NCBI GenBank assembly: GCA_963827655.1
Contig: CAWHCF010000004.1
Coordinates: 106,880 to 170,879 of the forward strand
From: an uncultured Acidobacteriota bacterium
Lineage (GTDB): Bacteria; Acidobacteriota; UBA6911
Length of the DNA: 64,000 nucleotides
Direction of reading: 5' to 3'
In this document: positions 1 to 64,000 of the stretch, piece by piece
Position numbering within the stretch: position 1 is the first letter of the stretch
Layout of the letters: each line of letters starts with the position of its first letter
Made by a program: the position numbers and the translations under genes
Notes under the pieces: model-generated
What the model saw: only the letters and a program-made list of their open reading frames with translations
The model's database searches: none
What the model was told of the DNA's origin: nothing

Positions 1-666
1 CCCTCTGGCCTTCGCGCGCGCGGCTTGAAGGAAAAGCCTCTCTGCGTCATAGGTGCGCTGCGACTCAACCCGGGCGGCTTCGGCCTCCTGCTGCTGTCCA
101 AGTTTCCGGTAGGCCAGCTCCAGCTCCTGGTAGAGCAGCGGGTGATTGTTATCGAGGTCGAGCGCGCGTTCGCTCCAGAACAGGACTCCGTTCCAATCCT
201 GGCCGGTCTTCGACAGGCCAATCAGGCTTAAATACGAGGCGAGGTTTCCGGGCTCGAGCTCCACGGCCTTCTTGTATTCCTGGAATGCCTGGCCGTTCTT
301 CCCGAGCGCCTGATAGAGAAAAGCGAGGGTACGGCGGTGCTCTGCCACCAGGGGATTCCGCTGCGCTAGTTCACGCGCCTCCCGCAAAGCCTCCTGATCT
401 CTCCCCTGGAGAAAGAGACTCCGAATCCAATGAATACGGGCCCGGTCTCCCAGCGATCGATCACCGAGAATTTTTTCGAACTCCTGCGCGGCTTGCCGGG
501 CCATTCCTTTTTGGACCCACGTGATTCCGAGTCCGAGTCGCGCAGCGGCGTGCTCGGAGCGCAGGTTCAGCGCCGTGGTGAAAGCATCTTCGGCTTCCGA
601 AACCGCCGAGCGTCCCAGATAGAGAAAACCAAGTAAAACCCGCGCTTCAGTATGGGCCGGATCATT
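1..666 (-). CDS. TPR-repeat protein, partial and frameshifted, runs off the window start
   Basis: Manual minus-strand reading gives TPR-like helices (AEDAFTTALNL..APEHAAARLGLGITWVQKG..QAAQEFEKIL; QEYKKAVELEPGN). Start is uncertain. Confidence 0.5.
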
Positions 667-812
667 CTCGGCGATAGATCGTAGCAGTGCCTCGGCTTCA
701 GAAGGGCGAGAGGCCTTGACAAGGGAAACTGCTCTCTGGAAGAGAGCATCATCGGCAGCGGGCAGACTCAGGCCGGCGGCAAGGGTGATGTAGATCAGAA
801 TGATCGCACGAA

Positions 813-1178
813 TTAAGAGCATATTGTGCAAGCGCTACCCGCGCATCCCGTATTCGACTGCCTGCCATCCCGGCGATCAGCCGCGCGCCGCTCGCCCCGA
901 CGATCGCATTCTCCGAGGGGCTTCGCGCGCTTGGTCTGCTGCAGCGCCCTGGTGGATCGCGTCTTGCTGACGAGAGGAAACCGCTCAGGATGCTCGATGG
1001 ATTCAACCGCCAAGTCGATATCAAGGTCCGGCCAGTACAGATGATTTGGGGCCTGGAGCAGCACGTTGAGGATGTGACCTACAGGAGCATCACGGAACCA
1101 CGGAAACTCGTCGAACGGGACGAACATCTCCCTGACTCCGATCAGGAGCCAGAAGCCGTGAGCTGAGACGTTAGTCAC
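813..1178 (-). CDS. DUF2442-family protein (DhiA-like antitoxin)
   Basis: VTNVSAHGFWLL..F..FPWF..A....I.NV.....HLYWPDLDIDL..ESIEHPERFPL matches the recalled DUF2442 pattern. N-terminus may be disrupted by the adjacent repeat. Confidence 0.8.
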   Translation of the reverse strand: MTNVSAHGFWLLIGVREMFVPFDEFPWFRDAPVGHILNVLLQAPNHLYWPDLDIDLAVESIEHPERFPLVSKTRSTRALQQTKRAKPLGECDRRGERRAADRRDGRQSNTGCAGSACTICS

Positions 1179-1205
1179 TTCAGCCTCCGGGGCGTCGCGT
1201 TAACC

Positions 1206-1381
1206 AGGGCCGAAGGCCCGGCAGTGAATAGCCCCGCCCGTGAGGGCGTGGACGCGCAAGACCGAGTGGTCTGAGGTCCGAAGGACCGGCACTCCGGTTG
1301 TGTCGCACCTTCGGCGCTCATAGTGGTGAGACCCAGTTTCCCCGGCCTCACGGGGCTACGACTGTCGGCCCTTTGGGCCTT
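1206..1381. repeat. Nested palindromic REP/REPIN-like element
   Basis: Outer arms agggccgaaggcccggcagt / actgtcggccctttgggcct and inner arms gaggtccgaaggaccggcac / gtgtcgcaccttcggcgctc are imperfect inverted repeats. Confidence 0.65.
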
Positions 1382-1499
1382 TCCTCTCTTCGTTCTGCCA
1401 TCGAGCACTGGATCGCAGGACATGGACGTGGATCCGTGGCTCCTCACGCGAAAAGAAGTAGAATCGATACCCGCCCTTCCGGAATACGGTTGGACTCAC
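1356..1499 (-). pseudogene. Truncated DUF4160-family (DhiT-like) toxin
   Basis: GTG start gives MSPTVFRKGGYRFYFFSREEPRIHVHV, the DUF4160 N-terminal motif; similarity is then lost near the palindromic element. Lies upstream of DUF2442 as expected. Confidence 0.75.
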
Positions 1500-1637
1500 C
1501 CTGCTATGCTTTATCGAGTCAGGCAGCGATACGAATGTGATCGTAGCACTTGGATACCACGCCTTCAACAAGCCACCACGAACCCTAAGGAAGGCGTCAT
1601 CGAAATGGGCGGGTACTCAGACGGCGGGCTGTCCCAT

Positions 1638-2777
1638 TCAGTAAGCCGCCTGATAAAGGGCCAGCGCTTCTGATTCCTGGAGTGGCCGGGGATTGAACGT
1701 GCCGGTCCACTGTTCCATTGCCCCCCGCGCCAGGGCCGGGAGATCCTCCTTCTTGACGCCAATTTCCCCCAGGCGCTGCGGCAGACCGCTTCGCTCGAGC
1801 AAATGTAGCAGGCGGACTTCGAGACTGACGCCGCCGGCATCGTCTGAAACGCTCATCAATTCGCGATAGCTGTCACCGACCTCAGCGCTGTTCCAGCGCA
1901 CGACATGATGAAGAAGGATGGCGATCGCCATGCCGTGGTTGGTTCCGTAGCGATCAGTCAAGGGGTTTGCCAGCGCATGCGTCGCTCCCAGCATGGAGTT
2001 TTCGATGGCCACACCCGCGAGACAGGCTCCCAGAAGCATCGCGCCGCGAGCGTTCAAATCATCAGGTTGTTGGAGAACCCGTTCATAGTTATTGTCCAGT
2101 GACCGCCAGGCTTCCAAAGAGAAGAACTGCGAGTTAGAACTTCGCCTGGTGCTGACATAGGTTTCAACGGCGTGGCCGATGGCATCGAAGCCCGCCGTTG
2201 CCGTTACCATCCGGGGCTGCGATACCGTAAGCTGCGGGTCGAGGATGGCAGCCTGGAATGCCGCCTTGGGATCGCCGCAGGCCATCTTGCGATGACTCTG
2301 GTCGTCGCTGATCAAGGCGTAAGACTGCGCTTCACTGCCGGTCCCGGCTGTGGTGGGAACCGCAACCATCGGGAGCATCGGTTTTTGCGCTTTGCCGTAG
2401 CCCCAGTAGTCCTTCATGCAGCCGCCGTTAGTGAGAAGAAAATTGATGGCCTTGGCGCAATCGAGCGAACTTCCTCCGCCCAGGCCAACGATAAAATCTG
2501 CGCCGCTTTCGCGCGCGGCGCGCATTCCTCTCTCCGCCATCTCGGAAGTTGGGTTTTCGCCGAAGTCATGGAAGCGTTCGACCCGGAGGCCGGCATTGGT
2601 CATGACCTCCGAAGCGATAGCTACATGCCCGGCCGCCACAAGACCTGGATCCGAAACCAGCAAAACGCAGCGCCCTCCCGATTCGCGCACGAGATCGCCG
2701 AGACGCGACACAGCTCCTACGCCAAAGTGAATTCGAGTCGGGGACTTGAATTCAACCGCCTCCACCGGGGCTCCCAC
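1638..2777 (-). CDS. Iron-containing alcohol dehydrogenase
   Basis: GLGGGSSLDCAK, AVPTTAGTGSE, DAIGHAVE, HALANPL...HG motifs. Confidence 0.92.
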   Translation of the reverse strand: MGAPVEAVEFKSPTRIHFGVGAVSRLGDLVRESGGRCVLLVSDPGLVAAGHVAIASEVMTNAGLRVERFHDFGENPTSEMAERGMRAARESGADFIVGLGGGSSLDCAKAINFLLTNGGCMKDYWGYGKAQKPMLPMVAVPTTAGTGSEAQSYALISDDQSHRKMACGDPKAAFQAAILDPQLTVSQPRMVTATAGFDAIGHAVETYVSTRRSSNSQFFSLEAWRSLDNNYERVLQQPDDLNARGAMLLGACLAGVAIENSMLGATHALANPLTDRYGTNHGMAIAILLHHVVRWNSAEVGDSYRELMSVSDDAGGVSLEVRLLHLLERSGLPQRLGEIGVKKEDLPALARGAMEQWTGTFNPRPLQESEALALYQAAY

Positions 2778-2985
2778 AGCGCGGAAACGCGTCTAACCGA
2801 GAAGACTCAATGAAACCCAAAGCACGATTTTGAAATTGTGGCGGGGAATTGGACGATTTGGAAGAGTAATTGTTTCAAAATTTGTTGCTTTGGGACGGCG
2901 CCTTTCTCTACGAACGCTCGTATTCAGAAGCCCGACTGTCAGGTAGGGCATAGATTTTGGCCCTGAGTCGAAAAGATTCATCGTG

Positions 2986-3017
2986 GCGCATTAGAGGTTT
3001 GCCATGAAGTTCTCGCG
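2986..3017 (+). promoter_or_regulatory. Conserved non-coding repeat, copy 1 (candidate ECF sigma promoter)
   Basis: GCGCATTAGAGGTTTGCCATGAAGTTCTCGCG recurs at 7584-7616 with one extra T. Confidence 0.5.
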
Positions 3018-3191
3018 TATATGGACGAAAGCGAAATCGAACTCGGCGTTGGGACAACTCTCTGAAAAAACGGCAGGCGTGGCTCGGTAACCCTGACTAC
3101 GAACCCCGCTGTATAGCACAGCCTTCACGATCGGCTAAAGCCGGAACGACCAACCATCAGGCACGCGCCTGAGAAACGAAAGGAGCCGCAA

Positions 3192-4141
3192 ATGAAACCT
3201 ATTACCAAGATGACTATCGGCCTGGCAGCGTTCGCGCTGCTGGCCCTCTTTCCGGCCGGTGCTCTCGGGCAACACTTCTCCGAGTGGTCGACACCGGTAA
3301 GCCTGGGGCCGACGATCAACACTACATCTTTTGAGGTTTGTCCGTCGGTTACAAAGGATGGTCTCAGTCTTTACTTTGGCTCCCCGCGATCCGGCGGCCT
3401 CGGTAACGTGGACATCTACGTTTCAAAGCGTCCGAGCACCAACGATCCGTGGGGAACTCCGCAAAACCTCGGCCCGACGATCAATTCCCCCTCTGTTGAC
3501 AACTGTCCGTTCGTGACACCCGATGGCCACACCCTGATTTTTCTGAGCAATCGACCGGAGGTTCCGGTGGCATCGACTTGTACGTTTCATCCCGCCGGAA
3601 CAAGAGGGATGATTTCGGCTGGGAGACGCCCGTCCCCCTGCCAGGAATGAACACACCTTTCAATGAGTTTGGCCCAACGGGCTACGAGGATGAAGAAACG
3701 GGAGACTTCGTTCTCTTCTTTACATCGGATCGCCCGGGCGGCCCCGGCGGCCCCGACATCTATATGACCAGAACGGCAAGCGATGGAACGCTGCTTCCGC
3801 CTACTCTCGTGGCAGAACTCAGCAGCAGTGCGCAAGATTTGTTTGCCAACGTCCGAAAAGACGGGCGAGAATTGTTTCTCTCATCCGATCGCACCGGCAC
3901 AATTGGAAGTGTGGACTTCTGGGTGGCCACACGCGAGAGCACCTCTGACCCGTGGGGGGTTCCAGAAAACCTCGGACCGACTATCAATAGCACGGGTTTT
4001 GAACAGCGCACCGCGATTTCATGGGATGCTCTGACGTTGATTTTCTCTTCGAACCGGCATGGGACCGCGACCTCCGAACTCGACCTGTACGAGACTAACC
4101 GTACCAAGCAAAGGGGGCACAAGGACGATAATGACCACTGA
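3192..4141 (+). CDS. Secreted PD40/TolB-like repeat beta-propeller protein (one frameshift near 3560)
   Basis: Signal peptide, GGAG RBS, repeated W..P.NLGPTIN and DG..L.F.S.R.G..G..DIYV units across ORFs 3192-3650 and 3578-4141. Confidence 0.8.
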
Positions 4142-4168
4142 GGCGGTAAACGAGCGATCGGAAAAAGC

Positions 4169-6773
<2,605 letters not shown>

Positions 6774-6784
<11 letters not shown>

Positions 6785-7358
6785 CCGGACCTCCCTGGGT
6801 CAGCTCACGTTGCAGCCAGGCCTTGGCCAGCGTCCAGTCGCGCATCACGGTTCCCGGCGAAACGCCCAGGATCTCAGCCGTTTCTTCAATACTCATACCG
6901 CCAAAGAAACGCAATTCCACCAGCTCGCTCTTGCGGGAATCAAGCTCGGCCAGTCTCAGCAATGCCTCGTCCAGTGCAACCACTTCTGCGGCCCGGTCAC
7001 TGGACACGCCCATGGCTTCATCCAGCTCCGCCGGCTGAGCGCCACCGCCGCGTTTGGCATACTGGCGTGCCCGAGCGTAGTCCACAAGGATACGGCGCAT
7101 CATCCGGGCCGCCAGCGCAAAGAATTGGGCACGGTTCTTCCAGTTCGCTTCGCGCTGATCGACGAGTCGAAGGTAGGCCTCATGGACGAGGGCGGTGGTT
7201 TGCAGCGTGTGGTCCGGACGCTCACCACGAAGCTGGCCGTGTGCGAGCCGGCGCAGTTCCCGGTACACCAGCGGCATCAACTCCTCGAGAGCGTGCTGGT
7301 CGCCACTGCCCCATGCGACGAGCTTTTGGGTTACCCCTTCGGGGAGCGGTTCCTTCAT
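6774..7358 (-). CDS. ECF sigma-70 factor of the kinase-associated type
   Basis: [39 protein letters not shown]...[22 protein letters not shown]; overlaps the kinase start. Confidence 0.95.
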
Positions 7359-7583
7359 CTTCTCGAATCCTGCGCGCCAGGGGACTAACGCCGATGCGGG
7401 CGATTATAACACTTGCCGGGCTAACCCCGAATTCCGGAGGGTCGGACCCGAGCTCGGTTGTCAAAGCCCCGAGCCTTCCCTGGCGGTCGGGCTTTTGAAC
7501 TAGCCAAGCCACAAGACAGTAGCCCGAGTGTGAGGGGAGGGGAAAGATTTTAGCCAGGCCCTGGGACGAAAAAATTCTTTGCA

Positions 7584-7616
7584 GCGCATTAGAGGTTTTG
7601 CCATGAAGTTCTCGCG
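7584..7616 (+). promoter_or_regulatory. Conserved non-coding repeat, copy 2
   Basis: GCGCATTAGAGGTTTTGCCATGAAGTTCTCGCG; upstream flanks of both copies are also similar. Confidence 0.5.
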
Positions 7617-7670
7617 CATCATTGAGTCGCCTCGCTCCAAGGCATGCGTTGGTTGGATTCGATAGCCGGA

Positions 7671-7770
7671 TTATTCCTCCGGGAAATTCATGCGTCGGAG
7701 CAGCACTTTCCAGCGTGGATCGGAATGCAGATTCTCAAGAGGCTGGTCTTCCTTGAGTACGACAAGTAAA
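7671..7770 (-). pseudogene. C-terminal remnant of a second kinase/TPR protein
   Basis: LKEDQPLENLHSDPRWKVLLRRMNFPEE resembles the typical C-terminus of these kinases (compare DSFLDPIRKDPAFLQFM in 4169-6784). Confidence 0.55.
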
Positions 7771-8118
7771 GAGTTGCTCCCTCCACGTCGTCGGTCGATC
7801 CGGGAGGTCGACCAGGCTGGCAGTACGGACCCGATCGGTGGCGTAGACGATGACTTCGACACCGCGCTGTCGGTCCCTCGGGCACGGGGTCAGAACGTGT
7901 GAAAAAATTCAGCGAACAGCCCTCGATTGACCAAGAGCCCTTTGGCTTGCCACAGACGCAATCTATTCACAGCTTCTCAGCGTCGGACTCGCGTCCAGAC
8001 AGTTTTCAAGAAACTCAGCTGACATGCGACTGGCTGGCAGCCTAGGTGTTTTGTGTGCGGGATGAACCAGGGTCTCGATCGTTTGAGTCGAACGGCATAT
8101 TCACGAGGCAACCAACGT

Positions 8119-8991
8119 TTACGGCTCAGGTTCAAGGTCGAGCGCCACATCAAGCTGAGGCGCGCTGTGGGTAAGCCATCCGACCGAGAGCAGATCCACT
8201 CCGGCGGCGGCGACCGCCCGCGCCGTTGCGGGGTTGATTCCGCCCGACGCCTCGATTATCACTTTACCCTGCGCCAGGCGGACGCTCCGGCCGATGTCGG
8301 CGAGCGACATGTTGTCCAGCAGAACAGCGTCAACCTCGAGTCGAAGGACTTCTTCCAATTCTTCGATGGTGTCGACCTCAACCTCGATTTTTACCAGATG
8401 CCCGATGTAGCGACGGACTCTTTCAACCGCGGCCGTCACGCTTCCGGCGATCCGGCGGTGGTTGTCTTTTATCAGAACGGCGTCATCGAGTCCGAAGCGA
8501 TGATTGGCGCCGCAGCCGGCGCGAACCGCATACTTCTCGAGCGCTCTCAGCCCGGGTGTGGTCTTTCTGGTACACACGACCTTTGCCGGATATTCCCGGA
8601 TGGCTGCAACGATGTCGCGGGTTGCGGTGGCTATGCCGCACAGGCGACCTAGCAGGTTGAGCGCAGAGCGCTCGGCCGAAAGCAGCGGCCTCGCGGCTCC
8701 ACGGATCTCGGCCACTGTCTCCCCCGGCGCGGCGTCACCGCCGTCCGGAACCCGGACTGTAACCGCGACGTTGGGATCGAGGAGCCGGAAGGCGCAGGCC
8801 GAGACCTCGATTCCTGCAATCCGGCCGCCACTGCGCGCCACAATGAGGGCGTTCGCCGACGCCTGAGGGGGCACGATGGCGTCGGTTGTGAGATCGCCAG
8901 CCCGCCCAAGATCCTCTTCTAGAGCTCTGCGAACCACGCTTTCATATAGCAGCGGATACAGCGGTCTGAGATGGACGCTCGACTCTGCCAT
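8119..8991 (-). CDS. nadC: Nicotinate-nucleotide diphosphorylase (carboxylating)
   Basis: ALEEDLGRAGDLTT, TRKTTPGLRALEKYAV, NHRFGLDDAVLIKDNH, EVEVD, LLDNM, EASGG. Confidence 0.97.
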   Translation of the reverse strand: MAESSVHLRPLYPLLYESVVRRALEEDLGRAGDLTTDAIVPPQASANALIVARSGGRIAGIEVSACAFRLLDPNVAVTVRVPDGGDAAPGETVAEIRGAARPLLSAERSALNLLGRLCGIATATRDIVAAIREYPAKVVCTRKTTPGLRALEKYAVRAGCGANHRFGLDDAVLIKDNHRRIAGSVTAAVERVRRYIGHLVKIEVEVDTIEELEEVLRLEVDAVLLDNMSLADIGRSVRLAQGKVIIEASGGINPATARAVAAAGVDLLSVGWLTHSAPQLDVALDLEPEP

Positions 8992-9190
8992 TTTGAGTAA
9001 CGGTAACCATTCATGAATCCTGCTTGTCGTTTGCGACCGGCGAACAGCGTGTTTCTTAGTGTTTCTTCGTGTCCTAGTGGTATTTGTTTCGTCTCCAGGA
9101 AAACGCCAGCACCGACGAGTGACAGGAGGTCGCTAAGTCGTCGTGGCCATAAATACCGTAACCATTCAGGTCTCATCATCTCACCAGAAG

Positions 9191-10225
9191 TCAATTCCGC
9201 CGCAACTCCAGCATCCGCTCGACCGAGCGCCGGGCTTTCTCGGCGACGTCTGGTTCAATCGTCACTTCCGGTTGCATCGTCTGGAGACAGCGCAGAATCT
9301 TCGGAAGGGTAATACGCTTCATATGCGGGCAGAGGTTGCACGGGCGAATAAACTCGACCTCCGGGAACTCGACCGCTACGTTGTCGCTCATCGAGCACTC
9401 GGTGATCATGACGACTCGACTGGGGCGCTGCTGGTCGACGTGGCGAATCATTCCCGAGGTGGATCCTACGTAATCGGCTTCTGCCAGGACATCAGGCGAG
9501 CATTCCGGGTGAGCCAGGATCTGGATGTCGGGGTATTGCTGGCGGTAGAGGCGCAGGTCACCGGCCGAGAATCGTTCATGAACCTCACAGTGTCCCTTCC
9601 AGAGGATCACCTGGGTTTTTGTCTGTCCGGCAACATAGCGTCCCAGGAACTCGTCAGGCAGGAAAATCACCCGTTCGCTTCCCAGCGACTCGACGATCTC
9701 GACGGCGTTGGCGGAGGTGCAGCAGACATCCGACTCCGCTTTCACCGCGGCCGAAGTATTAACGTAAGTGACGACGGGAACCCCCGGATAGCGCTGGCGC
9801 AGCAGCCGCACATCGTCGGCCGTGATAGACGCTGCCAAAGAGCACCCGGCCTCGACGTCCGGGATCAGGACTTTCTTATCGGGGCAGAGAAGCTTCGCGG
9901 TCTCGGCCATGAAGTGCACGCCACAAAGCACAATGATCTCGGCATCGGTTTGAGCCGCCTGCCGAGCAAGCGCAAGTGAATCGCCCGTGAGATCGGCGAC
10001 GCCATGGAATATTTCAGGGGTCTGGTAATTGTGGCTCAGGATGATGGCGTTGTGCCGGCGCTTGAGATCGTTGATCGCGGCCACATAGGGAGCGTGCACG
10101 GGCCATTCAATCTGGGGCATGACATTCCGGATGCGCTCGAAGATCGGAGCGGTCGCCTGAGCCACCGCAGGCGTGTAGTCCAGACCGTCTGCCGGTCGAG
10201 ATGAATCGAAAGTGTAAGAGGCCAA
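9191..10225 (-). CDS. nadA: Quinolinate synthase
   Basis: [47 protein letters not shown]. Start set at TTG 10225 after GGAGGAGG. Confidence 0.97.
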
Positions 10226-10242
10226 CTTGATACCCTCCTCCC

Positions 10243-10263
10243 TTATGCTCATCCTGAGCATAT
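10243..10263. promoter_or_regulatory. NadQ operator box 1
   Basis: TTATGCTCATCCTGAGCATAT fits the recalled NadQ palindrome ttATRCTCannntGAGYATaa; adjacent to the nadA RBS. Confidence 0.85.
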
Positions 10264-10301
10264 TAAGCCCCAAAAAAATCGCCCCGCCCCGCGGGGCCCA
10301 G

Positions 10302-10322
10302 TTATACTAGACCTGAGCATAT
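10302..10322. promoter_or_regulatory. NadQ operator box 2 (imperfect)
   Basis: TTATACTAGACCTGAGCATAT, same geometry with a degenerate left arm. Confidence 0.7.
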
Positions 10323-10421
10323 GGGGTGTCAACCCCTAACATCATGTGCAGCCTGGTGCAGTCCGGAGCGGGCTTGGATGTCTGCAGGTTCTCAGCGCGC
10401 TGGGATCGAGTGCCTGTCAGG

Positions 10422-11447
10422 TTAACTCTGGCGCAATCCGGGCAGGCCGACGCCCGGAGCGGGCCGTTCGCGCAACACGTCGCGTCGGAAGCGGAAAAGC
10501 TCGGCCGGGCGGCCACCGGTTGAATCGTCGAGACGGCCGGTGCCTTCGACCAGCCCCCCTTTTTCGAGCAGACGGCGCAAGTTCTGTTTGTGCAACCGAA
10601 CGCCGGAGAGCGCTTCCACCAGGCGCTGAAGTTGCCACAGAGTAAAGGTCGGAGGGAGAAGCTCGAAGACCACGGGGCGGTACTTTATTTTTCCCCTTAA
10701 CCGGCCGAGGGCTGTGGCAAGAATACGGCGATGGTCAAAGGCCATCGACTGGCCGACGTGAACGCCGGCGTACTGCTTCGGCTCCTGATTCCCCACAGGC
10801 CGAACCGCCTTTGGTGCGTGGTCGTAAATGGCCTCAGCTGCCAGCCCGGCTTCGTAAAGTAACTCGTAACGTTCGAGAACGAGCTCTCCATTCCACGGCA
10901 CGCCTCCGAGACCAAATGAAATGTCTATTCGCTCCCGCCTTTGCCGGCGTCGGGAGTCGACCGGAGCGTCGCGAACCCAGCGGACCAAGGCCGGTGCTAT
11001 CGGCTGATCGATTGCAGCCGGGCGGCCGGTGCGCCAGTCTTCCCAGGGGAAGAATCGGTACCAGTCAACCCACTCCGACTCACTTGCACCCGACGGTTTG
11101 ACCTCGCGCACCAGCGCCAGGTAGGCAATCGATATCATCCGGGGAGCGCCCTTCCACTCCCGAGAAAAGCGGTTGCGATCGGCAAAGGTGTAAAGCTGCT
11201 CGACGTAACCCAGCTCGAGTCCGGTCTGTTCGCGCACCCATTGGCGCAAGGCCCGCTCCAGCGTTTGGTCGCTACTCGGGTCCAGAGGTCCAAAGGGAAG
11301 GGCGTCTCGCGTCCAATCGCCGGCGCTTCGCCTCTTTTTTGAAAAACCCGGGAGATAACTCGATTTCTTTACCGTGAGAATCCTGGGCACTTCGTCCGTG
11401 ACCGCTACGATGACGGCGTTGAGTCCAATATCTACGGGCGTCTTCAC
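10422..11447 (-). CDS. nadQ: NadQ-like NAD biosynthesis regulator (Nudix-like plus winged helix, COG4111)
   Basis: LPFGP, WVREQTGLELGYVEQLYTF, FPWEDWR, LERYELLYEAGL, DHRRILATALGRLRGKIKYRPVVFEL, FTL..LQ, GGRPA; directly upstream of nadA. Confidence 0.85.
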   Translation of the reverse strand: MKTPVDIGLNAVIVAVTDEVPRILTVKKSSYLPGFSKKRRSAGDWTRDALPFGPLDPSSDQTLERALRQWVREQTGLELGYVEQLYTFADRNRFSREWKGAPRMISIAYLALVREVKPSGASESEWVDWYRFFPWEDWRTGRPAAIDQPIAPALVRWVRDAPVDSRRRQRRERIDISFGLGGVPWNGELVLERYELLYEAGLAAEAIYDHAPKAVRPVGNQEPKQYAGVHVGQSMAFDHRRILATALGRLRGKIKYRPVVFELLPPTFTLWQLQRLVEALSGVRLHKQNLRRLLEKGGLVEGTGRLDDSTGGRPAELFRFRRDVLRERPAPGVGLPGLRQS

Positions 11448-11588
11448 GATTTTCTTCCCTGGTCCTTCCGTGCCTTCGGTTGATTCAGGTAGTGTCTCGC
11501 CTTCGGGATCGAGATTCCACGTGAAAGGCTTGTCTCAGGAGGGGTATCATCGTCTCGAAAGAAACAAGTTTAATCCCGGCCATTGCCA

Positions 11589-12410
11589 ATGCCAATCAAG
11601 GCGATCCCTTCAGCTCGACAACTGGCGAGCCAAACAGTTGGCGCCCTCGAAGCCGCTGCTGATTCCACCAGGGCCGCGCAAGCGAGATCCTACTTCAAAC
11701 GGCACGAAAAAACCGAATTCTATGGAGTCTCGAGTCCCAAAGCACGCCAGATCGAGAGAAGCCTGTTTCAGATGGTTCGCGGGCATTGGACTATCGGCGA
11801 TGCCGTATGCTATTGCGACATTTTGATCCGAAAGCCGCACATGGAATCGAGGTTCATCGGTCTTCTATTGCTGTCACGGTATCGAAAACGGTTCGATGCT
11901 GATCTCTTGAGAACGGTCAAATCCTGGATCTCGCGCGGGTACTGTGACAACTGGGCGGTTACTGACGGGATATCAACCCTGATTATAGCCCCGCTGCTTC
12001 GGACTTTTCCCGGGCTGATCCCGAGGACGAAATCATGGATTTCGTCTGAAAACCTGTGGCTGCGCCGGTCGGTCCTGGTCTCTCTGGTTCCTGGCGCGCG
12101 GAAAGGGGAGCAGCTGGACGAGGCTTATGCCGCTGCGGCGTCGCTATTGGGTAGCCGCGATGACCTGATCCACAAGGCGACGGGCTGGCTGCTGCGCGAG
12201 GCGGGAAAAACCGACCCCTCCCGGCTCGAAGCCTTTCTTTTGAACCGCGGGCCCAAGATTCCCAGAACTGCGCTCCGTTACGCCATTGAGAAATTTCCCG
12301 CGGCAAAGCGGCGCATGATTCTGGAGCAAACGCGGACGCCGCTAAGGCTCGCGCCTCGCCGGCGTGGCGGGCGCGCAGCAGAACGTGAACCTGTTTCGGC
12401 GCGGACCTGA
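11589..12410 (+). CDS. DNA alkylation repair protein (AlkD-like)
   Basis: DNWAVTD, SENLWLRR, DDLIHKATGWLLREAGK, PRTALRYAIEKF. Confidence 0.9.
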   Translation: MPIKAIPSARQLASQTVGALEAAADSTRAAQARSYFKRHEKTEFYGVSSPKARQIERSLFQMVRGHWTIGDAVCYCDILIRKPHMESRFIGLLLLSRYRKRFDADLLRTVKSWISRGYCDNWAVTDGISTLIIAPLLRTFPGLIPRTKSWISSENLWLRRSVLVSLVPGARKGEQLDEAYAAAASLLGSRDDLIHKATGWLLREAGKTDPSRLEAFLLNRGPKIPRTALRYAIEKFPAAKRRMILEQTRTPLRLAPRRRGGRAAEREPVSART

Positions 12411-12422
12411 AATGCGAAGAGG

Positions 12423-14078
12423 ATGGGAGGCATGATCAATAGACCGGTGCTGCTCACTATTCTTTCCGTGCTTTCTCTCTCGTTCCAGCACTCCGACAGG
12501 GCACCCGAGATCGATTCCATTAGAAAAGAGGAAATGAGGCCGGATCTATTTTTTCTCGCCGGAGATGACATGCAGGGGCGGCTTACCAATACCCCGTCAA
12601 ACAGTCTCGCAGGGGAATTCATCAAGTCGCGGTTTGAACGGATGGGTCTCAAACCCGCCGGGTCGCAAGGATCGTTTTTTCAGCGGTACAACCTGATGAG
12701 TTCGACCCTTGGTGATGAAAATGTTCTGCAAGTTACCGGCGGAGACAATGCGACTCTTCGGTTGAAGTCGGGGCAGGACTATTATCCGCTCTACTTCAGC
12801 GCCAGTGGCCGGGCTCGCGGCAAGCTCGTTTTCACGGGATTCGGAATCACTGCGCCGGAACTCTCTTACGACGACTACCGGACCGAGACGCTAGGAGGAA
12901 ACATCGTTCTCGCGCTCGACCATGAGCCGGGAGAGCGCGACCCGAACAGCCCGTTTGACGGTGTGGTCTCCGCAGAGGCAGGCGGCGCGCTGCGCAAGAC
13001 ACTGTTTGCCCAGGAAAAAGGCGCAGCCGGCATCCTGTTTGTCCGGGACATTCACAATCATCCGGAGCCGGACAATTTTGAAGCGGCTGCGAAAAGCTAC
13101 TGGCCCGAACAACCCTTTCGCATTCCGCGGGTCACGCTGGCTGATTGGGTGGAGCAGGTCAGGATTCCGGCCGTTCAGATTTCACCGGCGCTCGCGTCCA
13201 TCTTGGTTCGAGGCGCCGGCCGCTCGCTCGAAGCGCTTTCACGCGCGGCGGAGAGCTCCGGCGGCATCCAGCCCGTGCCTCTGCCAACACACCAGGTGGA
13301 GCTGCTCACAACCGTAAACCGTCACGTAATTCCCGATCGCAACGTCGTCGGATTGATTGAGGGTTCGGACGCGCGGCTCAAGGAGGAGGCCGTCATCATT
13401 TGCGCGCACTATGATCATAACGGCGCGGAAGGAGACCGCATCTATAACGGAGCCGACGACGATGGTTCGGGGATCATCGGACTGATTGAAATCGCTGAAG
13501 CGTACTCCAGGGCTGTGCAGGGCGGGCAGCGACCCCGCCGCTCTGTTCTCTTTGCGGCCTGGAACTCCGAGGAACGCGGCCTGCTCGGCGCCTGGGCTTA
13601 TACCGAGAATCCTTTCGTTCCTCTGGACAAGACCATCGCCGTCTTGAACATGGACATGATCGGACGCAACGAAGAGGTGCCAGAGGGCGGAGGTCCGCGC
13701 TTCCGAGGGCTCGACCTTCAAACCTCGGAATCGAACAAGAACGCCGTTAATATCATCGGGACCACGCGGAGCAAGGAGATGAAATCGGAAGTGGAACGAG
13801 CCAATCACGGTATCGGATTGGATTTGAGACTGCGGTACGACAACAACATCTCGAATCTAATGCGCCGCAGCGATCACTGGCCTTTTCTCCAGCGTGGCGT
13901 CCCGGCTATCTGGTTTCACACCGGATTGCACCCCGACTATCACACGGTTTATGACCGGCCCGAGAAGATCAATTACACAAAGATGGAGAAGGTCGCGCGC
14001 CTGGTTTATGAAATGAGCTGGAACCTCGCCCAGTCGGCTTCGCGACCGAGACTCAATCAACCGGCCAGGAATCCATAA
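12423..14078 (+). CDS. M28-family metallopeptidase with PA domain
   Basis: Signal peptide; AHYDH, NGADDDGSG, SEERGLLG, NMDMIGR, RSDH, HPDYH. Confidence 0.92.
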   Translation: MGGMINRPVLLTILSVLSLSFQHSDRAPEIDSIRKEEMRPDLFFLAGDDMQGRLTNTPSNSLAGEFIKSRFERMGLKPAGSQGSFFQRYNLMSSTLGDENVLQVTGGDNATLRLKSGQDYYPLYFSASGRARGKLVFTGFGITAPELSYDDYRTETLGGNIVLALDHEPGERDPNSPFDGVVSAEAGGALRKTLFAQEKGAAGILFVRDIHNHPEPDNFEAAAKSYWPEQPFRIPRVTLADWVEQVRIPAVQISPALASILVRGAGRSLEALSRAAESSGGIQPVPLPTHQVELLTTVNRHVIPDRNVVGLIEGSDARLKEEAVIICAHYDHNGAEGDRIYNGADDDGSGIIGLIEIAEAYSRAVQGGQRPRRSVLFAAWNSEERGLLGAWAYTENPFVPLDKTIAVLNMDMIGRNEEVPEGGGPRFRGLDLQTSESNKNAVNIIGTTRSKEMKSEVERANHGIGLDLRLRYDNNISNLMRRSDHWPFLQRGVPAIWFHTGLHPDYHTVYDRPEKINYTKMEKVARLVYEMSWNLAQSASRPRLNQPARNP

Positions 14079-14322
14079 GGCATTTGGGTTTTGGCGGCCA
14101 GAAAATGAGTCACCGTGATAACGACCCGAACTAAGTCGTGTTCACTGGACGGTGCGGGCAAGAAACAGGAAATAGGCGATGTTTCACTCGCGTGCTTGCA
14201 GCCAGTTGAACTGGAGATGGCGCCGAGAGGGTTGCGCGGGATGTACAGGTTAACTGCCGCTGATGCACGGTAGTCAGGCAGACTTCTGTTGCCGGATGCC
14301 ATGACTACGATATGCTTGGCCT

Positions 14323-14565
14323 GTGGCAGAATATCGGTTTACAGCGTACTTCGAGAACGAAGTTCTCCGGAAGCGCCCATACCTGAAGAAGGAATGGTGC
14401 ATGAGAGCGCTTGAGTACCCAATTCGCTCCGAGCCACAGGAAAAGAATCGATACCGCTTCTGGGTGGAAATTCCGGAACTTGAAGGGCGCTTTTTGAGAG
14501 TCATTACGCTTGAAGACAAGGTGACGATCCACAACGCGTTCCTCGATCGGCGGTTCAAACCATGA
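14323..14565 (+). CDS. Putative RelE/BrnT-fold toxin
   Basis: 80 aa basic protein (RYRFW..IPE...RFLRVITLED..TIHNAF.DR) with an ATGA overlap into DUF2283. Confidence 0.65.
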   Translation: MAEYRFTAYFENEVLRKRPYLKKEWCMRALEYPIRSEPQEKNRYRFWVEIPELEGRFLRVITLEDKVTIHNAFLDRRFKP

Positions 14566-14780
14566 AATTGAATTACTATCCCGAAACGGATTCGCTGTAC
14601 ATCGACCTATCGGAACAGACCAGCGTCGAAAGCCGCGAGATTTCCGAAGGTGTGGTTCTTGACTACGACGCCCAAGGAAACCTGGTCGGAATCGACATCG
14701 ATAATGCGAGCACCAAGGTCGAGATCCACAAGCTGACCGTCAGCAAGCTTCCGGCCTCGGTGGAGACCATTGCCGACTAA
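14562..14780 (+). CDS. DUF2283-family protein (putative antitoxin)
   Basis: MKLNYYPETDSLYIDL...ESREISEGVVLDYD..GNLVGIDI. Confidence 0.85.
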   Translation: MKLNYYPETDSLYIDLSEQTSVESREISEGVVLDYDAQGNLVGIDIDNASTKVEIHKLTVSKLPASVETIAD

Positions 14781-14815
14781 CATCGCGCTCGAGCCGGACG
14801 CACGACCGCGTTAAG

Positions 14816-14901
14816 GGTCCGACATACCTGGCAAACCACGCCTCGAGACGCTTGCGCAGTTCCATGGCGCTCCCCCTGCGCAGCGGATCGTCTGCGAGAT
14901 T
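14816..14901 (-). pseudogene. 3' fragment of a sulfatase paralog
   Basis: Reads [29 protein letters not shown]; 31 nt identical to 19126-19156. Confidence 0.7.
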
Positions 14902-15164
14902 ACTCGTAAAGCTAAAAAATCAAGGGGCCAAGCGGTGCCTCGCACCGATTACTTGGATGACTGACTGGGAGTTACGGAGAGCTCAAAGTTTAGTTTGCCT
15001 TGCCGCAGCTTGAAGCTGAACCCCGAACTGAAGTTTGGAGTTTGGAGTTCATGCGCTAGCTTGCATACTGATAGGGTGCGCAAGGCTGAACCCTAAACAG
15101 TTTTCATGTAATTTAGGAGGCGGGTCGCAAGGTTGCTTGCAATTTATTTGAGGAGTAATCGATC

Positions 15165-16505
15165 ATGAAACGTTCTTGGTTAACTTTGTTCTTCCTGGGT
15201 TTCGTTTCGGTTGCGATCGGGGCGGAACCCAAAGACTTGAACTGGTCGCAGTGGCGCGGCTCCGACGGCACCGGGGTTTCCGCCGAAACCAATTTGCCGG
15301 CGAATTGGCAGCCGGACAAAGACATCAAATGGAAAACGGCGATCACGGGACGCGGCCACTCCTCGCCGATCGTCTGGGGCCGGCGCATCTTCTTGACCAC
15401 TGAGATCGAAGGGGATGTCGTGCCGGGCGTGAAAGCTGTGCCTCACACGATGGGAGGCCAGCCATTCAAGCATCCCGACAGCGTCGGCGCTGACCGGAAG
15501 CACACCTTCAAGGTGTTATGCCTGGACCGTGATTCGGGCAAACTCCTGTGGGAACAGACGGCCTACGAAGGAACGGTCTTTGATGATCGGCATCGTAAGG
15601 GGAGCTATGCCGCGCCGACTCCGGCAACCGATGGCACGTTCGTGTTTGCCTGGTTTGGCGCGGAGGGTGACGGACTCTATTGCTATGACTTCAATGGCAA
15701 GTTGATCTGGAAAACACCGGTCGGAAAGATTGCGTCGGTCGGAATGGGGCCCGGCAGCTCTCCCGTGGCATTCGAGGGCATGGTGATACTCCAATGCGAC
15801 GAGGACAACGGCGAGAAGTCATTCATGGTCGCAATTGAGGCCAAAACCGGTAAGGAAATCTGGCGCACGGCTCGCAAGGTGCAGGTCAGCTGGTCTACTC
15901 CGATTATCGTCCGCACGCCGCAGCGCGTGGAACTCATTGCCAGCGGGGCGGAGTTCGTGATCGCCTATGACCCGAAGAACGGCAAAGAGCTGTGGAGGAC
16001 AAAAGGGCATGAAGATACCGGTGTGCCGACTCCGGTCGCCGGACACGGAATGGCCTTTATCGTCGCGGGCTATCCCCAAAAACGAACGATGGCGATTAAA
16101 CTTGGCGGCTCCGGCGACTTGACCGGCAGTTCGAGTATTGTCTGGAAGTATGAGAAGGGATCGGCCTATGTGCCGTCGCCGATCCTCTATGGCGATCATC
16201 TTTACCTGCTCACGGATCGCGGCATTCTGACTTGCCTCGACGCCAAAACCGGCAGCGTCCTATACGAAGGCGGGCGCATTCCCGTCCCGGCGACTTTCAC
16301 CGCTTCACCGGTAGCGTTTGATGGCAAGATTCTGTTGACGAGCGAAGACGGCGATACATTTGTTATCCGAGCCGGGCCCAAGTATGAAGTGATTTCAACC
16401 AATTCAGTGGGCGAGCCCGTCTATGCTTCTCCCGCCGTGTCTGACGGCATGATTTTCATCCGGGGCGAAAAGAATCTTTTTTGCATCAGTGCGAAGAAAG
16501 GCTGA
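15165..16505 (+). CDS. Secreted PQQ-like (BamB-type) beta-propeller protein
   Basis: Signal peptide, NWSQWRG.DGTG, GHSSPIVWG, repeated G...W docking motifs, GAGGAG RBS. Confidence 0.88.
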   Translation: MKRSWLTLFFLGFVSVAIGAEPKDLNWSQWRGSDGTGVSAETNLPANWQPDKDIKWKTAITGRGHSSPIVWGRRIFLTTEIEGDVVPGVKAVPHTMGGQPFKHPDSVGADRKHTFKVLCLDRDSGKLLWEQTAYEGTVFDDRHRKGSYAAPTPATDGTFVFAWFGAEGDGLYCYDFNGKLIWKTPVGKIASVGMGPGSSPVAFEGMVILQCDEDNGEKSFMVAIEAKTGKEIWRTARKVQVSWSTPIIVRTPQRVELIASGAEFVIAYDPKNGKELWRTKGHEDTGVPTPVAGHGMAFIVAGYPQKRTMAIKLGGSGDLTGSSSIVWKYEKGSAYVPSPILYGDHLYLLTDRGILTCLDAKTGSVLYEGGRIPVPATFTASPVAFDGKILLTSEDGDTFVIRAGPKYEVISTNSVGEPVYASPAVSDGMIFIRGEKNLFCISAKKG

Positions 16506-16511
16506 GTTTTT

Positions 16512-17012
16512 ATGAGGCGCTCCACAAGCATGGTCTCTGTTGTTTTGATGCTCGGTTCTCTTGCGCCGGGTCTTGCGAGTGCGCGGCTCAACCTCAGCGG
16601 CACGTGGCAGCTGGATCAAAACCGAAGCTTCAGTAATCCGGCGGGACTCGACCAGACGATGACCATCGTTCACAACGGCGATGAAGTGACCCTGGACGCT
16701 AAAATCACGGTTCAGGGGCGCGAGACACAGGTGAATGAAAAATGGCTGCTGGATGGCAAAGAACGCGAGTTCACACCACCCGGAGCGCCTCCCGGCTCCA
16801 CGGGCAAACGCAAGGCATCGAGGCTGCCGGACGATAAAGGAATTCTGGTCGAAGACGCCTCGGTGGCAAACACACCCAAGGGGGAGGTCAATCAGCGAAC
16901 CACGCGCAAATACACCCTCTCGGCCGATGGCAATACCTTGATCGTGGATTACTTCATCGATCGCGGTGAGCAGTCGTTCGAATCGAAGCGCGTATTTGCC
17001 AGGAAGCCTTAG
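16512..17012 (+). CDS. Secreted hypothetical beta-barrel (lipocalin-like) protein
   Basis: Signal peptide, NLSGTWQLD, YTLSADGNTL; 6 nt after the upstream gene. Confidence 0.7.
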   Translation: MRRSTSMVSVVLMLGSLAPGLASARLNLSGTWQLDQNRSFSNPAGLDQTMTIVHNGDEVTLDAKITVQGRETQVNEKWLLDGKEREFTPPGAPPGSTGKRKASRLPDDKGILVEDASVANTPKGEVNQRTTRKYTLSADGNTLIVDYFIDRGEQSFESKRVFARKP

Positions 17013-17166
17013 GGTTCGCGCAGAAATAAGTTCGCATTCTGCTGCAGGCCCCCAGGCCCGCTGGCGGGGCGCGATCCTCAGCGTGCTTGGCTAACAGAAA
17101 ACCGGTTCATAATTAAACACCGACGCTCGCGCCAGAATGTGAAGTTATTTCTGCGCGAGCCCTTAG
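17010..17166. mobile_element. MITE-like element with ~31 bp terminal inverted repeats
   Basis: Left agggttcgcgcagaaataagttcgcattctg and right cagaatgtgaagttatttctgcgcgagccct are near reverse complements; TTA context at both ends; no ORF. Confidence 0.65.
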
Positions 17167-17190
17167 GGCGATAATTTCCCCACTAACGTT

Positions 17191-18975
17191 ATGCGAAAAA
17201 CTCTGGTTGCTGCTTGTCTGATGTCAGGGCTTTTGTGGGGCCAGGAACCTGCCGACCGGCCGTTCTGGCGGACCGTCGTGATGGGAACTCATGGCATGGT
17301 GGCCGCCGAGCATCCCTTGGAGGCGCTGGCTGGATTTGAGGTGCTGCGCGGCGGCGGCAATGCAATCGACGCAGCGGTGGCGACGTTCTATATGACCGGC
17401 GTGGTCGAGCAGCATCAGGCCGGCATCGGCGGCGACGCGGTCATCCTGGCATACATCGCTAAAGAAAAGCGGCTGGCGTTTATCAACGGCACGGGACCTG
17501 CTCCGGCGCTGGCCACGCGCGAGTTCTATCAGAAGCTGGGCGGAATCCCGGATGCAGGGCCGCACTCGACCCTGGTTCCGGGGGCCGTTGCCGGCTTCGA
17601 TCTCGTCCTGAAGAAATACGGCACCCGAGATTACCGGACGCTCCTGGCGCCTGCAATCGAGGCGGCCGCGAAAGGCCATCCGATAAGTTTCTGGGGGGCC
17701 TCGATGCATGCGGGAGTGGTCGAGAAGCTTTCGCCCTATCCGAGTTCGCTGAAAGCGCTTCTCAAGAATGGCAAGCCATTCGATCCCGGCGATCTTTTTG
17801 TACAACCAGACCTGGCGCGCACTCTGGGGACGATCGCAAGCGAGGGGGCGGAGAGTTTCTATCGCGGCTCCATTGCTCGCCTTACTGCGGGTTTTTATGA
17901 GAAAAAGGGTGGGCTGGTGCGATTCGACGATCTCGCCGGGGTTCGGGCCGAAGAAGTGGAACCGGTGAGCACTGCCTATCGAGAGTACCAGGTCTATCAG
18001 TGCGCGCCCAATTCTCAGGGGATTGTCCTGCTGATGGCGCTCAACATTCTGGAGGAGGCGGACCTGCGCCGGCTTGGCCACAATTCGGCCGAGTATCTGC
18101 ATACGATCACGGAGGCGTTGAAACTGGCATTCGCTGACCGCGACCAGTACATTGCTGATCCTCGCTTCGCCAAGATGCCGGTTCGAGAGTTGCTTTCAAA
18201 ATCTTATGCAGCCGAGCGCCGGAAGCTGATTCGTCCTGATCGCGCGCTGCGCGGGGCGCCGCCGCCTGGGGACCCGAGGGCGGTGAAAGGGGTGCTGGCG
18301 GGACGCGAGGTTCTCTATGAGGACGGCCCTCAACCGGTAGGGTCAGCGCCTAGCCGCGGGGACGGGCAAGGTGAGACCTCGTCGTTTTCCATCGCGGACC
18401 GCTTCGGAAATGTGATTTCCGTTACTCACAGCGTGAACGGCACGTTCGGCAGCGGCATGGTCGTCGAGGGCGGCGGGTTTGTTCTTAACAACCGCATGCC
18501 CTACTTCAGCCTCGATCCGAACGACGTAAACGTTCTGTTGCCCGGCAAGCGACCGCGCCACACGATCAATCCTGCGATTGCGCTCAAGAACGGCAGGCCG
18601 TTTCTCGCGTGGAACACGCCGGGTGGCGATAACCAGCCGCAAGCCATGTTGCAGGCCTTTCTCAACGTTGTCGAGTTCGGAATGAACGTACAGCAGGCCG
18701 TCGAGTCGGCGACGGTCACGACAAATTCTCATCGGGCCTCTATGTATCCGCAGAAGGCGGGAGAGACACTGTCCATGCCAAAGATCCTCGCCGATCAGGT
18801 AGGCGCGGGCCTGGCATCCAAGGGTCACCGCTTGCAGATAGCGGCGCGGCAACAGCCCTATCGACAGCAGGTCTCCGGAGCCGGCGCCGTCAAGATGGTC
18901 CTGATCGATCCTCAGTCCGGCGTGCTTTACGGAGGCGTGAGCCCGTCGAAAGACAACTACGTCATGGGCTGGTAG
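17191..18975 (+). CDS. ggt: Gamma-glutamyltransferase family protein
   Basis: GGNAIDAAVA, GIGGD, LKLAFADRD, nucleophile region ETSSFSIADRFGN, LNNRM, PGKRPRHT, TPGGDNQPQ. Confidence 0.93.
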   Translation: MRKTLVAACLMSGLLWGQEPADRPFWRTVVMGTHGMVAAEHPLEALAGFEVLRGGGNAIDAAVATFYMTGVVEQHQAGIGGDAVILAYIAKEKRLAFINGTGPAPALATREFYQKLGGIPDAGPHSTLVPGAVAGFDLVLKKYGTRDYRTLLAPAIEAAAKGHPISFWGASMHAGVVEKLSPYPSSLKALLKNGKPFDPGDLFVQPDLARTLGTIASEGAESFYRGSIARLTAGFYEKKGGLVRFDDLAGVRAEEVEPVSTAYREYQVYQCAPNSQGIVLLMALNILEEADLRRLGHNSAEYLHTITEALKLAFADRDQYIADPRFAKMPVRELLSKSYAAERRKLIRPDRALRGAPPPGDPRAVKGVLAGREVLYEDGPQPVGSAPSRGDGQGETSSFSIADRFGNVISVTHSVNGTFGSGMVVEGGGFVLNNRMPYFSLDPNDVNVLLPGKRPRHTINPAIALKNGRPFLAWNTPGGDNQPQAMLQAFLNVVEFGMNVQQAVESATVTTNSHRASMYPQKAGETLSMPKILADQVGAGLASKGHRLQIAARQQPYRQQVSGAGAVKMVLIDPQSGVLYGGVSPSKDNYVMGW

Positions 18976-19017
18976 AAACAAATACCACCAGGACACGAAG
19001 GCACGAAGAAACACTAA

Positions 19018-19057
19018 GGGCCTGCAGCAGAATGCGAACTTATTTCTGCGCGAACCC
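19018..19057. repeat. Solo copy of the MITE end
   Basis: Exact 40 nt reverse complement of 17012-17051. Confidence 0.85.
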
Positions 19058-19067
19058 GAAGGGACCG

Positions 19068-20460
19068 TTACTTGCCGGCAACGACGGGACCCACCGGGTC
19101 GGCTGCAGGTTCGACATACCTCGCGAACCACGCCTCGAGACGCTTGCGCAGTTCCAAGGCGCGTCCCTGCACCGCGGAAGCGTTCGCAAGATTTGCTTTT
19201 TCGCCAGGATCCTTTCTCAGATCATAGAGCTCGTGGGGGCCGGCGGGATAACGATGGACATACTTCCAGTCCTCCGTGCGCACCATCCGGACCTTGCCAT
19301 ATTCGCCATAGACTTCCCGCTTCCACGAAACCTGTTTGCCGGCTAACAGAGGGGCATAGCTCTGACCCGGATGGTTCCGCTGCCGGGGAAGCGGCAGGAT
19401 GAGGTAGTCGAGCAGCGTCGGAAGAAAATCGTAAGCGCTGACCATGGCATCAATCTGCTGTTTCGCGCGCAGGCGCGCAGGATGACTGAATATCAAGGGG
19501 ACGAGCAGGGAAGTGTCGTACATGTTGCGCGGCGTCGACGCGTTCCCTTTTCCGACCAGACCGTGATGGCCGAAATTGAAACCGTGATCGCTGGTGAACA
19601 CGATCAGCGTGTCCTGGCGCAGCGAAAGATCGTCCAATCGCTCGAGGATTCGGCCGATGTTCTGGTCCATTGCAGTAATCGATGCGGCGTACTGCGCCAT
19701 GCTTTCTCGGTTTCCGAGATGATCCTGAAGGGCGCTGGCCCATGGATGTCTGGGCTCGACCGGGAAAGATGCGAAAAGACCGGATCTATAGTGATCGACC
19801 CATTGCGGCGGATGCCCGGTCCATGGCGTGTGCGGGGCGGTGTAATGGACGCTCAGGTAAAAGGGTCGGGCGCGGTTGGTTTCGATGAACTGGAGCGCCT
19901 TGTCCGTGATCACGTCGGTGAGGTATCCCTCACTCGGAATCTCCCGGTCTCCATCGATCATCGGATGATTGCTGTACGTGCCGCCACCGCGCGGGTGGAC
20001 AAACCAGGAGGAGAACCCCTGCTGCTTCCTGAGGCTGTCTCCCATGTGCCACTTGCCGCTGAATCCGCAGGCGTAGCCATTCTGCGCCAGAATCTGGGAG
20101 TAACCGATTTCATCCCTTAAGAACTCCTTTGCCGCCGGGCCGGTATTTTCCTTATCGATCCAGTCGTGGATCCCGTGCTGCGAAGGGATTCTGCCGGTGA
20201 GAAAGGTTGCCCGGCTGGGCGAACAGACCGGCGTGGCGCAGAAAGCCCGTGTGAACCTCACGCCCGTCTTCTGCCAGTCGATCGAGATTCGGCGTCCGGA
20301 TCTCCTTGTTTCCATAGCAGCCCAGAGTCCACTGTCCCTGATCATCCGACATGATGAAGATCACGTTGGGAGGACGCTGCTGCGCGACCTGAGAATAACC
20401 AAGGACAGCGAACGACATGGAAGCGAGCAGGATCGTTAGCGTGGGCATAATCTCAGCCAA
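19068..20460 (-). CDS. Formylglycine-dependent sulfatase (frameshift near 20270)
   Basis: [10 protein letters not shown]...TPNLDRLA in one frame; CSPSRA, GKWHMG, PHTPW, TSDHG in the next. Confidence 0.9.
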
Positions 20461-20640
20461 GTCGACTCAATCAGTCAGCTTCCCATCAATAGGGAACTTT
20501 GTCGAAGTGGTCTTGAGTATATACCAAGCTCGGCGTCTTTGGGTCTTGGCGGTTTGCCTCCGCGGGCCTAAGGATCGTCAGACGCCCGAACGTGCCGTGA
20601 CGAACGTGTTGGTTTGACTTCGCTAAGCGCCTTAGCCCAG

Positions 20641-22063
20641 TCACGCCCTCTGGAAGGCTCGGGCGCGAAAGAGGAAATCGACGATATTTCCCTCGTGCGG
20701 TTGCAGCCAGTTGAGCTGGATCGTCGGGATAGGGCCGAGGTTGAGGCGATCGATGTGCACTGCGTCGATCAAGGCGCGGCGAAGCTCCGGGTTTTCCGTG
20801 ATCGCCGTGCAGACGAGCGTGGAACCGATGGCCTCGAGCATCTTCGACTCAGGACAGTTCACCACTGTCACGAACGGGAACATGTACTCTTTCTTCGCAA
20901 TGGCCGCCTCAGGCGAGTCGCAGTGGACTACGGTTGGCAGCAGGTAATCGCAGCGCTCCATCTTTACCAGCCGTCCGGCGCCGTTACGATGTTTGGCCGT
21001 CAAGTCCGTTACCCCTGGGGCTTCGAGGTCGCTGTCGATAGCTTTTGAGATGGCCTCCGCCGTACCGGGGACGGTAAAGGCCGCGAGCCCGGCCTGCGGA
21101 TTCTCGGGCGGCAGGGGTTGAACCGCTGCGAGCCGCTTTGCCAGCGCGTCGGCTATTTCGCGGCTATGCCTGCTGACCCAGACTCCCGAACAGCTGATGC
21201 AGCTTCGTCCGCTGTTGGCATACACGCTGTCAAAAATCAAATCGAAGTATTTCTCCCAATCGTCGACGCGATCGTCTCCCAGAATGACCTTGGAGAAACC
21301 TGGCCCGTGAGCCTGCACCCTGGGATTGCCCCGGTAGCGGTCGACGGTGGGGGTGCCTCCAAAAATCAGGTTGCGTTCGCAGGTGTCGAGCACGGCTGCA
21401 CCCACGTCTCCTTCCCCGGGATAAACGGAGATCGCCTCGCGGGGAATCCCGGCCTCAAAGAAAGCCGCGGCCATGCGATAGGGGGTCCAGGGCTCCTGGG
21501 GTCCGGGCTTAAGGACCAGCCCGATTTGAAGCGGGATGATGGGCAGCCAGAGAGTGTGCACTCCGGGCGAATTGGACGGCAGGACCAATCCCAGGATCGG
21601 GCTCTGGCACTGGTAGCTGATCGGCACACCTCTCTCTTCGCCGTAACCCTGAGTCAGGACGTTGAGATCCAACCCTCGGGTCAGGGAGTTCAAGATGTTC
21701 TTCATCTGGGAAAGGACGAAGTGATTCTTCTTCATATTGGCCCGGCACATGTGCTCGGGCAGACCCGTGGATGCGGACTGAGCCCGCACAAACTCATCGG
21801 GCGTTTGAGTGCCATCGCCCAACGGGAGTTCGGCGTCCATATAGAGTTCGCCTGCCTTTTTGACCTTCTGGATGAGGTCATCCATCGGGATAGCGCGGAG
21901 CGCGCTCCGAGCCCTGATCGGCCTTTCGCATGTCTCGTTGGATCAAGCCGCCGTTCGCGCGGCTCACTTTAGCGATCGGTTCGCCGGTCGCGAAATGGAC
22001 TACCTGATCGATGTCCATGCTGGTGTAGGGTTGGCCCCACCGTAATACCGGAATGTTTAACAT
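20641..22063 (-). CDS. Aldehyde-dehydrogenase-superfamily reductase (EhpG/GriD-like; frameshift near 21900)
   Basis: LPSNSPG, LKPG, FGG, HGPGFSK, catalytic NSGRSC, EYMFPF; N-terminus in ORF 21878-22063. Confidence 0.85.
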
Positions 22064-22101
22064 GGTTTAATTCCTAGAGCCTGTGATGCGAAAATCCGCA
22101 A

Positions 22102-23208
22102 TCAATACACGCCGACGGTTGTAGTGGCTGCAAACCCGCGGAAGGGCCGAACTCCGCTCACCCCATCCCAGGGGTATTGCTCGCATGGCGGCTCTCGCTC
22201 CCCTTCGTCGCGTTCCAGAAATCCGGGCACAAAAAATTCCTTTGTGAGCGTGACCAGCTTGACCCGCCCCGTCTGGCCATACTCGACCAGCCTGCCGGGA
22301 TCATCGAGATCCACAACCTGTATGACGGCGCGCGGCTGCGGGGCGTAGTACGTTATCTTGTAATTGTTTTCCGGCCCGGTGGGAGCGCTCGCAGCCAGGC
22401 CCATCAAGGTATTGCCGTAGGTCGGGGTCATGTAGGCGCCATCGAGGAGTTCCTCGTGGGCGAAGCGGTTCCACTGCGGGGTGAACTCTGTGCCGCCCGA
22501 AAATATCCCGGTGATGCCCGCCTTTCGGATGCTCGAGCCGCGACTCTCAAGGCGCAGGGCCAGGGCTTCGAGCAGCTTTGGCGTGGTAAACAGACAATGA
22601 ATGTTATGACCCGCCTCCAGAATCGTTATCGCCTGATCGATGCAGTGATCCTTGTACGCCTGCAGATGGTCGGCCCAACCTTTCTTGATGAGCTTGATCA
22701 CCCAGCGGGGATCGAGATCGATGCAAAAGCAGATTCCTCCCCGATACTGGGCCAGGTGCTCGACCGAGAGGCGCAAGCGCCGGGGACCGGAGGGCCCGAG
22801 CATCAACCAGTTCGATCCTTTGGGAAAGTACTGGTCGGGGAGCGTTGCGCTGAAGATCTCATAATCGACGCGAAAGTCATTGAATGCGACGCGCGTCTTG
22901 GGAATACCGGTGGTTCCTCCAGTCTCGAAAACATAAACCGGCTGCCCCGCTAATCCCCTCGGAATCCAGCGTTGGACGGGACCGCCTCGAAGCCATTCGT
23001 CTTCAAAAGGGCCGAAGCGCGCCAGATCTTCGAACCCTCGTATCTCGGCGCGCGGATCCCAGGCAAGCTTCTGTGCAAAGTCCAGCCAGAACGGGCAGCC
23101 GGTGGCAGGATCGAAGTGCCACTGAACGGCCTCGCGGACCCAGGCATCCAGCTGATCGCGGGCAACCTGTTGCTTCGACTCGAGCAGCGTTTCTCTGGTG
23201 GCGCTCAA
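22102..23208 (-). CDS. EhpF/GriC-like stand-alone adenylate-forming enzyme
   Basis: WHFDPATGCPFWL, ETGGTTGIPK P-loop, IDLDPRWV, TTP, GGTE, YGNT, ERD and terminal GVY match the recalled Pantoea EhpF; similar length. Confidence 0.8.
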   Translation of the reverse strand: MSATRETLLESKQQVARDQLDAWVREAVQWHFDPATGCPFWLDFAQKLAWDPRAEIRGFEDLARFGPFEDEWLRGGPVQRWIPRGLAGQPVYVFETGGTTGIPKTRVAFNDFRVDYEIFSATLPDQYFPKGSNWLMLGPSGPRRLRLSVEHLAQYRGGICFCIDLDPRWVIKLIKKGWADHLQAYKDHCIDQAITILEAGHNIHCLFTTPKLLEALALRLESRGSSIRKAGITGIFSGGTEFTPQWNRFAHEELLDGAYMTPTYGNTLMGLAASAPTGPENNYKITYYAPQPRAVIQVVDLDDPGRLVEYGQTGRVKLVTLTKEFFVPGFLERDEGEREPPCEQYPWDGVSGVRPFRGFAATTTVGVY

Positions 23209-24689
23209 TTTCCCGTACCCGCTCGTGTATTCGCAATGGCATAAAGCTCACTGCGGTTCATGATGTAAAGGGTGCCGTTGGCCGCCACCGGTGTGGCGTA
23301 GACGGAGCTGCCCATGTTGTTTTCCTTGATGACCTTCAGTTCTTTGCCAGCCGCAAGAATGACCACGTCGCCGTCTTCATCGCCAAGATAAACTTTCCCG
23401 TCGGCGACCAGAGTCGATCCCCAGACGGCTGCGAGCATATCATGCACCCAGTAAGGCTTGCCGGTCTTGGCGTCCACGCAGTGGAGAAACCCGCTGAAGT
23501 CGGGAATGTACACCAGACCGTCGAGGATAGATGCAGTGGATATGGTGCGACGGATCTTGTCGTAATGCCAGACGCGGCCGCTTTGAGTGATATCTCCCTT
23601 CTTGCTGGGATCGATCGCGTACATGTGACCGACGCCTTCCCCATGCTCAGGGTCCTGCCCGGAAGCGAGGTAGATTTTGTTCTCGTAAACCACCGGAGTT
23701 CCGATCGCGTCATTCTTGGTCTTGGGCCAGACGGCATCTTTCGGATTCAGATCGAACTTCCACAGCTGCTCTCCCGTCTGCGCGTTGAATCCGTAGACCC
23801 AGCCGTCCCCGCCCGGGAAGAACGCCTGAAGCAGCCCGTCAACCGTGGCGAGCGAGGGAGACGCCCACTGTCCGTGGAGAATCTTGTCGCCGGGCGACCC
23901 GTCTTCCCATGCCACCTTGCCCGTCTTCTTGTTCACCGCAAGGAAGCTTGGCGCTCGGGGGGACGGTATGTTGACGTGGCTCTCATCGTGGCCGTTCGAG
24001 GTTTCGAGAAACAAAAGATCGCCATGAGACACCGGCGAGGAATTCGCCATGTTGTGCGGAAAGACCCCGAGTTCTTCCATCATGTCGAGCTTCCACACCA
24101 CGTCGCCGTCTTTGGGCGATTTCAGGGGCTCTTCCTTGTAGGGACCGTCATTCTCGCCGTCCGCGAATCCCTCGGTGTCCATGCAGATGAGCTCGCACCG
24201 ATTGCTTACGTAGTAGAGCCGGTCTCCTTCCACCAGCGGCGAGGAGCAGACTCCCTGAAAGGGCCAATCGTTGACGCGTCCCGCGGCGAGTTTGTCATTC
24301 ACATGCTGCCAGAGGAACTGGCCGTCCGATTCCCGGAAGGCCATGAGGATACCTTTGTCGCCCGTAATCTTGGGGTCTCTCGGATTCTCATTGTTGGTTC
24401 CGACAAAAACCTTTCCGCCCGAGACTACCGGGTTCCCGTACGATTGCGAGCCGAGATCCGCCTTCCACTTGATATTCTTCTTGGCCTTGACGTCCCATTC
24501 GACTGGAAGGTTCTTCATCGGTGAGACCATGTTGCGCTGCGGCGTTCCACCCCACATTGGCCAGTCCTGGGAAAAGAGCGGCAGTAACCAGACCAGGACG
24601 AAGATAACGACTGGAAGGCAGGTTTTTTTAGATATCCTGGCGTCCGGTCGTCTCGGTGTTTGAACGGGTGTCGCTTGATTTTTAATCAT
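23205..24689 (-). CDS. Secreted PQQ-like beta-propeller protein
   Basis: DWPMWGG...RNM, LGSQSYGNPVV, repeated G...W motifs; 4 nt overlaps with both neighbours. Confidence 0.88.
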   Translation of the reverse strand: MIKNQATPVQTPRRPDARISKKTCLPVVIFVLVWLLPLFSQDWPMWGGTPQRNMVSPMKNLPVEWDVKAKKNIKWKADLGSQSYGNPVVSGGKVFVGTNNENPRDPKITGDKGILMAFRESDGQFLWQHVNDKLAAGRVNDWPFQGVCSSPLVEGDRLYYVSNRCELICMDTEGFADGENDGPYKEEPLKSPKDGDVVWKLDMMEELGVFPHNMANSSPVSHGDLLFLETSNGHDESHVNIPSPRAPSFLAVNKKTGKVAWEDGSPGDKILHGQWASPSLATVDGLLQAFFPGGDGWVYGFNAQTGEQLWKFDLNPKDAVWPKTKNDAIGTPVVYENKIYLASGQDPEHGEGVGHMYAIDPSKKGDITQSGRVWHYDKIRRTISTASILDGLVYIPDFSGFLHCVDAKTGKPYWVHDMLAAVWGSTLVADGKVYLGDEDGDVVILAAGKELKVIKENNMGSSVYATPVAANGTLYIMNRSELYAIANTRAGTGN

Positions 24690-26902
24690 TTCGAATTCTC
24701 GGTTACCTTAATGTTGTCGTAATAAATTTCATTGTGAGCGTAGGCAAAGAGTCCGGGACTGCCCTGCAGGTTTGGTATCGGATCTTCTTTTTCGATCGTC
24801 CACGCCTCCGGTTCCGGGCTATCCTTGGGCCAGACCTTTCCGCGGACGAGGACCTTTCCCGAGGGACTATTCTCGACCCGAACCTTCATTTTGTACCAGA
24901 CGTTTGGTTTCCACTGAAAGGAAACACTCCGGGAACGGCTGGTTTCAGGCTGCCAGCTTTCGATAAAGAGCTTCTGGGAATTTCCCGTCAACACCAGCGC
25001 ATAGCGCTGGGCCGTGATACCGATGTCCCCCATCTGGCGCCGTTTCTCGATTCCCAGGACATCGGCTTCCATCGTGTAGTTGGACAAGTGTGAAGGACCC
25101 ATGTAGGATCGGCAGCGCCGGAGCAGAGACTGCTCGTTGGTCAGCTTCACCAGAACCTTGTTTCCCTCCACATCGCGGACCTGGTACTTTCCCGCTACCC
25201 CCACCCAATGGGCCGGGACGCTTCCTGGCGCGAGCGACTCGAAATCTTCATTCCAGGGGAGTGAAGGAATAACTCGAACGCGCGCCGCGCCGGTAATTCC
25301 ACCGATGGTCGCGCGTACCTCGCCGCTCTGGGGTCCCTTCGGGCTGGAAAATTTTCCCTCCGGGCTTACGTCTCCCTGCAGGCCGGAGAGCGCCCAGGTG
25401 GCTTTTTCCTCCCGGATGAACTTCCCCGCGGCATCGAAACTTCGGGCCTTGAAGCTGATTTCCTTGCCCGGCGCGATCATCAGTTCGCTCGGTACGACTT
25501 GAACGAAAGCCGCCGTGCCCGTTGAAGACGATGCCGCAAGAGAGGCAGGAGCCTGCGGCGCCTTGGACGGCGCCAAAGCCTTCTTGGAACCAATGCAGTA
25601 TGTGGCCTTGGTGGAAACCAGGTAAACACGCCCCTGTGCTACGGCGACCGAAGCGATCACTTCCTCTTCGCCGGCGCCTTTGCTGAGGTCGTCAACGTCG
25701 AGGACCTGGCAGTCCTTATCACCCGGTTTCAGGATATAGAACTTGCCATTTTCGGTGCCGACGTAAATCTTGCCGTCCGCGTAAACCGGCGAAGCCTTCT
25801 GGATAGTGCCCAGGTTCTGCCGCCACACTTCTTTCCCGGTGGAGGCATCGACGCAGAAAAGGTTCGCGCCGTTGTCGACGGCATAGATCCTGCCATTAGC
25901 TAAAGCAGGGGAAGAATAACTGACCGTAATGCCGTCGACCCGCCATTTCTCGCCGCTCTTCGTGATGTCCCCCGAGAGCGTCGGATCCAGCGCAACGATC
26001 CTGCCCATGACCGGCGTGTCGAGATTCTCTTCGCCATGTGAGGCGTAGACCAATTTGCCGTCGCTGACTACGGCCGTGTTGATTCCTCGCTTGCTGAACG
26101 GCAAAGACCAGACCTTTTCTCCCGTCCGTGCTTTGAGCGCATGGATCCCGCCGTCGGCGCCGCCGTCGATCAGAAGCGTCTTGCCGGCAATTTCCGCAAT
26201 GACTGGGGTGGTATAGGTTGTGTCGTAAGGGGCTCCGCCGGGCTGCGACACCCACACAATATCTCCGGTCATCTTGTCGAAGGCTATGTAACGATGGCCT
26301 CCGCGCCCTTGATTTCCCCAGCTCGCGGTGATACCGCTCGCGATCACAAGGTTCTCAAAAACGATCGGAGTATTGGTTCGGCCTCCGTGCGTGGTTACCT
26401 GTCCAAATTCCTCGGCCAGCGGGTGTTCCCAGAGAAGCTTGCCACTGCGATCGAGGCAGAGAAACGCGCCGCCAACGCCCAGGACATAGATGCGCTCGGT
26501 CGCGGGATCTACTACCGGAGAGGCCCAGCCGACACGGTGCGGCGGCACATCACTGCCGTATACGTTGAAACGGTATTGCCAGAGGGTCTTGCCTGAATTC
26601 GCATCGAGGCACACGAGCTGCTCCTGCTCGGTTTCTCCTTCTCCCGCGATGTTAACGAGGTAGAGACGATCCCCCATCACAACGGGTGCCGATCGCCCGC
26701 CAACCGGAGCTTTCCATACGACGTTTTCACCTTCCGGAGACCAGGACGTCGGCAATCCGGTCTCTTCGGAAACGCCATTCTGAAGGGGCCCGCGCCAGTT
26801 GGACCAGATTCCGGACAGTCGAGTGGTTGCGAACGACAGGGAAAGCGTGAAAAAGGAGATTGCCAATATCGCTCTAAGGGTTTTGAACATAGCCGTGCTC
26901 AT
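24686..26902 (-). CDS. Secreted PQQ-like beta-propeller protein with Ig-like and lectin-like C-terminal domains
   Basis: Signal peptide, WSNWRGP..NG, propeller repeats, C-terminal beta-sandwich ending SPGLF...YYDNIKVT. Confidence 0.85.
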   Translation of the reverse strand: MSTAMFKTLRAILAISFFTLSLSFATTRLSGIWSNWRGPLQNGVSEETGLPTSWSPEGENVVWKAPVGGRSAPVVMGDRLYLVNIAGEGETEQEQLVCLDANSGKTLWQYRFNVYGSDVPPHRVGWASPVVDPATERIYVLGVGGAFLCLDRSGKLLWEHPLAEEFGQVTTHGGRTNTPIVFENLVIASGITASWGNQGRGGHRYIAFDKMTGDIVWVSQPGGAPYDTTYTTPVIAEIAGKTLLIDGGADGGIHALKARTGEKVWSLPFSKRGINTAVVSDGKLVYASHGEENLDTPVMGRIVALDPTLSGDITKSGEKWRVDGITVSYSSPALANGRIYAVDNGANLFCVDASTGKEVWRQNLGTIQKASPVYADGKIYVGTENGKFYILKPGDKDCQVLDVDDLSKGAGEEEVIASVAVAQGRVYLVSTKATYCIGSKKALAPSKAPQAPASLAASSSTGTAAFVQVVPSELMIAPGKEISFKARSFDAAGKFIREEKATWALSGLQGDVSPEGKFSSPKGPQSGEVRATIGGITGAARVRVIPSLPWNEDFESLAPGSVPAHWVGVAGKYQVRDVEGNKVLVKLTNEQSLLRRCRSYMGPSHLSNYTMEADVLGIEKRRQMGDIGITAQRYALVLTGNSQKLFIESWQPETSRSRSVSFQWKPNVWYKMKVRVENSPSGKVLVRGKVWPKDSPEPEAWTIEKEDPIPNLQGSPGLFAYAHNEIYYDNIKVTENSK

Positions 26903-27359
26903 CCTCGAATGACGAGTGAACAATAGTATGGATCCAGAGAACTGGCCATCCCATATCACTCATCACTAAAAAATCAGCTTCAGACCGAAAATGCACTTGC
27001 CTGGACGGCGTTAGCGTTCTACAGGGGCGTTATACCATGAATCTCCATCGGTCGAATCTCCATCGATCCGGCGCCCGTTGAATACTCAAGGCCGACACGA
27101 GCGCGTTTGCTCGTAAATCCAGGGATTTCGAAGGTTCGCAGCCCTGGCGAATGTGAAGGATAGTCCATGCTGATGCAGGTTTCAAGAATGCAGGCTTCCG
27201 CTTAGTGTTTCTTCGTGTCTTCATGTCCTCGTGGTTAAAGCTGTCGCCGCACATTGAAAACATCGCGCCGCCGCGATATGTTTCCTGCATTGACGAAGTC
27301 TTACGAGAACGACTCATGCATGATCATACGCGTGTTTCGCACCGAGAAAGGGCACGGAC

Positions 27360-28116
27360 ATGAATACCGGCATGAAATTTGTCTTGGCGATTTTTCTGGC
27401 CGCATCTTCCGCAGCGGGGCAAACTGAAGTCAAACCGGCGGCAGGTGCCGGCGCCGCGCTGCCCACCGCCGATGAGGTTGTGGACAAATACGCGAATGCG
27501 ATCGGCGGGAAAGAGGCTTACGAGAAACTGAGCAGCCGTCTGTCCAAGGGAACTTTCGAACTGCCCGCCATGGGGGCCAGCGGCAGCATGGAAATCCATG
27601 CCAAAGCTCCCAACAAGACGATCTCGATCATCGACATCCCGGGATTCGGCCTTATCTCGCGCTGCTATGACGGGACCACGGCCTGGGCCCAGGATCCTCA
27701 GACCGGTATTCGCGAGCTAACCGGTAACGAACTTGCGCTTCAAAAACGCGGGAGCCGATTTCTTTCAGGCTGTGAGGATGAAAGAGCTCTATCCCAAGCG
27801 CGAGCTCAAGGGCAAGGAGAAGGTGGGCGAGCGGGAGGCTTATCTGGTGGAAGCGGTGCCTTCGGAGGGCGGACCGGTGAAGATGTATTTCGACACGGAA
27901 AACAGTTTTCTCACCAAGATCCAGCTCGACGTGGAGACACCCCAGGGCACACTGGATGTTCAAACAATGCTCGGGGACTACAAGGAAGTGGACGGTGTCA
28001 AATTGCCATTCACAATGCGACAGGTTGCCGGGGCGCTCGACTTTGTAATCAAGATACAAGAGGTCAAGCACAACGTTCCTATCGATGATGAAAAGTTCAA
28101 GAAACCGGAGAAGTAG
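27360..28116 (+). CDS. Secreted LolA-like / lipoprotein-sorting-like protein (frameshift near 27750)
   Basis: Signal peptide, LPTADEVVDKY..AIGG, APNK, C-terminal DYKEVDGVKLPF..NVPIDD..F.KP. Confidence 0.7.
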
Positions 28117-28191
28117 GGAAGTCCTTTAGTCTTACCTCGGCGACTTCGCGTCTTGGCAATTGATTTGCTCTCGTGAGCCTGGGAGCGGTTC

Positions 28192-29220
28192 ATGCTTGTC
28201 ATTATGAAAGCGACTGCCTCGAAAGGGGAGATCGAGGCAGTCTGCCGCAAAATCGGGGAGATGGGCTACCGGGCTCACCCCATTCCAGGTTTCACCCGCA
28301 CCGCCATTGGAATCACGGGCAATCAAGGGCCTGTAGAGGCCGCGCCTCTCGAAGCGCTCGCGGGGGTGGTCGAATGCGTCCCGGTTTCGAAACCCTACAA
28401 GCTGGTCGGGCGTGAGCTCAAGGAAGAGGGGACCGTAGTCGACCTGGGCCACGGCGTCAAAATAGGGGCCGAGGAACTGGCCGTCATTGCGGGACCCTGT
28501 GCGGTTGAAAATCGAGAGCAGACCTTCGCCATTGCTGGCGCCGTTAAGGCCGTCGGCGCCCGATTGTTTCGCGGCGGCGCCTACAAGCCGCGCACCTCAC
28601 CTTACAGCTTCCAGGGATTGGCCGAAGCAGGGCTGAAGATCCTGTCCGATGTTCGCGACGAATTCGATCTGAAAATAGTCACCGAGGCTGTAGACAACGA
28701 GAGCCTCGACCTGGTGGAGCGCTATGCGGACGTCATTCAGATTGGCGCTCGCAACATGCAGAACTTCTCGCTCTTGAAGCACGCGGGGCGGGCGAAAAAG
28801 CCGGTGTTGCTCAAGCGCGGGCTCTCGGCCACCCTTGACGAATTGCTCATGGCCGCCGAATACATCATGTCCGAGGGAAATTACGCTGTCATCCTGTGTG
28901 AGCGCGGCGTGAGGACCTTCGCCGATCACACGCGCAATACGCTCGACTTGAGTGTGGTTCCGGCCGTGCATCGGCTCAGTCATCTCCCGATCTTGGTGGA
29001 TCCCAGTCATGGCACGGGGCGGCGTGAAAAGGTCTTGCCGCTATCGCGCGCGGCGGTGGCCGTCGGGGCAGATGGCCTCTTGATCGAGGTTCACCACCGG
29101 CCGGAGGAGGCCCTCTCGGATGGCTATCAATCGATTTTTCCGGCGCAGTTCGACCAGTTGATGGGCGAGATCCGCCAGATCGCGTCCGTGCTCGGGCGCT
29201 CCGTTGCGCCGGCGCCATAG
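28192..29220 (+). CDS. aroF: DAHP synthase type I-beta with N-terminal regulatory domain
   Basis: [49 protein letters not shown]. Confidence 0.96.
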
Positions 29221-29306
29221 GACTCTGGAGTTTTCGTGGTTAGGCTGGGGCAAAAAAAGCAAACACTAAGACGCGAGGAAACTCACGCACATTCAATTTG
29301 CAGCGA

Positions 29307-31745
29307 TCATTCGTATCTGAGGGCCACCATCGGATCAATCTTCGCTGCCCGGCGCGCCGGGATGTAGCAGGCCATGAGCGCGATTGCGGCGAGTAGCAGC
29401 GAAGCCCCAATGAAGCTCAGCGGATCGGTCGCGGCAATTCCATAGAGCAAGCCCGACAGCAGGCGCGTCAGCGCGAGCGCGCCTGCAATTCCGGCTCCTG
29501 CGCCCAGTAGAACCAGCACGAACCCTTGACCTAATACGATGCGGATCACATCCCCACGAGCCGCTCCCAGCGCCATCCGAATCCCGATCTCGCGCGTCTG
29601 CTGGCTCACAGCGTACGCCATCACTCCATAGACGCCCACCGCCGCGAGAATGACAGCCAGCGTCGCAAACACCGTCAACAAGAGCGTCTGGAACCGCCGG
29701 CGGGACTTCGAGTCGGAAACCAGCTGTTCCATCGTCTGGAGACTGAAGATTGCCTGGTCCGGGTCTACGGTTGCCACCTCGCGCCGAATGGCGGCCGCGA
29801 GTTCGGCAGGTTCGCCCTGGGTCCGCACAGCCAGAAGCATCACGAAAGACGGAACCTGCAAGTAAGGAACGTAGATCTCGGGCCTGCGATCGACGTCGAG
29901 CCCGTAATGGCTCACGCCCTTGACGATACCTACGATCTCACGCCAGACCGGCTGGCCCGCGCGCCGGTTCACACTCACGCGCTTGCCCATCGGGTCCTCG
30001 CCGGGCCAGTACGTGCGAGCGGCGACATCACTCACAATAGCAACTTCGGCCGCTCCTTCCCTGTCCTGCAAGGTAAAGTTCCGGCCTCGAAGCAGCGTAA
30101 TTCCCATAGCCTCAAAATACCGTGGCGAAACTTTGGGCCGATTCGGCATGGGCCAATCGACGCCCTCCGGGGGGTTGGGGCGCCCCTCTATCCGGAAGCT
30201 GCCCTGGTCGTTGATCCCGGTTAGAGGAAGTGAGTTTCCTGCCGCCGCAACCTTGACCCCCGGCAGAACTTGCACGCGATCGAGGACGTTCCGGAAAAAG
30301 GCAGCCTGCTCGTTGCCTTCGGGATACTTGGATCCAGGCAGCACAATACCGCCTATCAGGAGGTTCTGCGCGTCGAATCCCGGATCTGTTCCCACGAGGC
30401 GGTGGAAACTGCGGATAAGCAAGCCAGCGCTGATGAGCAACGTCACGGCCAGCGCAAGCTCGCCCGCCACCAGCAGCCCTCGAAGTCTGCGCCTGAGGGG
30501 GCTTGGAGTCGCTTTCCAGCCGGACTCCTTCAGAGCTTCATTGGCATCCCTGCGCCAGGCGAACAGCGCGGGCGCCAGGCCGAATAGAAACGCTGTGCCC
30601 AGCGACAAGATCAGTGTGAAGATGAGGACCTGCACATCGATCCGGGTGTCGCCGAGGCGGGTGATGGTTGGCGGACCAAAGGTCCGAAACAGGTCGACCC
30701 CCCAGCTCGCGAACAAGAGACCCGAGAGACCTCCGAGCAGGCCGAGCAGCGTGCTCTCGGTGAGAGTCTGCCTCGCCAGCCGGCGTCGAGTCGCGCCCAG
30801 GGCGATCCGTATCGCCATCTCGCTTTTCCGAGCTTCGGCGCGCGAGAGGAGGAGGTTGGCAACGTTCAGGCAAGCAATCAGCAGCACAAGCCCGATCGCG
30901 CCGAGGAGAAACAGCAGAGGATCACGCACTCCCCTGGTCATATGGCGCTGTAAAGCTGTCACGCTGACACCGAGTCCCTTATTCGATGCGGGATAAATGC
31001 GCGCCAGGTTGAGGGCGATTGCGTCCAGATCCGTCTGGGCCTGCTCCATGGTCACGCCTGGTTTCAGGCGCGCGACCGCCCAGTAGTTGTAGCTCTCGCG
31101 GTTCTTCAAATCCGGATCAACCCGCATCGGGAGCCAGAGTTCGGGCGCATAGGGGAGGTCGGCCGGAGTGGTCTTGGGGAATTGAAATTCCTCGGGCATC
31201 ACTCCGACGACCGTGTGGTCGAGACCGTCGACCCTTATCTGACGGCCGATCACTGCTCGGTCTGCCCCGAACTGCCGCTGCCAGAGACCGTAGCTGAGCA
31301 CCACCACGCGCTCACGTCCCGGCTGATCGTCCTCCGACAGGAGAGTTCTCCCAAGCAACGCTCGAGTTCCCAGGGTTTCGAACAACTGAGGAGTCGCCTG
31401 CAGACCGGAGACTGCCACCGGCGTATCGCCGCCACCGACCGTGAAAAGCCAGTAGCGGTAAGCCGCCATTTCCGCAAAGACTCGATTCTCTTTCCGCCAG
31501 TCCAGGAAGTTGGGGTACGACAGCCAGTCTCTCTCCCCCGTTCCGCGCAGACCGGTTTGCCAGAGCTGTACCAGGCGCTCCGGTTCGAGGTAGGGAAGGG
31601 GACGGAGCAGGACTGCCCGGACCACGCTGAACATGGCTGTATTCGCGCCAATCCCCAGCGCCAGTGCAAGCACCGCAGCGATCGTGACACCGGGGTTCTT
31701 TACCAGCATGCGGAACCCGTACCGAAGGTCTTCCATCAGGCTCAT
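29307..31745 (-). CDS. ADOP/MacB-FtsX-type duplicated ABC permease
   Basis: [62 protein letters not shown]. Confidence 0.95.
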
Positions 31746-31960
31746 GGTCGCGTCACTCCATTGGTGCAGTTTCGAGCAAATTCCATGCCAGGGACTAATC
31801 GACTCAAAGCGACTGAGATCAGGACCGATGCGTGGCAGTTCGTCCCACTTGAGTGTCCGGTTGCGGGATTCGCGTAGAGCAGAATCGGACAGTGGCAAGT
31901 CCAGCCGCTGAGTCTTGTGCTCAGCGCGATCCTGCTGGAAACCTGGTCTTGAAATCCGGC

Positions 31961-33233
31961 TTAAGCTTCAGCCGGCAACGGCGCGCGCCTTCTCATCGGT
32001 TCCCATTTCCAGTAGGTCAGCGAGCGCCAGACCCACTCGAACGGCCCATAATGAAAGCGCCGCAGCCACAGCGTGGAAAAGATCAGCAGAAAGCTATAGA
32101 CCGCGAATGTGATCAGGATCTGTCCAAGGCGATCCACCGACCCGAAAAGACCGAGTCCGTGGCCGTAGAAAATCGTCGTACAGATCAGGCTCTCGCCGAG
32201 ATAGTAACACGGTCCGTGGAAAGGCCATCCGGCCTCGGCGCTGCGGCAAGATGGGTCTACGCAGGCGCTCGCGAGAGCGAAGGGGACTATGCAGGCCAGC
32301 ATCACGAGACCTACGTAGGCGAGGCTCACCAGCAGGCTGCCCCAGTAATTGTACTGCCCGCCGAAGAAGAACGAATACCGCACGTCCCAGTTCGAGGCCT
32401 GGTTGCGATGAATCCCATGAAGAATCGCCGGGATTCCCGTTCCCAGCCCCAGGATTGCGAGCTTCCGTAGAAGGCCGACGAGCGCCTTGCATCGAACACT
32501 CCCCATTTGTATAGCGCCATTCCGACCAGCATCAGTCCGCCTGCGCGCCAGATGCCCCAGATCCACATGACGAAGACGTGGAACTCGAGCGCCACCTTGA
32601 CCCGTTTAGGCATCTGGTCAAGCCAACCGCCCCGATAAGCTGCGACTTCCGCGGCTAGCTCTTCCTGCGGCGGGAGCCACAAATCGTCGGTAAACTTCTC
32701 AATCTCCTCGGGCGGCCAAAACCGCACGGACCAGCCGAAGAGCAGTGAGATCCCGGATCCGATCGCGATCATCAGGATTCCAATCATCAGCAGACGCGCG
32801 CTGGCGGCTGCCGGCGCATCAAATAACACTACGAAACCGCAAACCGCATAGAGCACCAGGATGTCGCCGTACCAGATCAGGTAGGCGTGCAGCAGTCCGA
32901 ACACCAGCAACCAGAATGTCCGCCGGTAGTAGATCGGACCGGGCCGGTGCGCCCTGGGCCTCGATGCGACTGCGTCATCAGCACGACGCCCGCTCCGAAG
33001 AGCAACGAGAAGAGGGTCATGAACTTCTGGTCGGCCAGCAGGTGACTGAAGAACCAGACCCAATAGTTCGCGCCCGACAGGTCTCCGTAAGCGGTCGGGT
33101 TGAAGTAGGCCGAGAACGGCATGGCAAACGATTGAATGTTCATCACCAGAATGCCGAGCACGGCGAAACCGCGCAGCACGTCGATAGAGCCGATGCGTTC
33201 GGATTCGGTGACCGGCGCGGCTGATGGCGGCAT
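31961..33233 (-). CDS. DUF418 membrane protein (several frameshifts)
   Basis: [45 protein letters not shown] spread over three frames. Confidence 0.85.
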
Positions 33234-33400
33234 AGGTAGAACTCTGGCATCACACCCTGCGGGTGGGGATTGCCCTGGAGCTCCTCACGGTGCTGGTATC
33301 TTAGAATCAAGCGCCGGGCGAGAAACAATACCCGATTCCCGGCACTGGCGTCTTCGACACCTTGGTGATAAGAGTATTACCGTCACGATCAGGAGCTGTC

Positions 33401-34594
33401 ATGGATTTTACTTACAGCATTGAGGAGCAGGCGTTTCGCCGGGAAGTACTCGGCTGGATCCGCGAGAACGTGCCCGGTGATTGGGGAAGTCGCGCCTGGC
33501 CCATACCCGAAGATGAAGCTGAGCTCGCTCGCGCGATATGCCTCTGGGAGCGCAGGCTCAACGAGGGAGGGTGGGCGGGAATCACCTGGCCCAAAGAGTA
33601 TGGTGGCCGCGGCGCCACGCCGATCGAGCAGTTCATATTCCAGGAGGAAATGGCCGCTTACAAGACCCCTCCGACCCATAACGTGATCGGGATCGGGATG
33701 GCCGGTCCGACGATTATGACCTGGGGTACTCCGGAGCAGAAGGAGGCTCACCTCAAGAAAATTCTTTCGGGCGAGGAAATCTGGTGCCAGGGGTTTTCCG
33801 AGCCGAATGCGGGGAGCGACCTCGCCGGCCTGCAAGCGAGCGCGATTCCCAATGGCGACCACTACGTGGTTAACGGCCAGAAGATCTGGACCTCGGTCGC
33901 GCACCGCGCCGACTGGTGCATCCTGGTGGCGCGCACCGATTCCCGCGCGGAGAAACACAAAGGGCTGACCTACCTCATGGTTGATATGAAGTCTCCCGGA
34001 GTTCAGGTAAAGCCTCTGAGACAGATCACCGGCGATTCTGAGTTCAACGAGATTTTCTTCACCGACGTGAAGGTTCCCAGGGAGAATCTTCTGGGCAAGG
34101 AAAACCAGGGCTGGATGGTGGCGATTACGACCCTGATGCACGAGCGCGTCAACATCGCCGCAATGCTCTATTCGCGCATCAAGCAGACGCTGAACGACGT
34201 GGTTCAGCTGACCCGCCGGATCGAGCGCAACGGACGGCGTCTTAGCGAAGATCCGGACGTGCGCCGGAAGCTGGCGCGTTTCTACTGCTCGGTCGAAACC
34301 CAGCGGCTGAACAATCTCCGCATGCGCGCTCACATGAAAGCCGCCGACGACCCTGGTCCCATCGGCTCGATCTTCAAACTGATCTGGGCTACGGCCAACC
34401 AGGAACTTCTGGAGCTGCCGGTCGAAATTCTCGGTCCGTACGCGGAACAGCTCCCCGGCAGCGCGGCCCATAACAACGACGTCGACATCTGGATGAAGCA
34501 TTTCCTGCGCTCGCGCGCCAACTCGATTGAAGGCGGCACGTCGGAAATATTGCGCAACATTATTGGCGAGCGAGTCCTCGGTCTGCCGCGCTAG
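33401..34594 (+). CDS. Acyl-CoA dehydrogenase (FadE26/FadE17-like subunit)
   Basis: WPKEYGGRG, WCQGFSEPNAGSDLA, NGQKIWTS, FNEIFF, IEGGTSEILRNIIGERVLGLPR. Confidence 0.93.
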   Translation: MDFTYSIEEQAFRREVLGWIRENVPGDWGSRAWPIPEDEAELARAICLWERRLNEGGWAGITWPKEYGGRGATPIEQFIFQEEMAAYKTPPTHNVIGIGMAGPTIMTWGTPEQKEAHLKKILSGEEIWCQGFSEPNAGSDLAGLQASAIPNGDHYVVNGQKIWTSVAHRADWCILVARTDSRAEKHKGLTYLMVDMKSPGVQVKPLRQITGDSEFNEIFFTDVKVPRENLLGKENQGWMVAITTLMHERVNIAAMLYSRIKQTLNDVVQLTRRIERNGRRLSEDPDVRRKLARFYCSVETQRLNNLRMRAHMKAADDPGPIGSIFKLIWATANQELLELPVEILGPYAEQLPGSAAHNNDVDIWMKHFLRSRANSIEGGTSEILRNIIGERVLGLPR

Positions 34595-34632
34595 TTTCAA
34601 CCACCCACTGCCAGGACACCAAAAAGGAAGAG

Positions 34633-35767
34633 ATGAACCTGGAACTGAGCGAGGAACAGAAGATTCTTGGTGAGAGTGTCGCCCGATTCTGTAAGGCCGA
34701 GATTTCCATGGAAACGGTTCGCCGGCTGGCTGATCATCCCAAGGGGATGCCGGACGAGCTCTGGCAAAAGATCGCCGAGCAAGCCTGGCTGGGCGTGATG
34801 ATTCCCGAGCCGTACGGCGGTTTGGGTCTCGGAGTCACCGAGCTTGGGATCATTCTGGAAGAAATGGGGCGGGCTCTCGTTCCGGGACCCTATTTCGCCA
34901 CGGCGGCACTCGGAGCGCCCGCGATCGTCTTGGGAGGAAATGAAGCGCTGAAGAGTCCGCTGGCTGGAAAGAATCGCCGGAGGCGAAACGAAGGCGACCG
35001 TCGGGATTCTCGAAGAAGACGGCCAGCTTGGCCCGGAGCACGTCAAGGCCACTGCGGTAAAGAGCAGCGAGGGGTACGTTCTCAACGGGAAGAAGTTCTT
35101 TGTCCCTGACCTGGCCGCGGCCGATATTGCTGTCATCGCCGCCCGTACGGGCGAAGGTGAAGACTGCGTTACCCTTTTCCTGGTAGAAACCGGAGCTTCT
35201 GGTGTCTCAATCGAGGAGAACAGACTCACCGATTCGACCAGCCGTTCCGGTCAGCTCGTCTTGAAAGATGTTCAGGTAGGTCACGATTCCGTTCTGGGGA
35301 CCCCGGATCAAGGATGGGAAGTCGTGGATCGGGTTCTTCTAGTCGCCAATGTGGGGATTGCGGCCGGTTCGGTAGCGGCGGCAGAGCGGGTCCTCAGGCA
35401 GGCTGTGGCCTACGCGCGAGAACGGAAGCAATTTGGCGTGCCGATCGGATCGTTCCAGGCTGTCAAGCATCCGCTCGCCAACTTGTTCGCCGAAATCGAA
35501 AGCGCCCGGTCGGCTTACCACTATGCTGCCTGGGCGGTGGATGCGCGGAGTAGTCAAGCGCGCAGCGCAGTGGCTGTGGCCAGGCTTACCGGCACCGATG
35601 CTTATCGGAAGGCGGCGCTGATAAGCCTTCAGACTCACGGCGGAATCGGCTTCACCTGGGAGTACGACCTTCACTTTCATCTCAAGCGGGCCATGCACAA
35701 TCAATGCTTCCTCGGAGTCCCGGCCGACTACGAACAGGCCGTCGCGCGCGAGGCGCTGGGCGTCTGA
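34633..35767 (+). CDS. Acyl-CoA dehydrogenase partner subunit (frameshift near 34960)
   Basis: LSEEQ, EEMGRAL.PGP, RKQFGVPIGSFQAVKH, HGGIGFTWEYDLH; tandem arrangement typical of heteromeric ACADs. Confidence 0.88.
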
Positions 35768-35816
35768 CGGTGTAACAAAAAAATCCACCACAAAGACACG
35801 AAGACACAAAGAAACT

Positions 35817-36914
35817 CTAAGAAAGCGCGCGCTCGTAGCAACGCATCGTCGCGCGGGCCGCAGCTTCCCAGGTATACTGCCGGGCTCGTTCCCGACCTCT
35901 TGCCGCCAGGACCAAGCGCTTTTCCTCATCCCGGGCCGCTTCTTCGAGCGCGATCCGCCATTGGTCCACGTCATCAACATCGGCGATCCAACCGGCGTCT
36001 CCTACCAGCGATGTCAGCGGCTCAATCCGTGCGACCACCACGGCGGTGCCGGAGGTCATGGCCTCCAGCACCGGCAATCCGAATCCTTCCATTCGAGAGG
36101 GATAGACGAAAGCCAGCGCGGCTTGCATCAGAGCAGGCAGGTCGTCTTCCACGACGTAGTCCAGTAACCGCACCCTCGACTGGATTCGCAATCTACCAAG
36201 ACTGCGCATGACGTCTTTCCAGAGCCAGGCTCTGCTGCCGGCCAGGACCAGCTCGACTTGATTCAGGTTCGACTGTCCAAAGGCCTCCAGGAGCAGAAGA
36301 AGGTTTTTTCGAGGTTCGATGTTGCCGAGATAAAAGAAGAAGGGCCTTGCGAGGCGATACTTCTGCAATACCGCCTCTTTTTGCTCCGCACTGCAGACTT
36401 TGGTGAAGATCTTTCGGGCGCCGAGGGGGACTACGCAGAGCCTGGAGGGTGGGACCGGCAGCCAGGCGCTCAAGTCGGCGCGGGTTGCTTCGGAGTCGCA
36501 GAGGACGACGCGCGCGCCGAGGATTGCGGGGCGAATCAGCCTGCGCATCCAGATTCTGCGGGTCCAGGGATGCCACTCGGGGTGTCGAATGAGGCTCAGG
36601 TCGTGAACCGTGACTACGTAGGGGACGCGTACACGCAGAGGCGCGACGCTGTTGGTAAAGTGACACAAATCGGGATGGTATTGCGCCAGGATGCGAGGCA
36701 ACCAGGCTTGCATCCAGATCTCCTTGATGGGGAAGGCAAGTTTCTGGGTGCGAATCAGATTGACTGCGCGCGGGACATAGTCCGGAAGATGGGACAGTAC
36801 CAGATACTCCCGGTCGGGAAACTCCGTCGAGAGAGCGTCGAGTAGTGAGGCGGCATAGTGGCCTACTCCAGACTGGTACTTTCGCAGGGGACTGGCGTCA
36901 AATCCGATTCTCAT
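35817..36914 (-). CDS. GT4-family glycosyltransferase
   Basis: VVTVHDL, GNIEPRKNL, YPSRMEGFGLPVLEAM. Confidence 0.93.
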   Translation of the reverse strand: MRIGFDASPLRKYQSGVGHYAASLLDALSTEFPDREYLVLSHLPDYVPRAVNLIRTQKLAFPIKEIWMQAWLPRILAQYHPDLCHFTNSVAPLRVRVPYVVTVHDLSLIRHPEWHPWTRRIWMRRLIRPAILGARVVLCDSEATRADLSAWLPVPPSRLCVVPLGARKIFTKVCSAEQKEAVLQKYRLARPFFFYLGNIEPRKNLLLLLEAFGQSNLNQVELVLAGSRAWLWKDVMRSLGRLRIQSRVRLLDYVVEDDLPALMQAALAFVYPSRMEGFGLPVLEAMTSGTAVVVARIEPLTSLVGDAGWIADVDDVDQWRIALEEAARDEEKRLVLAARGRERARQYTWEAAARATMRCYERALS

Positions 36915-38664
36915 CGGGATCATTGCCGCTCGCACATACGACACCTAAAGAAATCCAGAAAAGCAGAAAGGTCGGAGTGAATTTCAAGAAATAATCGACC
37001 GAACCATGCAGCAAGAAAGCCAGGAAGTATGTTATTCCATAAAAAACTGTTGCACGATCGGCTGGCGACATGGCCTGGCGCAGTCTGGCCCATAAAGCCC
37101 GGCCCATCTCGAAAAGTAGCCAGAGCAGCGACAGGAAGCCGATGATCCCGCTTCCGGCGAGATACTCCAGATAGAGACTGTTGGCTAGAATGGTGTCGTC
37201 TCCCGCAGGAATATCCATGTACTTCCACTTGAGAAGCCGGAAGCTGTCGGGACCCAAGCCGAACCAGGGTCTCTCGCGAAACATTTTGAGGGCCGCGCGC
37301 CACAGACTCCATCGGCTGGGAACCAGATTCCGACCCTGGGTGTCTCGTTCCTGCTGCAGGAGCTTGCCATGCGCGAAGGCTTCGCCTGTCGGAAGCGGAG
37401 CAGGGCCGTTTTTCGAGTCATGGATGATGATGATCTGAGGTGTCGAGTTGGAACGCTCAACCTCTTCGATATACGAATGGCGCTCGGGAAATGAACCACA
37501 CGAGCGTGTACTCCCCTTCGCGCGAAGGTGTCTTAAGCATTACTTCCACCTTTCGTTCCTCGCCAGGGAGTACGTCTGAAGCGAAGATCGCTCCCTCCAT
37601 CAACGCGCTCGGCTCCCCCGTGGCAAAACGATACCAGCGATACGCGACGCCAAATCGCTTCCCCTCCCACGCTGTCGAAGAATCGTTCCGGACAATTATG
37701 GCTTCCCGGTATTCCTGACCCGGAGATAAGTATCGGACCGGGTCTGTAACGGGAAGCGAATAGTGCGCGACGCGGCTTCCGGCAGCCGGGGCCTGGGTCT
37801 CGATGTGGGCATAGCGCAGTCTGACGGCGTTACCTATTCCGGCCAGCAGCACCACAACGGTTCCTGCGACGGCCAGTCTCCACCATTTCTTGACGAACGA
37901 TTCTCGAAAGACCCACTATTGCGGTTACCAGCGCGAGGATGGCGGAGCCCAGAGCCCCGCGCGAATAGGTCAAGAAGATCGCCGGCACCTGAACGGCCGC
38001 AGCCGTGAACCAGAGTCCCGGCAAGCGCTGCGATCCAGACGCCGGTCGAACAGCCGCGAGGGCGATAGTAGCGGCGAGCGACGCCACCAGGAAATGCGCG
38101 GCCGTATTAGGGTTCTCCATTGTGGATTTGAAACGCACGCGGCCCCCCACCAAATGATCGCTCGACTGGAAAATCTGCGCGATGCTGTCGAAGAACCGGA
38201 TGCCCGCATGTTCGCCCAAACCGATGACGGCCGTACAGAATCCCGCGATCGAAAGCGCAATGAGAAGACGTACGCCCGTGTGACGCCGGACCGTTGCCCT
38301 GCGGCTCAGGTCGGCCGCCGCGATCAGCATGACTACTCCAAGGAGCGACTTCACAGAGGCTTTGGCTGCATTGAACCTGAATTCGGTCGCGAGCATTGCG
38401 GCAAGTGCTTGCGAGACGATGTATAGGAGACGAGGCTAGCAGGAGACGGGGTGGCAGGGAAGGACTGAGCTTGCGCAGGATGGAGCCCGAAGACGTGGCC
38501 GCCTCGACCATCTTCATCACGATCCAGCATCCCAGGAAAAGAATGAGCTGGAGCTTCAGGCTGGTATACAGGGACTCGGTCGTCGTGTAGAAGTAATACT
38601 CGAAAGGAAGCCCCAGGATCAGAGCATACAGAAGAATCTCACAAGCTTGTCGGAGCACCTGCAC
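36898..38664 (-). CDS. O-antigen ligase/Wzy_C-like membrane protein with inserted Ig-like domain (multiple frameshifts)
   Basis: NPN..A, LTYSRGA, R..LW.AA..MF.ERPWFGLGP, ANSLYLE.L...G..G across several frames; many hydrophobic segments. Confidence 0.75.
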
Positions 38665-38892
38665 CTCTCGATCCAGTGTTTCTTCGAGTCTTTGCGTCCT
38701 GGTGGCGCCGTTGCACTGACCGCCAAGACACAACGACCCGAAGCATCTTAGCGGAACGATGGATTCATGCGCTAGACTCCGATGCGGCCGACCCTGCGCT
38801 GTGTCCTGGCGGTAGTTTTCGTTTGCAAGGTCTCGATCACACGACTAATATTCTTTACGCATTTGAAAGACGGCCTTTTTACGGACGATTCA

Positions 38893-40395
38893 ATGCCCTC
38901 GAGAAAGATAGTCTTCTTCTTCCCTGCCTTCTCCAGTCTCGAAGCAACTGCGCCGCTCGGGATTCTGGCGGTTGCTACTCCTCTGCTTCGAGCAGGCTAT
39001 CAGGTCCGGATCATCGATTCGACCATCACGCCAGGATTTCAGAAGCGCGTCCTGGAGGAGCTTCAGGATGCCCTGTGCCTCGCGGTTTCGCTGGTGACTG
39101 GACCCATGATCCGCGAAACAGTTGCGATTGCGCGGGAAACCAAGAAGCTCTATCCCAAGCTGCCGGTGATCCTCGGTGGATGGCATCCCTCGCTGCTGCC
39201 GGACCAGACTCTCGCGGCGGACTATGTTGACATTGTCGTGAGAGGTCAGGGAGAAGACGCACTCCTCGAGATCGTCGAGCGTCTGGAAGCGGGGGCCTCG
39301 CTCGAGGGAATTGATGGCGTGGGTTACAAGGAAGACGGAAGACTGGTTTTTAATCGGCCGCGTCCCCTGACCCCGATCCGAGATCTTCCTCCCAAAGCCT
39401 ATCATCTGGCTGATTTCGACGCGTATGAACGGGTGTGCGGCCGCCGCTGGGCCATGTACATTTCCAGCCTTGCCTGTCCCTATAGCTGCGCCTACTGCAC
39501 CAATGAAGGAGTATACGGCCGGCAGTGGAACGCGCTGGAACCGGAGCAGGTGGTCGAGGAGACCACCGATCTGGTTACGCGCTATGGGCTGCAGCTGCTG
39601 TGGGTCGTGGATGACAACTTTCTGGTTGACCGCGAGCGCGCGGTGAAGATCGCAGAAGGGCTCGTGCGCCGCGGAGTCTCATTCGACTGGAGCATCCAGG
39701 CCTCGACCAACCTTGTGACACGCCTGTCGGTCGAAGAGCTGAAGCTTCTTCGTCGCGCGGGCCTGTCGCAAATCTGCCACGGCGCAGAATCGGCATCCCC
39801 GAAGGTGTTGAAGCTGATGAACAAGGACTTTCAAAAAATCGACACCATTTACGGGGCGGCGGAGAAGTGCGTACAGGCGGGAATTCGGCCATCGTTCAAC
39901 GTCATCTTCGGCTTTCCCGGCGAAGGTGAGCCGGAAAGGCAGGAGACGATTCGCTTCATCATGGACGTCTGCCGCCGCTATCCGGGAGCCGAATTCTGGA
40001 CCAATATTTTCACGCCTTATCCGGGCGCCCCGATCATGCAGCGCGCGGCGGAATTAGGCATCGAGACCCCGGATTCATTCGAGGGATGGGCCGATTTTTT
40101 CCCTCGCTATACCATTCTCCCGTGGCTGAAAGGACGCAGCCATCAAAGGGTCCAGGCCATGCGCGACTACCTTCGAGTTGCGTTTGATCGAGTCCCGATT
40201 GCAAGCGATCGACGGCACAGGGTCACTCGCCTGGTTCACCAGGCGATAAGCCTTCCGGCTCGCTGGCGCCTGGATCACAACGTCTATGGCCTTCCCCTCG
40301 AAATCTGGGCCAAGAACGCGGTGAATCGAGTGTTTGAATCACCCAAACCGATAGTGGACGCCCAGCAGTTGTCCTCGGAACCTGTCACATGTTAG
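38893..40395 (+). CDS. Cobalamin-binding radical SAM enzyme 1
   Basis: PLG, GGWHPS, VRGQGE, CPYSCAYC, DDNF, GAES, IFGFPGE, PYPG. Confidence 0.93.
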   Translation: MPSRKIVFFFPAFSSLEATAPLGILAVATPLLRAGYQVRIIDSTITPGFQKRVLEELQDALCLAVSLVTGPMIRETVAIARETKKLYPKLPVILGGWHPSLLPDQTLAADYVDIVVRGQGEDALLEIVERLEAGASLEGIDGVGYKEDGRLVFNRPRPLTPIRDLPPKAYHLADFDAYERVCGRRWAMYISSLACPYSCAYCTNEGVYGRQWNALEPEQVVEETTDLVTRYGLQLLWVVDDNFLVDRERAVKIAEGLVRRGVSFDWSIQASTNLVTRLSVEELKLLRRAGLSQICHGAESASPKVLKLMNKDFQKIDTIYGAAEKCVQAGIRPSFNVIFGFPGEGEPERQETIRFIMDVCRRYPGAEFWTNIFTPYPGAPIMQRAAELGIETPDSFEGWADFFPRYTILPWLKGRSHQRVQAMRDYLRVAFDRVPIASDRRHRVTRLVHQAISLPARWRLDHNVYGLPLEIWAKNAVNRVFESPKPIVDAQQLSSEPVTC

Positions 40396-40523
40396 GCGGA
40401 CGGGCTATCGGGCTTCCGCCGTGGAACGAATTGAAGGCTTTTCAAATACCGGGTTGGAACTGAGTAGGAAAATATCTTAACCCAACCCTGGCCTCCCTGG
40501 CACCAGCTTCCTACTCCAATTCA

Positions 40524-42024
40524 ATGAATAATAAAGTTGTGTTGTTCCTTCCGCCTTATACTGGTGCCCCGCTGGGCCCGCCCCTGGGACTTCTCTGCCT
40601 GGCGTCTCCTCTTCGTGAAACAGGGTATGAGGTTAAGATCATCGATGCGTCTATAACTCCGAACTATCTTGAACTCGTCCGAAGAGAAATTCAGGACGCG
40701 CTCTGTTTCGGCGTCTCTTTGCTCACAGGACCCATGATCCGAGGCGCGATCGCAGCCAGTTCCCTGGTCAAGAGTCTGCGGCCCGACCTCCCCGTAGTGT
40801 TCGGCGGATGGCACCCCAGCCTCTTGCCCGCGCAAACCCTGCGCGAAAGCTTTGTCGACATCGTGGTCCGCAATCAGGGGGAGATCACGTTCCTGGAGGT
40901 GGTGGAGCGGATTCGATCGAATCAAAGTCTCACAGGTGTTCAGGGTTGTTCGTTCAAGTCAACCGGCCAGATTCATCACAATCCCGATCGTCCGGTCGCG
41001 CGGATCGAGACGCTGCCTGCGCCGGCATACGAGCTGGCGGATTTCGATGCTTACGAAGCAGGTGAGCGGTGAGCGAAAGCTCCCCTATGCCAGCAGTGTC
41101 GGCTGCCCTTATGCTTGCAACTACTGCACCGATACGGTGTTCTACAAGCGGCGCTTCAATGCCTATAGCGCCGCAGAGGGTGGTGCGAGAAGTAACGGCG
41201 CTGGTCGCCCGCCATCGGTTGAGTGAAGTGGCGATGCTGGATTCCAACTTTCTGGTCGACACGCGCCGGGCGGTAGAGATCGCTCGAGGATTTCTGGCAT
41301 CCGGCTTGCGCTTCCGGTGGACCTTCCAGGCTTCGACCGATCTCCTGTGCCGGATGAGCGACGAGGAGGTGCGACTCCTCGGTGACAGCGGCGTCAGCCA
41401 CATTGGATTCGGGACCGAATCGGCATCAGCCGAGGTCCTGGAGAAGATGGACAAGCATCATCAGCCAGATCCCGGACATGTTCGAGACCGGGCGTAAATG
41501 CCGGCAGGCCGGAATCCGGGCCACGTTCAATTTGATTCTGGGCTACCCCGGTGAAACGGAGCGGGATCGCTGCGAAACGTTGCGTGTCATGAGCGAGATC
41601 GGTCAGCGTTTCGACAATGTGACTTTTTCTCCCAATATTTTCACCCCTTACCCCGGAATTCCAATCTGGCCTGAACTCCGAAACCTCGGGGTGAAGGAGC
41701 CGGAAACGCTCGAAGCCTGGAGCACGATCGCTCTGGGAACCAACATGCTGCCATGGCTGCGGGGCGAACCTTATCGCAACGTGAAGCGCAGCATGTCGTT
41801 TTTCATGTTGAACAACGAAATCACAAAGCTGATCCGCAGAGGTTCGCTCGTCACGTCTGCACCGCTTCCTGCTGCGCGCGTTACAACGACCCTTGCACTG
41901 GCGCATGAAGCATTACTGCTTTCGATGCCCGCTCGAGCTCTGGGTCGTGAGAAACCGGCTGGTGATGCGCCGTTCACTCCTCACCGGTCAAAGCTTGGGA
42001 GAGAGCCTTTCGGAGACCTGTTGA
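40524..42024 (+). CDS. Cobalamin-binding radical SAM enzyme 2 (several frameshifts)
   Basis: PPLGL, GGWHPS, GCPYACNYC, DSNF, GTES, ILGYPGET, FTPYPG across ORFs 40524, 40852, 41069 and 41382. Confidence 0.88.
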
Positions 42025-42087
42025 CAAGAGCAGTAGGCAGTAGGCAGCGGGCTGGCGCGTCCGCCACAGAGAAGCGGAGCGGGTATA

Positions 42088-43530
42088 ATGGCTGATATTC
42101 TCCTGACTCATTGCAACCACCTGTACTTCGATCGCAAGCAGGTGCGCAAAATGCAGCCCTACCCTCCGTTGCAGACCCTGATCGCGGCGGCCCTGCTGCG
42201 CAGGGAAGGGTTCGATGTGGCGCTGTTTGACTCCACGCTGGAGCCGCCGGAAGAGGGCTTCCGGGCCGCGCTGGCACGACACCGGCCGCGTCTCGTCGCT
42301 CTGTGCGAAGACAACTTTAACTTTCTGACCAAGATGTGCCTTACCCGGAACCGGGAGCTTGCGTTCTCGATGTGCCGGACGGCCAAAGAAACTGCGATTC
42401 CGGTCCTGGTGAACAGCTCGGACGCGACGGATCACGCCGGGGAATACCTGTCAAACGGCGTCGACTATGTCATGGTGGGCGAGCTAGAGCATACCCTGCT
42501 GGAAACGGCGCGATGCCTTCTCGAGGGCCACACCGATCGGATCGAAAACATCGATGGCCTCGTGTACCTCGACTCGCGCACGGGCGCGGCGCGCTACAAC
42601 CGGCCGCGGGGGGTCATGGCGAACCTCGATCTCTTGCCCCTCGCCGCCTGGGACCTGATCGACGTGGCGCCCTACCGCCAGGCCTGGATGCAGGCCCACG
42701 GCTATTTTTCGCTGAACATGGTTTCCAGCCGCGGTTGTCCATATCATTGCAACTGGTGTGCGAAACCGATCTACGGCCAGAGTTACCATTATTGCTCGCC
42801 CGATCGGATCGCCCGCGAGATGCAGCATCTAAAGACCCACCTGCGGCCCGACCATATCTGGTTCGCGGACGACATTTTTGCGCTTTCGGCGCAGTGGACT
42901 GCGCAGTTCGCAGACGCGGTCGAGAATCTTCGGGCGCAGATACCCTTCAAGATGCAATCTCGCTGCGACCTGATGACCCGGCCTACCGTTGCGGCGCTCA
43001 GGCGCGCCGGCTGCTCCGAGGTTTGGATGGGGGCCGAGTCCGGATCTCAGAGAATCCTGGATGCAATGGACAAAGGAATTTGCCTCGAGCAGATTCACCA
43101 GGCCCGCGAGAATCTGCGCCGGCACGAGATTCGCGCTTGTTTCTTCCTGCAGTTCGGTTATCCGGGGGAGGATTGGGACGATATCCAGAGCACGATCCGG
43201 CTGGTTCGGGAGACAGAGCCCGACGACATAGGAGTCTCGGTTGCCTATCCCCTGCCGGGCACGAAGTTCCACGAAAGAGTGGTCGCCCAGCTGGGTGAAA
43301 AGAAGAACTGGCTCGATAGCGACGACCTGGCCATGATGTTCCGCGGCACTTATACCAACGATCTCTATCACGCCTTGCACGACGCGCTCCACCTCGAAGT
43401 GGATCTCCGGAAAAGCAAAGACAAGGACAACGAGAGGCACAAGGCTCTGCGTGACCTCTGGGCCCGAGTGGAAGAATTACGCACTACCTGTGCCAATCCT
43501 GATCCCACGGTTCTATGGACCTCCTCCTGA
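42088..43530 (+). CDS. Cobalamin-binding radical SAM enzyme 3
   Basis: PYPPL, SSRGCPYHCNWC, ADDIF, GAESGSQRIL, FGYPGE, YPLPGT. Confidence 0.93.
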   Translation: MADILLTHCNHLYFDRKQVRKMQPYPPLQTLIAAALLRREGFDVALFDSTLEPPEEGFRAALARHRPRLVALCEDNFNFLTKMCLTRNRELAFSMCRTAKETAIPVLVNSSDATDHAGEYLSNGVDYVMVGELEHTLLETARCLLEGHTDRIENIDGLVYLDSRTGAARYNRPRGVMANLDLLPLAAWDLIDVAPYRQAWMQAHGYFSLNMVSSRGCPYHCNWCAKPIYGQSYHYCSPDRIAREMQHLKTHLRPDHIWFADDIFALSAQWTAQFADAVENLRAQIPFKMQSRCDLMTRPTVAALRRAGCSEVWMGAESGSQRILDAMDKGICLEQIHQARENLRRHEIRACFFLQFGYPGEDWDDIQSTIRLVRETEPDDIGVSVAYPLPGTKFHERVVAQLGEKKNWLDSDDLAMMFRGTYTNDLYHALHDALHLEVDLRKSKDKDNERHKALRDLWARVEELRTTCANPDPTVLWTSS

Positions 43531-44917
43531 CCCACGGTTATTTTCTCAGAGAAGACCCGAAAGAGCTTGCGGTCATGAAGCCCTACGCTCCGCTCGGGAT
43601 TCTCTATCTGTCCTCTCATCTCAGGAAAAAAGGATTCGAGGTCGAGATCTTCGATACAACTTTCCGCGCGCGCGCAGATCTTCTCGCGATTGCTCGAGAC
43701 CGGTCCTCCTTCGGTGGTGGGCATCTACGGAAATCTTATGACGCGCCGGACCGTCCTGGAGTTGACCGCATGCGCGCGGGACGCCGGGTGGACCGTCATT
43801 CTGGGAGGCCCGGAACCCTCCACCTATGCCCGGGAATATCTGGAGGCCGGCGCTCATGTCATCGTGCAGGGCGAGGGCGAGATAACCATGGAGGAACTGC
43901 TCCCTGCATTGCGAGCCGGTCGCGACGCGCGCGCTCGAGCGCGTCAACGGCATCATCTTCCGGCGCGCGGATGGTTCGGTTGCACACACTCCGCCGCGTA
44001 CTTTAATCGCCGATCTTGACTCGCTGTCCTGGCCCGACCGGGAACGCGTGGACATCGAAGACTATATCAAGGTCTGGAAAGACCATCACGGCATGGGCTC
44101 GGTCTCGGTCATAACCGCCCGCGGGTGCCCTTATCATTGTCGCTGGTGCAGTCACTCCACTTATGGCAAGACCCACCGAAGGCGATCGGCCGGATGTGTG
44201 GTGGACGAGGTCGAGTGGATCGTTCAACGCTACCAGCCGGACATGCTCTGGATCGCCGACGACGTATTCACTATCCATCACGGGTGGATTTACCGGTACG
44301 CGGAGGAAATGAAGCGGCGCAATCTTCGGATCGCGTTCGAGTGCATCACGAGAGCCGATCGCCTGAATCCCAGAATCGCCGACACATTGGCCGAGCTGGG
44401 TTGCTTTCGCGTCTGGGTAGGGTCCGAGAGCGGATCCCAGCGAATACTGGATGCCATGGAACGAGGAGTTACGGTGGAGCAGGTCCGGCAGTCCATTCAT
44501 CTTTTGCGCGCCCGGGGCATTCAAACCGGAATGTTCCTCATGTGGGGTTATGAAGGGGAAGACATATCGGATATCGAAGCCACCGTGACTCACGTCAAGT
44601 CTTCCATGCCCGACGTCTTTCTCACGACGGTTTCTTATCCGATCCGGGGAACGCCCTATTACGAAGAAGTCGAGTCGCGGCTGGTCAACCTGGCCGAGTG
44701 GAGCCGAACCACAGACCGGGACTTCAAGCTTCGCGGACGTCACTCGAGGAGGTTCTTCGGGTTTGCCGATCAGCTGCTGAAGAATGAAGTCGGGCTCCAC
44801 AAGTTGATGATTTCGCCGGAAGCGTCTCCCGACGCCGCCACGGTGGCATACTTTCGGAGACAGATTGACGAAGCCCGGCAGGGGCTTCAGCAATCGTACG
44901 AAGAGGTCGAAGCGTGA
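43515..44917 (+). CDS. Cobalamin-binding radical SAM enzyme 4 (two frameshifts)
   Basis: PYAPLG, GGPEP, GEGE, TARGCPYHCRWC, ADDVF, GSESGSQRIL; overlaps enzyme 3. Confidence 0.9.
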
Positions 44918-44943
44918 CCGACTGCGGATCGCGAAGAGTTCGG

Positions 44944-45818
44944 ATGCCAGGATTGAACCATCAGGCTGCTTGCCAGTCAGCAATCCAAGGTCGCGGCGGC
45001 ATTCGATGCGCTGGCTGCGCGCTATGACGACACGTGGACCGACTCGGTTATCGGGCGCCTCCAGCGTGAGTCCATCTGGCGGGCCATCGACGGTATTTTC
45101 ACTCCCGGCGGGCATATTCTGGATCTTGGTTGTGGAACCGGAGTCGATGCGGCGCTATCTGGCCCGTGCCGGACTCCGAGTTCACGCGACCGACATCTCA
45201 GGCGGCGATGCTGCAGGCCACGCGGAAGCGGTTGGAGCGAGAAAGAATCACGGACCGAGTGACCTTCGAGCTGAGGGCGCTGGAGGATCTCGCGCTTCTG
45301 AAAGAACGCGGCCCATTCGACGGAGCCATTTCAAATTTCGGTGCGATCAATTGCGTGCGAGGATTTACCGGGCGTCGCTTCAAGCCTGGCAGAATTGATT
45401 CGTCCCGGCGGCAGGCTGGTCATTTGCTCGATGGGCCGATTCTGCCTTTGGGAGTCGCTCTGGTACCTCATGCACGCGACGCGCCGGGAAAGCTGTTCGA
45501 CGGTGGAGTGGCGCCGCACCGGCGGGACATGTCCGGAAGACCGAAATGACGCGCAGGCCTCCTTTGGTACGCGGCCGCCGCTTTGAGGTTTTTTATCCCA
45601 CGGTCGCTGAGATTGCATCAGCATTTAGACGAACACTTCCGGCTGATTCAATTTCGCAGCATCGGAGTATTCGTGCCTCCTTCCTACATGGAGAGTTGGG
45701 CCGCGAGCGGCGCCGGCCTTTATGCGCCGGCTGGGGCGCCTCGATTTCCATGGTTGGCGCATGGCCCGGTCTGCGAGCTATCGGAGACCATCGCTTGCTG
45801 ATTCTCGAGCGATCCTGA
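44944..45818 (+). CDS. Class I SAM-dependent methyltransferase 1 (frameshifted)
   Basis: Manual reading gives AFDALAARYD..ILDLGCGTGVDA, then FDGAISNFGAINC and RPGG. Start is approximate. Confidence 0.8.
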
Positions 45819-45866
45819 CTATGGCTTCCTATGCGGCACCCTGCGGATCAAACCAGAGTCCCTGAA

Positions 45867-46817
45867 ATGGAGCAGCGTTCGTTGAAGCTGCGCTGTCCGT
45901 CGTGCTTCGCCCCTGCCGGCGAGCTGAAAGGCGCCGCGAAGAGGGGAGAACCTGCCTTTCCTGCGGCTATCGCATGGAATGGGTCGAAGGCATTCTGCGC
46001 GCCGTGATCCCGGAGCGCCGGAAATTCTATGATCGCTTTCTGACGGAATACTCGACCATTCGAAAGGCTGAGGGGCGCGGCTCCGATGATCCCGCGTACT
46101 ATTTGGCGCTGCCGTACAGGGACTTGACCGGAAGGCATGCCGAACAGTGGGCCATCCGGGGTAAGACCTATCGCTATTTCGAGGAACGCGTGCTGCCTGC
46201 AGCTCGAAACCGGCCGGCCTCTCGACATTCTGGATCTGGGAGCCGGAAACGGCTGGATGTCTTACCGCCTGGCTCAGAGAAAACATCATCCTGTGGCGGT
46301 CGACATCCTCACCGATCCGTTGGATGGGCTGGGCGCCGCCCGGCATTTCCACGCCGCGCTCGACGAGAAGTTCCCGCTGGTTGAGGCGGAATTCGATCGT
46401 CTTCCGTTTCGCCGACGCTCAGTTTGATCTTGCGATCTTCAACTCTTCGATTCACTACTCGTCGCATTATCATCACACTCTGAACGAGGCGAGACGCTGC
46501 TTGCGTCCTTCAGGGCGTGTGGTGATCCTTGACTCCCCGATCTACAGGAAATACTCCCATGGCGACCTGATGCGATCCGAACGCCATCGAGAGTTTGAAG
46601 CGCGCTATGGCACTCGTTCAGACTCAATCCCGAGCGTTGAATTCCTGCACCAGGCGGTTCTGGAAGAATTGGCGGATTCACTTGCATCTCAGTTGGGAAA
46701 TCTACAAGCCCTGGTACGGTTGGAAGTGGGCGCTCCGTCCCTGGAAGGCTCGCCTGAAGCAGGCAGAGGCCTCCGTCTCGCTTCTGGATTCTCGTCGCCA
46801 CCTGGGCTCGGTCATGA
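45867..46817 (+). CDS. Class I SAM-dependent methyltransferase 2 with N-terminal Zn-ribbon-like Cys pairs (frameshifted)
   Basis: CPSC...CLSC, ILDLGAGNGW, FDL..FN.S.HY, LRPSG; ends in an ATGA overlap with radical SAM 5. Confidence 0.8.
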
Positions 46818-48279
46818 TCATCTTCCTTCACCCGCGCGCAACCAGCCCGCGAAGCCGGCGATTTCCGCTCTCGATCCTCGCGCTTGCGGCTGTCGTGGAA
46901 GGGAGAGAGGAATACGAAATCGTAGACGGCAACATCGACCCCGATCCCTGGGAATCCTTGCGGCGGCTGATGCGGCATAAGACTGCAGAATTGCTGGCGG
47001 TCTCGGTTATGCCGGGTCCTCAAATGAAGGCCGCCATTCCCCTGTGCCGGGCTTTTCGTGAAGAGTACCCGTCGGTCCCGATCGTGTGGGGCGGCTACTT
47101 CCCCTCTCTCTATCCTGATGCGGCCCTGAACTCGAACTACGTCGACTTCGCCGTTCGCGCTCAGGGCGAGGATACTTTCCTCGAGCTGATCGCGGCCCTT
47201 CGTGGCGAGCGCGATTTTTCCAGGATTCTCGGTCTTTCTTTCAAAGACCACTCGGGCCGGCGTGTTCACAATCCTGAGCGTCCGATGCGCTCGCCCGAGG
47301 AGTATCCCTGGCCCCCATATCACCGGCTGGAGGTTTCGAAGTACATCCTTCCCACGTTCCTGGGCTCGCGCACCGCCGTGCACCAGGCCAGCATTGGCTG
47401 TCCCTTCCGGTGTAATTTTTGCGGGGTGATTTCGGTGTACGGGAGCCGCGAGAAAATGGAGTCGCCTCGGCGCACGGCGGCAATCTTAGGGCACCTTAAG
47501 CAGCGCTTTGGCGTCAATGCCATCCAGTTTTACGACAATAATTTCTTCCTGCGCGACGACCATGCCCGCGAACTGGCGGAGCGGCTGACGCCGCTCGAAT
47601 TGCGCTGGTGGTGCGAAGGTCGCGTCGACACGGTTCTCGGCTACTCTGATCAGACCCTTCGCGCTTTGAAGAGAGGCCGGATCCACGATGATCTTCTTCG
47701 GCGCGGAATCGGGTTCGGACTGGGTGCTCGAGCAGATGAACAAGCAACTCAAGGCGGAGCAGACGCTCGCTCTGGCCGGAAGAATCCGGCAGTTCGGCAT
47801 TGTGCCCGAGTTTTCTTTCATACTGGGGAATCCGCACGACCCGGAACGCGATACGCGCGAGTGCATCGCGTTTGTTCGAAAGATCAAGCGGATTAACCCC
47901 CAGGCCGAGATCATCATTCAGCACTACATTCCTGTGCCTCAGCGCGACGGGATGTACGGTCAGGTCGAGGGTAAAATCGAGTTTCCCACGACGCCTGAGG
48001 AGTGGGCGACAGACCGGTGGTACAACTTCACCGTCAGGACCGACCCGAAGCTGCCGTGGCTGCCGGATCAAATCCGGCGCCGGATCGACGACTTCGAGCT
48101 CGTGATAAATTCGCGCTGGCCCACGGTGCAAGACATCCGGCTGCCCGCGTTGGGGACGCGCGGCACTGAAGTCGCTCAGCAGCTGGCGCTACCGCCTGGG
48201 AATCTACCGATTCCCTCTGGAGCTTGCCTGGGCGCAGAAAGTGATCGATTTACGAAAACCCAAGGTCGAGAGTATTTGA
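46814..48279 (+). CDS. Cobalamin-binding radical SAM enzyme 5 (frameshifts)
   Basis: FPLS, WGGYFPS, VRAQGE, SIGCPFRCNFC, DNNF, GAESGS; ends LRKPKVESI-stop. Confidence 0.9.
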
Positions 48280-48989
48280 ACCATTCCCTATTACAACTGG
48301 AAAACCGGTCAACCCGCATAGTGTCGCCTGCGGAAGGGCACCGGATCTGGTCTGAGAGCTATGATAGCCAGCCCAACCCTCTGCTTGCCCTCGAGTTTCG
48401 CTATCTTTCCCGCATGATGCCGGAGATCGAAGGACGGCTGGCGCTGGACGTGGCTTGCGGGACCGGTCGATGGCTGGGTTACCTGGTTACACACGGGGCG
48501 CGAGCCTTTGGAGTCGACACCTCGCGTGAGATGCTGCTCCATGCGTCGAAAAAGCCGGGACTTCGAGAACGTCTGATGCGCGGCGACCTGTGCCATCTTC
48601 CATTCCAGAACGGGTGTGCGGATCTGGTGATCTGCGCCTTTTCTCTCGGGTACATAAGAACGCTCGAGCAGGGTCTAGCCGAACTGGCGCGGCTGGTGAA
48701 GTCGGGCGGATCTGTGATCGTCAGCGATTTTCATCCTGAAGGACACGCTCGAGGCTGGAAGCGCGCCTTCCGGAGCGGCTCGCACAGCTACGAGATCGAA
48801 CATTATCCATACACGATTGAAAGGTTGCTGGAAGCTGCTCGAAATGCGCGTCTGGATCTGGAAGAGCTTCAAGAGCCAGGTCTCGACGAACCGGAGCGGC
48901 GCATTTTTCAGGAGGCCGGCAAGGAGACCCTGTTTGAGGAAGCGCGCGGCGTGCCGGCGGTGCTTATTGCTCGCTGGAGACGGCGGTAA
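48276..48989 (+). CDS. Class I SAM-dependent methyltransferase 3 (BioC/UbiE-like)
   Basis: TTGA overlap start; W...YD..PNPL, LDVACGTGR, GVD.S.EML, LPF, SDFHP. Confidence 0.88.
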   Translation: MNHSLLQLENRSTRIVSPAEGHRIWSESYDSQPNPLLALEFRYLSRMMPEIEGRLALDVACGTGRWLGYLVTHGARAFGVDTSREMLLHASKKPGLRERLMRGDLCHLPFQNGCADLVICAFSLGYIRTLEQGLAELARLVKSGGSVIVSDFHPEGHARGWKRAFRSGSHSYEIEHYPYTIERLLEAARNARLDLEELQEPGLDEPERRIFQEAGKETLFEEARGVPAVLIARWRRR

Positions 48990-48995
48990 ATAGAC

Positions 48996-49071
48996 CTTGG
49001 CGTTTCTTCGTGTCTTTGCGTCTTAGCGGTGTCAGAAGCCAACCACGAAGACTCAAAGACACGAAGAAACA
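48996..49071. repeat. Inverted pair of the dispersed CCACGAAGACACGAAG-type repeat
   Basis: gtttcttcgtgtctttgcgtcttagcggt faces accacgaagactcaaagacacgaagaaac; related single copies near 9050, 18976, 27201, 35781, 38676, 50742, 61338 and 63553. Confidence 0.75.
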
Positions 49072-49079
49072 GGCGTGAC

Positions 49080-49304
49080 TACAAGATAAGTCGGCATTCC
49101 ACTTCTCGCCGGTACGAAAGGGTCTCGCTTTCTCTCAAGATACTTCCGGCAAGGCTCTTGGAATCTCGAGAGGGCTTTGTGTAAGCCACGACTCGGACCA
49201 TCGGGCGACCACGTTTTGTTATTACTACGGGATCTCTGGTTTCTGCTACCGTCGATAATTCTCAGACACTGGTCCTTGAACTTGGCTGCAGTGATGGTTT
49301 TCAT
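49080..49304 (-). pseudogene. Phd/YefM-family antitoxin, frameshifted and orphan
   Basis: MKTITAAKFKDQCLRIID continues in another frame as TVAETRDPVVITKRGRPMVRVV. End is approximate. Confidence 0.75.
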
Positions 49305-49516
49305 ATTTTGCAATATGGCCATGACCATATAGCCATGTCAACCATCGATCTCTCGCTTCCCAGGCCGTCGCTTGGGAAGTATTTAATAGCCCTGAGGACT
49401 TGCGCCTTCGGGCCGGCTCTTGTCACTTTGGGAGGAATCGGTTCGCGGCCAAGGTCACGGTTTTTTCGTTCGGGAGCTGGAGTCCAAGGATTTATGATGA
49501 GGAACGGTGGCGCGGC

Positions 49517-50795
49517 ATGGCACAAGAACGGTCGTGGATTCTGCGGGGAGCGCGAATAGCGCGAGGAGCCGAAGAGACAGAGGCAAGCGATATCGAGATT
49601 CGTGCCGGGAAAATCGTCGCCCTTGAATCGTCGTCGCCCATCCCGGGCACGCGCGCTCGAGCTCGATCTGCGCGGTTGTCTGGTATTGCCCGGCTTGATC
49701 AATGCCCACGACCACCTCGAGTTCAGTCTTTTTCCCCGTCTGGGACGCGGACCCTATCCCAACGCCGGCGCCTGGGCGCGCGACATCTACCAGCCGCATC
49801 GTTCGCCGATAAAGGAACATTTGCGCGTTCCCCTGCCGGTTCGGCTTCGCTGGGGCGGAATCAAGAACTTGCTGAGCGGCGTGACGACGATCTGCCATCA
49901 CAATCCTTACAACGCTCGAGTCTTCGAGCATAACTTTCCCGCGCGTGTGCAGAAGAGATTCGGCTGGGCGCACTCCCTGGAGTTTGCTCCCGATCTGGAG
50001 TTGCGTTTCCGCGAGACTTCGCCGGAGTGGCCCTTTATCGTTCACCTCGGCGAGGCGAGGGATCGCACCGGGAAACTCGAGATTTTTCGACTCAACCAGC
50101 TTGGCGCCCTGGATGAGCGCACTGTCCTGGTTCACGGAGTCGCTTTGGGAAGGCAGGGACTGCGGCTGTCGAAGGAAAAAGGAGCGGCGCTGGTTTGGTG
50201 CCCAAGCTCAAATCTGTTTATCCTGGGGCGCACCCTGAGCCAGGCGGCGCTCAATAACGGCGTTCCCCTGGCTCTCGGCACCGACTCCGCGCTGAGCGGA
50301 AAGGGAGACCTGCTTGATGAGTTCCGCCTGGCGCAGCGAGTCTCCGGTCTTTCATCAAGCCGTCTCTATCGGATGGTTACCGAGGATGCGGCCCGAATCC
50401 TGCGGCTGGAAAACGGCGAAGGGACAGTAACGGAAGGTGGCGTGGCTGATCTCCTGGTCGTGAGAGACAATGGAAGAAGCCCGGCCGAGACGCTCACGAG
50501 ACTTCGAACCGGCGCCATGGAAATGGTGATCCTGGGAGGGAGGATCAAGCAAGTTTCACCGCGCCTGGCGCCTCGGCTCCCGGCTACCGTCCGGAAGCGA
50601 CTCCGTTCCCTCACTGTAGAAGAGAAACGAAGGGTCTTTCTTGATGCGGATCTTCCCGGGATCTACGCACGGACGTCGCGTGTGCTCGGTCCCGAGATCC
50701 GACTCGCCGGGAAAAAGATCCGCATCGACATAAGCGGGGCGAAACAAATACCGCCAGGACGCAAGGACACGAAGAAACAGCAAGCAAGCGCATGA
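49517..50795 (+). CDS. Metal-dependent amidohydrolase (deaminase-like; frameshift near 49640)
   Basis: DLRGCLVLPGLINAHDHL, SGVTT, VHLGE, LVHG, WCPSSN, LGTDS, ADLLV. Confidence 0.88.
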
Positions 50796-51778
50796 TTCCT
50801 GACATTATCGAGAAGCTCCCGATTCTGATTCTTTATCCCCACAGTCGATGCAACTGCCGCTGCGTGATGTGTGATATCTGGAAGATCGACACGGTGCGTG
50901 AGATCAGCATCTCTGACCTGGACCGTCACGCCGGCGATATCCAGTCCCTCGGGGTCCGGTGGGTGGTCTTCTCGGGCGGAGAGCCTCTGATGCACTCCGA
51001 TCTCTTTCGACTGAGTGACCGGCTGCGCGAAGCGGGCATCCGGACCACGATACTGACCACGGGCCTTCTGCTGGCGAAATACTCGAGCTCAATCGTCAGC
51101 CGGCTCGACGACGTGATCGTCTCCCTGGATGGACCTCGCGAGGTTCACGATCGAATCAGGCGGATCCCGCGCGCGTTCGATCTGCTGGCGGGCGGAGTGA
51201 ACGCCATTCACGCGCGCAAGCCCGAATTCCCGGTTGCGGCGCGCTGTACGGTCCAGCATGAGAATTTCTTGAGCCTGCGCGAAACTGTGCGAACGGCTAA
51301 AACAATGGGTCTCCAGTCCATTTCATTTCTGGCTGCGGACCTGACCTCCGAGGCGTTTAACCGGCCGCAAGGTTGGTCGGGGGAGCGCCAGGCCAGCGTG
51401 GCGCTGAACGGTGAAGAAGTGAATCTGCTGGAGAACGAGATCGAGACAATGATTCGCGAATCAGCGGAAGATCCGGCCTACGTGCTCGAGACTCCGGAGA
51501 AGCTGCGACGCATTGTTTATCATTTCCGCGCGCATCTGGGTATGGTCGAGGCGGTATCGCCGCGCTGCAATGCCCCGTGGGTGTCGGCCGTGGTCGAGTC
51601 GGACGGCACAGTTCGTCCCTGCTTCTTCCATAAACCCATTGGCAACATCGGCCGCGATACGCTTCGCGCGGTATTGAACGGACCGGAGGCAATGGAATTT
51701 CGCAGGACCCTCGACATTTCCCGGAATCCGATCTGCCGGCGCTGTGTTTGCTCGCTTCACCTTTCGCCTGTGCCGTGA
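50792..51778 (+). CDS. Radical SAM enzyme with SPASM/twitch domain
   Basis: CNCRCVMC, SGGEPL, VSLDG, C-terminal CNAPW..VESDGTVRPC..CRRCVC; ATGA overlap with the amidohydrolase. Confidence 0.92.
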   Translation: MIPDIIEKLPILILYPHSRCNCRCVMCDIWKIDTVREISISDLDRHAGDIQSLGVRWVVFSGGEPLMHSDLFRLSDRLREAGIRTTILTTGLLLAKYSSSIVSRLDDVIVSLDGPREVHDRIRRIPRAFDLLAGGVNAIHARKPEFPVAARCTVQHENFLSLRETVRTAKTMGLQSISFLAADLTSEAFNRPQGWSGERQASVALNGEEVNLLENEIETMIRESAEDPAYVLETPEKLRRIVYHFRAHLGMVEAVSPRCNAPWVSAVVESDGTVRPCFFHKPIGNIGRDTLRAVLNGPEAMEFRRTLDISRNPICRRCVCSLHLSPVP

Positions 51779-52141
51779 TCAAGCTGCTTTCTTGGGAGCC
51801 CGAAAGGGCGGGCAGGGCGCAGGCTCGACCGTCAGAAGCTCTGAAGAAATGAGTCCGTGGCGCGGGTCATCAGTTTGCGACCCGCGTCGTCTGCGAGGGC
51901 CGCTACAATAAGTCGCTCTCGGAATGTGGCTGACACATTTTCTGAAGCCTTGTGGCGACGGCTCATCAGACCCGTCGCACGTTCGAAGATTTAGCGTTAA
52001 AATTCGTAGTGCCACTAGGGACGGATGTCTTGATAGCCCGTCCGCACATGTAGCGGGCGAGTCTTTGCAACAGACTCTGCGCGTATGAGCAAAGCTGGTG
52101 CTTCACGGGACGTAATCGGCTTTTCTTCCGTTGCGGGCGAT

Positions 52142-53734
52142 TTATCGCTCGAGCTGATAGACCTGGAGCGGCATCCCGCCGTCTTCGCGGATTTCTCGAA
52201 TCAAACGGGCCTTGTGTTGGCTCATATAGGCCCAAAATTCATCATGATAAACAGACATCCCTGGCCGAGAACGGTCCAGGAGGTTTCGCATCGTAGTCGC
52301 GTCGAGCAAAACGATGTCCGGGGCATTTAACTTCATGGCTTCGGCAAATGGAATGGGATTTTCGTGCCTCTCTGGATCCGACAGAAGCAAGGGCAGATAG
52401 AAAGATCGATATTGCCGATCAGCGAGAGCAAGCCAATAGATCTCGCGCCCCAGTACACGGGCCGACGAAGGAACCACCTGTCTTAGCTCGCTAAAGATCT
52501 GGCGGGGGGGTACCGCTTGGCTCGCAGTCCGCTGCATCCGGAAAATGGCCCAGGCGCCCTGAAACACCGTCAGCCCGACAATCACCACCACGACCGCGCG
52601 GTACGCTCCTCTGCGCGCTTCTAGCAGATGAGCGAGCAACGCCGCGACGAGAAGCGCAAAAAGAGGGGCTACAGTCACCAGATAACTGAAACGTTTGATC
52701 TTGACCAGCAGAGCGAACAGTAAAGGAAACACCAGACAAGGCACCAGCAACCACAATGCCTCCCGGTCTCTAAGCCGGGCCGCCCGCCCCCAGAGCCAGA
52801 CCAGCGCTGCGGGAACGCCCAGGGCTATGAGCCAGAAACCGGGATGGACCATTGTTGCCATCTCGCCCACCCCCAGAGCATAACGATGCCGTTCGTTGAG
52901 GATATTCTCGACATAGAAGGAAAGGCTCAGAGGTTTGAATGTCTCACGACTTAAGATCAGCTGCCCCTTATAGTCATCCCAGTTAGAAGCTAATACGAAG
53001 ATCCAGATGAGCCATGGTACTGATGCTCCAGCCATTATCTGGCCGAGGCTGCGAAGAGTGGGTTGATACGTGAAGTAAAGGCGCTCCAGCAACAAGAGCA
53101 AGAGTAACGCGACAATCCAGAATAAGCCGTAGTAGTGAGCCAGGCCTGCCATCCCCGCCAGCAGTCCAGCCAGAAAATCATGTCGATTGCGCCCGGTGGA
53201 ACGCGCGCGCAGCCAGAACCACCAGGCGCCCAGACCGAGCGGCGGGACGAGAATGTCGTAGCGCGCAATTCGTGAAACATCGACCAGCGGAATGCCCGTG
53301 CTCATTATGCGGTCGTTACCTGCCCCCCACGGCCAGAACAGGAGTAACAGGACGGCGAAAAGCCCTATGGGACGACTGCTCATGCTCAATTTGCGCGCGA
53401 CCGCATAGGTGAGGATGAGGGTCAGCATTCCGAGAGCTACCGGCACGACGCGCATTTGAAAGACCCCGAGACCGAAAAGACGTGAGGCCGCGCCCTGCAG
53501 TAAGGACATCAGGGGCATGAACTCCAGATAGTGGCGCTCCATTCCGTAATAACCTGTGAAAAGGTCGGAGCCGAAAATGCCTTGCGTAAAAAACTTGTAG
53601 CCGGGTGACAGGATCCAGGGTTCATCTTCCTGAAGGGGCGGAAAGCGATCGAGGTTCCAAATCGAGATTGCGCCGAAGACGATGACCAGTATTGTTAACG
53701 CAGCAAGATCAGCCTTTCGAAGTTTGTCGTTCAT
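52142..53734 (-). CDS. ArnT/GT39-like (GT-C) membrane glycosyltransferase
   Basis: Acidic EDE after TM1, multiple TMs, ARYD, AGLLAG.A...H motifs. Confidence 0.75.
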   Translation of the reverse strand: MNDKLRKADLAALTILVIVFGAISIWNLDRFPPLQEDEPWILSPGYKFFTQGIFGSDLFTGYYGMERHYLEFMPLMSLLQGAASRLFGLGVFQMRVVPVALGMLTLILTYAVARKLSMSSRPIGLFAVLLLLFWPWGAGNDRIMSTGIPLVDVSRIARYDILVPPLGLGAWWFWLRARSTGRNRHDFLAGLLAGMAGLAHYYGLFWIVALLLLLLLERLYFTYQPTLRSLGQIMAGASVPWLIWIFVLASNWDDYKGQLILSRETFKPLSLSFYVENILNERHRYALGVGEMATMVHPGFWLIALGVPAALVWLWGRAARLRDREALWLLVPCLVFPLLFALLVKIKRFSYLVTVAPLFALLVAALLAHLLEARRGAYRAVVVVIVGLTVFQGAWAIFRMQRTASQAVPPRQIFSELRQVVPSSARVLGREIYWLALADRQYRSFYLPLLLSDPERHENPIPFAEAMKLNAPDIVLLDATTMRNLLDRSRPGMSVYHDEFWAYMSQHKARLIREIREDGGMPLQVYQLER

Positions 53735-53996
53735 TCTCACTCGCCGGAAAAACTGGGTTGGACCTGCGCTCCAGGCTTGACGGAATATAGAAGCTCGTGT
53801 GCCAATATACAATCGTTTAGAAACGGCCAGGCTCGGAGAGACTACTCGACCTTGTGTCTTCTTGCGAGACGCGACAAAATATTGACCTGCACTTTTCGGT
53901 CGCGCGGGTTCTTCGCTCCTGGCCGTTGAGGTTGTTTTCCAGCAATAACCACAAGGCGCAAAGTCGAAAAGAGATGCTGAATCCGGGAACTTGCTA

Positions 53997-55557
53997 ATGA
54001 ATCAGATGGGCGGATTGAAAAGAGCAAGTGCTCGCGCGCTGCTTTTGATGGTGATTGCGGCGGGGATCGTTTTACGCCTGATTGGCCTGGAATGGGGAAT
54101 TCCTCTTGCTTTGCCTCCCGAAGCGACTCCCTACCGGAACTCGTTTCATTTCGATGAAGACAATTATCTCTGGGGACTGACCCGCATAGACTCGAAGCGC
54201 TGGAACTTCGATGTCCAGGATCTACACTGGGGAACTCTGCAGTTCTACCTCATCGGCGCCGCGCTTCAGGTTGCCGAATCCTCGGGTTACCTCACACGAC
54301 CGTGGAAAGAGGCCTTTCTCGCCTGGGATCCGGTCAACTTTCCCAGGGTCTACCACGTCGGCCGCCTGGTTTCTGCGATCTCAGGGACCCTCTCTTTGTT
54401 GGTCGTCTTCCTGGTTGGGAAACGACTTCGCGATACTGAGACGGGTCTTTTGGCCTGCGCTTTCCTGGCGGTCACACCGCTGCATGTCCTCAACTCGCAT
54501 TATCTTACTTCGGACATCACGATGGTTTTTCTGTCGCTGACGGCGTTTTACTTCTTTCTCGTTTCGCTGGACAGCAACGACTTGAAGGCCCATCTACTCA
54601 GCAGTCTGTTCCTGGGACTTGCGATCGCGGCCAAGTACAACGCCGCTTATCTCCTGCCGCTCTGGTTTGCCAGAGATCTGATCGAGCGAAAATTTGCGTG
54701 GAAGCTGAAGCTCTGGGGATATGGAGCGATTGTAGCGGGCTTTGCGCTGGGAGAACCTTATGCTTTTCTACGTCCGAGGGAGTTCGTCCGGGTGATCTAC
54801 CACGCCCATGTGCTTGATACTCCGGAGATGCGCCTGTTCCTGATTCCCTGGCCTCAGCTTCTCGCGGCGCAGGGAAAGGCGCTGCTGAACTACGGAGTTC
54901 AGTGGCCTCTGGCGTTGCTGGCGGTTATCGGGCTCGTCATATCCGTCGCACGTCCCACCAGGAAGACCCTTTGGTTCGCGGCCGCCGTTCTGCTGGCCGC
55001 AGGTTCGATTGCAGGAACCAAGTGGCCCATGATCCGGTATACGCTGCCGCTGGTCCCGCTGATCGCCCTTGCGGCGGCGCTGGCTTTGACCGCCGCGCGC
55101 ATTGCGGGAGTCCTGGCGTCCCTGGATTTACGCTCTTTCGTTATGCATTTCCCTGGTCTCTTCATGGATGCAGACCATGATACTCGTGCGCGAACATCCC
55201 GCGCGCAGCGCCGCGCGCTGGGTAGCGTCAAACATACCCGACGGAAGCCGAATAGGTCAGATCTGGGCGGAAATACCCCCACTCGACCGGCGGCGTTACG
55301 ACGTGCATCAGCTGCACGGGATATTCGGGCATGATGCCGAGGACTCTCAGGACCGGGACCGCCAGTTTCTTATCCTGGACAACCTTCCGCTGCAGCCCTT
55401 CTCGCCGTCTTTCGCAGGGCGCCTCGCGCGGGAATATGATCCGGTCGCCGAGTTTCGTTCCGATCCGCGGATCGGACGCTGGACTTTCCCTGAAGTGGAT
55501 GCGCCACATGACTGGAAATACACGCACCCGGTTGTGCGCATTTATCGGCGAAAATGA
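53997..55557 (+). CDS. GT39/PMT-like membrane glycosyltransferase (frameshift near 55100)
   Basis: LRL.GL.WG.P, HFDE, GRLVSA, HV..SHY.T.D, GLA.AAKY, RY.LPL.P. Confidence 0.82.
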
Positions 55558-56711
55558 AACAGCAGGTGACGAATGCGTTGCCGCATGCGCGCGGCAAGCG
55601 CTCTCCAGCGTCCCTCGCGCCAGGGACTCTGGACCGAGTACGACAGGACGCCGAATTTTTGGGCCCAATCGGGGGCCATCGCCCAGTGCAAGAAGTAGAT
55701 CAGCGAGCGTTCTCGATGATGCAAGTTCATGGCGCGGGCGGCCTGTGCCCCCTCGAGTCCCAGCCAGGTTACTACCTGTCGCGGCGTAAGATCGCGCAGC
55801 GCCCGCCAGATTTTCTCGGGAATGTTGCTCCCGCAGACTCTCCTGCTGAGATCGAGGGTGAGAAAGCAAAAGGGAGCGACGCGGCTTGCGGCCGTATGGC
55901 GCAGGATCTCTTCCCAATCGAGATCTCGCTCGCGCTGCCGCAGCAAAAGCGCAACGTCCAGGAGATGCATGAGCCGCGCGTTGGATTCGACCACGTTAAA
56001 GGCATAATGAACTGCAAGCTGCACCAGAGTCCTCTCGTTCGATGGCACCCGAAAGGCAGTACCATCCATTTCTCGCCAGCGATGATCCGGCCAAAGGTCT
56101 AATTTGCAGTCCAGCCGAAAACCATGCCAGCGCTGCGTCCAGGGCTGGGTGTGCAGGTCGAGAAAGGTGGGTTGACCGGGATCGAACACTGTCTCGGGAG
56201 TCCAGGTGTAGTCGGCGGGTTTCCACAGCAATATCTCATCGTTCGAGCGAGTCGGCGCGGAATAGTACGGAACGTATCCCTTTTCCCGGAGTATTTCCAG
56301 GGCGCGGCTGGAGTCTTCGACTTTGACCAGCAGATCGAGGTCGTACAGAACACGCAATCCCAGGTCACCATAGTACTCGTGTGCCAGCGGAAGGCCCTTT
56401 AAGACCATCGCGGGTATCCGGTGATCCTGCAACGCCGCGCATACATCGCGAAGATCGGCGAGGAGGCGCCGGTTGCGCTCCGTATTTAGCGACCTCGCAT
56501 GGGCGAAGCGTTCGGCGAGCGCCGGAGGTAGTCGATCAAGGGTCCCTGATTCAGACCAGCGCTGGTGCAGGTAGGGGATCAAACAATGACTGCGGGCGGT
56601 TGACCACAACCTTTCCCAATCCTCCGGCTCGACGTTCACGGTGGAGGGAATGGCAGGCTGAAGCGCCTCGGCTATAACCCTGTCCGCGGCGGAACTTGCA
56701 ACCGACCTCAT
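55542..56711 (-). CDS. Nucleotidyltransferase family protein (NTP_transf_5-like)
   Basis: IPAMVLKG, Y.D..LR...DLDLLV, LDLH, L..H, HLLDV. Confidence 0.85.
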   Translation of the reverse strand: MRSVASSAADRVIAEALQPAIPSTVNVEPEDWERLWSTARSHCLIPYLHQRWSESGTLDRLPPALAERFAHARSLNTERNRRLLADLRDVCAALQDHRIPAMVLKGLPLAHEYYGDLGLRVLYDLDLLVKVEDSSRALEILREKGYVPYYSAPTRSNDEILLWKPADYTWTPETVFDPGQPTFLDLHTQPWTQRWHGFRLDCKLDLWPDHRWREMDGTAFRVPSNERTLVQLAVHYAFNVVESNARLMHLLDVALLLRQRERDLDWEEILRHTAASRVAPFCFLTLDLSRRVCGSNIPEKIWRALRDLTPRQVVTWLGLEGAQAARAMNLHHRERSLIYFLHWAMAPDWAQKFGVLSYSVQSPWREGRWRALAARMRQRIRHLLFHFRR

Positions 56712-57730
56712 CGGGCGTCGCTGACCCCCGACGGTTTTTCCAGGAAGAGTGTTAATAGCTGAACCACGGCATCCAAATTTTCGCCGCAGTGGAGTCTATA
56801 GCATCCTTTTTGAATCAACCTCAGCCAAAAACGGCGATGCCGCTCCATGACTTCGGGCCTGTCATACACGAGGTCGCGCGAAAGAAGTTGGAGGGCTTCA
56901 TGGGGATCAATGGCTTCGTATCGCGGCTGAGTTGCGCAACGCTCGAGAAAAAAAATTGCTTCGGGCTTACACCGGGTTAGCGTCTGACCTGGCAGAAACG
57001 CGTCAACATCGATCTCGAAGCAGTCTTTGCCATCGAATCGCAGCTCCGCCGTATTCTGGCTTAACTCCGGAAAGAATCGGGTGTAGTCGGGCAGAAAGCG
57101 GAGATGCCAGGGCTTACCCCAGACATTGAGTTCCTCGTCCTGTTCGCGAAGATAAACCACGTCGTCGGTGACCACCCGGAATCCGCGGCGAGCGCAGGCG
57201 AAAGCCAGGGTGCTCTTTCCGGCTTGGCTTGGTCCGCAGAAAATGAGTCCACGATCTCCGAGCGCCACCGCGGAGCCATGAATGTAGGTGTGGGTACTTG
57301 CCTTGCCTTGAGTCAGCAAGGTGAAGGTCAGGCATTCCAGGAAGGTGTTGCGGAGAAAGGCAGCGTCACGAGCCATCGCTGGAGTCAGGAATCCTGCCGC
57401 ATGCCCTTTTTCAAGATCAGCGATGGCAGTGTTCTGGCGCCCGACCGAGACATAGAAAATATCTCCCTGGCCTCGGAAAACCGGGTCGGGCCAGGGAGGA
57501 ACTTCATTGAAAGCATTGTCCACCAGGAGTCGGATTACGATTTGAGCGTCTCTGGAATCCGGTGAAGATGGAGAGCCATAACGCCCGAAGCTGGCCCGGC
57601 ACGCCTGGGCGATCTCCGGGCTGTTGGTTTCGAGCCGCAGGTGAGCACCCAACGGCGTGAAGTGCTCGACCAACGGGGCCGGGCAGCTCCGACCCAAAGG
57701 ATCCCACGCATCGGCAAGCTTTTCAGTCAT
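56708..57730 (-). CDS. HPr-kinase-like P-loop kinase
   Basis: IHGSAV, GPSQAGKSTL, TDDVV; 4 nt overlap with the nucleotidyltransferase. Confidence 0.85.
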   Translation of the reverse strand: MTEKLADAWDPLGRSCPAPLVEHFTPLGAHLRLETNSPEIAQACRASFGRYGSPSSPDSRDAQIVIRLLVDNAFNEVPPWPDPVFRGQGDIFYVSVGRQNTAIADLEKGHAAGFLTPAMARDAAFLRNTFLECLTFTLLTQGKASTHTYIHGSAVALGDRGLIFCGPSQAGKSTLAFACARRGFRVVTDDVVYLREQDEELNVWGKPWHLRFLPDYTRFFPELSQNTAELRFDGKDCFEIDVDAFLPGQTLTRCKPEAIFFLERCATQPRYEAIDPHEALQLLSRDLVYDRPEVMERHRRFWLRLIQKGCYRLHCGENLDAVVQLLTLFLEKPSGVSDAR

Positions 57731-57830
57731 ATTGAGGTATCTTCGCGATTCGCTATGGCTTGGTGGTGATACACCAAGTATACAACCGAGCTTGCGGGAG
57801 AGGCAGGAGAGAAGGACATTATCTTACATG

Positions 57831-59411
57831 TCAATGCTCAGTGCTCAATCGGTAAATCCGGGCGCCTTTATTCCCGTTTCGGATTTCAATCTCGGGATGA
57901 CGGCGTTCCGCATACGACGACAGCAGCCGTTCATGATTCTGAGCCGGAACAAAGTCATCAAAAATTACAAGGTACTCGATTTGCCGATCCCGTACAAATT
58001 TTTCGCAGAATGATGCCTCGAGATCTTTGAGCCGATCTGCGCTCAGAATCTTTTCCCGCCCCATCCACGAAAACGCAAGGACGCGCTGGTAATCGAAAGG
58101 CGTGGTCTCAGTCTCCCGCAGCATCCGAATGGCCATCTCTTTTCCCCTGGCCCCGCCACTTCTTTCGGCGCGACCAAGGTGAAAGAGCAATTGGTCTTCG
58201 GGCAGCGGTCGAGCCAGAATCAACGCCGGCGTTTGCTTCCTGGCCAGGAACTGCGCCACTTCGAAACTTGTTTTCACCTCGGGATCTTCGTTGGCTGCGG
58301 CGACGCGGTGAATCCCCCGGTTGAGACCTAGCGCCGCGATCAGAAGCAGCGCAAGAAGCAGCAGTCCATTAGATAAGAGCGGGGCGCGGGCAAGCATTCG
58401 AGGTAGTTCTCCAGCCAATCGGCTCCCGCCTACTCCTGCGTACAGGATCAGCAAGGTAATCGGCACATATGCTTCCCGCTCGGTTACAAACCGCAGTGGG
58501 TCGGGCTTGATGCCGTGCGCTGAGAAGATGAGCGCGCCCAGAAACAGGATAGTGAAGAAAGCGAGCGTGGCGTGAGACTGGTTTTGTTTTGGCGTTCGGG
58601 CATGGGCCCAGGTCAAAGCAAGTCCCAATAGAGACATCAGGATCACGGCGGAATCGGTCCACCACAGAGCGGATTTCACGACGAAGTAGGGACGGTAGAG
58701 CCGCGCCCACTCCGACCCCCAATCCAGCACATAGGTCCCGCCGGGACTGACGCCTCTGTTCCAAGCCAGCCACAAAAGCGGGGCCCAGCCGAAGAGCATC
58801 GCGGATTGAACGAGATGTCGGAGACGAAGTTTGCCCCCGATCTCCGGGGTCCTCCAGATGTGATACGCCGCGGCCGCCGCGGCCCCAATCCATCCTTCAT
58901 ACCTGGTAAGACACGCTATTCCGATCCAGACGCTCGAGAGAACCAGATTCCGCGCCGACGGAGGGCGGAAGAGGTAGTAGAAGCCCCAAACCAGCCCCGC
59001 CCAGAGAAGAGGCTCCTGGTAAGGGACGCGGGAATACAGGACGATGAAAGGATGGGTGGCGTAGAGGACAACCGCAAGCCAGGCCGCGCGCCGGTCACCG
59101 CTGAGCTGCAGGGTCAGAGCATAGAGTCCTGACGCTCCAGCCGCTGACACGAGCGCCATCAGGATCCATACTGCCAGGGGATGGTAGAACGCGAGCATCG
59201 TGTAGTGGAGCAGGACCTGAAAAAGAGGGAGCTGGTAGCCGATAAGGATTTTAGGGAAATTTACCAGCCGGATGATGGTGTCCCCTCCATAGATGATCGG
59301 ATAGCGCTGCAGGATGCTGATATGCAATACGGTTATTGCCGCAAAGATCATGACCACATCCCGGATCCGAACCTCGGGCGTCACTCGCTTCTGATTGTCG
59401 CGGGTTTCCAT
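57831..59411 (-). CDS. GT-C-like polytopic membrane protein
   Basis: Many TMs; LPL, S..PYQEPL, ACLTRYEGW motifs. Confidence 0.65.
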   Translation of the reverse strand: METRDNQKRVTPEVRIRDVVMIFAAITVLHISILQRYPIIYGGDTIIRLVNFPKILIGYQLPLFQVLLHYTMLAFYHPLAVWILMALVSAAGASGLYALTLQLSGDRRAAWLAVVLYATHPFIVLYSRVPYQEPLLWAGLVWGFYYLFRPPSARNLVLSSVWIGIACLTRYEGWIGAAAAAAYHIWRTPEIGGKLRLRHLVQSAMLFGWAPLLWLAWNRGVSPGGTYVLDWGSEWARLYRPYFVVKSALWWTDSAVILMSLLGLALTWAHARTPKQNQSHATLAFFTILFLGALIFSAHGIKPDPLRFVTEREAYVPITLLILYAGVGGSRLAGELPRMLARAPLLSNGLLLLALLLIAALGLNRGIHRVAAANEDPEVKTSFEVAQFLARKQTPALILARPLPEDQLLFHLGRAERSGGARGKEMAIRMLRETETTPFDYQRVLAFSWMGREKILSADRLKDLEASFCEKFVRDRQIEYLVIFDDFVPAQNHERLLSSYAERRHPEIEIRNGNKGARIYRLSTEH

Positions 59412-59592
59412 TTGCGGCTTCCCACCCTTGAGCTGTGAGTCTACCCGCGCGGTCCGGTCGCGGCAATGGAATTGCGTTTTTGCTCTAATGGTTCGGAAGA
59501 AATCACGACTATGTCAGTGGAAAGCGAATAATCGACACAAAGAAGGGCCTGTGGAATTGACACCTTCGAGCGTTCGAGACTACGATTCCCAG

Positions 59593-61329
59593 GTGAGAGT
59601 AGCCCTTGTACACGACTGGCTCACCGGAATGCGCGGAGGGGAACGCGTTCTGGAGGAGCTGTGCGAGCTATTCCCGCACGCCACTCTTTTTACCTTGTTC
59701 CATGCCCGGGGCTCCGTGACGCCACGGATCGAGGCGATGCCGATCCGGACGTCCTTTCTCGATCGTTTGCCGGGCGCAGCCCGCCATTACAGGTACTTGT
59801 TGCCGCTCTACCCATGGGCGGTCTCCCGTTTCGACCTTCGTGGCTTTGACGTCATCCTCAGCAACAGCCATGCGGCCGCCAAAGGAATTCGCAAGCCGCC
59901 TGGGAGTATTCACATCTGCTACTGCCTCACGCCGATGCGTTATATCTGGGACATGCAGGAAGAGTATTTTCATTATTCAGACCCGCTCGGCCTCCGCAGA
60001 GCCGCTTTGAAAGCAATGACAACGCCGTTGCGCGCCTGGGATGTTGCTACCGCAGCCCGGGTCGATCAGTTCATCGCCGATTCGCGTCATGTTCAGGATC
60101 GAATTTCCCGCTGCTACGGACGTTCGGCAGAGTTGATTTACCCGCCGGTGGAAACAAACTTCTTCACGCCGGCTCAAGACGCCAATGGGGTCCCGGGTTT
60201 TTACTTGATCGTGTCGGCTCTGGTACCGTACAAACGCCTGGACCTGGCCGTTGATGCTTTCAATGAGCTTGGACGCTCGTTGATCGTGGTGGGCTCCGGG
60301 CCTGATCTGCAGCTTCTCAGAAAGCGGGCACGCCCTAACATCGAGTTCCGTGGTTTTGTTCCGAAGGACGAGCTCCGTACGCTTTATCGGCAATGCCACG
60401 CTTTGGTTATACCCGGCCGGGAAGACTTCGGTCTGGCTTCGCTCGAAGCGCAGGCGTGTGGCCGACCGGCCGTGGCTTATGGCGCGGGCGGGTCGCTCGA
60501 ATCAGTCATCGACGAAGTGACAGGAGTTCTATTCGGGCGACAAACGACCGATGCCCTGGTTGAGGCAGTCCGGCGGCTGGAGCGAATCAGGTTCAACCCG
60601 GGAAAGCTGCGGGCGAACGCGGAGCGATTTTCAGCCGAGAGGTTCCGGCAGTCGATGCGCGCGATTGTCGAAAAGGCGCAGAATTCATCGAAGGGAAAAG
60701 CGGTCTTTGCTCTTCGTCCGGCACAGCCGCCACGACACCCTCATCCTTCGTTGTCAGGACTCTCGGGACTGCTAAAACGCGGCCTCGATATATCGGTCTC
60801 TCTCCTGGGCTTGGCCATACTTGGCTTGCCGATTCTTTTGACGGCTCTCGCGATACGTCTCGGCTCGCCCGGTCCGGGCTTTTTTTTTCAGTCTCGGGTT
60901 GGACTCGGTGGGCAGAGCTTTGACATGGTCAAACTCCGAACCATGCGGGAGGATGCTGAACGAGACGAGGGACCGACCTGGGCCGTGAAGGACGATCCGC
61001 GCTGTACTCAGATCGGGGGCTGGCTGCGGCGGTATGGTGTGGACGAATTGCCGCAGCTGTGGAACGTGCTCAAAGGGGAGATGAGCCTGGTCGGGCCCCG
61101 GCCGGAGCGCCCGGAATTCCTCAGGATCTTCGAAGCTAAAATGCCGGAGTTCGCACGAAGGCTCGAGGTCCGCGGAGGTCTGACGGGGCTCGCCCAAATA
61201 CGGGGTTGGCGCGGAGACACTTCGGTGGAAGAGAGACTGCGCTCGGATCTCGAATACATTGAGACCTGGTCATTAGCCAAGGACCTCTGGATAATATTGC
61301 GCACCGCCTCTTTCCGGCTTTCGCGGTAG
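59593..61329 (+). CDS. GT4 glycosyltransferase fused to a WcaJ/WbaP-type phosphoglycosyltransferase domain
   Basis: VALVHDWLTGMRGGERVL, EDFGL..LEAQACG, then LKRGLDI, KLRTM, DPR.T..G..LR...DELPQLWNVLKGEMSLVGPRPE in one frame. Confidence 0.88.
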   Translation: MRVALVHDWLTGMRGGERVLEELCELFPHATLFTLFHARGSVTPRIEAMPIRTSFLDRLPGAARHYRYLLPLYPWAVSRFDLRGFDVILSNSHAAAKGIRKPPGSIHICYCLTPMRYIWDMQEEYFHYSDPLGLRRAALKAMTTPLRAWDVATAARVDQFIADSRHVQDRISRCYGRSAELIYPPVETNFFTPAQDANGVPGFYLIVSALVPYKRLDLAVDAFNELGRSLIVVGSGPDLQLLRKRARPNIEFRGFVPKDELRTLYRQCHALVIPGREDFGLASLEAQACGRPAVAYGAGGSLESVIDEVTGVLFGRQTTDALVEAVRRLERIRFNPGKLRANAERFSAERFRQSMRAIVEKAQNSSKGKAVFALRPAQPPRHPHPSLSGLSGLLKRGLDISVSLLGLAILGLPILLTALAIRLGSPGPGFFFQSRVGLGGQSFDMVKLRTMREDAERDEGPTWAVKDDPRCTQIGGWLRRYGVDELPQLWNVLKGEMSLVGPRPERPEFLRIFEAKMPEFARRLEVRGGLTGLAQIRGWRGDTSVEERLRSDLEYIETWSLAKDLWIILRTASFRLSR

Positions 61330-61379
61330 CGCGTAAGAACAAAAGCCACCACTGAGACGCGAAGACACGAAGAAGACTG

Positions 61380-63530
61380 TTAATCGGCGGTAACGACAAC
61401 CGCAATGTCGAGGGGTTTACCTCCACGCGCGTCGAACCACGCCACGTCTTCTTGCAGCATGGTTAGCCGCAAAATAAACCGTCCCGGTTGACCGGGAGCT
61501 TTAACGATCGCCCTTAGCGATATTTCCTGGGCGGGAGCCACAACATGAGGTAATCCCGTGCGCTCGCCATCCCGTTGATACATTTTGCCCGTCTCATCAA
61601 GCCAGTGATAGGCGAAATGCACCGGATTTATGTCTTTAAAACCGAACGCCGGCCAGGGTACTTTGCCGCTGTTCTTTACCGAAACCGGGATGCGGACGGT
61701 TTCGTTTGCGCGTAAAGTCTTTGGAGGCGCAGGCGAACTGATCTGCTGTGAGAACTCTTTGAGCGCGCCGCCGTCGAGGCCGCGCTGAGCCATCCGATCA
61801 GCCAGGCGGAGCGCCGCGGTTTCCCTGGTGATCTTCTCCGCCCGAATGACTTCATAAACCTCGTCCGGCCCGAAGCTCTCGATCTTTCGAAGGCGGTCAG
61901 CGAAGTGAGACGAGGCCGAAGCGATGCTCTCGCTGGCTTCCTGGTCGAGCTTGCCGGTATGCACAATCACAAAACGGACGCCGATTTCCTCGAGAAAATC
62001 GAGGGCAGCCGAAGACGGGAAGGTTTCCAGGAGTGTGCGCATCGGCCTGAACCACGGCGGGTAATAGCCACTATAGCCATTGACGAGATCTTTCCAATGA
62101 AACACGGAGAAATAGTTGTATTCAACGTCCAGGTCTCGTATCGGCAGCTCTGCGATGGGCAAGTTCCCTGTCTGTTTGCCCAGCCACTGGTATACCGGAG
62201 GCGGTTGGCCTTTTCCCGGGACCGTCGCCACTGGAATCGGCACCGAGAAATATTCAACGAGAACCAGGATTCCGAGAATCGATGCAATCAGTCTTCGGGT
62301 TCCGGGTCCGTTGCATTATTGCCAGAATCCCGTAACCGGCAAGCAGTGCCGCCCCGAATATAAAGAACAGCGAGATTCTGGCTGGAGCCCGGAGGCCATC
62401 GAACCCGGGCACGAGCATGTAGACAAGGAAATACGGCCCCGGAAGCCAGAAGCTTCCCAACAGCTGAATCTTGGGCCCCAGTGACAACACCAGGGCCGAA
62501 ATCGCGGTGAGCAGGGCGAATCCAGCCATGCGTCTTTGCGACGGCGCAGCACGGCCACGCTTGAATGAAAGTACCGCCCCCACGGCGGCCAGGACGATAA
62601 GGCTTAACCCGGGATGCAGCTCCCCTTCAACCTTGCGGAACTGCTGCGTGATGGGGCCCCATATCCGGTTAGCCGGCGGGGCACAGATGTAGCTGGTCAA
62701 GTCCGCTGAGAACTGAATCGTTTCTCCAACACTTCGGGAAAGCCCGTAGAGCCGCTTGACCCGAAGGTAGGGATAAAGAAAGGGACCTGCGCAGAGCAGG
62801 ATGGCAAAGACAGAGATCAGGAGCTTACGGCAAAGGTCCCAGCGGAGGAGTTCGCGCTGAGTGTAAAGATGGTAGGCGATGAACAGCCCGACGAAGAGAC
62901 TGGTAAACAGCGCGTAATAACCGCATGACAAAGTTTGTAACAGGGAAAAAAATGTGAATGCGAAAAGATTGCGATAGGAGCGCTGCTTCAAGAAGCGGTT
63001 CAGGAAAAGAAAGACGAATGGTATCCACTGGGAGGTCAGGAGCTGAATTTGCCACAGGTGGGCGAAACGAAACGGGCAAAAGGCAAAGATGGCCCCACAC
63101 ACAAGCGCGGGCGCCTCTCTTTCGGTGAGTTCTCTCACCAGGAGATACATTCCCCAACCTGACAGGGCAAAGGAGGAGAGGAAGAGAAGGTTGTAAGTCA
63201 GGATCAGGCTGCCTGAAAACAGGTAGACCGGTAATCCGAGGAGTGCACTGGCAAAGAGATGTTCGGAATAGGCAAGGACATCGGGAGCCGGGTAGAAAAC
63301 ATTCGCCTGCCAGAAATCGTGAGCGGCAAATCCGAGCCCCTTGTGGAAGTTCCACGCGAGGATCCAGAGGTTCAGCAGAGGATCTCCAGATCACCCGGAA
63401 CCGCATGCCAGGGATCGCGAATGACGGGATAGGTCAGGATGACCGAAAGGACCGAGTAGAGAAGGAGTGCGGCAACTGAATGAACTTGCCGGCGGCTGAA
63501 GCGAAAGAGGGAGTCTCTCCGAGTATTCAC
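61380..63530 (-). CDS. YfhO/GT-C-like membrane protein with C-terminal Ig-like domain (frameshifts)
   Basis: DPLLNLWILAW, NVFYP...LAYSEH, LRAPAR, HW..LVNGYSG across several frames. Start is approximate. Confidence 0.7.
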
Positions 63531-63599
63531 GCTGAGTATCTTGGACGGGGGAACAAACCAACCTCTAAGACTCGAAGAAACGCTAAGAGAACATGGTCT

Positions 63600-64000
63600 T
63601 CAGGGCGACGGATCCGGGAGGATCGTGCATACGACCGCGCGCTTGTCTCGCGGTCCGTCGAACTCGCAAAAGAACACGTTCTGCCACCGCGAGAGCCCCA
63701 GCTTTCCGCCGATCAAGGGAATCGTTTCCGACGGCCCCACGAGCCCCGCTTTGATGTGCGCGTCTCCGTTATCGTCCTGCCGGTCGTGAAGCCAGACCCC
63801 AGGCGGAATGAGCTTCCGCAGAAACTGGACGACGTCGGTCTGGACGCTTTCGTCCCAGTTTTCCTGAATCATGATCGCGGCCGTTGCACCCTGGGCGTAC
63901 AGGGCAACGAGCCCATTCTGGATACCGGACTGGCTTACGGCCTCTCGAACTTCACGCGTGATATCGACCAGCTCTTCCCGCTGGCGGGTGGTTATCTCGA
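63600..64000 (-). CDS. yjbQ: YjbQ/UPF0047 family protein, 5' end outside the window
   Basis: LVDIT, TAA..IQEN, HD..D.NGDAHIKA, L.L..WQ..FFCEFDGPR. Confidence 0.9.
   Translation of the reverse strand, partial: EITTRQREELVDITREVREAVSQSGIQNGLVALYAQGATAAIMIQENWDESVQTDVVQFLRKLIPPGVWLHDRQDDNGDAHIKAGLVGPSETIPLIGGKLGLSRWQNVFFCEFDGPRDKRAVVCTILPDPSP

Follow-up and report, generated by a model that had tools for sequence, protein, structure and literature searches.

The window, a stretch of 64,000 nucleotides from an uncultured Acidobacteriota bacterium, contains ten genes in one orientation between positions 38893 and 51778 (Table 1). Five of these (g1-g4 and g7) encode B12-domain radical SAM (rSAM) enzymes and the remainder encode class I methyltransferases (g5, g6 and g8), an amidohydrolase (g9) and a SPASM rSAM enzyme (g10). 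Pfam, orthologue and profile searches bear out the ten co-oriented enzyme genes of a preliminary description made from the sequence alone, with frame breaks in six of them. The best Pfam domain E-values in the cassette are 1e-22, and a CxxxCxxC motif is visible in the translations of all six rSAM genes, lying on the frame-1 piece in g2. The five B12-type domains that had been described together with this motif were all found by Pfam. In both g2 and g4 the B12-binding and Radical_SAM domains are split across frame pieces, and in g7 the two are found on the N-terminal piece (46571-47893). One profile match covers g1 end to end in a single frame. The window pieces of g5 have no Pfam match and its assignment as a methyltransferase comes from profile matches and the orthologue at locus L005, the orthologues carrying Methyltransf_25/31.

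The four overlapping stop/start sites in the preliminary description are all real, with a 16 nt overlap of g3 and g4 at 43515, ATGA at 46814 (g6/g7) and 50792 (g9/g10) and TTGA at 48276 (g7/g8). Directly 3' of g8 lies a hairpin and then some 400 nt of spacer sequence missing from the closest loci (median g8-g9 gap 117 nt, n = 41 loci), and this hairpin and spacer region gave no Rfam or Pfam match. As had been described, no NRPS, PKS, PEP mutase, cyclase or PqqD domain was seen in a Pfam scan of 82 ORF pieces from the window.

Table 1 Cassette genes, adjoining hairpin and glycan-type neighbours in the window
Feature	Position	Strand	Evidence and state
GT4 glycosyltransferase	35820-36944	-	Pfam; divergent from g1
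Wzy_C-type membrane protein	36901-38844	-	Pfam; 3-4 frame pieces; divergent from g1
g1, B12-domain rSAM, 500 aa	38893-40395	+	Intact; Pfam B12-binding 63.8 bits, Radical_SAM 81.1 bits
g2, B12-domain rSAM, g1 paralogue	40524-42024	+	4 frame changes; Pfam, tblastn, orthologue profiles
g3, B12-domain rSAM, 480 aa, core gene	42088-43530	+	Intact; Pfam B12-binding and Radical_SAM, profile
g4, B12-domain rSAM, core gene	43515-44917	+	2 frame changes; Pfam, tblastn, profiles
g5, class I SAM methyltransferase, core gene	44957-45818	+	At least 3 frame changes; start approximate; orthologues, profile pieces
g6, methyltransferase with N-terminal Cys pair, variable gene	45902-46817	+	4 frame changes; start approximate; Pfam Methyltransf_11/25
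g7, B12-domain rSAM	46814-48279	+	2 frame changes; Pfam, tblastn, profiles
g8, class I SAM methyltransferase	48276-48989	+	Intact; TTG start; Methyltransf_11 66.9 bits, one single-frame profile match
Strong hairpin directly 3' of g8	49002-49070	+	Fold energy -40.5 kcal/mol, z -4.96; 0 of 200 shuffles as stable
g9, amidohydrolase, cytosine-deaminase/MTA-SAH-deaminase group	49517-50795	+	1 frame change; start approximate; Amidohydro_1 65.3 bits
g10, rSAM with C-terminal SPASM/twitch-type Cys cluster	50792-51778	+	Intact; Radical_SAM 54.6 bits, SPASM 49.4 bits
GT-C (PMT_2-like) membrane glycosyltransferase	52145-54001	-
GT-C (PMT_2-like) membrane glycosyltransferase	53949-55331	+
NTP_transf_5	55545-56795	-
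HprK-like kinase	56711-57823	-
GT-C (PMT_2-like) membrane glycosyltransferase	57834-59513	-
GT4 fused to polyprenyl-phosphate sugar transferase	59395-61326	+

Frame breaks in the window copy

Orthologue profiles and tblastn place at least 16 frame changes in six of the ten genes, with none in g1, g3, g8 and g10. Those in g2 lie near 41060, 41172, 41464 and 41843 (frames 3>1>2>3>1), those in g4 are an extra G at 43692 and a second added base within a GC run near 43925, and those in g7 lie near 47668 and 48148. The profile pieces of g5 fall in frames 2, 1, 2 and 3, and g9 changes from frame 2 to 3 near 49635, where the N-terminal evidence is weak.

The copy in the window may be non-functional or mis-assembled, and we consider the breaks to be probably errors of assembly rather than real gene decay. 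All 15 of the unambiguous breaks are +1 (two-sided sign test, 6e-5) and no in-frame stops were found inside the gene pieces. The broken g4 matches its nearest intact relative (P0121, 466 aa) as closely as the intact g3 matches its own, at 95% identity in both cases, which points to assembly error, and selection would not explain why breaks hit the invariant genes g4 and g5 but spare g3. It is less likely, although by no means negligible, that the cassette of this genome is a decaying pseudogene cluster with real breaks, a reading that concerns the state of this copy and not the function of the family. The clustering of the breaks argues for it, since about 5.8 would be expected in the four unbroken genes (P = 8e-4 for an even spread), as does the position of the extra G at 43692 outside any homopolymer. 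The adjoining Wzy_C gene and one acyl-CoA dehydrogenase gene are also split, whereas nine ORFs of at least 430 aa between 1 and 31 kb are whole.

A conserved core in or beside envelope-glycan loci

A profile and pattern search of species-level genome contigs with g3 returned at least 594 relatives among at least 599 pattern matches. Many of the carriers are uncultured soil and peat Acidobacteria; those kept are all MAG records, with no isolate among the named matches listed. We took the best 80 of the at least 594 relatives as a sample of loci, 56 of which extend 6 kb or more upstream and 8.5 kb or more downstream of g3. The preliminary description would have been refuted by homologues that are not co-localised in other genomes, but seven or more of the ten genes are present in 52 of these 56 fully flanked loci, with all ten in 15. 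Two layouts were seen, a colinear Bryobacterales-type order (31 loci) and a divergent Terriglobales-type order (21 loci), and g3 identity between the two orders is 56-69% among the matches listed. The other four loci have just g3-g4-g5, in one case with g10. The B12-domain rSAM genes g3 and g4 and the class I methyltransferase gene g5 form the invariant core, to which g1, g7, g8 and g10 are attached nearly always. Lineage-specific additions are g2, g6 and g9, with g6 in 29 of 31 colinear but 6 of 21 divergent loci and g9 in none of the 21 divergent loci. The proposal that the ten genes form one pathway overstates the unit, since no gene outside g3-g4-g5 is invariably there.

The cassette is embedded in envelope-glycan loci or lies next to them. 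In the window the GT-C proteins number three or four, and no Wzx, MurJ, Wza or Wzz gene was found there. Neighbours within 6 kb of the cassette were surveyed by profile searches at 79 loci with called core genes, with family identities confirmed on representatives. NTP_transf_5 was found at 38 of these loci, an HprK-like kinase at 25, Wzy_C and GT4 at 18 each, GT-C at 14, and Bac_transf and Wzx at eight each. By raw count, at least one glycan gene is present at 46 of the 79 loci and a glycan gene or the kinase/transferase pair at 58, including all 21 divergent loci. The HprK-like/NTP_transf_5 pair of families lies beside or inside the cassette at 41 loci. In the Terriglobales operon NTP_transf_5 stands between g8 and g1, with or without a Wzx-type flippase, and at some Terriglobales loci an ABC ATPase adjoins the pair. 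The remaining 21 loci have neither glycan genes nor the pair within 6 kb, and plain housekeeping neighbours were seen at several of these, for example L002, L003 and L022.

Enzyme families and candidate substrates

No window protein and no intact orthologue from locus L001 reaches a curated NCBIfam cut-off. Among the curated models, HpnJ, HpnR, HpnP and BchE give g1-g4 and g7 their highest scores. BchE is the best match of g1 (142 bits against a cut-off of 481), of the large g4 piece (118 bits) and of the g7 piece (87 bits), and HpnJ that of g3 (116 against 578), with TIGR04072, 'lipid biosynthesis B12-binding/radical SAM', second for g1 (110 against 360) and HpnR at 95 against 650. Scores of 87-142 bits against cut-offs of 481-650 show that these proteins are not members of the four families and, unlike the hopanoid and BchE systems, no hopanoid or bacteriochlorophyll genes lie near the cassette. 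Cassette proteins are 13-22% identical to solved structures. The B12-rSAM proteins share an N-terminal Rossmann B12-type domain and CxxxCxxC rSAM barrel with AprD4 (6fd2), TsrM (6wte) and MgmA (9ccb), the best PDB matches of g3 (17-22% identity), and this two-domain build is also common to OxsB (5ul2-4), CysS (9n1b-d) and TokK (7kdx). The g3 AlphaFold model (pLDDT 83) matches solved class B rSAM enzymes with TM 0.59-0.70 and E 1e-20 to 1e-14 (1e-9 to 1e-19 by sequence). The cassette proteins are just 15-22% identical to these enzymes, differ in having five paralogues in one operon, and at about 465-500 aa are shorter than TokK, CysS and OxsB. Together with the lack of any description in full-text literature searches, these distances agree with the earlier view that no characterised counterpart of the set is known.

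By sequence AprD4, which acts on an aminoglycoside sugar, is the nearest solved relative of g3 and g7. The B12-rSAM proteins are nevertheless equidistant from methylases (TsrM, MgmA, TokK and CysS) and from OxsB and the dehydratase AprD4, which do not methylate, so that the reaction type cannot be read off and the multi-methylation of the preliminary description is a candidate chemistry only, and g3 is equally near to methylases for peptide (MgmA), amino acid (TsrM) and carrier-bound substrates (CysS and TokK). For g10 (model pLDDT 86) the best PDB match is BlsE (7vob), the cytosylglucuronate decarboxylase of blasticidin S with a nucleoside glucuronate substrate. The two are of similar size and match at 6e-17 by sequence and at E 2e-15 by fold (TM 0.67, 21% identity), but g10 scores 67 bits on the NCBIfam BlsE model against a cut-off of 400 and the sactipeptide maturases CteB, SkfB and SuiB fit almost as well (E 4e-15 to 5e-13). 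Fold searches are thus non-discriminating for substrate, running across methylases for g3 and across BlsE and peptide maturases for g10.

The PDB matches of g9 are 4dyk and 4gbd (about 1.5e-14), 4f0r (an MTA/SAH deaminase) and TM0936, with the MTA/SAH/5'-deoxyadenosine deaminases 4gbd, 4f0r and TM0936 its nearest solved relatives (1.5e-14 to 3e-7). The HxH metal motif of amidohydrolase-superfamily deaminases is readable, but the alignment covers the C-terminal half only, and on the NCBIfam models g9 scores 58-77 bits, short of cut-offs of 522-540. On this sequence likeness the likeliest task of g9 is to deaminate S-adenosylhomocysteine and 5'-deoxyadenosine, two inhibitory by-products. SAM-cycle genes adjoin the cassette at loci L016 and L055, and the gene is dispensable. 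A role on the cassette substrate itself may also be considered.

The substrate classes first proposed, sugar or surface glycoconjugate and lipid, agree with the genomic context. On the lipid side the targets of the rSAM enzymes would be unactivated carbons in long alkyl or acyl chains, to be methylated, cyclised or coupled. The chain could belong to a membrane-spanning lipid or a glycolipid anchor, or be a fatty or polyketide chain bound to a carrier, and the glycosyltransferases, kinase and nucleotidyltransferase would build its polar head group. PMC13159169 states that Acidobacteria lack mss and that their route to membrane-spanning lipids is unknown, and archaeal tetraether chains are methylated and cyclised by B12-rSAM enzymes. 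Also in favour are two acyl-CoA dehydrogenase genes 3-5 kb upstream of the cassette, the MAG-only carriers, the weak HpnJ and TIGR04072 matches and locus L071. There the genes directly upstream of g3-g4-g5-g10, in the same orientation, are of lipid and polyketide rather than glycan type and encode a KS-ACP polyketide-like protein, an ACP and two fatty-acid desaturases; a gene of the fatty-acyl-AMP-ligase type is near. We regard this reading as unlikely. Lipid-type neighbours occur at just one of the 79 loci, the HpnJ, TIGR04072 and HpnR scores are below their cut-offs, GDGT-MAS ranks only 47 in the g10 fold search and saturated chains offer the class I methyltransferases no obvious task.

In polytheonamide proteusin clusters an N-methyltransferase and an rSAM epimerase stand beside several B12-rSAM C-methyltransferases, and the cassette similarly mixes several B12-rSAM enzymes with class I methyltransferases and a further rSAM. 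Its B12-rSAM enzymes, as C-methyltransferases, its SPASM rSAM, N-/O-methyltransferases and hydrolase could in such a case mature a ribosomal (RiPP-like) peptide or a protein encoded elsewhere, with the HprK-like kinase and NTP_transf_5 putting a phospho-hexose on the peptide as in lasso peptides. We hold this to be improbable: no precursor or nitrile-hydratase-like leader gene was found at the loci, and the cassette exceeds proteusin clusters by far in conservation and spread, such conservation (g3 at 56-69% identity across two orders) and spread being unusual for RiPP clusters. Small-ORF families are common to at most four loci (1353 ORFs of 25-130 aa from 80 loci and the window flank), and scans of the window and loci showed neither PqqD/RRE nor leader peptidase, lasso cyclase or NHLP/Nif11 domains. 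The fold of g10, the match of g4 to the protein methylase MgmA and the ABC ATPase beside the pair favour a peptide, as do the 107-112 bits of g2 and g4 orthologues on the ApyD model, although these are well below its cut-off of 750, and TIGR03975 gives 85-93 bits against 282. The pair itself resembles PsmK, an HprK-family kinase, and PsmN, a nucleotidyltransferase putatively of the NTP_transf_5 family (PF14907). In PMC6993621 the kinase phosphorylates the lasso peptide pseudomycoidin and an 'uncharacterized nucleotidyltransferase' then adds hexose, so that this characterised pair acts on peptide and not glycan. Unlike PsmK/PsmN lasso loci, however, the cassette has no lasso cyclase, B protein, PqqD or precursor, and the neighbour kinase scores 32-43 bits on HprK-related NCBIfam models against a cut-off of 200.

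Side-chain remodelling of a cofactor, tetrapyrrole or corrinoid by BchE-like, NirJ/AhbC/AhbD-like and CpaM-like enzymes is very improbable, since the BchE matches given above, AhbC, NirJ and AhbD among the best NCBIfam matches of g10 (AhbC 67 bits against 650) and the corrinoid-protein-associated methyltransferase CpaM as best match of the L001 g5 orthologue (69 against 180) are all far under cut-off, such models commonly draw any B12-rSAM or small SPASM protein, and tetrapyrrole and cobamide synthesis genes are absent from all flanks scanned.

We read the ten-gene set as a tailoring cassette that is conserved in the class Terriglobia (Acidobacteriota) and as yet uncharacterised. We tentatively favour a cytoplasmic role in tailoring a sugar unit of an envelope glycoconjugate. 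The glycan-type neighbours and the sugar-acting relatives AprD4 and BlsE speak for this role; against it stand the 21 loci with neither glycan genes nor the pair, the lack of Wzx, MurJ, Wza and Wzz in the window, the non-discriminating fold searches, the peptide target of PsmK and PsmN, and locus L071. GenK-type and HpnJ-type enzymes act on sugars and, modelled on these and on AprD4, the B12-domain rSAM enzymes would take hydrogen from unactivated carbons of a polyprenyl-phosphate-linked or nucleotide-activated sugar or oligosaccharide and then C-methylate, deoxygenate or rearrange it. The class I methyltransferases would add O- or N-methyl groups, g10 may carry out a BlsE-like oxidative or decarboxylative step, and the HprK-like kinase and NTP_transf_5 could attach a phosphate-linked hexose as for pseudomycoidin. 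The finished unit would then be flipped and passed to the Wzy_C or GT-C membrane enzymes.

Gene content of the cassette and its occurrence in other genomes

Stop-to-stop translation of the + strand between 38000 and 52500, with the 21 resulting frame pieces scanned against Pfam and NCBIfam, bore out the ten co-oriented enzyme genes of the preliminary description (g1 to g10, in order along the + strand) in a window with a G+C of about 59%. The overlapping stop and start codons it had named are genuine at all four sites (43515, 46814, 48276 and 50792), and the CxxxCxxC motif, the site for the SAM-cleaving 4Fe-4S cluster, can indeed be read intact in the translations of the five genes that combine a B12-binding with a radical SAM domain (B12-rSAM genes g1, g2, g3, g4 and g7). 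The motif is also present in g10 and its cysteines are invariant in alignments A1 (the 22-sequence g3 profile) and A2. Scores against the B12-binding model PF02310 were 63.8 for g1, 66.0 for g2, 33.1 for g3, 32.8 for the middle piece of g4 and 51.0 for g7 versus a cut-off of 32.1, and the predicted structure of g3 folds with an N-terminal B12-binding Rossmann domain. By domain and motif these five proteins belong to the class B radical SAM superfamily and are predicted to bind cobalamin. The g10 protein scores 49.4 with the Pfam SPASM model (cut-off 21.5), a predicted C-terminal Cys-rich auxiliary-cluster domain, with C259, C277, C315, C318 and C320 invariant across 21 sequences.

Features of the cassette and its surroundings (window positions)
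Feature	Position	Strand	Domains or description
g1	38893-40395	+	B12-binding + Radical_SAM
g2	40524-42024	+	B12-binding + Radical_SAM
g3	42088-43530	+	B12-binding + Radical_SAM
g4	43515-44917	+	B12-binding + Radical_SAM
g5	~44957-45818	+	class I SAM methyltransferase
g6	~45902-46817	+	class I SAM methyltransferase
g7	46814-48279	+	B12-binding + Radical_SAM
g8	48276-48989	+	class I SAM methyltransferase
g9	~49517-50795	+	Amidohydro_1 protein
g10	50792-51778	+	Radical_SAM + SPASM
Hairpin	49002-49070		69 nt, directly 3' of g8
Spacer	49070-49470		between g8 and g9
GT4 gene and Wzy_C gene	36901-38844 (Wzy_C)	divergent from g1	
Three GT-C membrane proteins	around cassette		PMT_2-like
Fourth GT-C-like protein	62257-63390		
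Operon	55545-59513	-	GT-C + HprK-like kinase + NTP_transf_5 nucleotidyltransferase
GT4 fusion	near cassette		GT4 fused to polyprenyl-phosphate sugar transferase (Bac_transf)
Acyl-CoA dehydrogenase	34531-35764 (34531/34952)		split, +1
DUF418	31964-33249		split, -1
PD40	3117-4138		split, -1
ORFs beside two PQQ_2 proteins	20644-26959	-	aldehyde-dehydrogenase-like; weak AMP-binding-like
DUF2442	816-1199		small gene
UPF0047	63603-63998		

A long frame at 47670-48986 raised the possibility of a g7-g8 fusion, which we rejected as g7 exits this frame near 48148 and extends to 48279, with g8 beginning at 48276. The hairpin that follows g8 has a folding energy of -40.5 kcal/mol (z -4.96) and leads into a spacer of about 400 nt of lower G+C, compared with a g8-g9 distance of about 117 nt in other genomes. 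The 480-nt stretch that separates g8 from g9 matched nothing in Pfam, Rfam or the related loci and an Rfam search of 36000-54000 (E up to 0.1) gave no match; hairpin and spacer could act as an internal terminator, or else a small element may have inserted here.

Relatives of g3 number more than 8000 in the protein collection, the named ones being Bryobacterales and Bryobacteraceae MAGs, and the protein atlas clusters for g3 consist only of B12-rSAM proteins labelled 'Acidobacteriota'. With profile A1 at least 599 pattern matches were obtained in one-genome-per-species contigs, of which at least 594 were confirmed. Among the few named matches listed in the searches only MAG names occur. The best 80 of these at least 594 loci (L001-L080) are by title all from MAGs, 79 of Acidobacteriota and one (L060) of Candidatus Aquilonibacter.

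The window pieces were compared with these 80 loci by tblastn. Counts were made on the 56 whose sequence reaches at least 6 kb to the upstream side of g3 and at least 8.5 kb to the downstream side; the other 24 were dropped. The preliminary description had put the ten genes forward as one pathway, and their homologues are co-localised elsewhere: at least seven of the ten occur in 52 of the 56 fully flanked loci (from the best 80 of at least 594) and all ten in 15. Two layouts account for most of this set. The g1-to-g10 order is retained in 31 loci, by title 18 of the Bryobacterales lineage, 8 'Terriglobia', 3 'Acidobacteriota' and 2 'Acidobacteriaceae', with g3, g4, g7 and g8 in all 31, g1, g5, g6 and g9 in 29, g10 in 28 and g2 in 18. 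A divergent layout, found in 21 of the 56 (17 of the Terriglobales lineage, 3 'Acidobacteriota' and 1 Aquilonibacter), has g7-g8-(NTP_transf_5)-(Wzx)-g1 along one strand, while the opposite strand carries g2-g3-g4-g5-(g6)-g10, with g6 in 6 of the 21 and g9 in none. The remaining four loci have g3-g4-g5 alone, one of them (L071) adding g10, and together with the gene counts per layout this marks g3-g4-g5 as an invariant core and g2, g6 and g9 as variable. The cassette is a single, strongly constrained functional unit.

The Aquilonibacter locus is labelled as phylum Vulcanimicrobiota yet has the Terriglobales-type layout and neighbours, which either mis-binning of the contig or a transfer would explain. 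Genes for transposases and integrases (rve, IS481-like, IS21-like IstB) adjoin a minimal module in L008 (14082-17550) and lie just after g10 in L033 (18756-21007).

Frame breaks in the window copy

Six of the cassette genes (g2, g4, g5, g6, g7 and g9) are not open frames in the window. Per-gene profiles built from 16-40 orthologues and searched against the three forward frames gave frame paths of 3>1>2>3>1 for g2, 3>1>2 for g4, 2>3>1>2>3 for g6, 2>3>1 for g7 and 2>3 for g9, where the N-terminal piece reached just 12.7 bits, and placed pieces of g5 in frames 2, 1, 2 and 3 with one stretch ambiguous. These paths agree with tblastn of the intact proteins of L001 and L002, the former a short-read assembly with nine complete open frames with overlapping ends in which the contig breaks off within g1.

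At least 16 frame changes fall within 40500-49700 and all 15 that could be read unambiguously are +1 shifts (two-sided sign test 6e-5). An intact relative of g4 (P0121, 466 aa, 95% identical) places its two breaks at an extra G at 43692, outside any homopolymer, and at an extra base within a GC run near 43925. The intact g3 is likewise 95% identical to its best relative and no nonsense codons occur within the pieces of the broken genes. A single shift direction, the lack of stops and the lack of extra divergence indicate assembly or consensus error, which we consider the probable origin of the breaks. Real decay of the window copy would fit the uneven spread of the breaks, with none in g1, g3, g8 and g10 against 5.8 expected (P = 8e-4), and the splits in the neighbouring acyl-CoA dehydrogenase and Wzy_C genes, with nine ORFs of at least 430 aa whole between 1 and 31 kb of the window; set against the single direction, the lack of stops and the lack of extra divergence, it appears rather unlikely. 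The pieces of the acyl-CoA dehydrogenase and Wzy_C genes also shift by +1, and two splits elsewhere in the window, in the DUF418 and PD40 genes, shift by -1. Shifts so biased to one side suggest that the assembly contains insertions introduced by a systematic error.

Relation to known families and genomic neighbourhood

Neither the window proteins nor the intact L001 orthologues reached any curated NCBIfam cut-off, the best scores being 142 bits versus 481.35 for BchE (anaerobic Mg-protoporphyrin cyclase), 66.7 versus 400 for BlsE with g10, 69 versus 180 for CpaM and, among MTA/SAH/5'-dA deaminases of the TRZ/ATZ group, 70-77 versus 540 for PRK09045 and 58 versus 522 for PRK07228. Sequence searches of the PDB returned distant relatives: AprD4 as the best match of g3 (2.6e-19) and g7 (1e-15), MgmA (9ccb) for g1 and g4, BlsE for g10 (6e-17), and 4dyk and 4gbd (both ~1.5e-14), 4f0r (an MTA/SAH deaminase) and TM0936 for g9. 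In PDB fold searches with confident predicted models of g3 (pLDDT 83) and g10 (pLDDT 86), g3 was about equally close to AprD4, TsrM, MgmA, OxsB, CysS and TokK (E 1e-20 to 1e-14, identity 15-22%) and g10 matched BlsE first with CteB, SkfB and SuiB close behind; matches of this kind cannot tell sugar, peptide and lipid substrates apart. The deposited entry for AprD4, to which the g3 structure is closest, describes a 1,2-diol dehydratase and not a methylase. Full-text literature searches, supplementary gene lists aside, found no published description of the cassette, and passages of a 2026 review of lipid-modifying radical SAM enzymes make no mention of Acidobacteria (PMC13459092). The view that this architecture has no characterised counterpart holds for the models, structures and literature searched: the parts all lie in known superfamilies, and the whole, widespread in uncultured Terriglobia, has no characterised counterpart that we could find.

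A Wzx/Wzy-dependent surface polysaccharide locus would combine an initiating sugar-phosphate transferase, glycosyltransferases, a Wzy-type polymerase or ligase and a Wzx flippase. The window has the Bac_transf fusion, two GT4 domains and the Wzy_C pieces, and a profile search of it found no Wzx, MurJ, Wza or Wzz. For the neighbours elsewhere, profiles from annotated representatives were searched over all called genes of the 79 loci in which core genes had been called (from the best 80 of at least 594). Within 6 kb of the cassette NTP_transf_5 occurs in 38 of the 79, the HprK-like kinase in 25, Wzy_C and GT4 in 18 each, GT-C in 14, Bac_transf and Wzx in 8 each, an ABC ATPase in 5, Wzz, MurJ and FkbM in 3 each and Wza in 2. 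Within this set 46 of the 79 loci have any glycan gene in this range, 41 have the kinase or the transferase, and 58 have one or the other, including all 21 of the divergent layout; the other 21 have neither, several with housekeeping neighbours. SAM-cycle genes adjoin the cassette in L016 (a MetE-like methionine synthase domain and MTHFR, 3823-6368) and L055 (S-adenosylhomocysteine hydrolase, 19746-21170). The aldehyde-dehydrogenase-like and AMP-binding-like ORFs of the window, next to two large PQQ_2 beta-propeller proteins, do not recur in related loci, and the DUF2442 and UPF0047 genes at the window ends are ordinary and unrelated to the cassette.

Proposed function of the cassette

Our favoured reading, held tentatively, is that the cassette may tailor a sugar unit, lipid-linked or nucleotide-activated, that belongs to an envelope glycoconjugate. 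This is favoured by the flippase and nucleotidyltransferase embedded in the cassette, by the glycan genes on its flanks and by nearest solved relatives that act on sugars (AprD4 and BlsE). Radical C-methylation or rearrangement would fall to the B12-domain enzymes and heteroatom methylation to the class I methyltransferases, and g10 could catalyse an oxidative or decarboxylative step. The HprK-like kinase/nucleotidyltransferase pair, known elsewhere from lasso-peptide tailoring, might add a phospho-hexose by analogy with pseudomycoidin, for which such an addition has been described (PMC6993621). Being dispensable and similar to MTA/SAH deaminases, g9 fits best as a predicted deaminase for by-product removal, which would clear the SAH and 5'-deoxyadenosine released by the nine SAM-consuming enzymes.

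Tailoring of a lipid chain is an unlikely alternative to which one locus lends support: in L071 (1555-9949), a Sulfotelmatobacter MAG, a minimal g3-g4-g5-g10 module is immediately preceded by genes for two fatty-acid desaturases, an ACP and a KS-ACP polyketide-like protein, accompanied by a fatty-acyl-AMP-ligase-type gene and co-oriented with the module from the first desaturase onward. Against this the lipid models were all missed, with best scores of 110 bits versus 360 for TIGR04072 (ladderane-type B12-rSAM of lipid biosynthesis), and, among the hopanoid families HpnJ, HpnR and HpnP, 116 versus 577.6 for HpnJ and 95 versus 650 for HpnR. Modification of a peptide or protein seems more doubtful still, as the RiPP C-methyltransferase models TIGR03975 and ApyD reached at most 93 bits (cut-off 281.85) and 112 bits (cut-off 750), the domain scans found no PqqD domain, and a search of all 80 loci plus the flank of the window for small ORFs that might encode a precursor peptide gave no family spanning more than four loci.

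A bolder and quite improbable version of the lipid reading would see in the cassette the missing tailoring machinery for brGDGT-type tetraether lipids in uncultured Terriglobia of low-oxygen peat and soil. The B12-rSAM paralogues would then be mid-chain C-methylases and ring-formers, like the archaeal Grs and Gmm enzymes, the SPASM protein might perform a chain-coupling or bridging step, and the glycosyltransferases, HprK-like kinase and NTP_transf_5 would build glycosyl and phospho-hexose head groups. The fit is circumstantial, in that the carriers in the best 80 of at least 594 loci are all MAGs, including Sulfotelmatobacter, and one locus has a lipid/polyketide context. According to one report (PMC13159169) Acidobacteria are without mss and need another route to membrane-spanning lipids, there stated to be unknown, and cultured strains do make iso-diabolic acid. 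A role in the iso-diabolic acid synthesis of all strains of subdivisions 1 and 3 was set aside on the indirect ground that no cultured carrier is among the matches listed. That the cassette modifies a cofactor we regard as highly improbable.

The invariant g3-g4-g5 core offers a practical test object, and intact copies of it can be taken from public MAGs, L001 among them. Terriglobia rank among the most abundant bacteria of soil and peat. At least 594 species-level genomes retain this cassette with its six radical SAM enzymes, and thousands of metagenome proteins represent it. If its product is a lipid, the cassette could bear on the biosynthesis of the brGDGT palaeoclimate markers. An envelope glycoconjugate as product would make it one of the rare examples in which bacteria use radical C-H chemistry to build surface glycans, and would also point to B12-dependent traits in soil Acidobacteria.

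Follow-up and report, generated by a model that had tools for sequence, protein, structure and literature searches.

A modular cassette of B12-domain radical SAM enzymes with a nucleotidyltransferase partner in Acidobacteria, Chloroflexota and Bacteroidota

Gene content of the locus

We analyzed a 64,000-nucleotide stretch of DNA from an uncultured Acidobacteriota bacterium (the window), in which a previous annotation made from the letters alone (the sequence-only reading) had proposed ten co-oriented enzyme genes. The set is real: ten enzyme genes, six of which encode radical SAM enzymes, occupy the plus strand between positions 38893 and 51778 (Table 1). The proposed start/stop overlaps at 43515, 46814, 48276 and 50792 were borne out, and an additional one was found at 44914. 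The intergenic gaps measure 128 bp (B1-B2), 63 bp (B2-B3) and ∼530 bp (M3-AH), the last of which contains a genomic repeat; M3 and AH form a single ORF in 22 related loci. The sequence-only reading had the ten genes right and missed the NTP_transf_5 nucleotidyltransferase, the HprK-like kinase and the flanking glycan genes. ORFs at 33305-35767, which resemble acyl-CoA dehydrogenases, were rejected as members of the system.

Table 1. Coordinates of the cassette genes and their neighbors in the window.
Feature	Position	Strand	Assignment and basis
GT4 glycosyltransferase	35817-36944	-	Divergent from B1
Wzy_C/O-antigen-ligase-like membrane protein	to 38733	-	Ig-like domain; frameshifted; divergent from B1
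B1	38893-40395	+	B12-binding-domain radical SAM; PF02310+PF04055; intact
B2	40524-42024	+	B1 paralogue, 41% identity in one relative; tblastn with whole orthologues; four frame breaks
B3	42088-43530	+	B12-binding-domain radical SAM; altered cobalamin motifs; intact
B4	43515-44917	+	B3 paralogue (33%); two frame breaks
M1	44914-45818, start approximate	+	Class I SAM methyltransferase; tblastn; orthologue Pfam Methyltransf_11/25; at least three frame breaks
M2	45831-46817, start approximate	+	Class I SAM methyltransferase, N-terminal Cys motif; orthologue Pfam; about five frame breaks
B5	46814-48279	+	B12-binding-domain radical SAM; canonical cobalamin motifs; two frame breaks
M3	48276-48989, TTG start	+	Class I SAM methyltransferase; UbiE/BioC-like, scores below cut-offs; intact
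AH	49517-50795	+	Metal-dependent amidohydrolase, deaminase type; one frame break near 49634
SP	50792-51778	+	Twitch-type radical SAM; PF04055+PF13186; intact
GT-C (PMT_2) membrane protein, first of a divergent pair	52142-53812	-	Pfam scan
GT-C (PMT_2) membrane protein, second of the pair	53991-55334	+	Pfam scan
NTP_transf_5 nucleotidyltransferase	55542-56711	-	PF14907, E 1.5e-49; G...DxD motif
HprK-like kinase	56708-57730	-	PF07475, E 2.8e-8
GT-C (PMT_2-like) glycosyltransferase	57831-59411	-	E 1e-4, below cut-off
GT4 glycosyltransferase fused to polyprenyl phosphoglycosyl transferase (Bac_transf)	59395-61329	+	PF00534+PF02397

Only B1, B3, M3 and SP have open frames without breaks in the window. 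The frameshifts in the other six genes are most likely assembly errors: all six are whole in close relatives (tblastn), and among the indels listed, the extra bases at 41059, 45201, 47675 and 49634 are missing from short-read contigs of near strains, the one at 47675 in B5 from contigs of two runs. The sequencing runs shared at most 27% of words, with small shares for two RNA runs. The locus is highly unlikely to be a degenerating remnant: although six of ten genes are frameshifted, breaks also affect the neighboring genes at 35817-38733, the relatives are free of them, and at the four positions checked the near-strain contigs have no extra base.

All five of B1-B5 possess a Pfam B12-binding domain, as the sequence-only reading had stated, but the match of B3 is marginal (33.1 bits versus a cut-off of 32.1). 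Each also has an intact CxxxCxxC motif (B1, CPYSCAYC; B2, CPYACNYC; B3, CPYHCNWC; B4, CPYHCRWC; B5, CPFRCNFC), so that all five conform to class B, defined by an N-terminal B12-binding domain and a CxxxCxxC radical SAM domain. The twitch/SPASM gene SP has the cluster motif CNCRCVMC. Class B motifs, as given in a review, are G/A-x-S/T on β3, Gly-Gly on β4 and GE on α5, with one Gly permitted in place of the β4 pair (PMC9204698). These motifs are retained in orthologues of B1 (Gly-Gly 38/38, β3 Ser 36/38, GE 38/38), B2 (29/29, 28/29 and GE-type 29/29) and B5 (49/49, β3 Ser/Thr 49/49, GE-type 44/49). In B3 orthologues, Gly-Gly remains in 2 of 84 sequences and a single Gly in 70, the β3 Ser is replaced in all 84, and the window's own B3 has no Gly at the β4 site. 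B4 orthologues keep Gly-Gly (50/52), with Tyr for the β3 Ser in 39 of 52, 12 unmatched and one Ser.

The best fold match of the B1 model (pLDDT 89) is AprD4 (Z 32.3, rmsd 3.2, 420 aligned), and the same holds for B3 (Z 30.6, rmsd 3.2, 428 aligned); the identity of AprD4 to B1 and B3 is only 18-21%, and by Foldseek E-value MgmA and TsrM score as well as or better than AprD4. In the NCBIfam scan, where B2, B4 and B5 were entered as fragments, none of the BchE, HpnJ, HpnR, ladderane B12-rSAM, PhpK, MgmA, ApyD, BzaD, TsrM, KedN5 and AprD4 models reached its cut-off. The top score was that of B1 against BchE (142 of 481 bits), all others fell further below, and no curated NCBIfam family came near its cut-off for the cassette enzymes, whose automatic names are generic or misleading (BchE, YgiQ). 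B1 is probably a methylcobalamin-dependent methylase, as predicted from its motifs, and B3 probably catalyzes the committed radical step. The sequence-only reading proposed a multi-methylation pathway. B1, B2 and B5 keep the cobalamin motifs, but five methylases are not established, given the altered motifs of B3 and B4 and a closest fold that belongs to the dehydratase AprD4.

PDB profile searches with M1 and M2 returned generic methyltransferases only, with no specific relative. AH has invariant residues H36, H38, H148, E151, H178 and D228 (HxH, HxxE, H and D), and its best PDB matches are amidohydrolases that include MTA/SAH, 8-oxoguanine and guanine deaminases. The best match of SP is BlsE (E 4e-24), limited to residues 13-176; its C-terminal domain weakly matches BtrN, and five cysteines are invariant (C259, C277, C315, C318, C320). 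No match to NRPS, PKS, PEP-mutase, cyclase or PqqD families was found among the 59 window ORFs, in agreement with the scaffold-free locus described from the letters, and Rfam models for FMN and cobalamin riboswitches had no match in the window or in four GTP cyclohydrolase II loci.

B3 and a nucleotidyltransferase are the core of a modular cassette

Either a matching characterized cluster or a lack of co-localized homologues would have spoken against a new pathway, in the terms of the sequence-only reading. Of the 249 loci examined, 26 besides this one carry the complete ten-gene set in identical order. We found no curated family that fits and no description of this cluster in the open-access literature searched, which does not prove its absence from print. 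B3 is the most widely kept member, occurring in 33/301, 20/251 (Chloroflexota) and 34/301 sampled genomes of three phyla (8-11%; Acidobacteria, Chloroflexota and Bacteroidota). The carriers are mostly Bryobacterales and Terriglobia, and the number of B12-domain paralogues varies from one to five per lineage. Plasmids contain no match to B3 and only 28-29% matches to B1. The related loci and genomes are kin, hence the counts given here are not independent. A small CDA-type deaminase lies beside Bacteroidota-titled loci; it was found in only 2 of 21 phylum-sampled loci and thus may be just a local neighbor.

In Chloroflexota, the 20 genomes (of 251) that have a B3-type gene are also the 20 that have a nucleotidyltransferase named X. 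Among 61 relatives, 16 of 17 B3 carriers and none of 44 non-carriers hold either X (9 genomes) or an NTP_transf_5 orthologue (E < 1e-100; 7 genomes). The two never occur together, and all seven NTP_transf_5 genomes are B3 carriers without X. With the queries used here, one B3 carrier (G054) has neither, and one X genome (G002) has a weak, 29% NTP_transf_5 match. In both genome samples, every genome found to have X also has a B3-type gene. ESM Atlas gave generic names only for B3 and hypothetical or NTP_transf_2 proteins for X. Homologues of the HprK-like kinase are present in 54 of 249 loci and are accompanied by NTP_transf_5 in 15 of 20 HprK loci, while X-type loci have no such kinase. B3 together with a nucleotidyltransferase constitutes the recurring core of a modular cassette, of which the ten-gene set is the largest form, and X and NTP_transf_5, the latter with the HprK-like kinase, are non-orthologous and replace each other.

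Glycan genes are frequent around the cassette. Of the 59 loci that have 6 kb or more of flank, 32 contain a GT4 gene, versus 2-4% of windows of 10-21 kb drawn at random from this genome; 42 of the 59 contain some glycan gene, and 17 have none within the available DNA. Among phylum-sampled loci, glycan genes accompany 21/33 (own phylum), 20/20 and 13/21; the other 12 own-phylum loci have none within the available DNA. Genes for Wzy-like, Wzz, Wza, flippase and GT-C proteins recur beside loci of three phyla. The Wzx/Wzy-type parts in the window are the GT4-phosphoglycosyl transferase fusion, GT4 and Wzy_C; no flippase or Wzz match was found among the 59 ORFs scanned, the contig ending at window position 64000. 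The triad of GT-C, kinase and nucleotidyltransferase recurs in three relatives (L101, L104, L106), directly upstream of B1 in two of them, and the GT4/Wzy_C-like pair also adjoins the cassette in L101, L104, L105, L107 and L109. GT4-Bac_transf neighbors are 60-65% identical in L102, L103 and L108, and L069 and L080 encode X and GT4 as a fusion. The divergent GT-C pair at 52142-55334 is of uncertain membership, each protein having a homologue in only 1 of 249 loci.

Predicted role and alternative explanations

Since this uncharacterized cassette, widespread in soil bacteria, travels with a nucleotide-transferring enzyme and sugar-polymer genes, its product is most likely an unusual, heavily methylated decoration of the cell surface. 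We favor, as the more probable reading, a modular pathway in which radical and methyl-transfer steps modify a glycoconjugate building block, linked to a phosphate or nucleotide, that is destined for the cell surface; this reading is one of guilt by association. Among the substrates listed by the sequence-only reading, it retains the surface glycoconjugate and nucleotide-linked options, while a hopanoid appears weak. The closest enzymes of solved structure, AprD4 in the case of B1 and B3 and BlsE in that of SP, have sugar substrates, and in pseudomycoidin an HprK kinase and an uncharacterized NTP transferase install a phospho-hexose (PMC6993621). B3 would perform the committed radical step, possibly other than methylation, and B4 a second non-canonical one. 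B1, B2 and B5 may place methyl groups via methylcobalamin onto unactivated atoms, and M1-M3 may add O- or N-methyls. SP could oxidize, epimerize or decarboxylate a sugar carbon, whereas AH may deaminate an amino-heterocycle, either in an intermediate or in the by-products SAH and 5'-deoxyadenosine. The nucleotidyltransferase, with the kinase in this type, would convert the product to a nucleotide derivative or transfer it as a phosphodiester to a sugar; GT4, phosphoglycosyl transferase, Wzy-like and GT-C proteins would build the acceptor and carry it out of the cell. With one to five B12-domain paralogues per lineage, surfaces would then be variably decorated. Neither an NDP-sugar dehydratase nor an aminotransferase is constantly present, and plain sugar methylation does not explain the recurring GTP cyclohydrolase II, RibB, flavin-reductase-like, P450 and PhyH neighbors.

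The GTP cyclohydrolase II neighbor hints at a narrower form of the glycoconjugate reading, which we regard as tentative and whose probability lies mostly within it: a widespread, undescribed class of surface modification in which a GTP-derived heterocycle (flavin-, lumazine- or pterin-like) would be radically methylated, with as many as five B12-domain radical SAM enzymes and three methyltransferases taking part, then deaminated and phospho-linked to a surface glycan by the nucleotidyltransferase-fold enzyme to serve as a chromophore or redox group. The transfer would resemble that of ribitol-phosphate or phosphocholine by fukutin- and LicD-type enzymes. Of the 80 metagenome loci examined for one sub-type, 44 contain GTP cyclohydrolase II, as do four genome loci; the gene lies directly before B3 in 41 of 47 ORFs and has its zinc motif in 44 of 47. 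However, the 80 loci were selected for similarity to a single B3 of this kind and are closely related, and the enzyme is absent from the window, from loci L001-L080, and from the Chloroflexota and Bacteroidota samples. Cassette copies mostly form one branch (41/43; support 100/99) apart from five copies elsewhere in genomes, two others being on separate long branches. In family f40 the paralogue is present in 4 of 14 B3 carriers and 0 of 107 non-carriers, but is missing from the other ten carriers, and one of the four copies has an internal stop. RibB (8 loci) and a flavin-reductase-like gene (9 loci) point the same way, yet extra ribA/ribB could just provide more flavin for reducing the clusters. 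AH belongs to the heterocycle-deaminase type, and AH (33), nucleoside phosphorylase (7) and CDA-type deaminase (5 of 80 loci) never share a locus; by-product removal would fit AH and the phosphorylase equally well. If true, a tethered chromophore or redox group would exist in soil Acidobacteria, Chloroflexota and Bacteroidota, with the B12-type domain of B3 repurposed.

A diffusible nucleoside- or aminoglycoside-like metabolite, with the nucleotidyltransferase and kinase providing self-resistance and the glycan neighborhood incidental, is unlikely. AprD4 and BlsE belong to apramycin and blasticidin S, GT1 glycosyltransferase (26/80) and PhyH dioxygenase (20/80) genes are found in loci of one sub-type, and PsmN has been modeled on aminoglycoside nucleotidyltransferases (PMC6993621); but no exporter or resistance gene is ever a constant member, polymer genes recur in three phyla, and X, unlike a mobile resistance gene, was seen in the two genome samples only alongside a B3-type gene. 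Methylation of Acidobacteria membrane lipids (branched GDGTs or hopanoids) by the B12 enzymes seems more doubtful still. Most carriers belong to the group of Solibacter usitatus, a brGDGT producer (PMC10087280), yet the matches to HpnJ, HpnR and the ladderane model are weak, scoring 74-116 bits where 360-650 are required, and chain methylation leaves no role for the nucleotidyltransferase. The search for squalene-hopene cyclase drew a blank in 6 of 17 B3 carriers, among them this genome (G000, 90% complete) and G005 (94%), and likewise in G340 and G341; 21 of 44 non-carriers have the enzyme. The recurring neighbors include no ACP or fatty-acid synthase family.

HprK-like kinase and NTP_transf_5 adjoin the cassette and also occur in paeninodin-type lasso clusters, and class B enzymes methylate peptides too. 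A RiPP or protein-modifying system is nevertheless very unlikely: there is no conserved precursor-like small ORF among 1091 intergenic ORFs of 20-100 aa, the PqqD matches of this genome are located elsewhere, lasso cyclase and peptidase are absent among the recurring neighbors, and X-type loci dispense with the kinase. Phosphonate or phosphinate synthesis is a weak reading too, as the two PF13714 matches, located elsewhere in the genome, lack ED[KQ]; an EDK motif is the hallmark of PEP mutase.

Under the glycoconjugate reading, a surface polymer modified by radical enzymes would matter for phage receptors, for how long microbial residues persist in soil and for how much B12 soil communities need. 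B3 types occur in abundant soil Acidobacteria, and with the cassette come five or six new subfamilies of B12-radical SAM enzymes as well as two uncharacterized nucleotidyltransferase families with a shared, testable context. Since two named, non-pathogenic isolates carry it, Acidobacteriaceae bacterium KBS 96 in the full form (L021) and Granulicella sp. L46 in the minimal form (L048), the product can be sought directly.

Comparison with known systems

TokK, TsrM, OxsB, CysS, MgmA and GenD1/GenK likewise combine an N-terminal Rossmann B12-binding-type domain with a radical SAM barrel (fold Z 20-28), and their β3 Ser, GG and GE motifs are retained in B1, B2 and B5. In contrast to these systems (14-21% identity), there are five paralogues per operon here, the B3 and B4 motifs are altered, and a nucleotidyltransferase partner is found instead of an NRPS, RiPP or aminoglycoside scaffold. 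AprD4, described as a radical SAM 1,2-diol dehydratase acting on the sugar substrate paromamine (PMC13707489), is the top VIA-align match of B1 and B3 over nearly the whole chain. However, the AprD4 model NF033070 scores 50-85 bits versus a cut-off of 500, the cassette has the canonical CxxxCxxC and not CX3CX3C, and an AprD3-type reductase is not constant. Similarly, SP differs from BlsE/BtrN in its TIGR04466 score (66.7 bits versus 400) and in the partial extent of the BlsE match.

Toxoflavin synthesis, with ToxB as GTP cyclohydrolase II and ToxE as deaminase-reductase, is similar in that methyltransferases and a deaminase work beside a second GTP cyclohydrolase II dedicated to the pathway (PMC13755311). 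A toxoflavin-type azapteridine does not fit the gene content, as the window has no GTP cyclohydrolase II, RibD-like ToxE or ToxC/ToxD, and only the cyclohydrolase occurs in a sub-type of relatives, where it is an accessory. ToxC/ToxD are not among the cassette neighbors either, whereas radical SAM and glycan genes are present.

In its general scheme, the proposed role is akin to that of pathways that turn a nucleotide-activated precursor into a small glycan substituent, such as LicD-type phosphocholine, Campylobacter O-methyl phosphoramidate and the methylthioxylose of lipoarabinomannan. We know of none of these three that builds its substituent with radical SAM or B12 enzymes. The methylthioxylose cap itself is attested in PMC10675199. 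The PsmK/PsmN pair of pseudomycoidin, which is grouped with the paeninodin-type lasso peptides (PMC6993621), also consists of an HprK-family kinase and an uncharacterized DxD nucleotidyltransferase and makes a phospho-glycosyl link; the cassette differs in having no precursor, RRE, peptidase or cyclase, and in that X substitutes in other lineages.

Composition and conservation of the cassette

Three-frame translation and Pfam scans bore out the ten co-oriented genes of the sequence-only reading, which are five B12-binding-domain radical SAM genes (B1-B5), three class I SAM methyltransferases (M1-M3), an amidohydrolase (AH) and a radical SAM gene (SP). All five B genes possess the B12-binding-type domain and the CxxxCxxC motif ascribed to them, and SP combines a CxxxCxxC-type motif with a twitch/SPASM domain. 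In tblastn searches with whole orthologs as queries, B1, B3, M3 and SP were intact and the other six genes frameshifted. Four extra bases are missing from near-strain contigs of four public short-read runs, as judged from the best-supported rows of an indel comparison with runs of relatives, not of the same strain. The frameshifts most likely stem from assembly error, and it is highly improbable that the broken frames mark a decayed relic. The gap between M3 and AH contains a REP-like palindromic repeat, which has 696 blastn matches on 46 of 53 contigs, and contig depth is high there. The Acido-Lenti-1 RNA found in the window agrees with an Acidobacteriota host.

A scan of GTDB with B3 found at least 572 relatives and returned 80 loci. 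Of 249 loci examined for cassette order, a set with many truncated or reduced examples, 29 other than the window match all ten genes, and 26 keep the window's order and orientation; homologs are co-localized in many genomes. The isolate KBS 96 (L021) is among the ten-gene carriers and also has the kinase and NTP_transf_5 genes; Granulicella sp. L46 (L048) has a minimal form. Within the window's own phylum, 33 of 301 genomes have B3-type genes; so do 20 of 251 Chloroflexota (the phylum of an Anaerolineales record; four score better as B4-like) and 34 of 301 genomes from the phylum represented by a Bacteroidota-titled record. The cassette is at its fullest with ten genes: only 4 of the 33 own-phylum loci have five B genes, and many loci have one or two. 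M3 is fused to AH in 22 loci. A sixth B12-radical SAM paralog, B6 (32-34% identical to B1/B2), is present in some loci without B1/B2 (L045, L050, L109, L129, L141 and others).

Positions of the cassette and other features (window coordinates unless a relative's locus, L, or a source-genome contig, C, is named)
Feature	Position	Strand
Cassette: B1, B2, B3, B4, M1, M2, B5, M3, AH, SP	38893-51778	+
Extra bases	41059, 45201, 47675, 49634	
REP-like repeat, M3-AH gap	48996-49080	
Stretch related to the repeat	near 50739-50779	
NTP_transf_5 nucleotidyltransferase	55542-56711	
NTP_transf_5, kinase and GT-C genes	55542-59411	
Two ORFs without Pfam or NCBIfam match, between GT4-phosphoglycosyl transferase fusion and contig end	61380-63390	-
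nadC, nadA, NrtR-type regulator (ordinary NAD biosynthesis)	8119-11447	-
Acido-Lenti-1 RNA (RF01687), above gathering score	1206-1251	-
DUF6580, Peripla_BP_2 (BtuF-like) genes	L213:14916-16359; L216:2299-3255	
RibA-RibB fusion	L213:16461-17882	
Porin-like protein	L213:19518-20891; L121; L216	
dCache_3 histidine kinase	L001, L007, L016, L018, L021, L030, L038, L176, L190, L192, L219	
Short cytochrome P450 (~340 aa)	L002, L015, L034, L036, L037, L039, L046, L182, L184	
Second NTP_transf_5 gene	C49:358400-360019	

Nucleotidyltransferase partner and genomic surroundings

Two families with a nucleotidyltransferase fold go with B3. One, here called X, is unnamed and NTP_transf_2-like, with invariant G, D and D; the other is NTP_transf_5 with an HprK-like kinase, the type found in the window. 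Among 251 Chloroflexota genomes, X is present in exactly the same 20 as the B3-type genes. B3 was found in 17 of 61 relatives, of which nine possess X and seven others an ortholog of the window's NTP_transf_5 gene, on another contig than B3 in three relatives. Neither family was found in the 44 non-carriers or in one carrier, G054; in another relative, G002, a weak NTP_transf_5 match (29%) occurs besides X. The two types never share a locus (0 of 80 and 0 of 74). The genomes compared are related and their counts not independent of one another, but the pattern recurs in three phyla. Given this co-occurrence, the system includes the window's NTP_transf_5, kinase and GT-C genes. The same genes sit immediately upstream of B1 in two relatives, and in two loci X is fused to a GT4 glycosyltransferase. 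The second NTP_transf_5 gene of the source genome lies beside a PqqD gene, possibly in a separate lasso-type cluster.

The count of glycan genes covered the 59 of 80 loci that had 6 kb or more of DNA outside the cassette (the other 21 were too short). GT4 occurs in 32 and any glycan gene in 42, against a GT4 background of 2.1% of random 10-kb and 3.8% of random 21.4-kb windows of the source genome. Phylum-sampled loci have glycan genes nearby in 21 of 33 (own phylum), 20 of 20 and 13 of 21 cases, the last from 21 of 34 carriers read. In the window, the cassette is preceded by a GT4 and a Wzy_C-like gene and followed by GT-C genes and a fusion of GT4 with a phosphoglycosyl transferase. Counting against a glycan context, the available flanking DNA has no glycan gene in 17 of the 59 loci and 12 of the 33 own-phylum loci.

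Other neighbors recur. The porin-like protein beside the cassette has an N-terminal heme motif, presumably Cyc2-type, and is accompanied by cytochrome c and carboxypeptidase-regulatory-like genes. The dCache_3 histidine kinase, found in two Acidobacteria lineages mostly with response regulator, porin-like and carboxypeptidase-regulatory-like genes, may regulate the cassette. The adjacent DUF6580 and BtuF-like genes may have a role in cobalamin uptake. A flavin-reductase-like gene often accompanies the short cytochrome P450.

Proposed pathway and rival readings

From the observed gene associations we infer a pathway that we hold to be reasonably probable. B3 would carry out a committed radical change on a phosphate- or nucleotide-linked building block, which the nucleotidyltransferase (with the kinase in the window type) would activate or transfer. 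B1, B2, B5 and M1-M3 would add methyl groups, B4 and SP would perform further radical steps, AH would deaminate, and the glycosyltransferases would build the glycan acceptor.

In one sub-type the genes run PhyH, NTP_transf_5, M1, GTP cyclohydrolase II, B3, M2, AH, GT1, GT87, HprK, Wza. Among 80 metagenome loci chosen for a B3 of this sub-type, GTP cyclohydrolase II is present in 44, immediately 5' of B3 in 41 of 47 ORFs; its zinc motif is conserved, and 41 of 43 copies group on a single branch separate from other copies in such genomes. RibB is found near the cassette in 8 loci, and 9 have a flavin-reductase-like gene. When family f40 was sampled evenly, 4 of 14 B3 carriers had the cyclohydrolase paralog next to B3, one copy being interrupted by a stop codon; 0 of 107 non-carriers had it. 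Since the gene is also absent from the window (ribA and ribBA lie on contig C17 of the source genome), it is an accessory that the cassette can do without. Its presence may point to a GTP-derived heterocycle as the substrate, by analogy with ToxB of the toxoflavin pathway (PMC13755311), or just to an added flavin supply. AH, nucleoside phosphorylase and a CDA-type deaminase are mutually exclusive (33, 7 and 5 of the 80 loci behind the glycan count), a pattern compatible with a nucleobase-bearing intermediate or with clearance of SAM by-products. The RibA-RibB fusion, its two parts arranged opposite to the usual RibBA, lies beside a rearranged cassette.

A heterocycle substituent is a possible though rather unlikely product, and is largely nested in the glycan-tailoring pathway. 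A diffusible nucleoside- or aminoglycoside-like metabolite is unlikely. Lipid methylation is quite improbable: searches for squalene-hopene cyclase drew a blank in 6 of 17 B3 carriers, the source genome among them, and 21 of 44 non-carriers have the enzyme; on branched GDGTs, the accessible part of PMC10087280 names no cluster of this kind. A RiPP is more doubtful still: 1091 small ORFs included no precursor-like conserved ORF, and no PqqD was found at the cassette locus.

Comparison with known enzymes and pathways

The AH residues HxH, HxxE, H and D are invariant in the alignment, a set we take to be of heterocycle-deaminase type. Its best named matches include MTA/SAH, 8-oxoguanine and guanine deaminases; M1 and M2 have generic relatives only, SP is closest to BlsE, and no cassette enzyme came near the cut-off of any NCBIfam model. 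Confident predicted models of B3 (pLDDT 94) and B1 (pLDDT 89) gave AprD4 as the best VIA-align match (Z 30.6 and 32.3), followed by MgmA, OxsB, TsrM, CysS and TokK; Foldseek put MgmA and TsrM at the top by E-value and AprD4 by TM-score. At 14-21% identity to these matches, the fold assigns no function to B3 or B1.

By the cobalamin motifs in the available part of PMC9204698, B1, B2 and B5 are canonical. B4 retains GG and has Tyr in place of the DMB-binding Ser; B3 orthologs have GG in 2 of 84, a single Gly in 70 and Ser in none. The proposal of five methylases is therefore unproven; judged by these motifs, B3, the core enzyme, is the least canonical.

The mechanisms of LicD, fukutin, phosphoramidate and methylthioxylose serve as comparison cases. 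The part of PMC10675199 available confirms the existence of methylthioxylose only, and pseudomycoidin offers a kinase/NTP-transferase precedent (PMC6993621, in part). Literature searches among open-access papers turned up no description of the cassette cluster; supplementary genome-mining tables could list its genes. The enzyme classes, like the concept of a surface glycan that bears substituents, are known; the cassette pathway itself is not.
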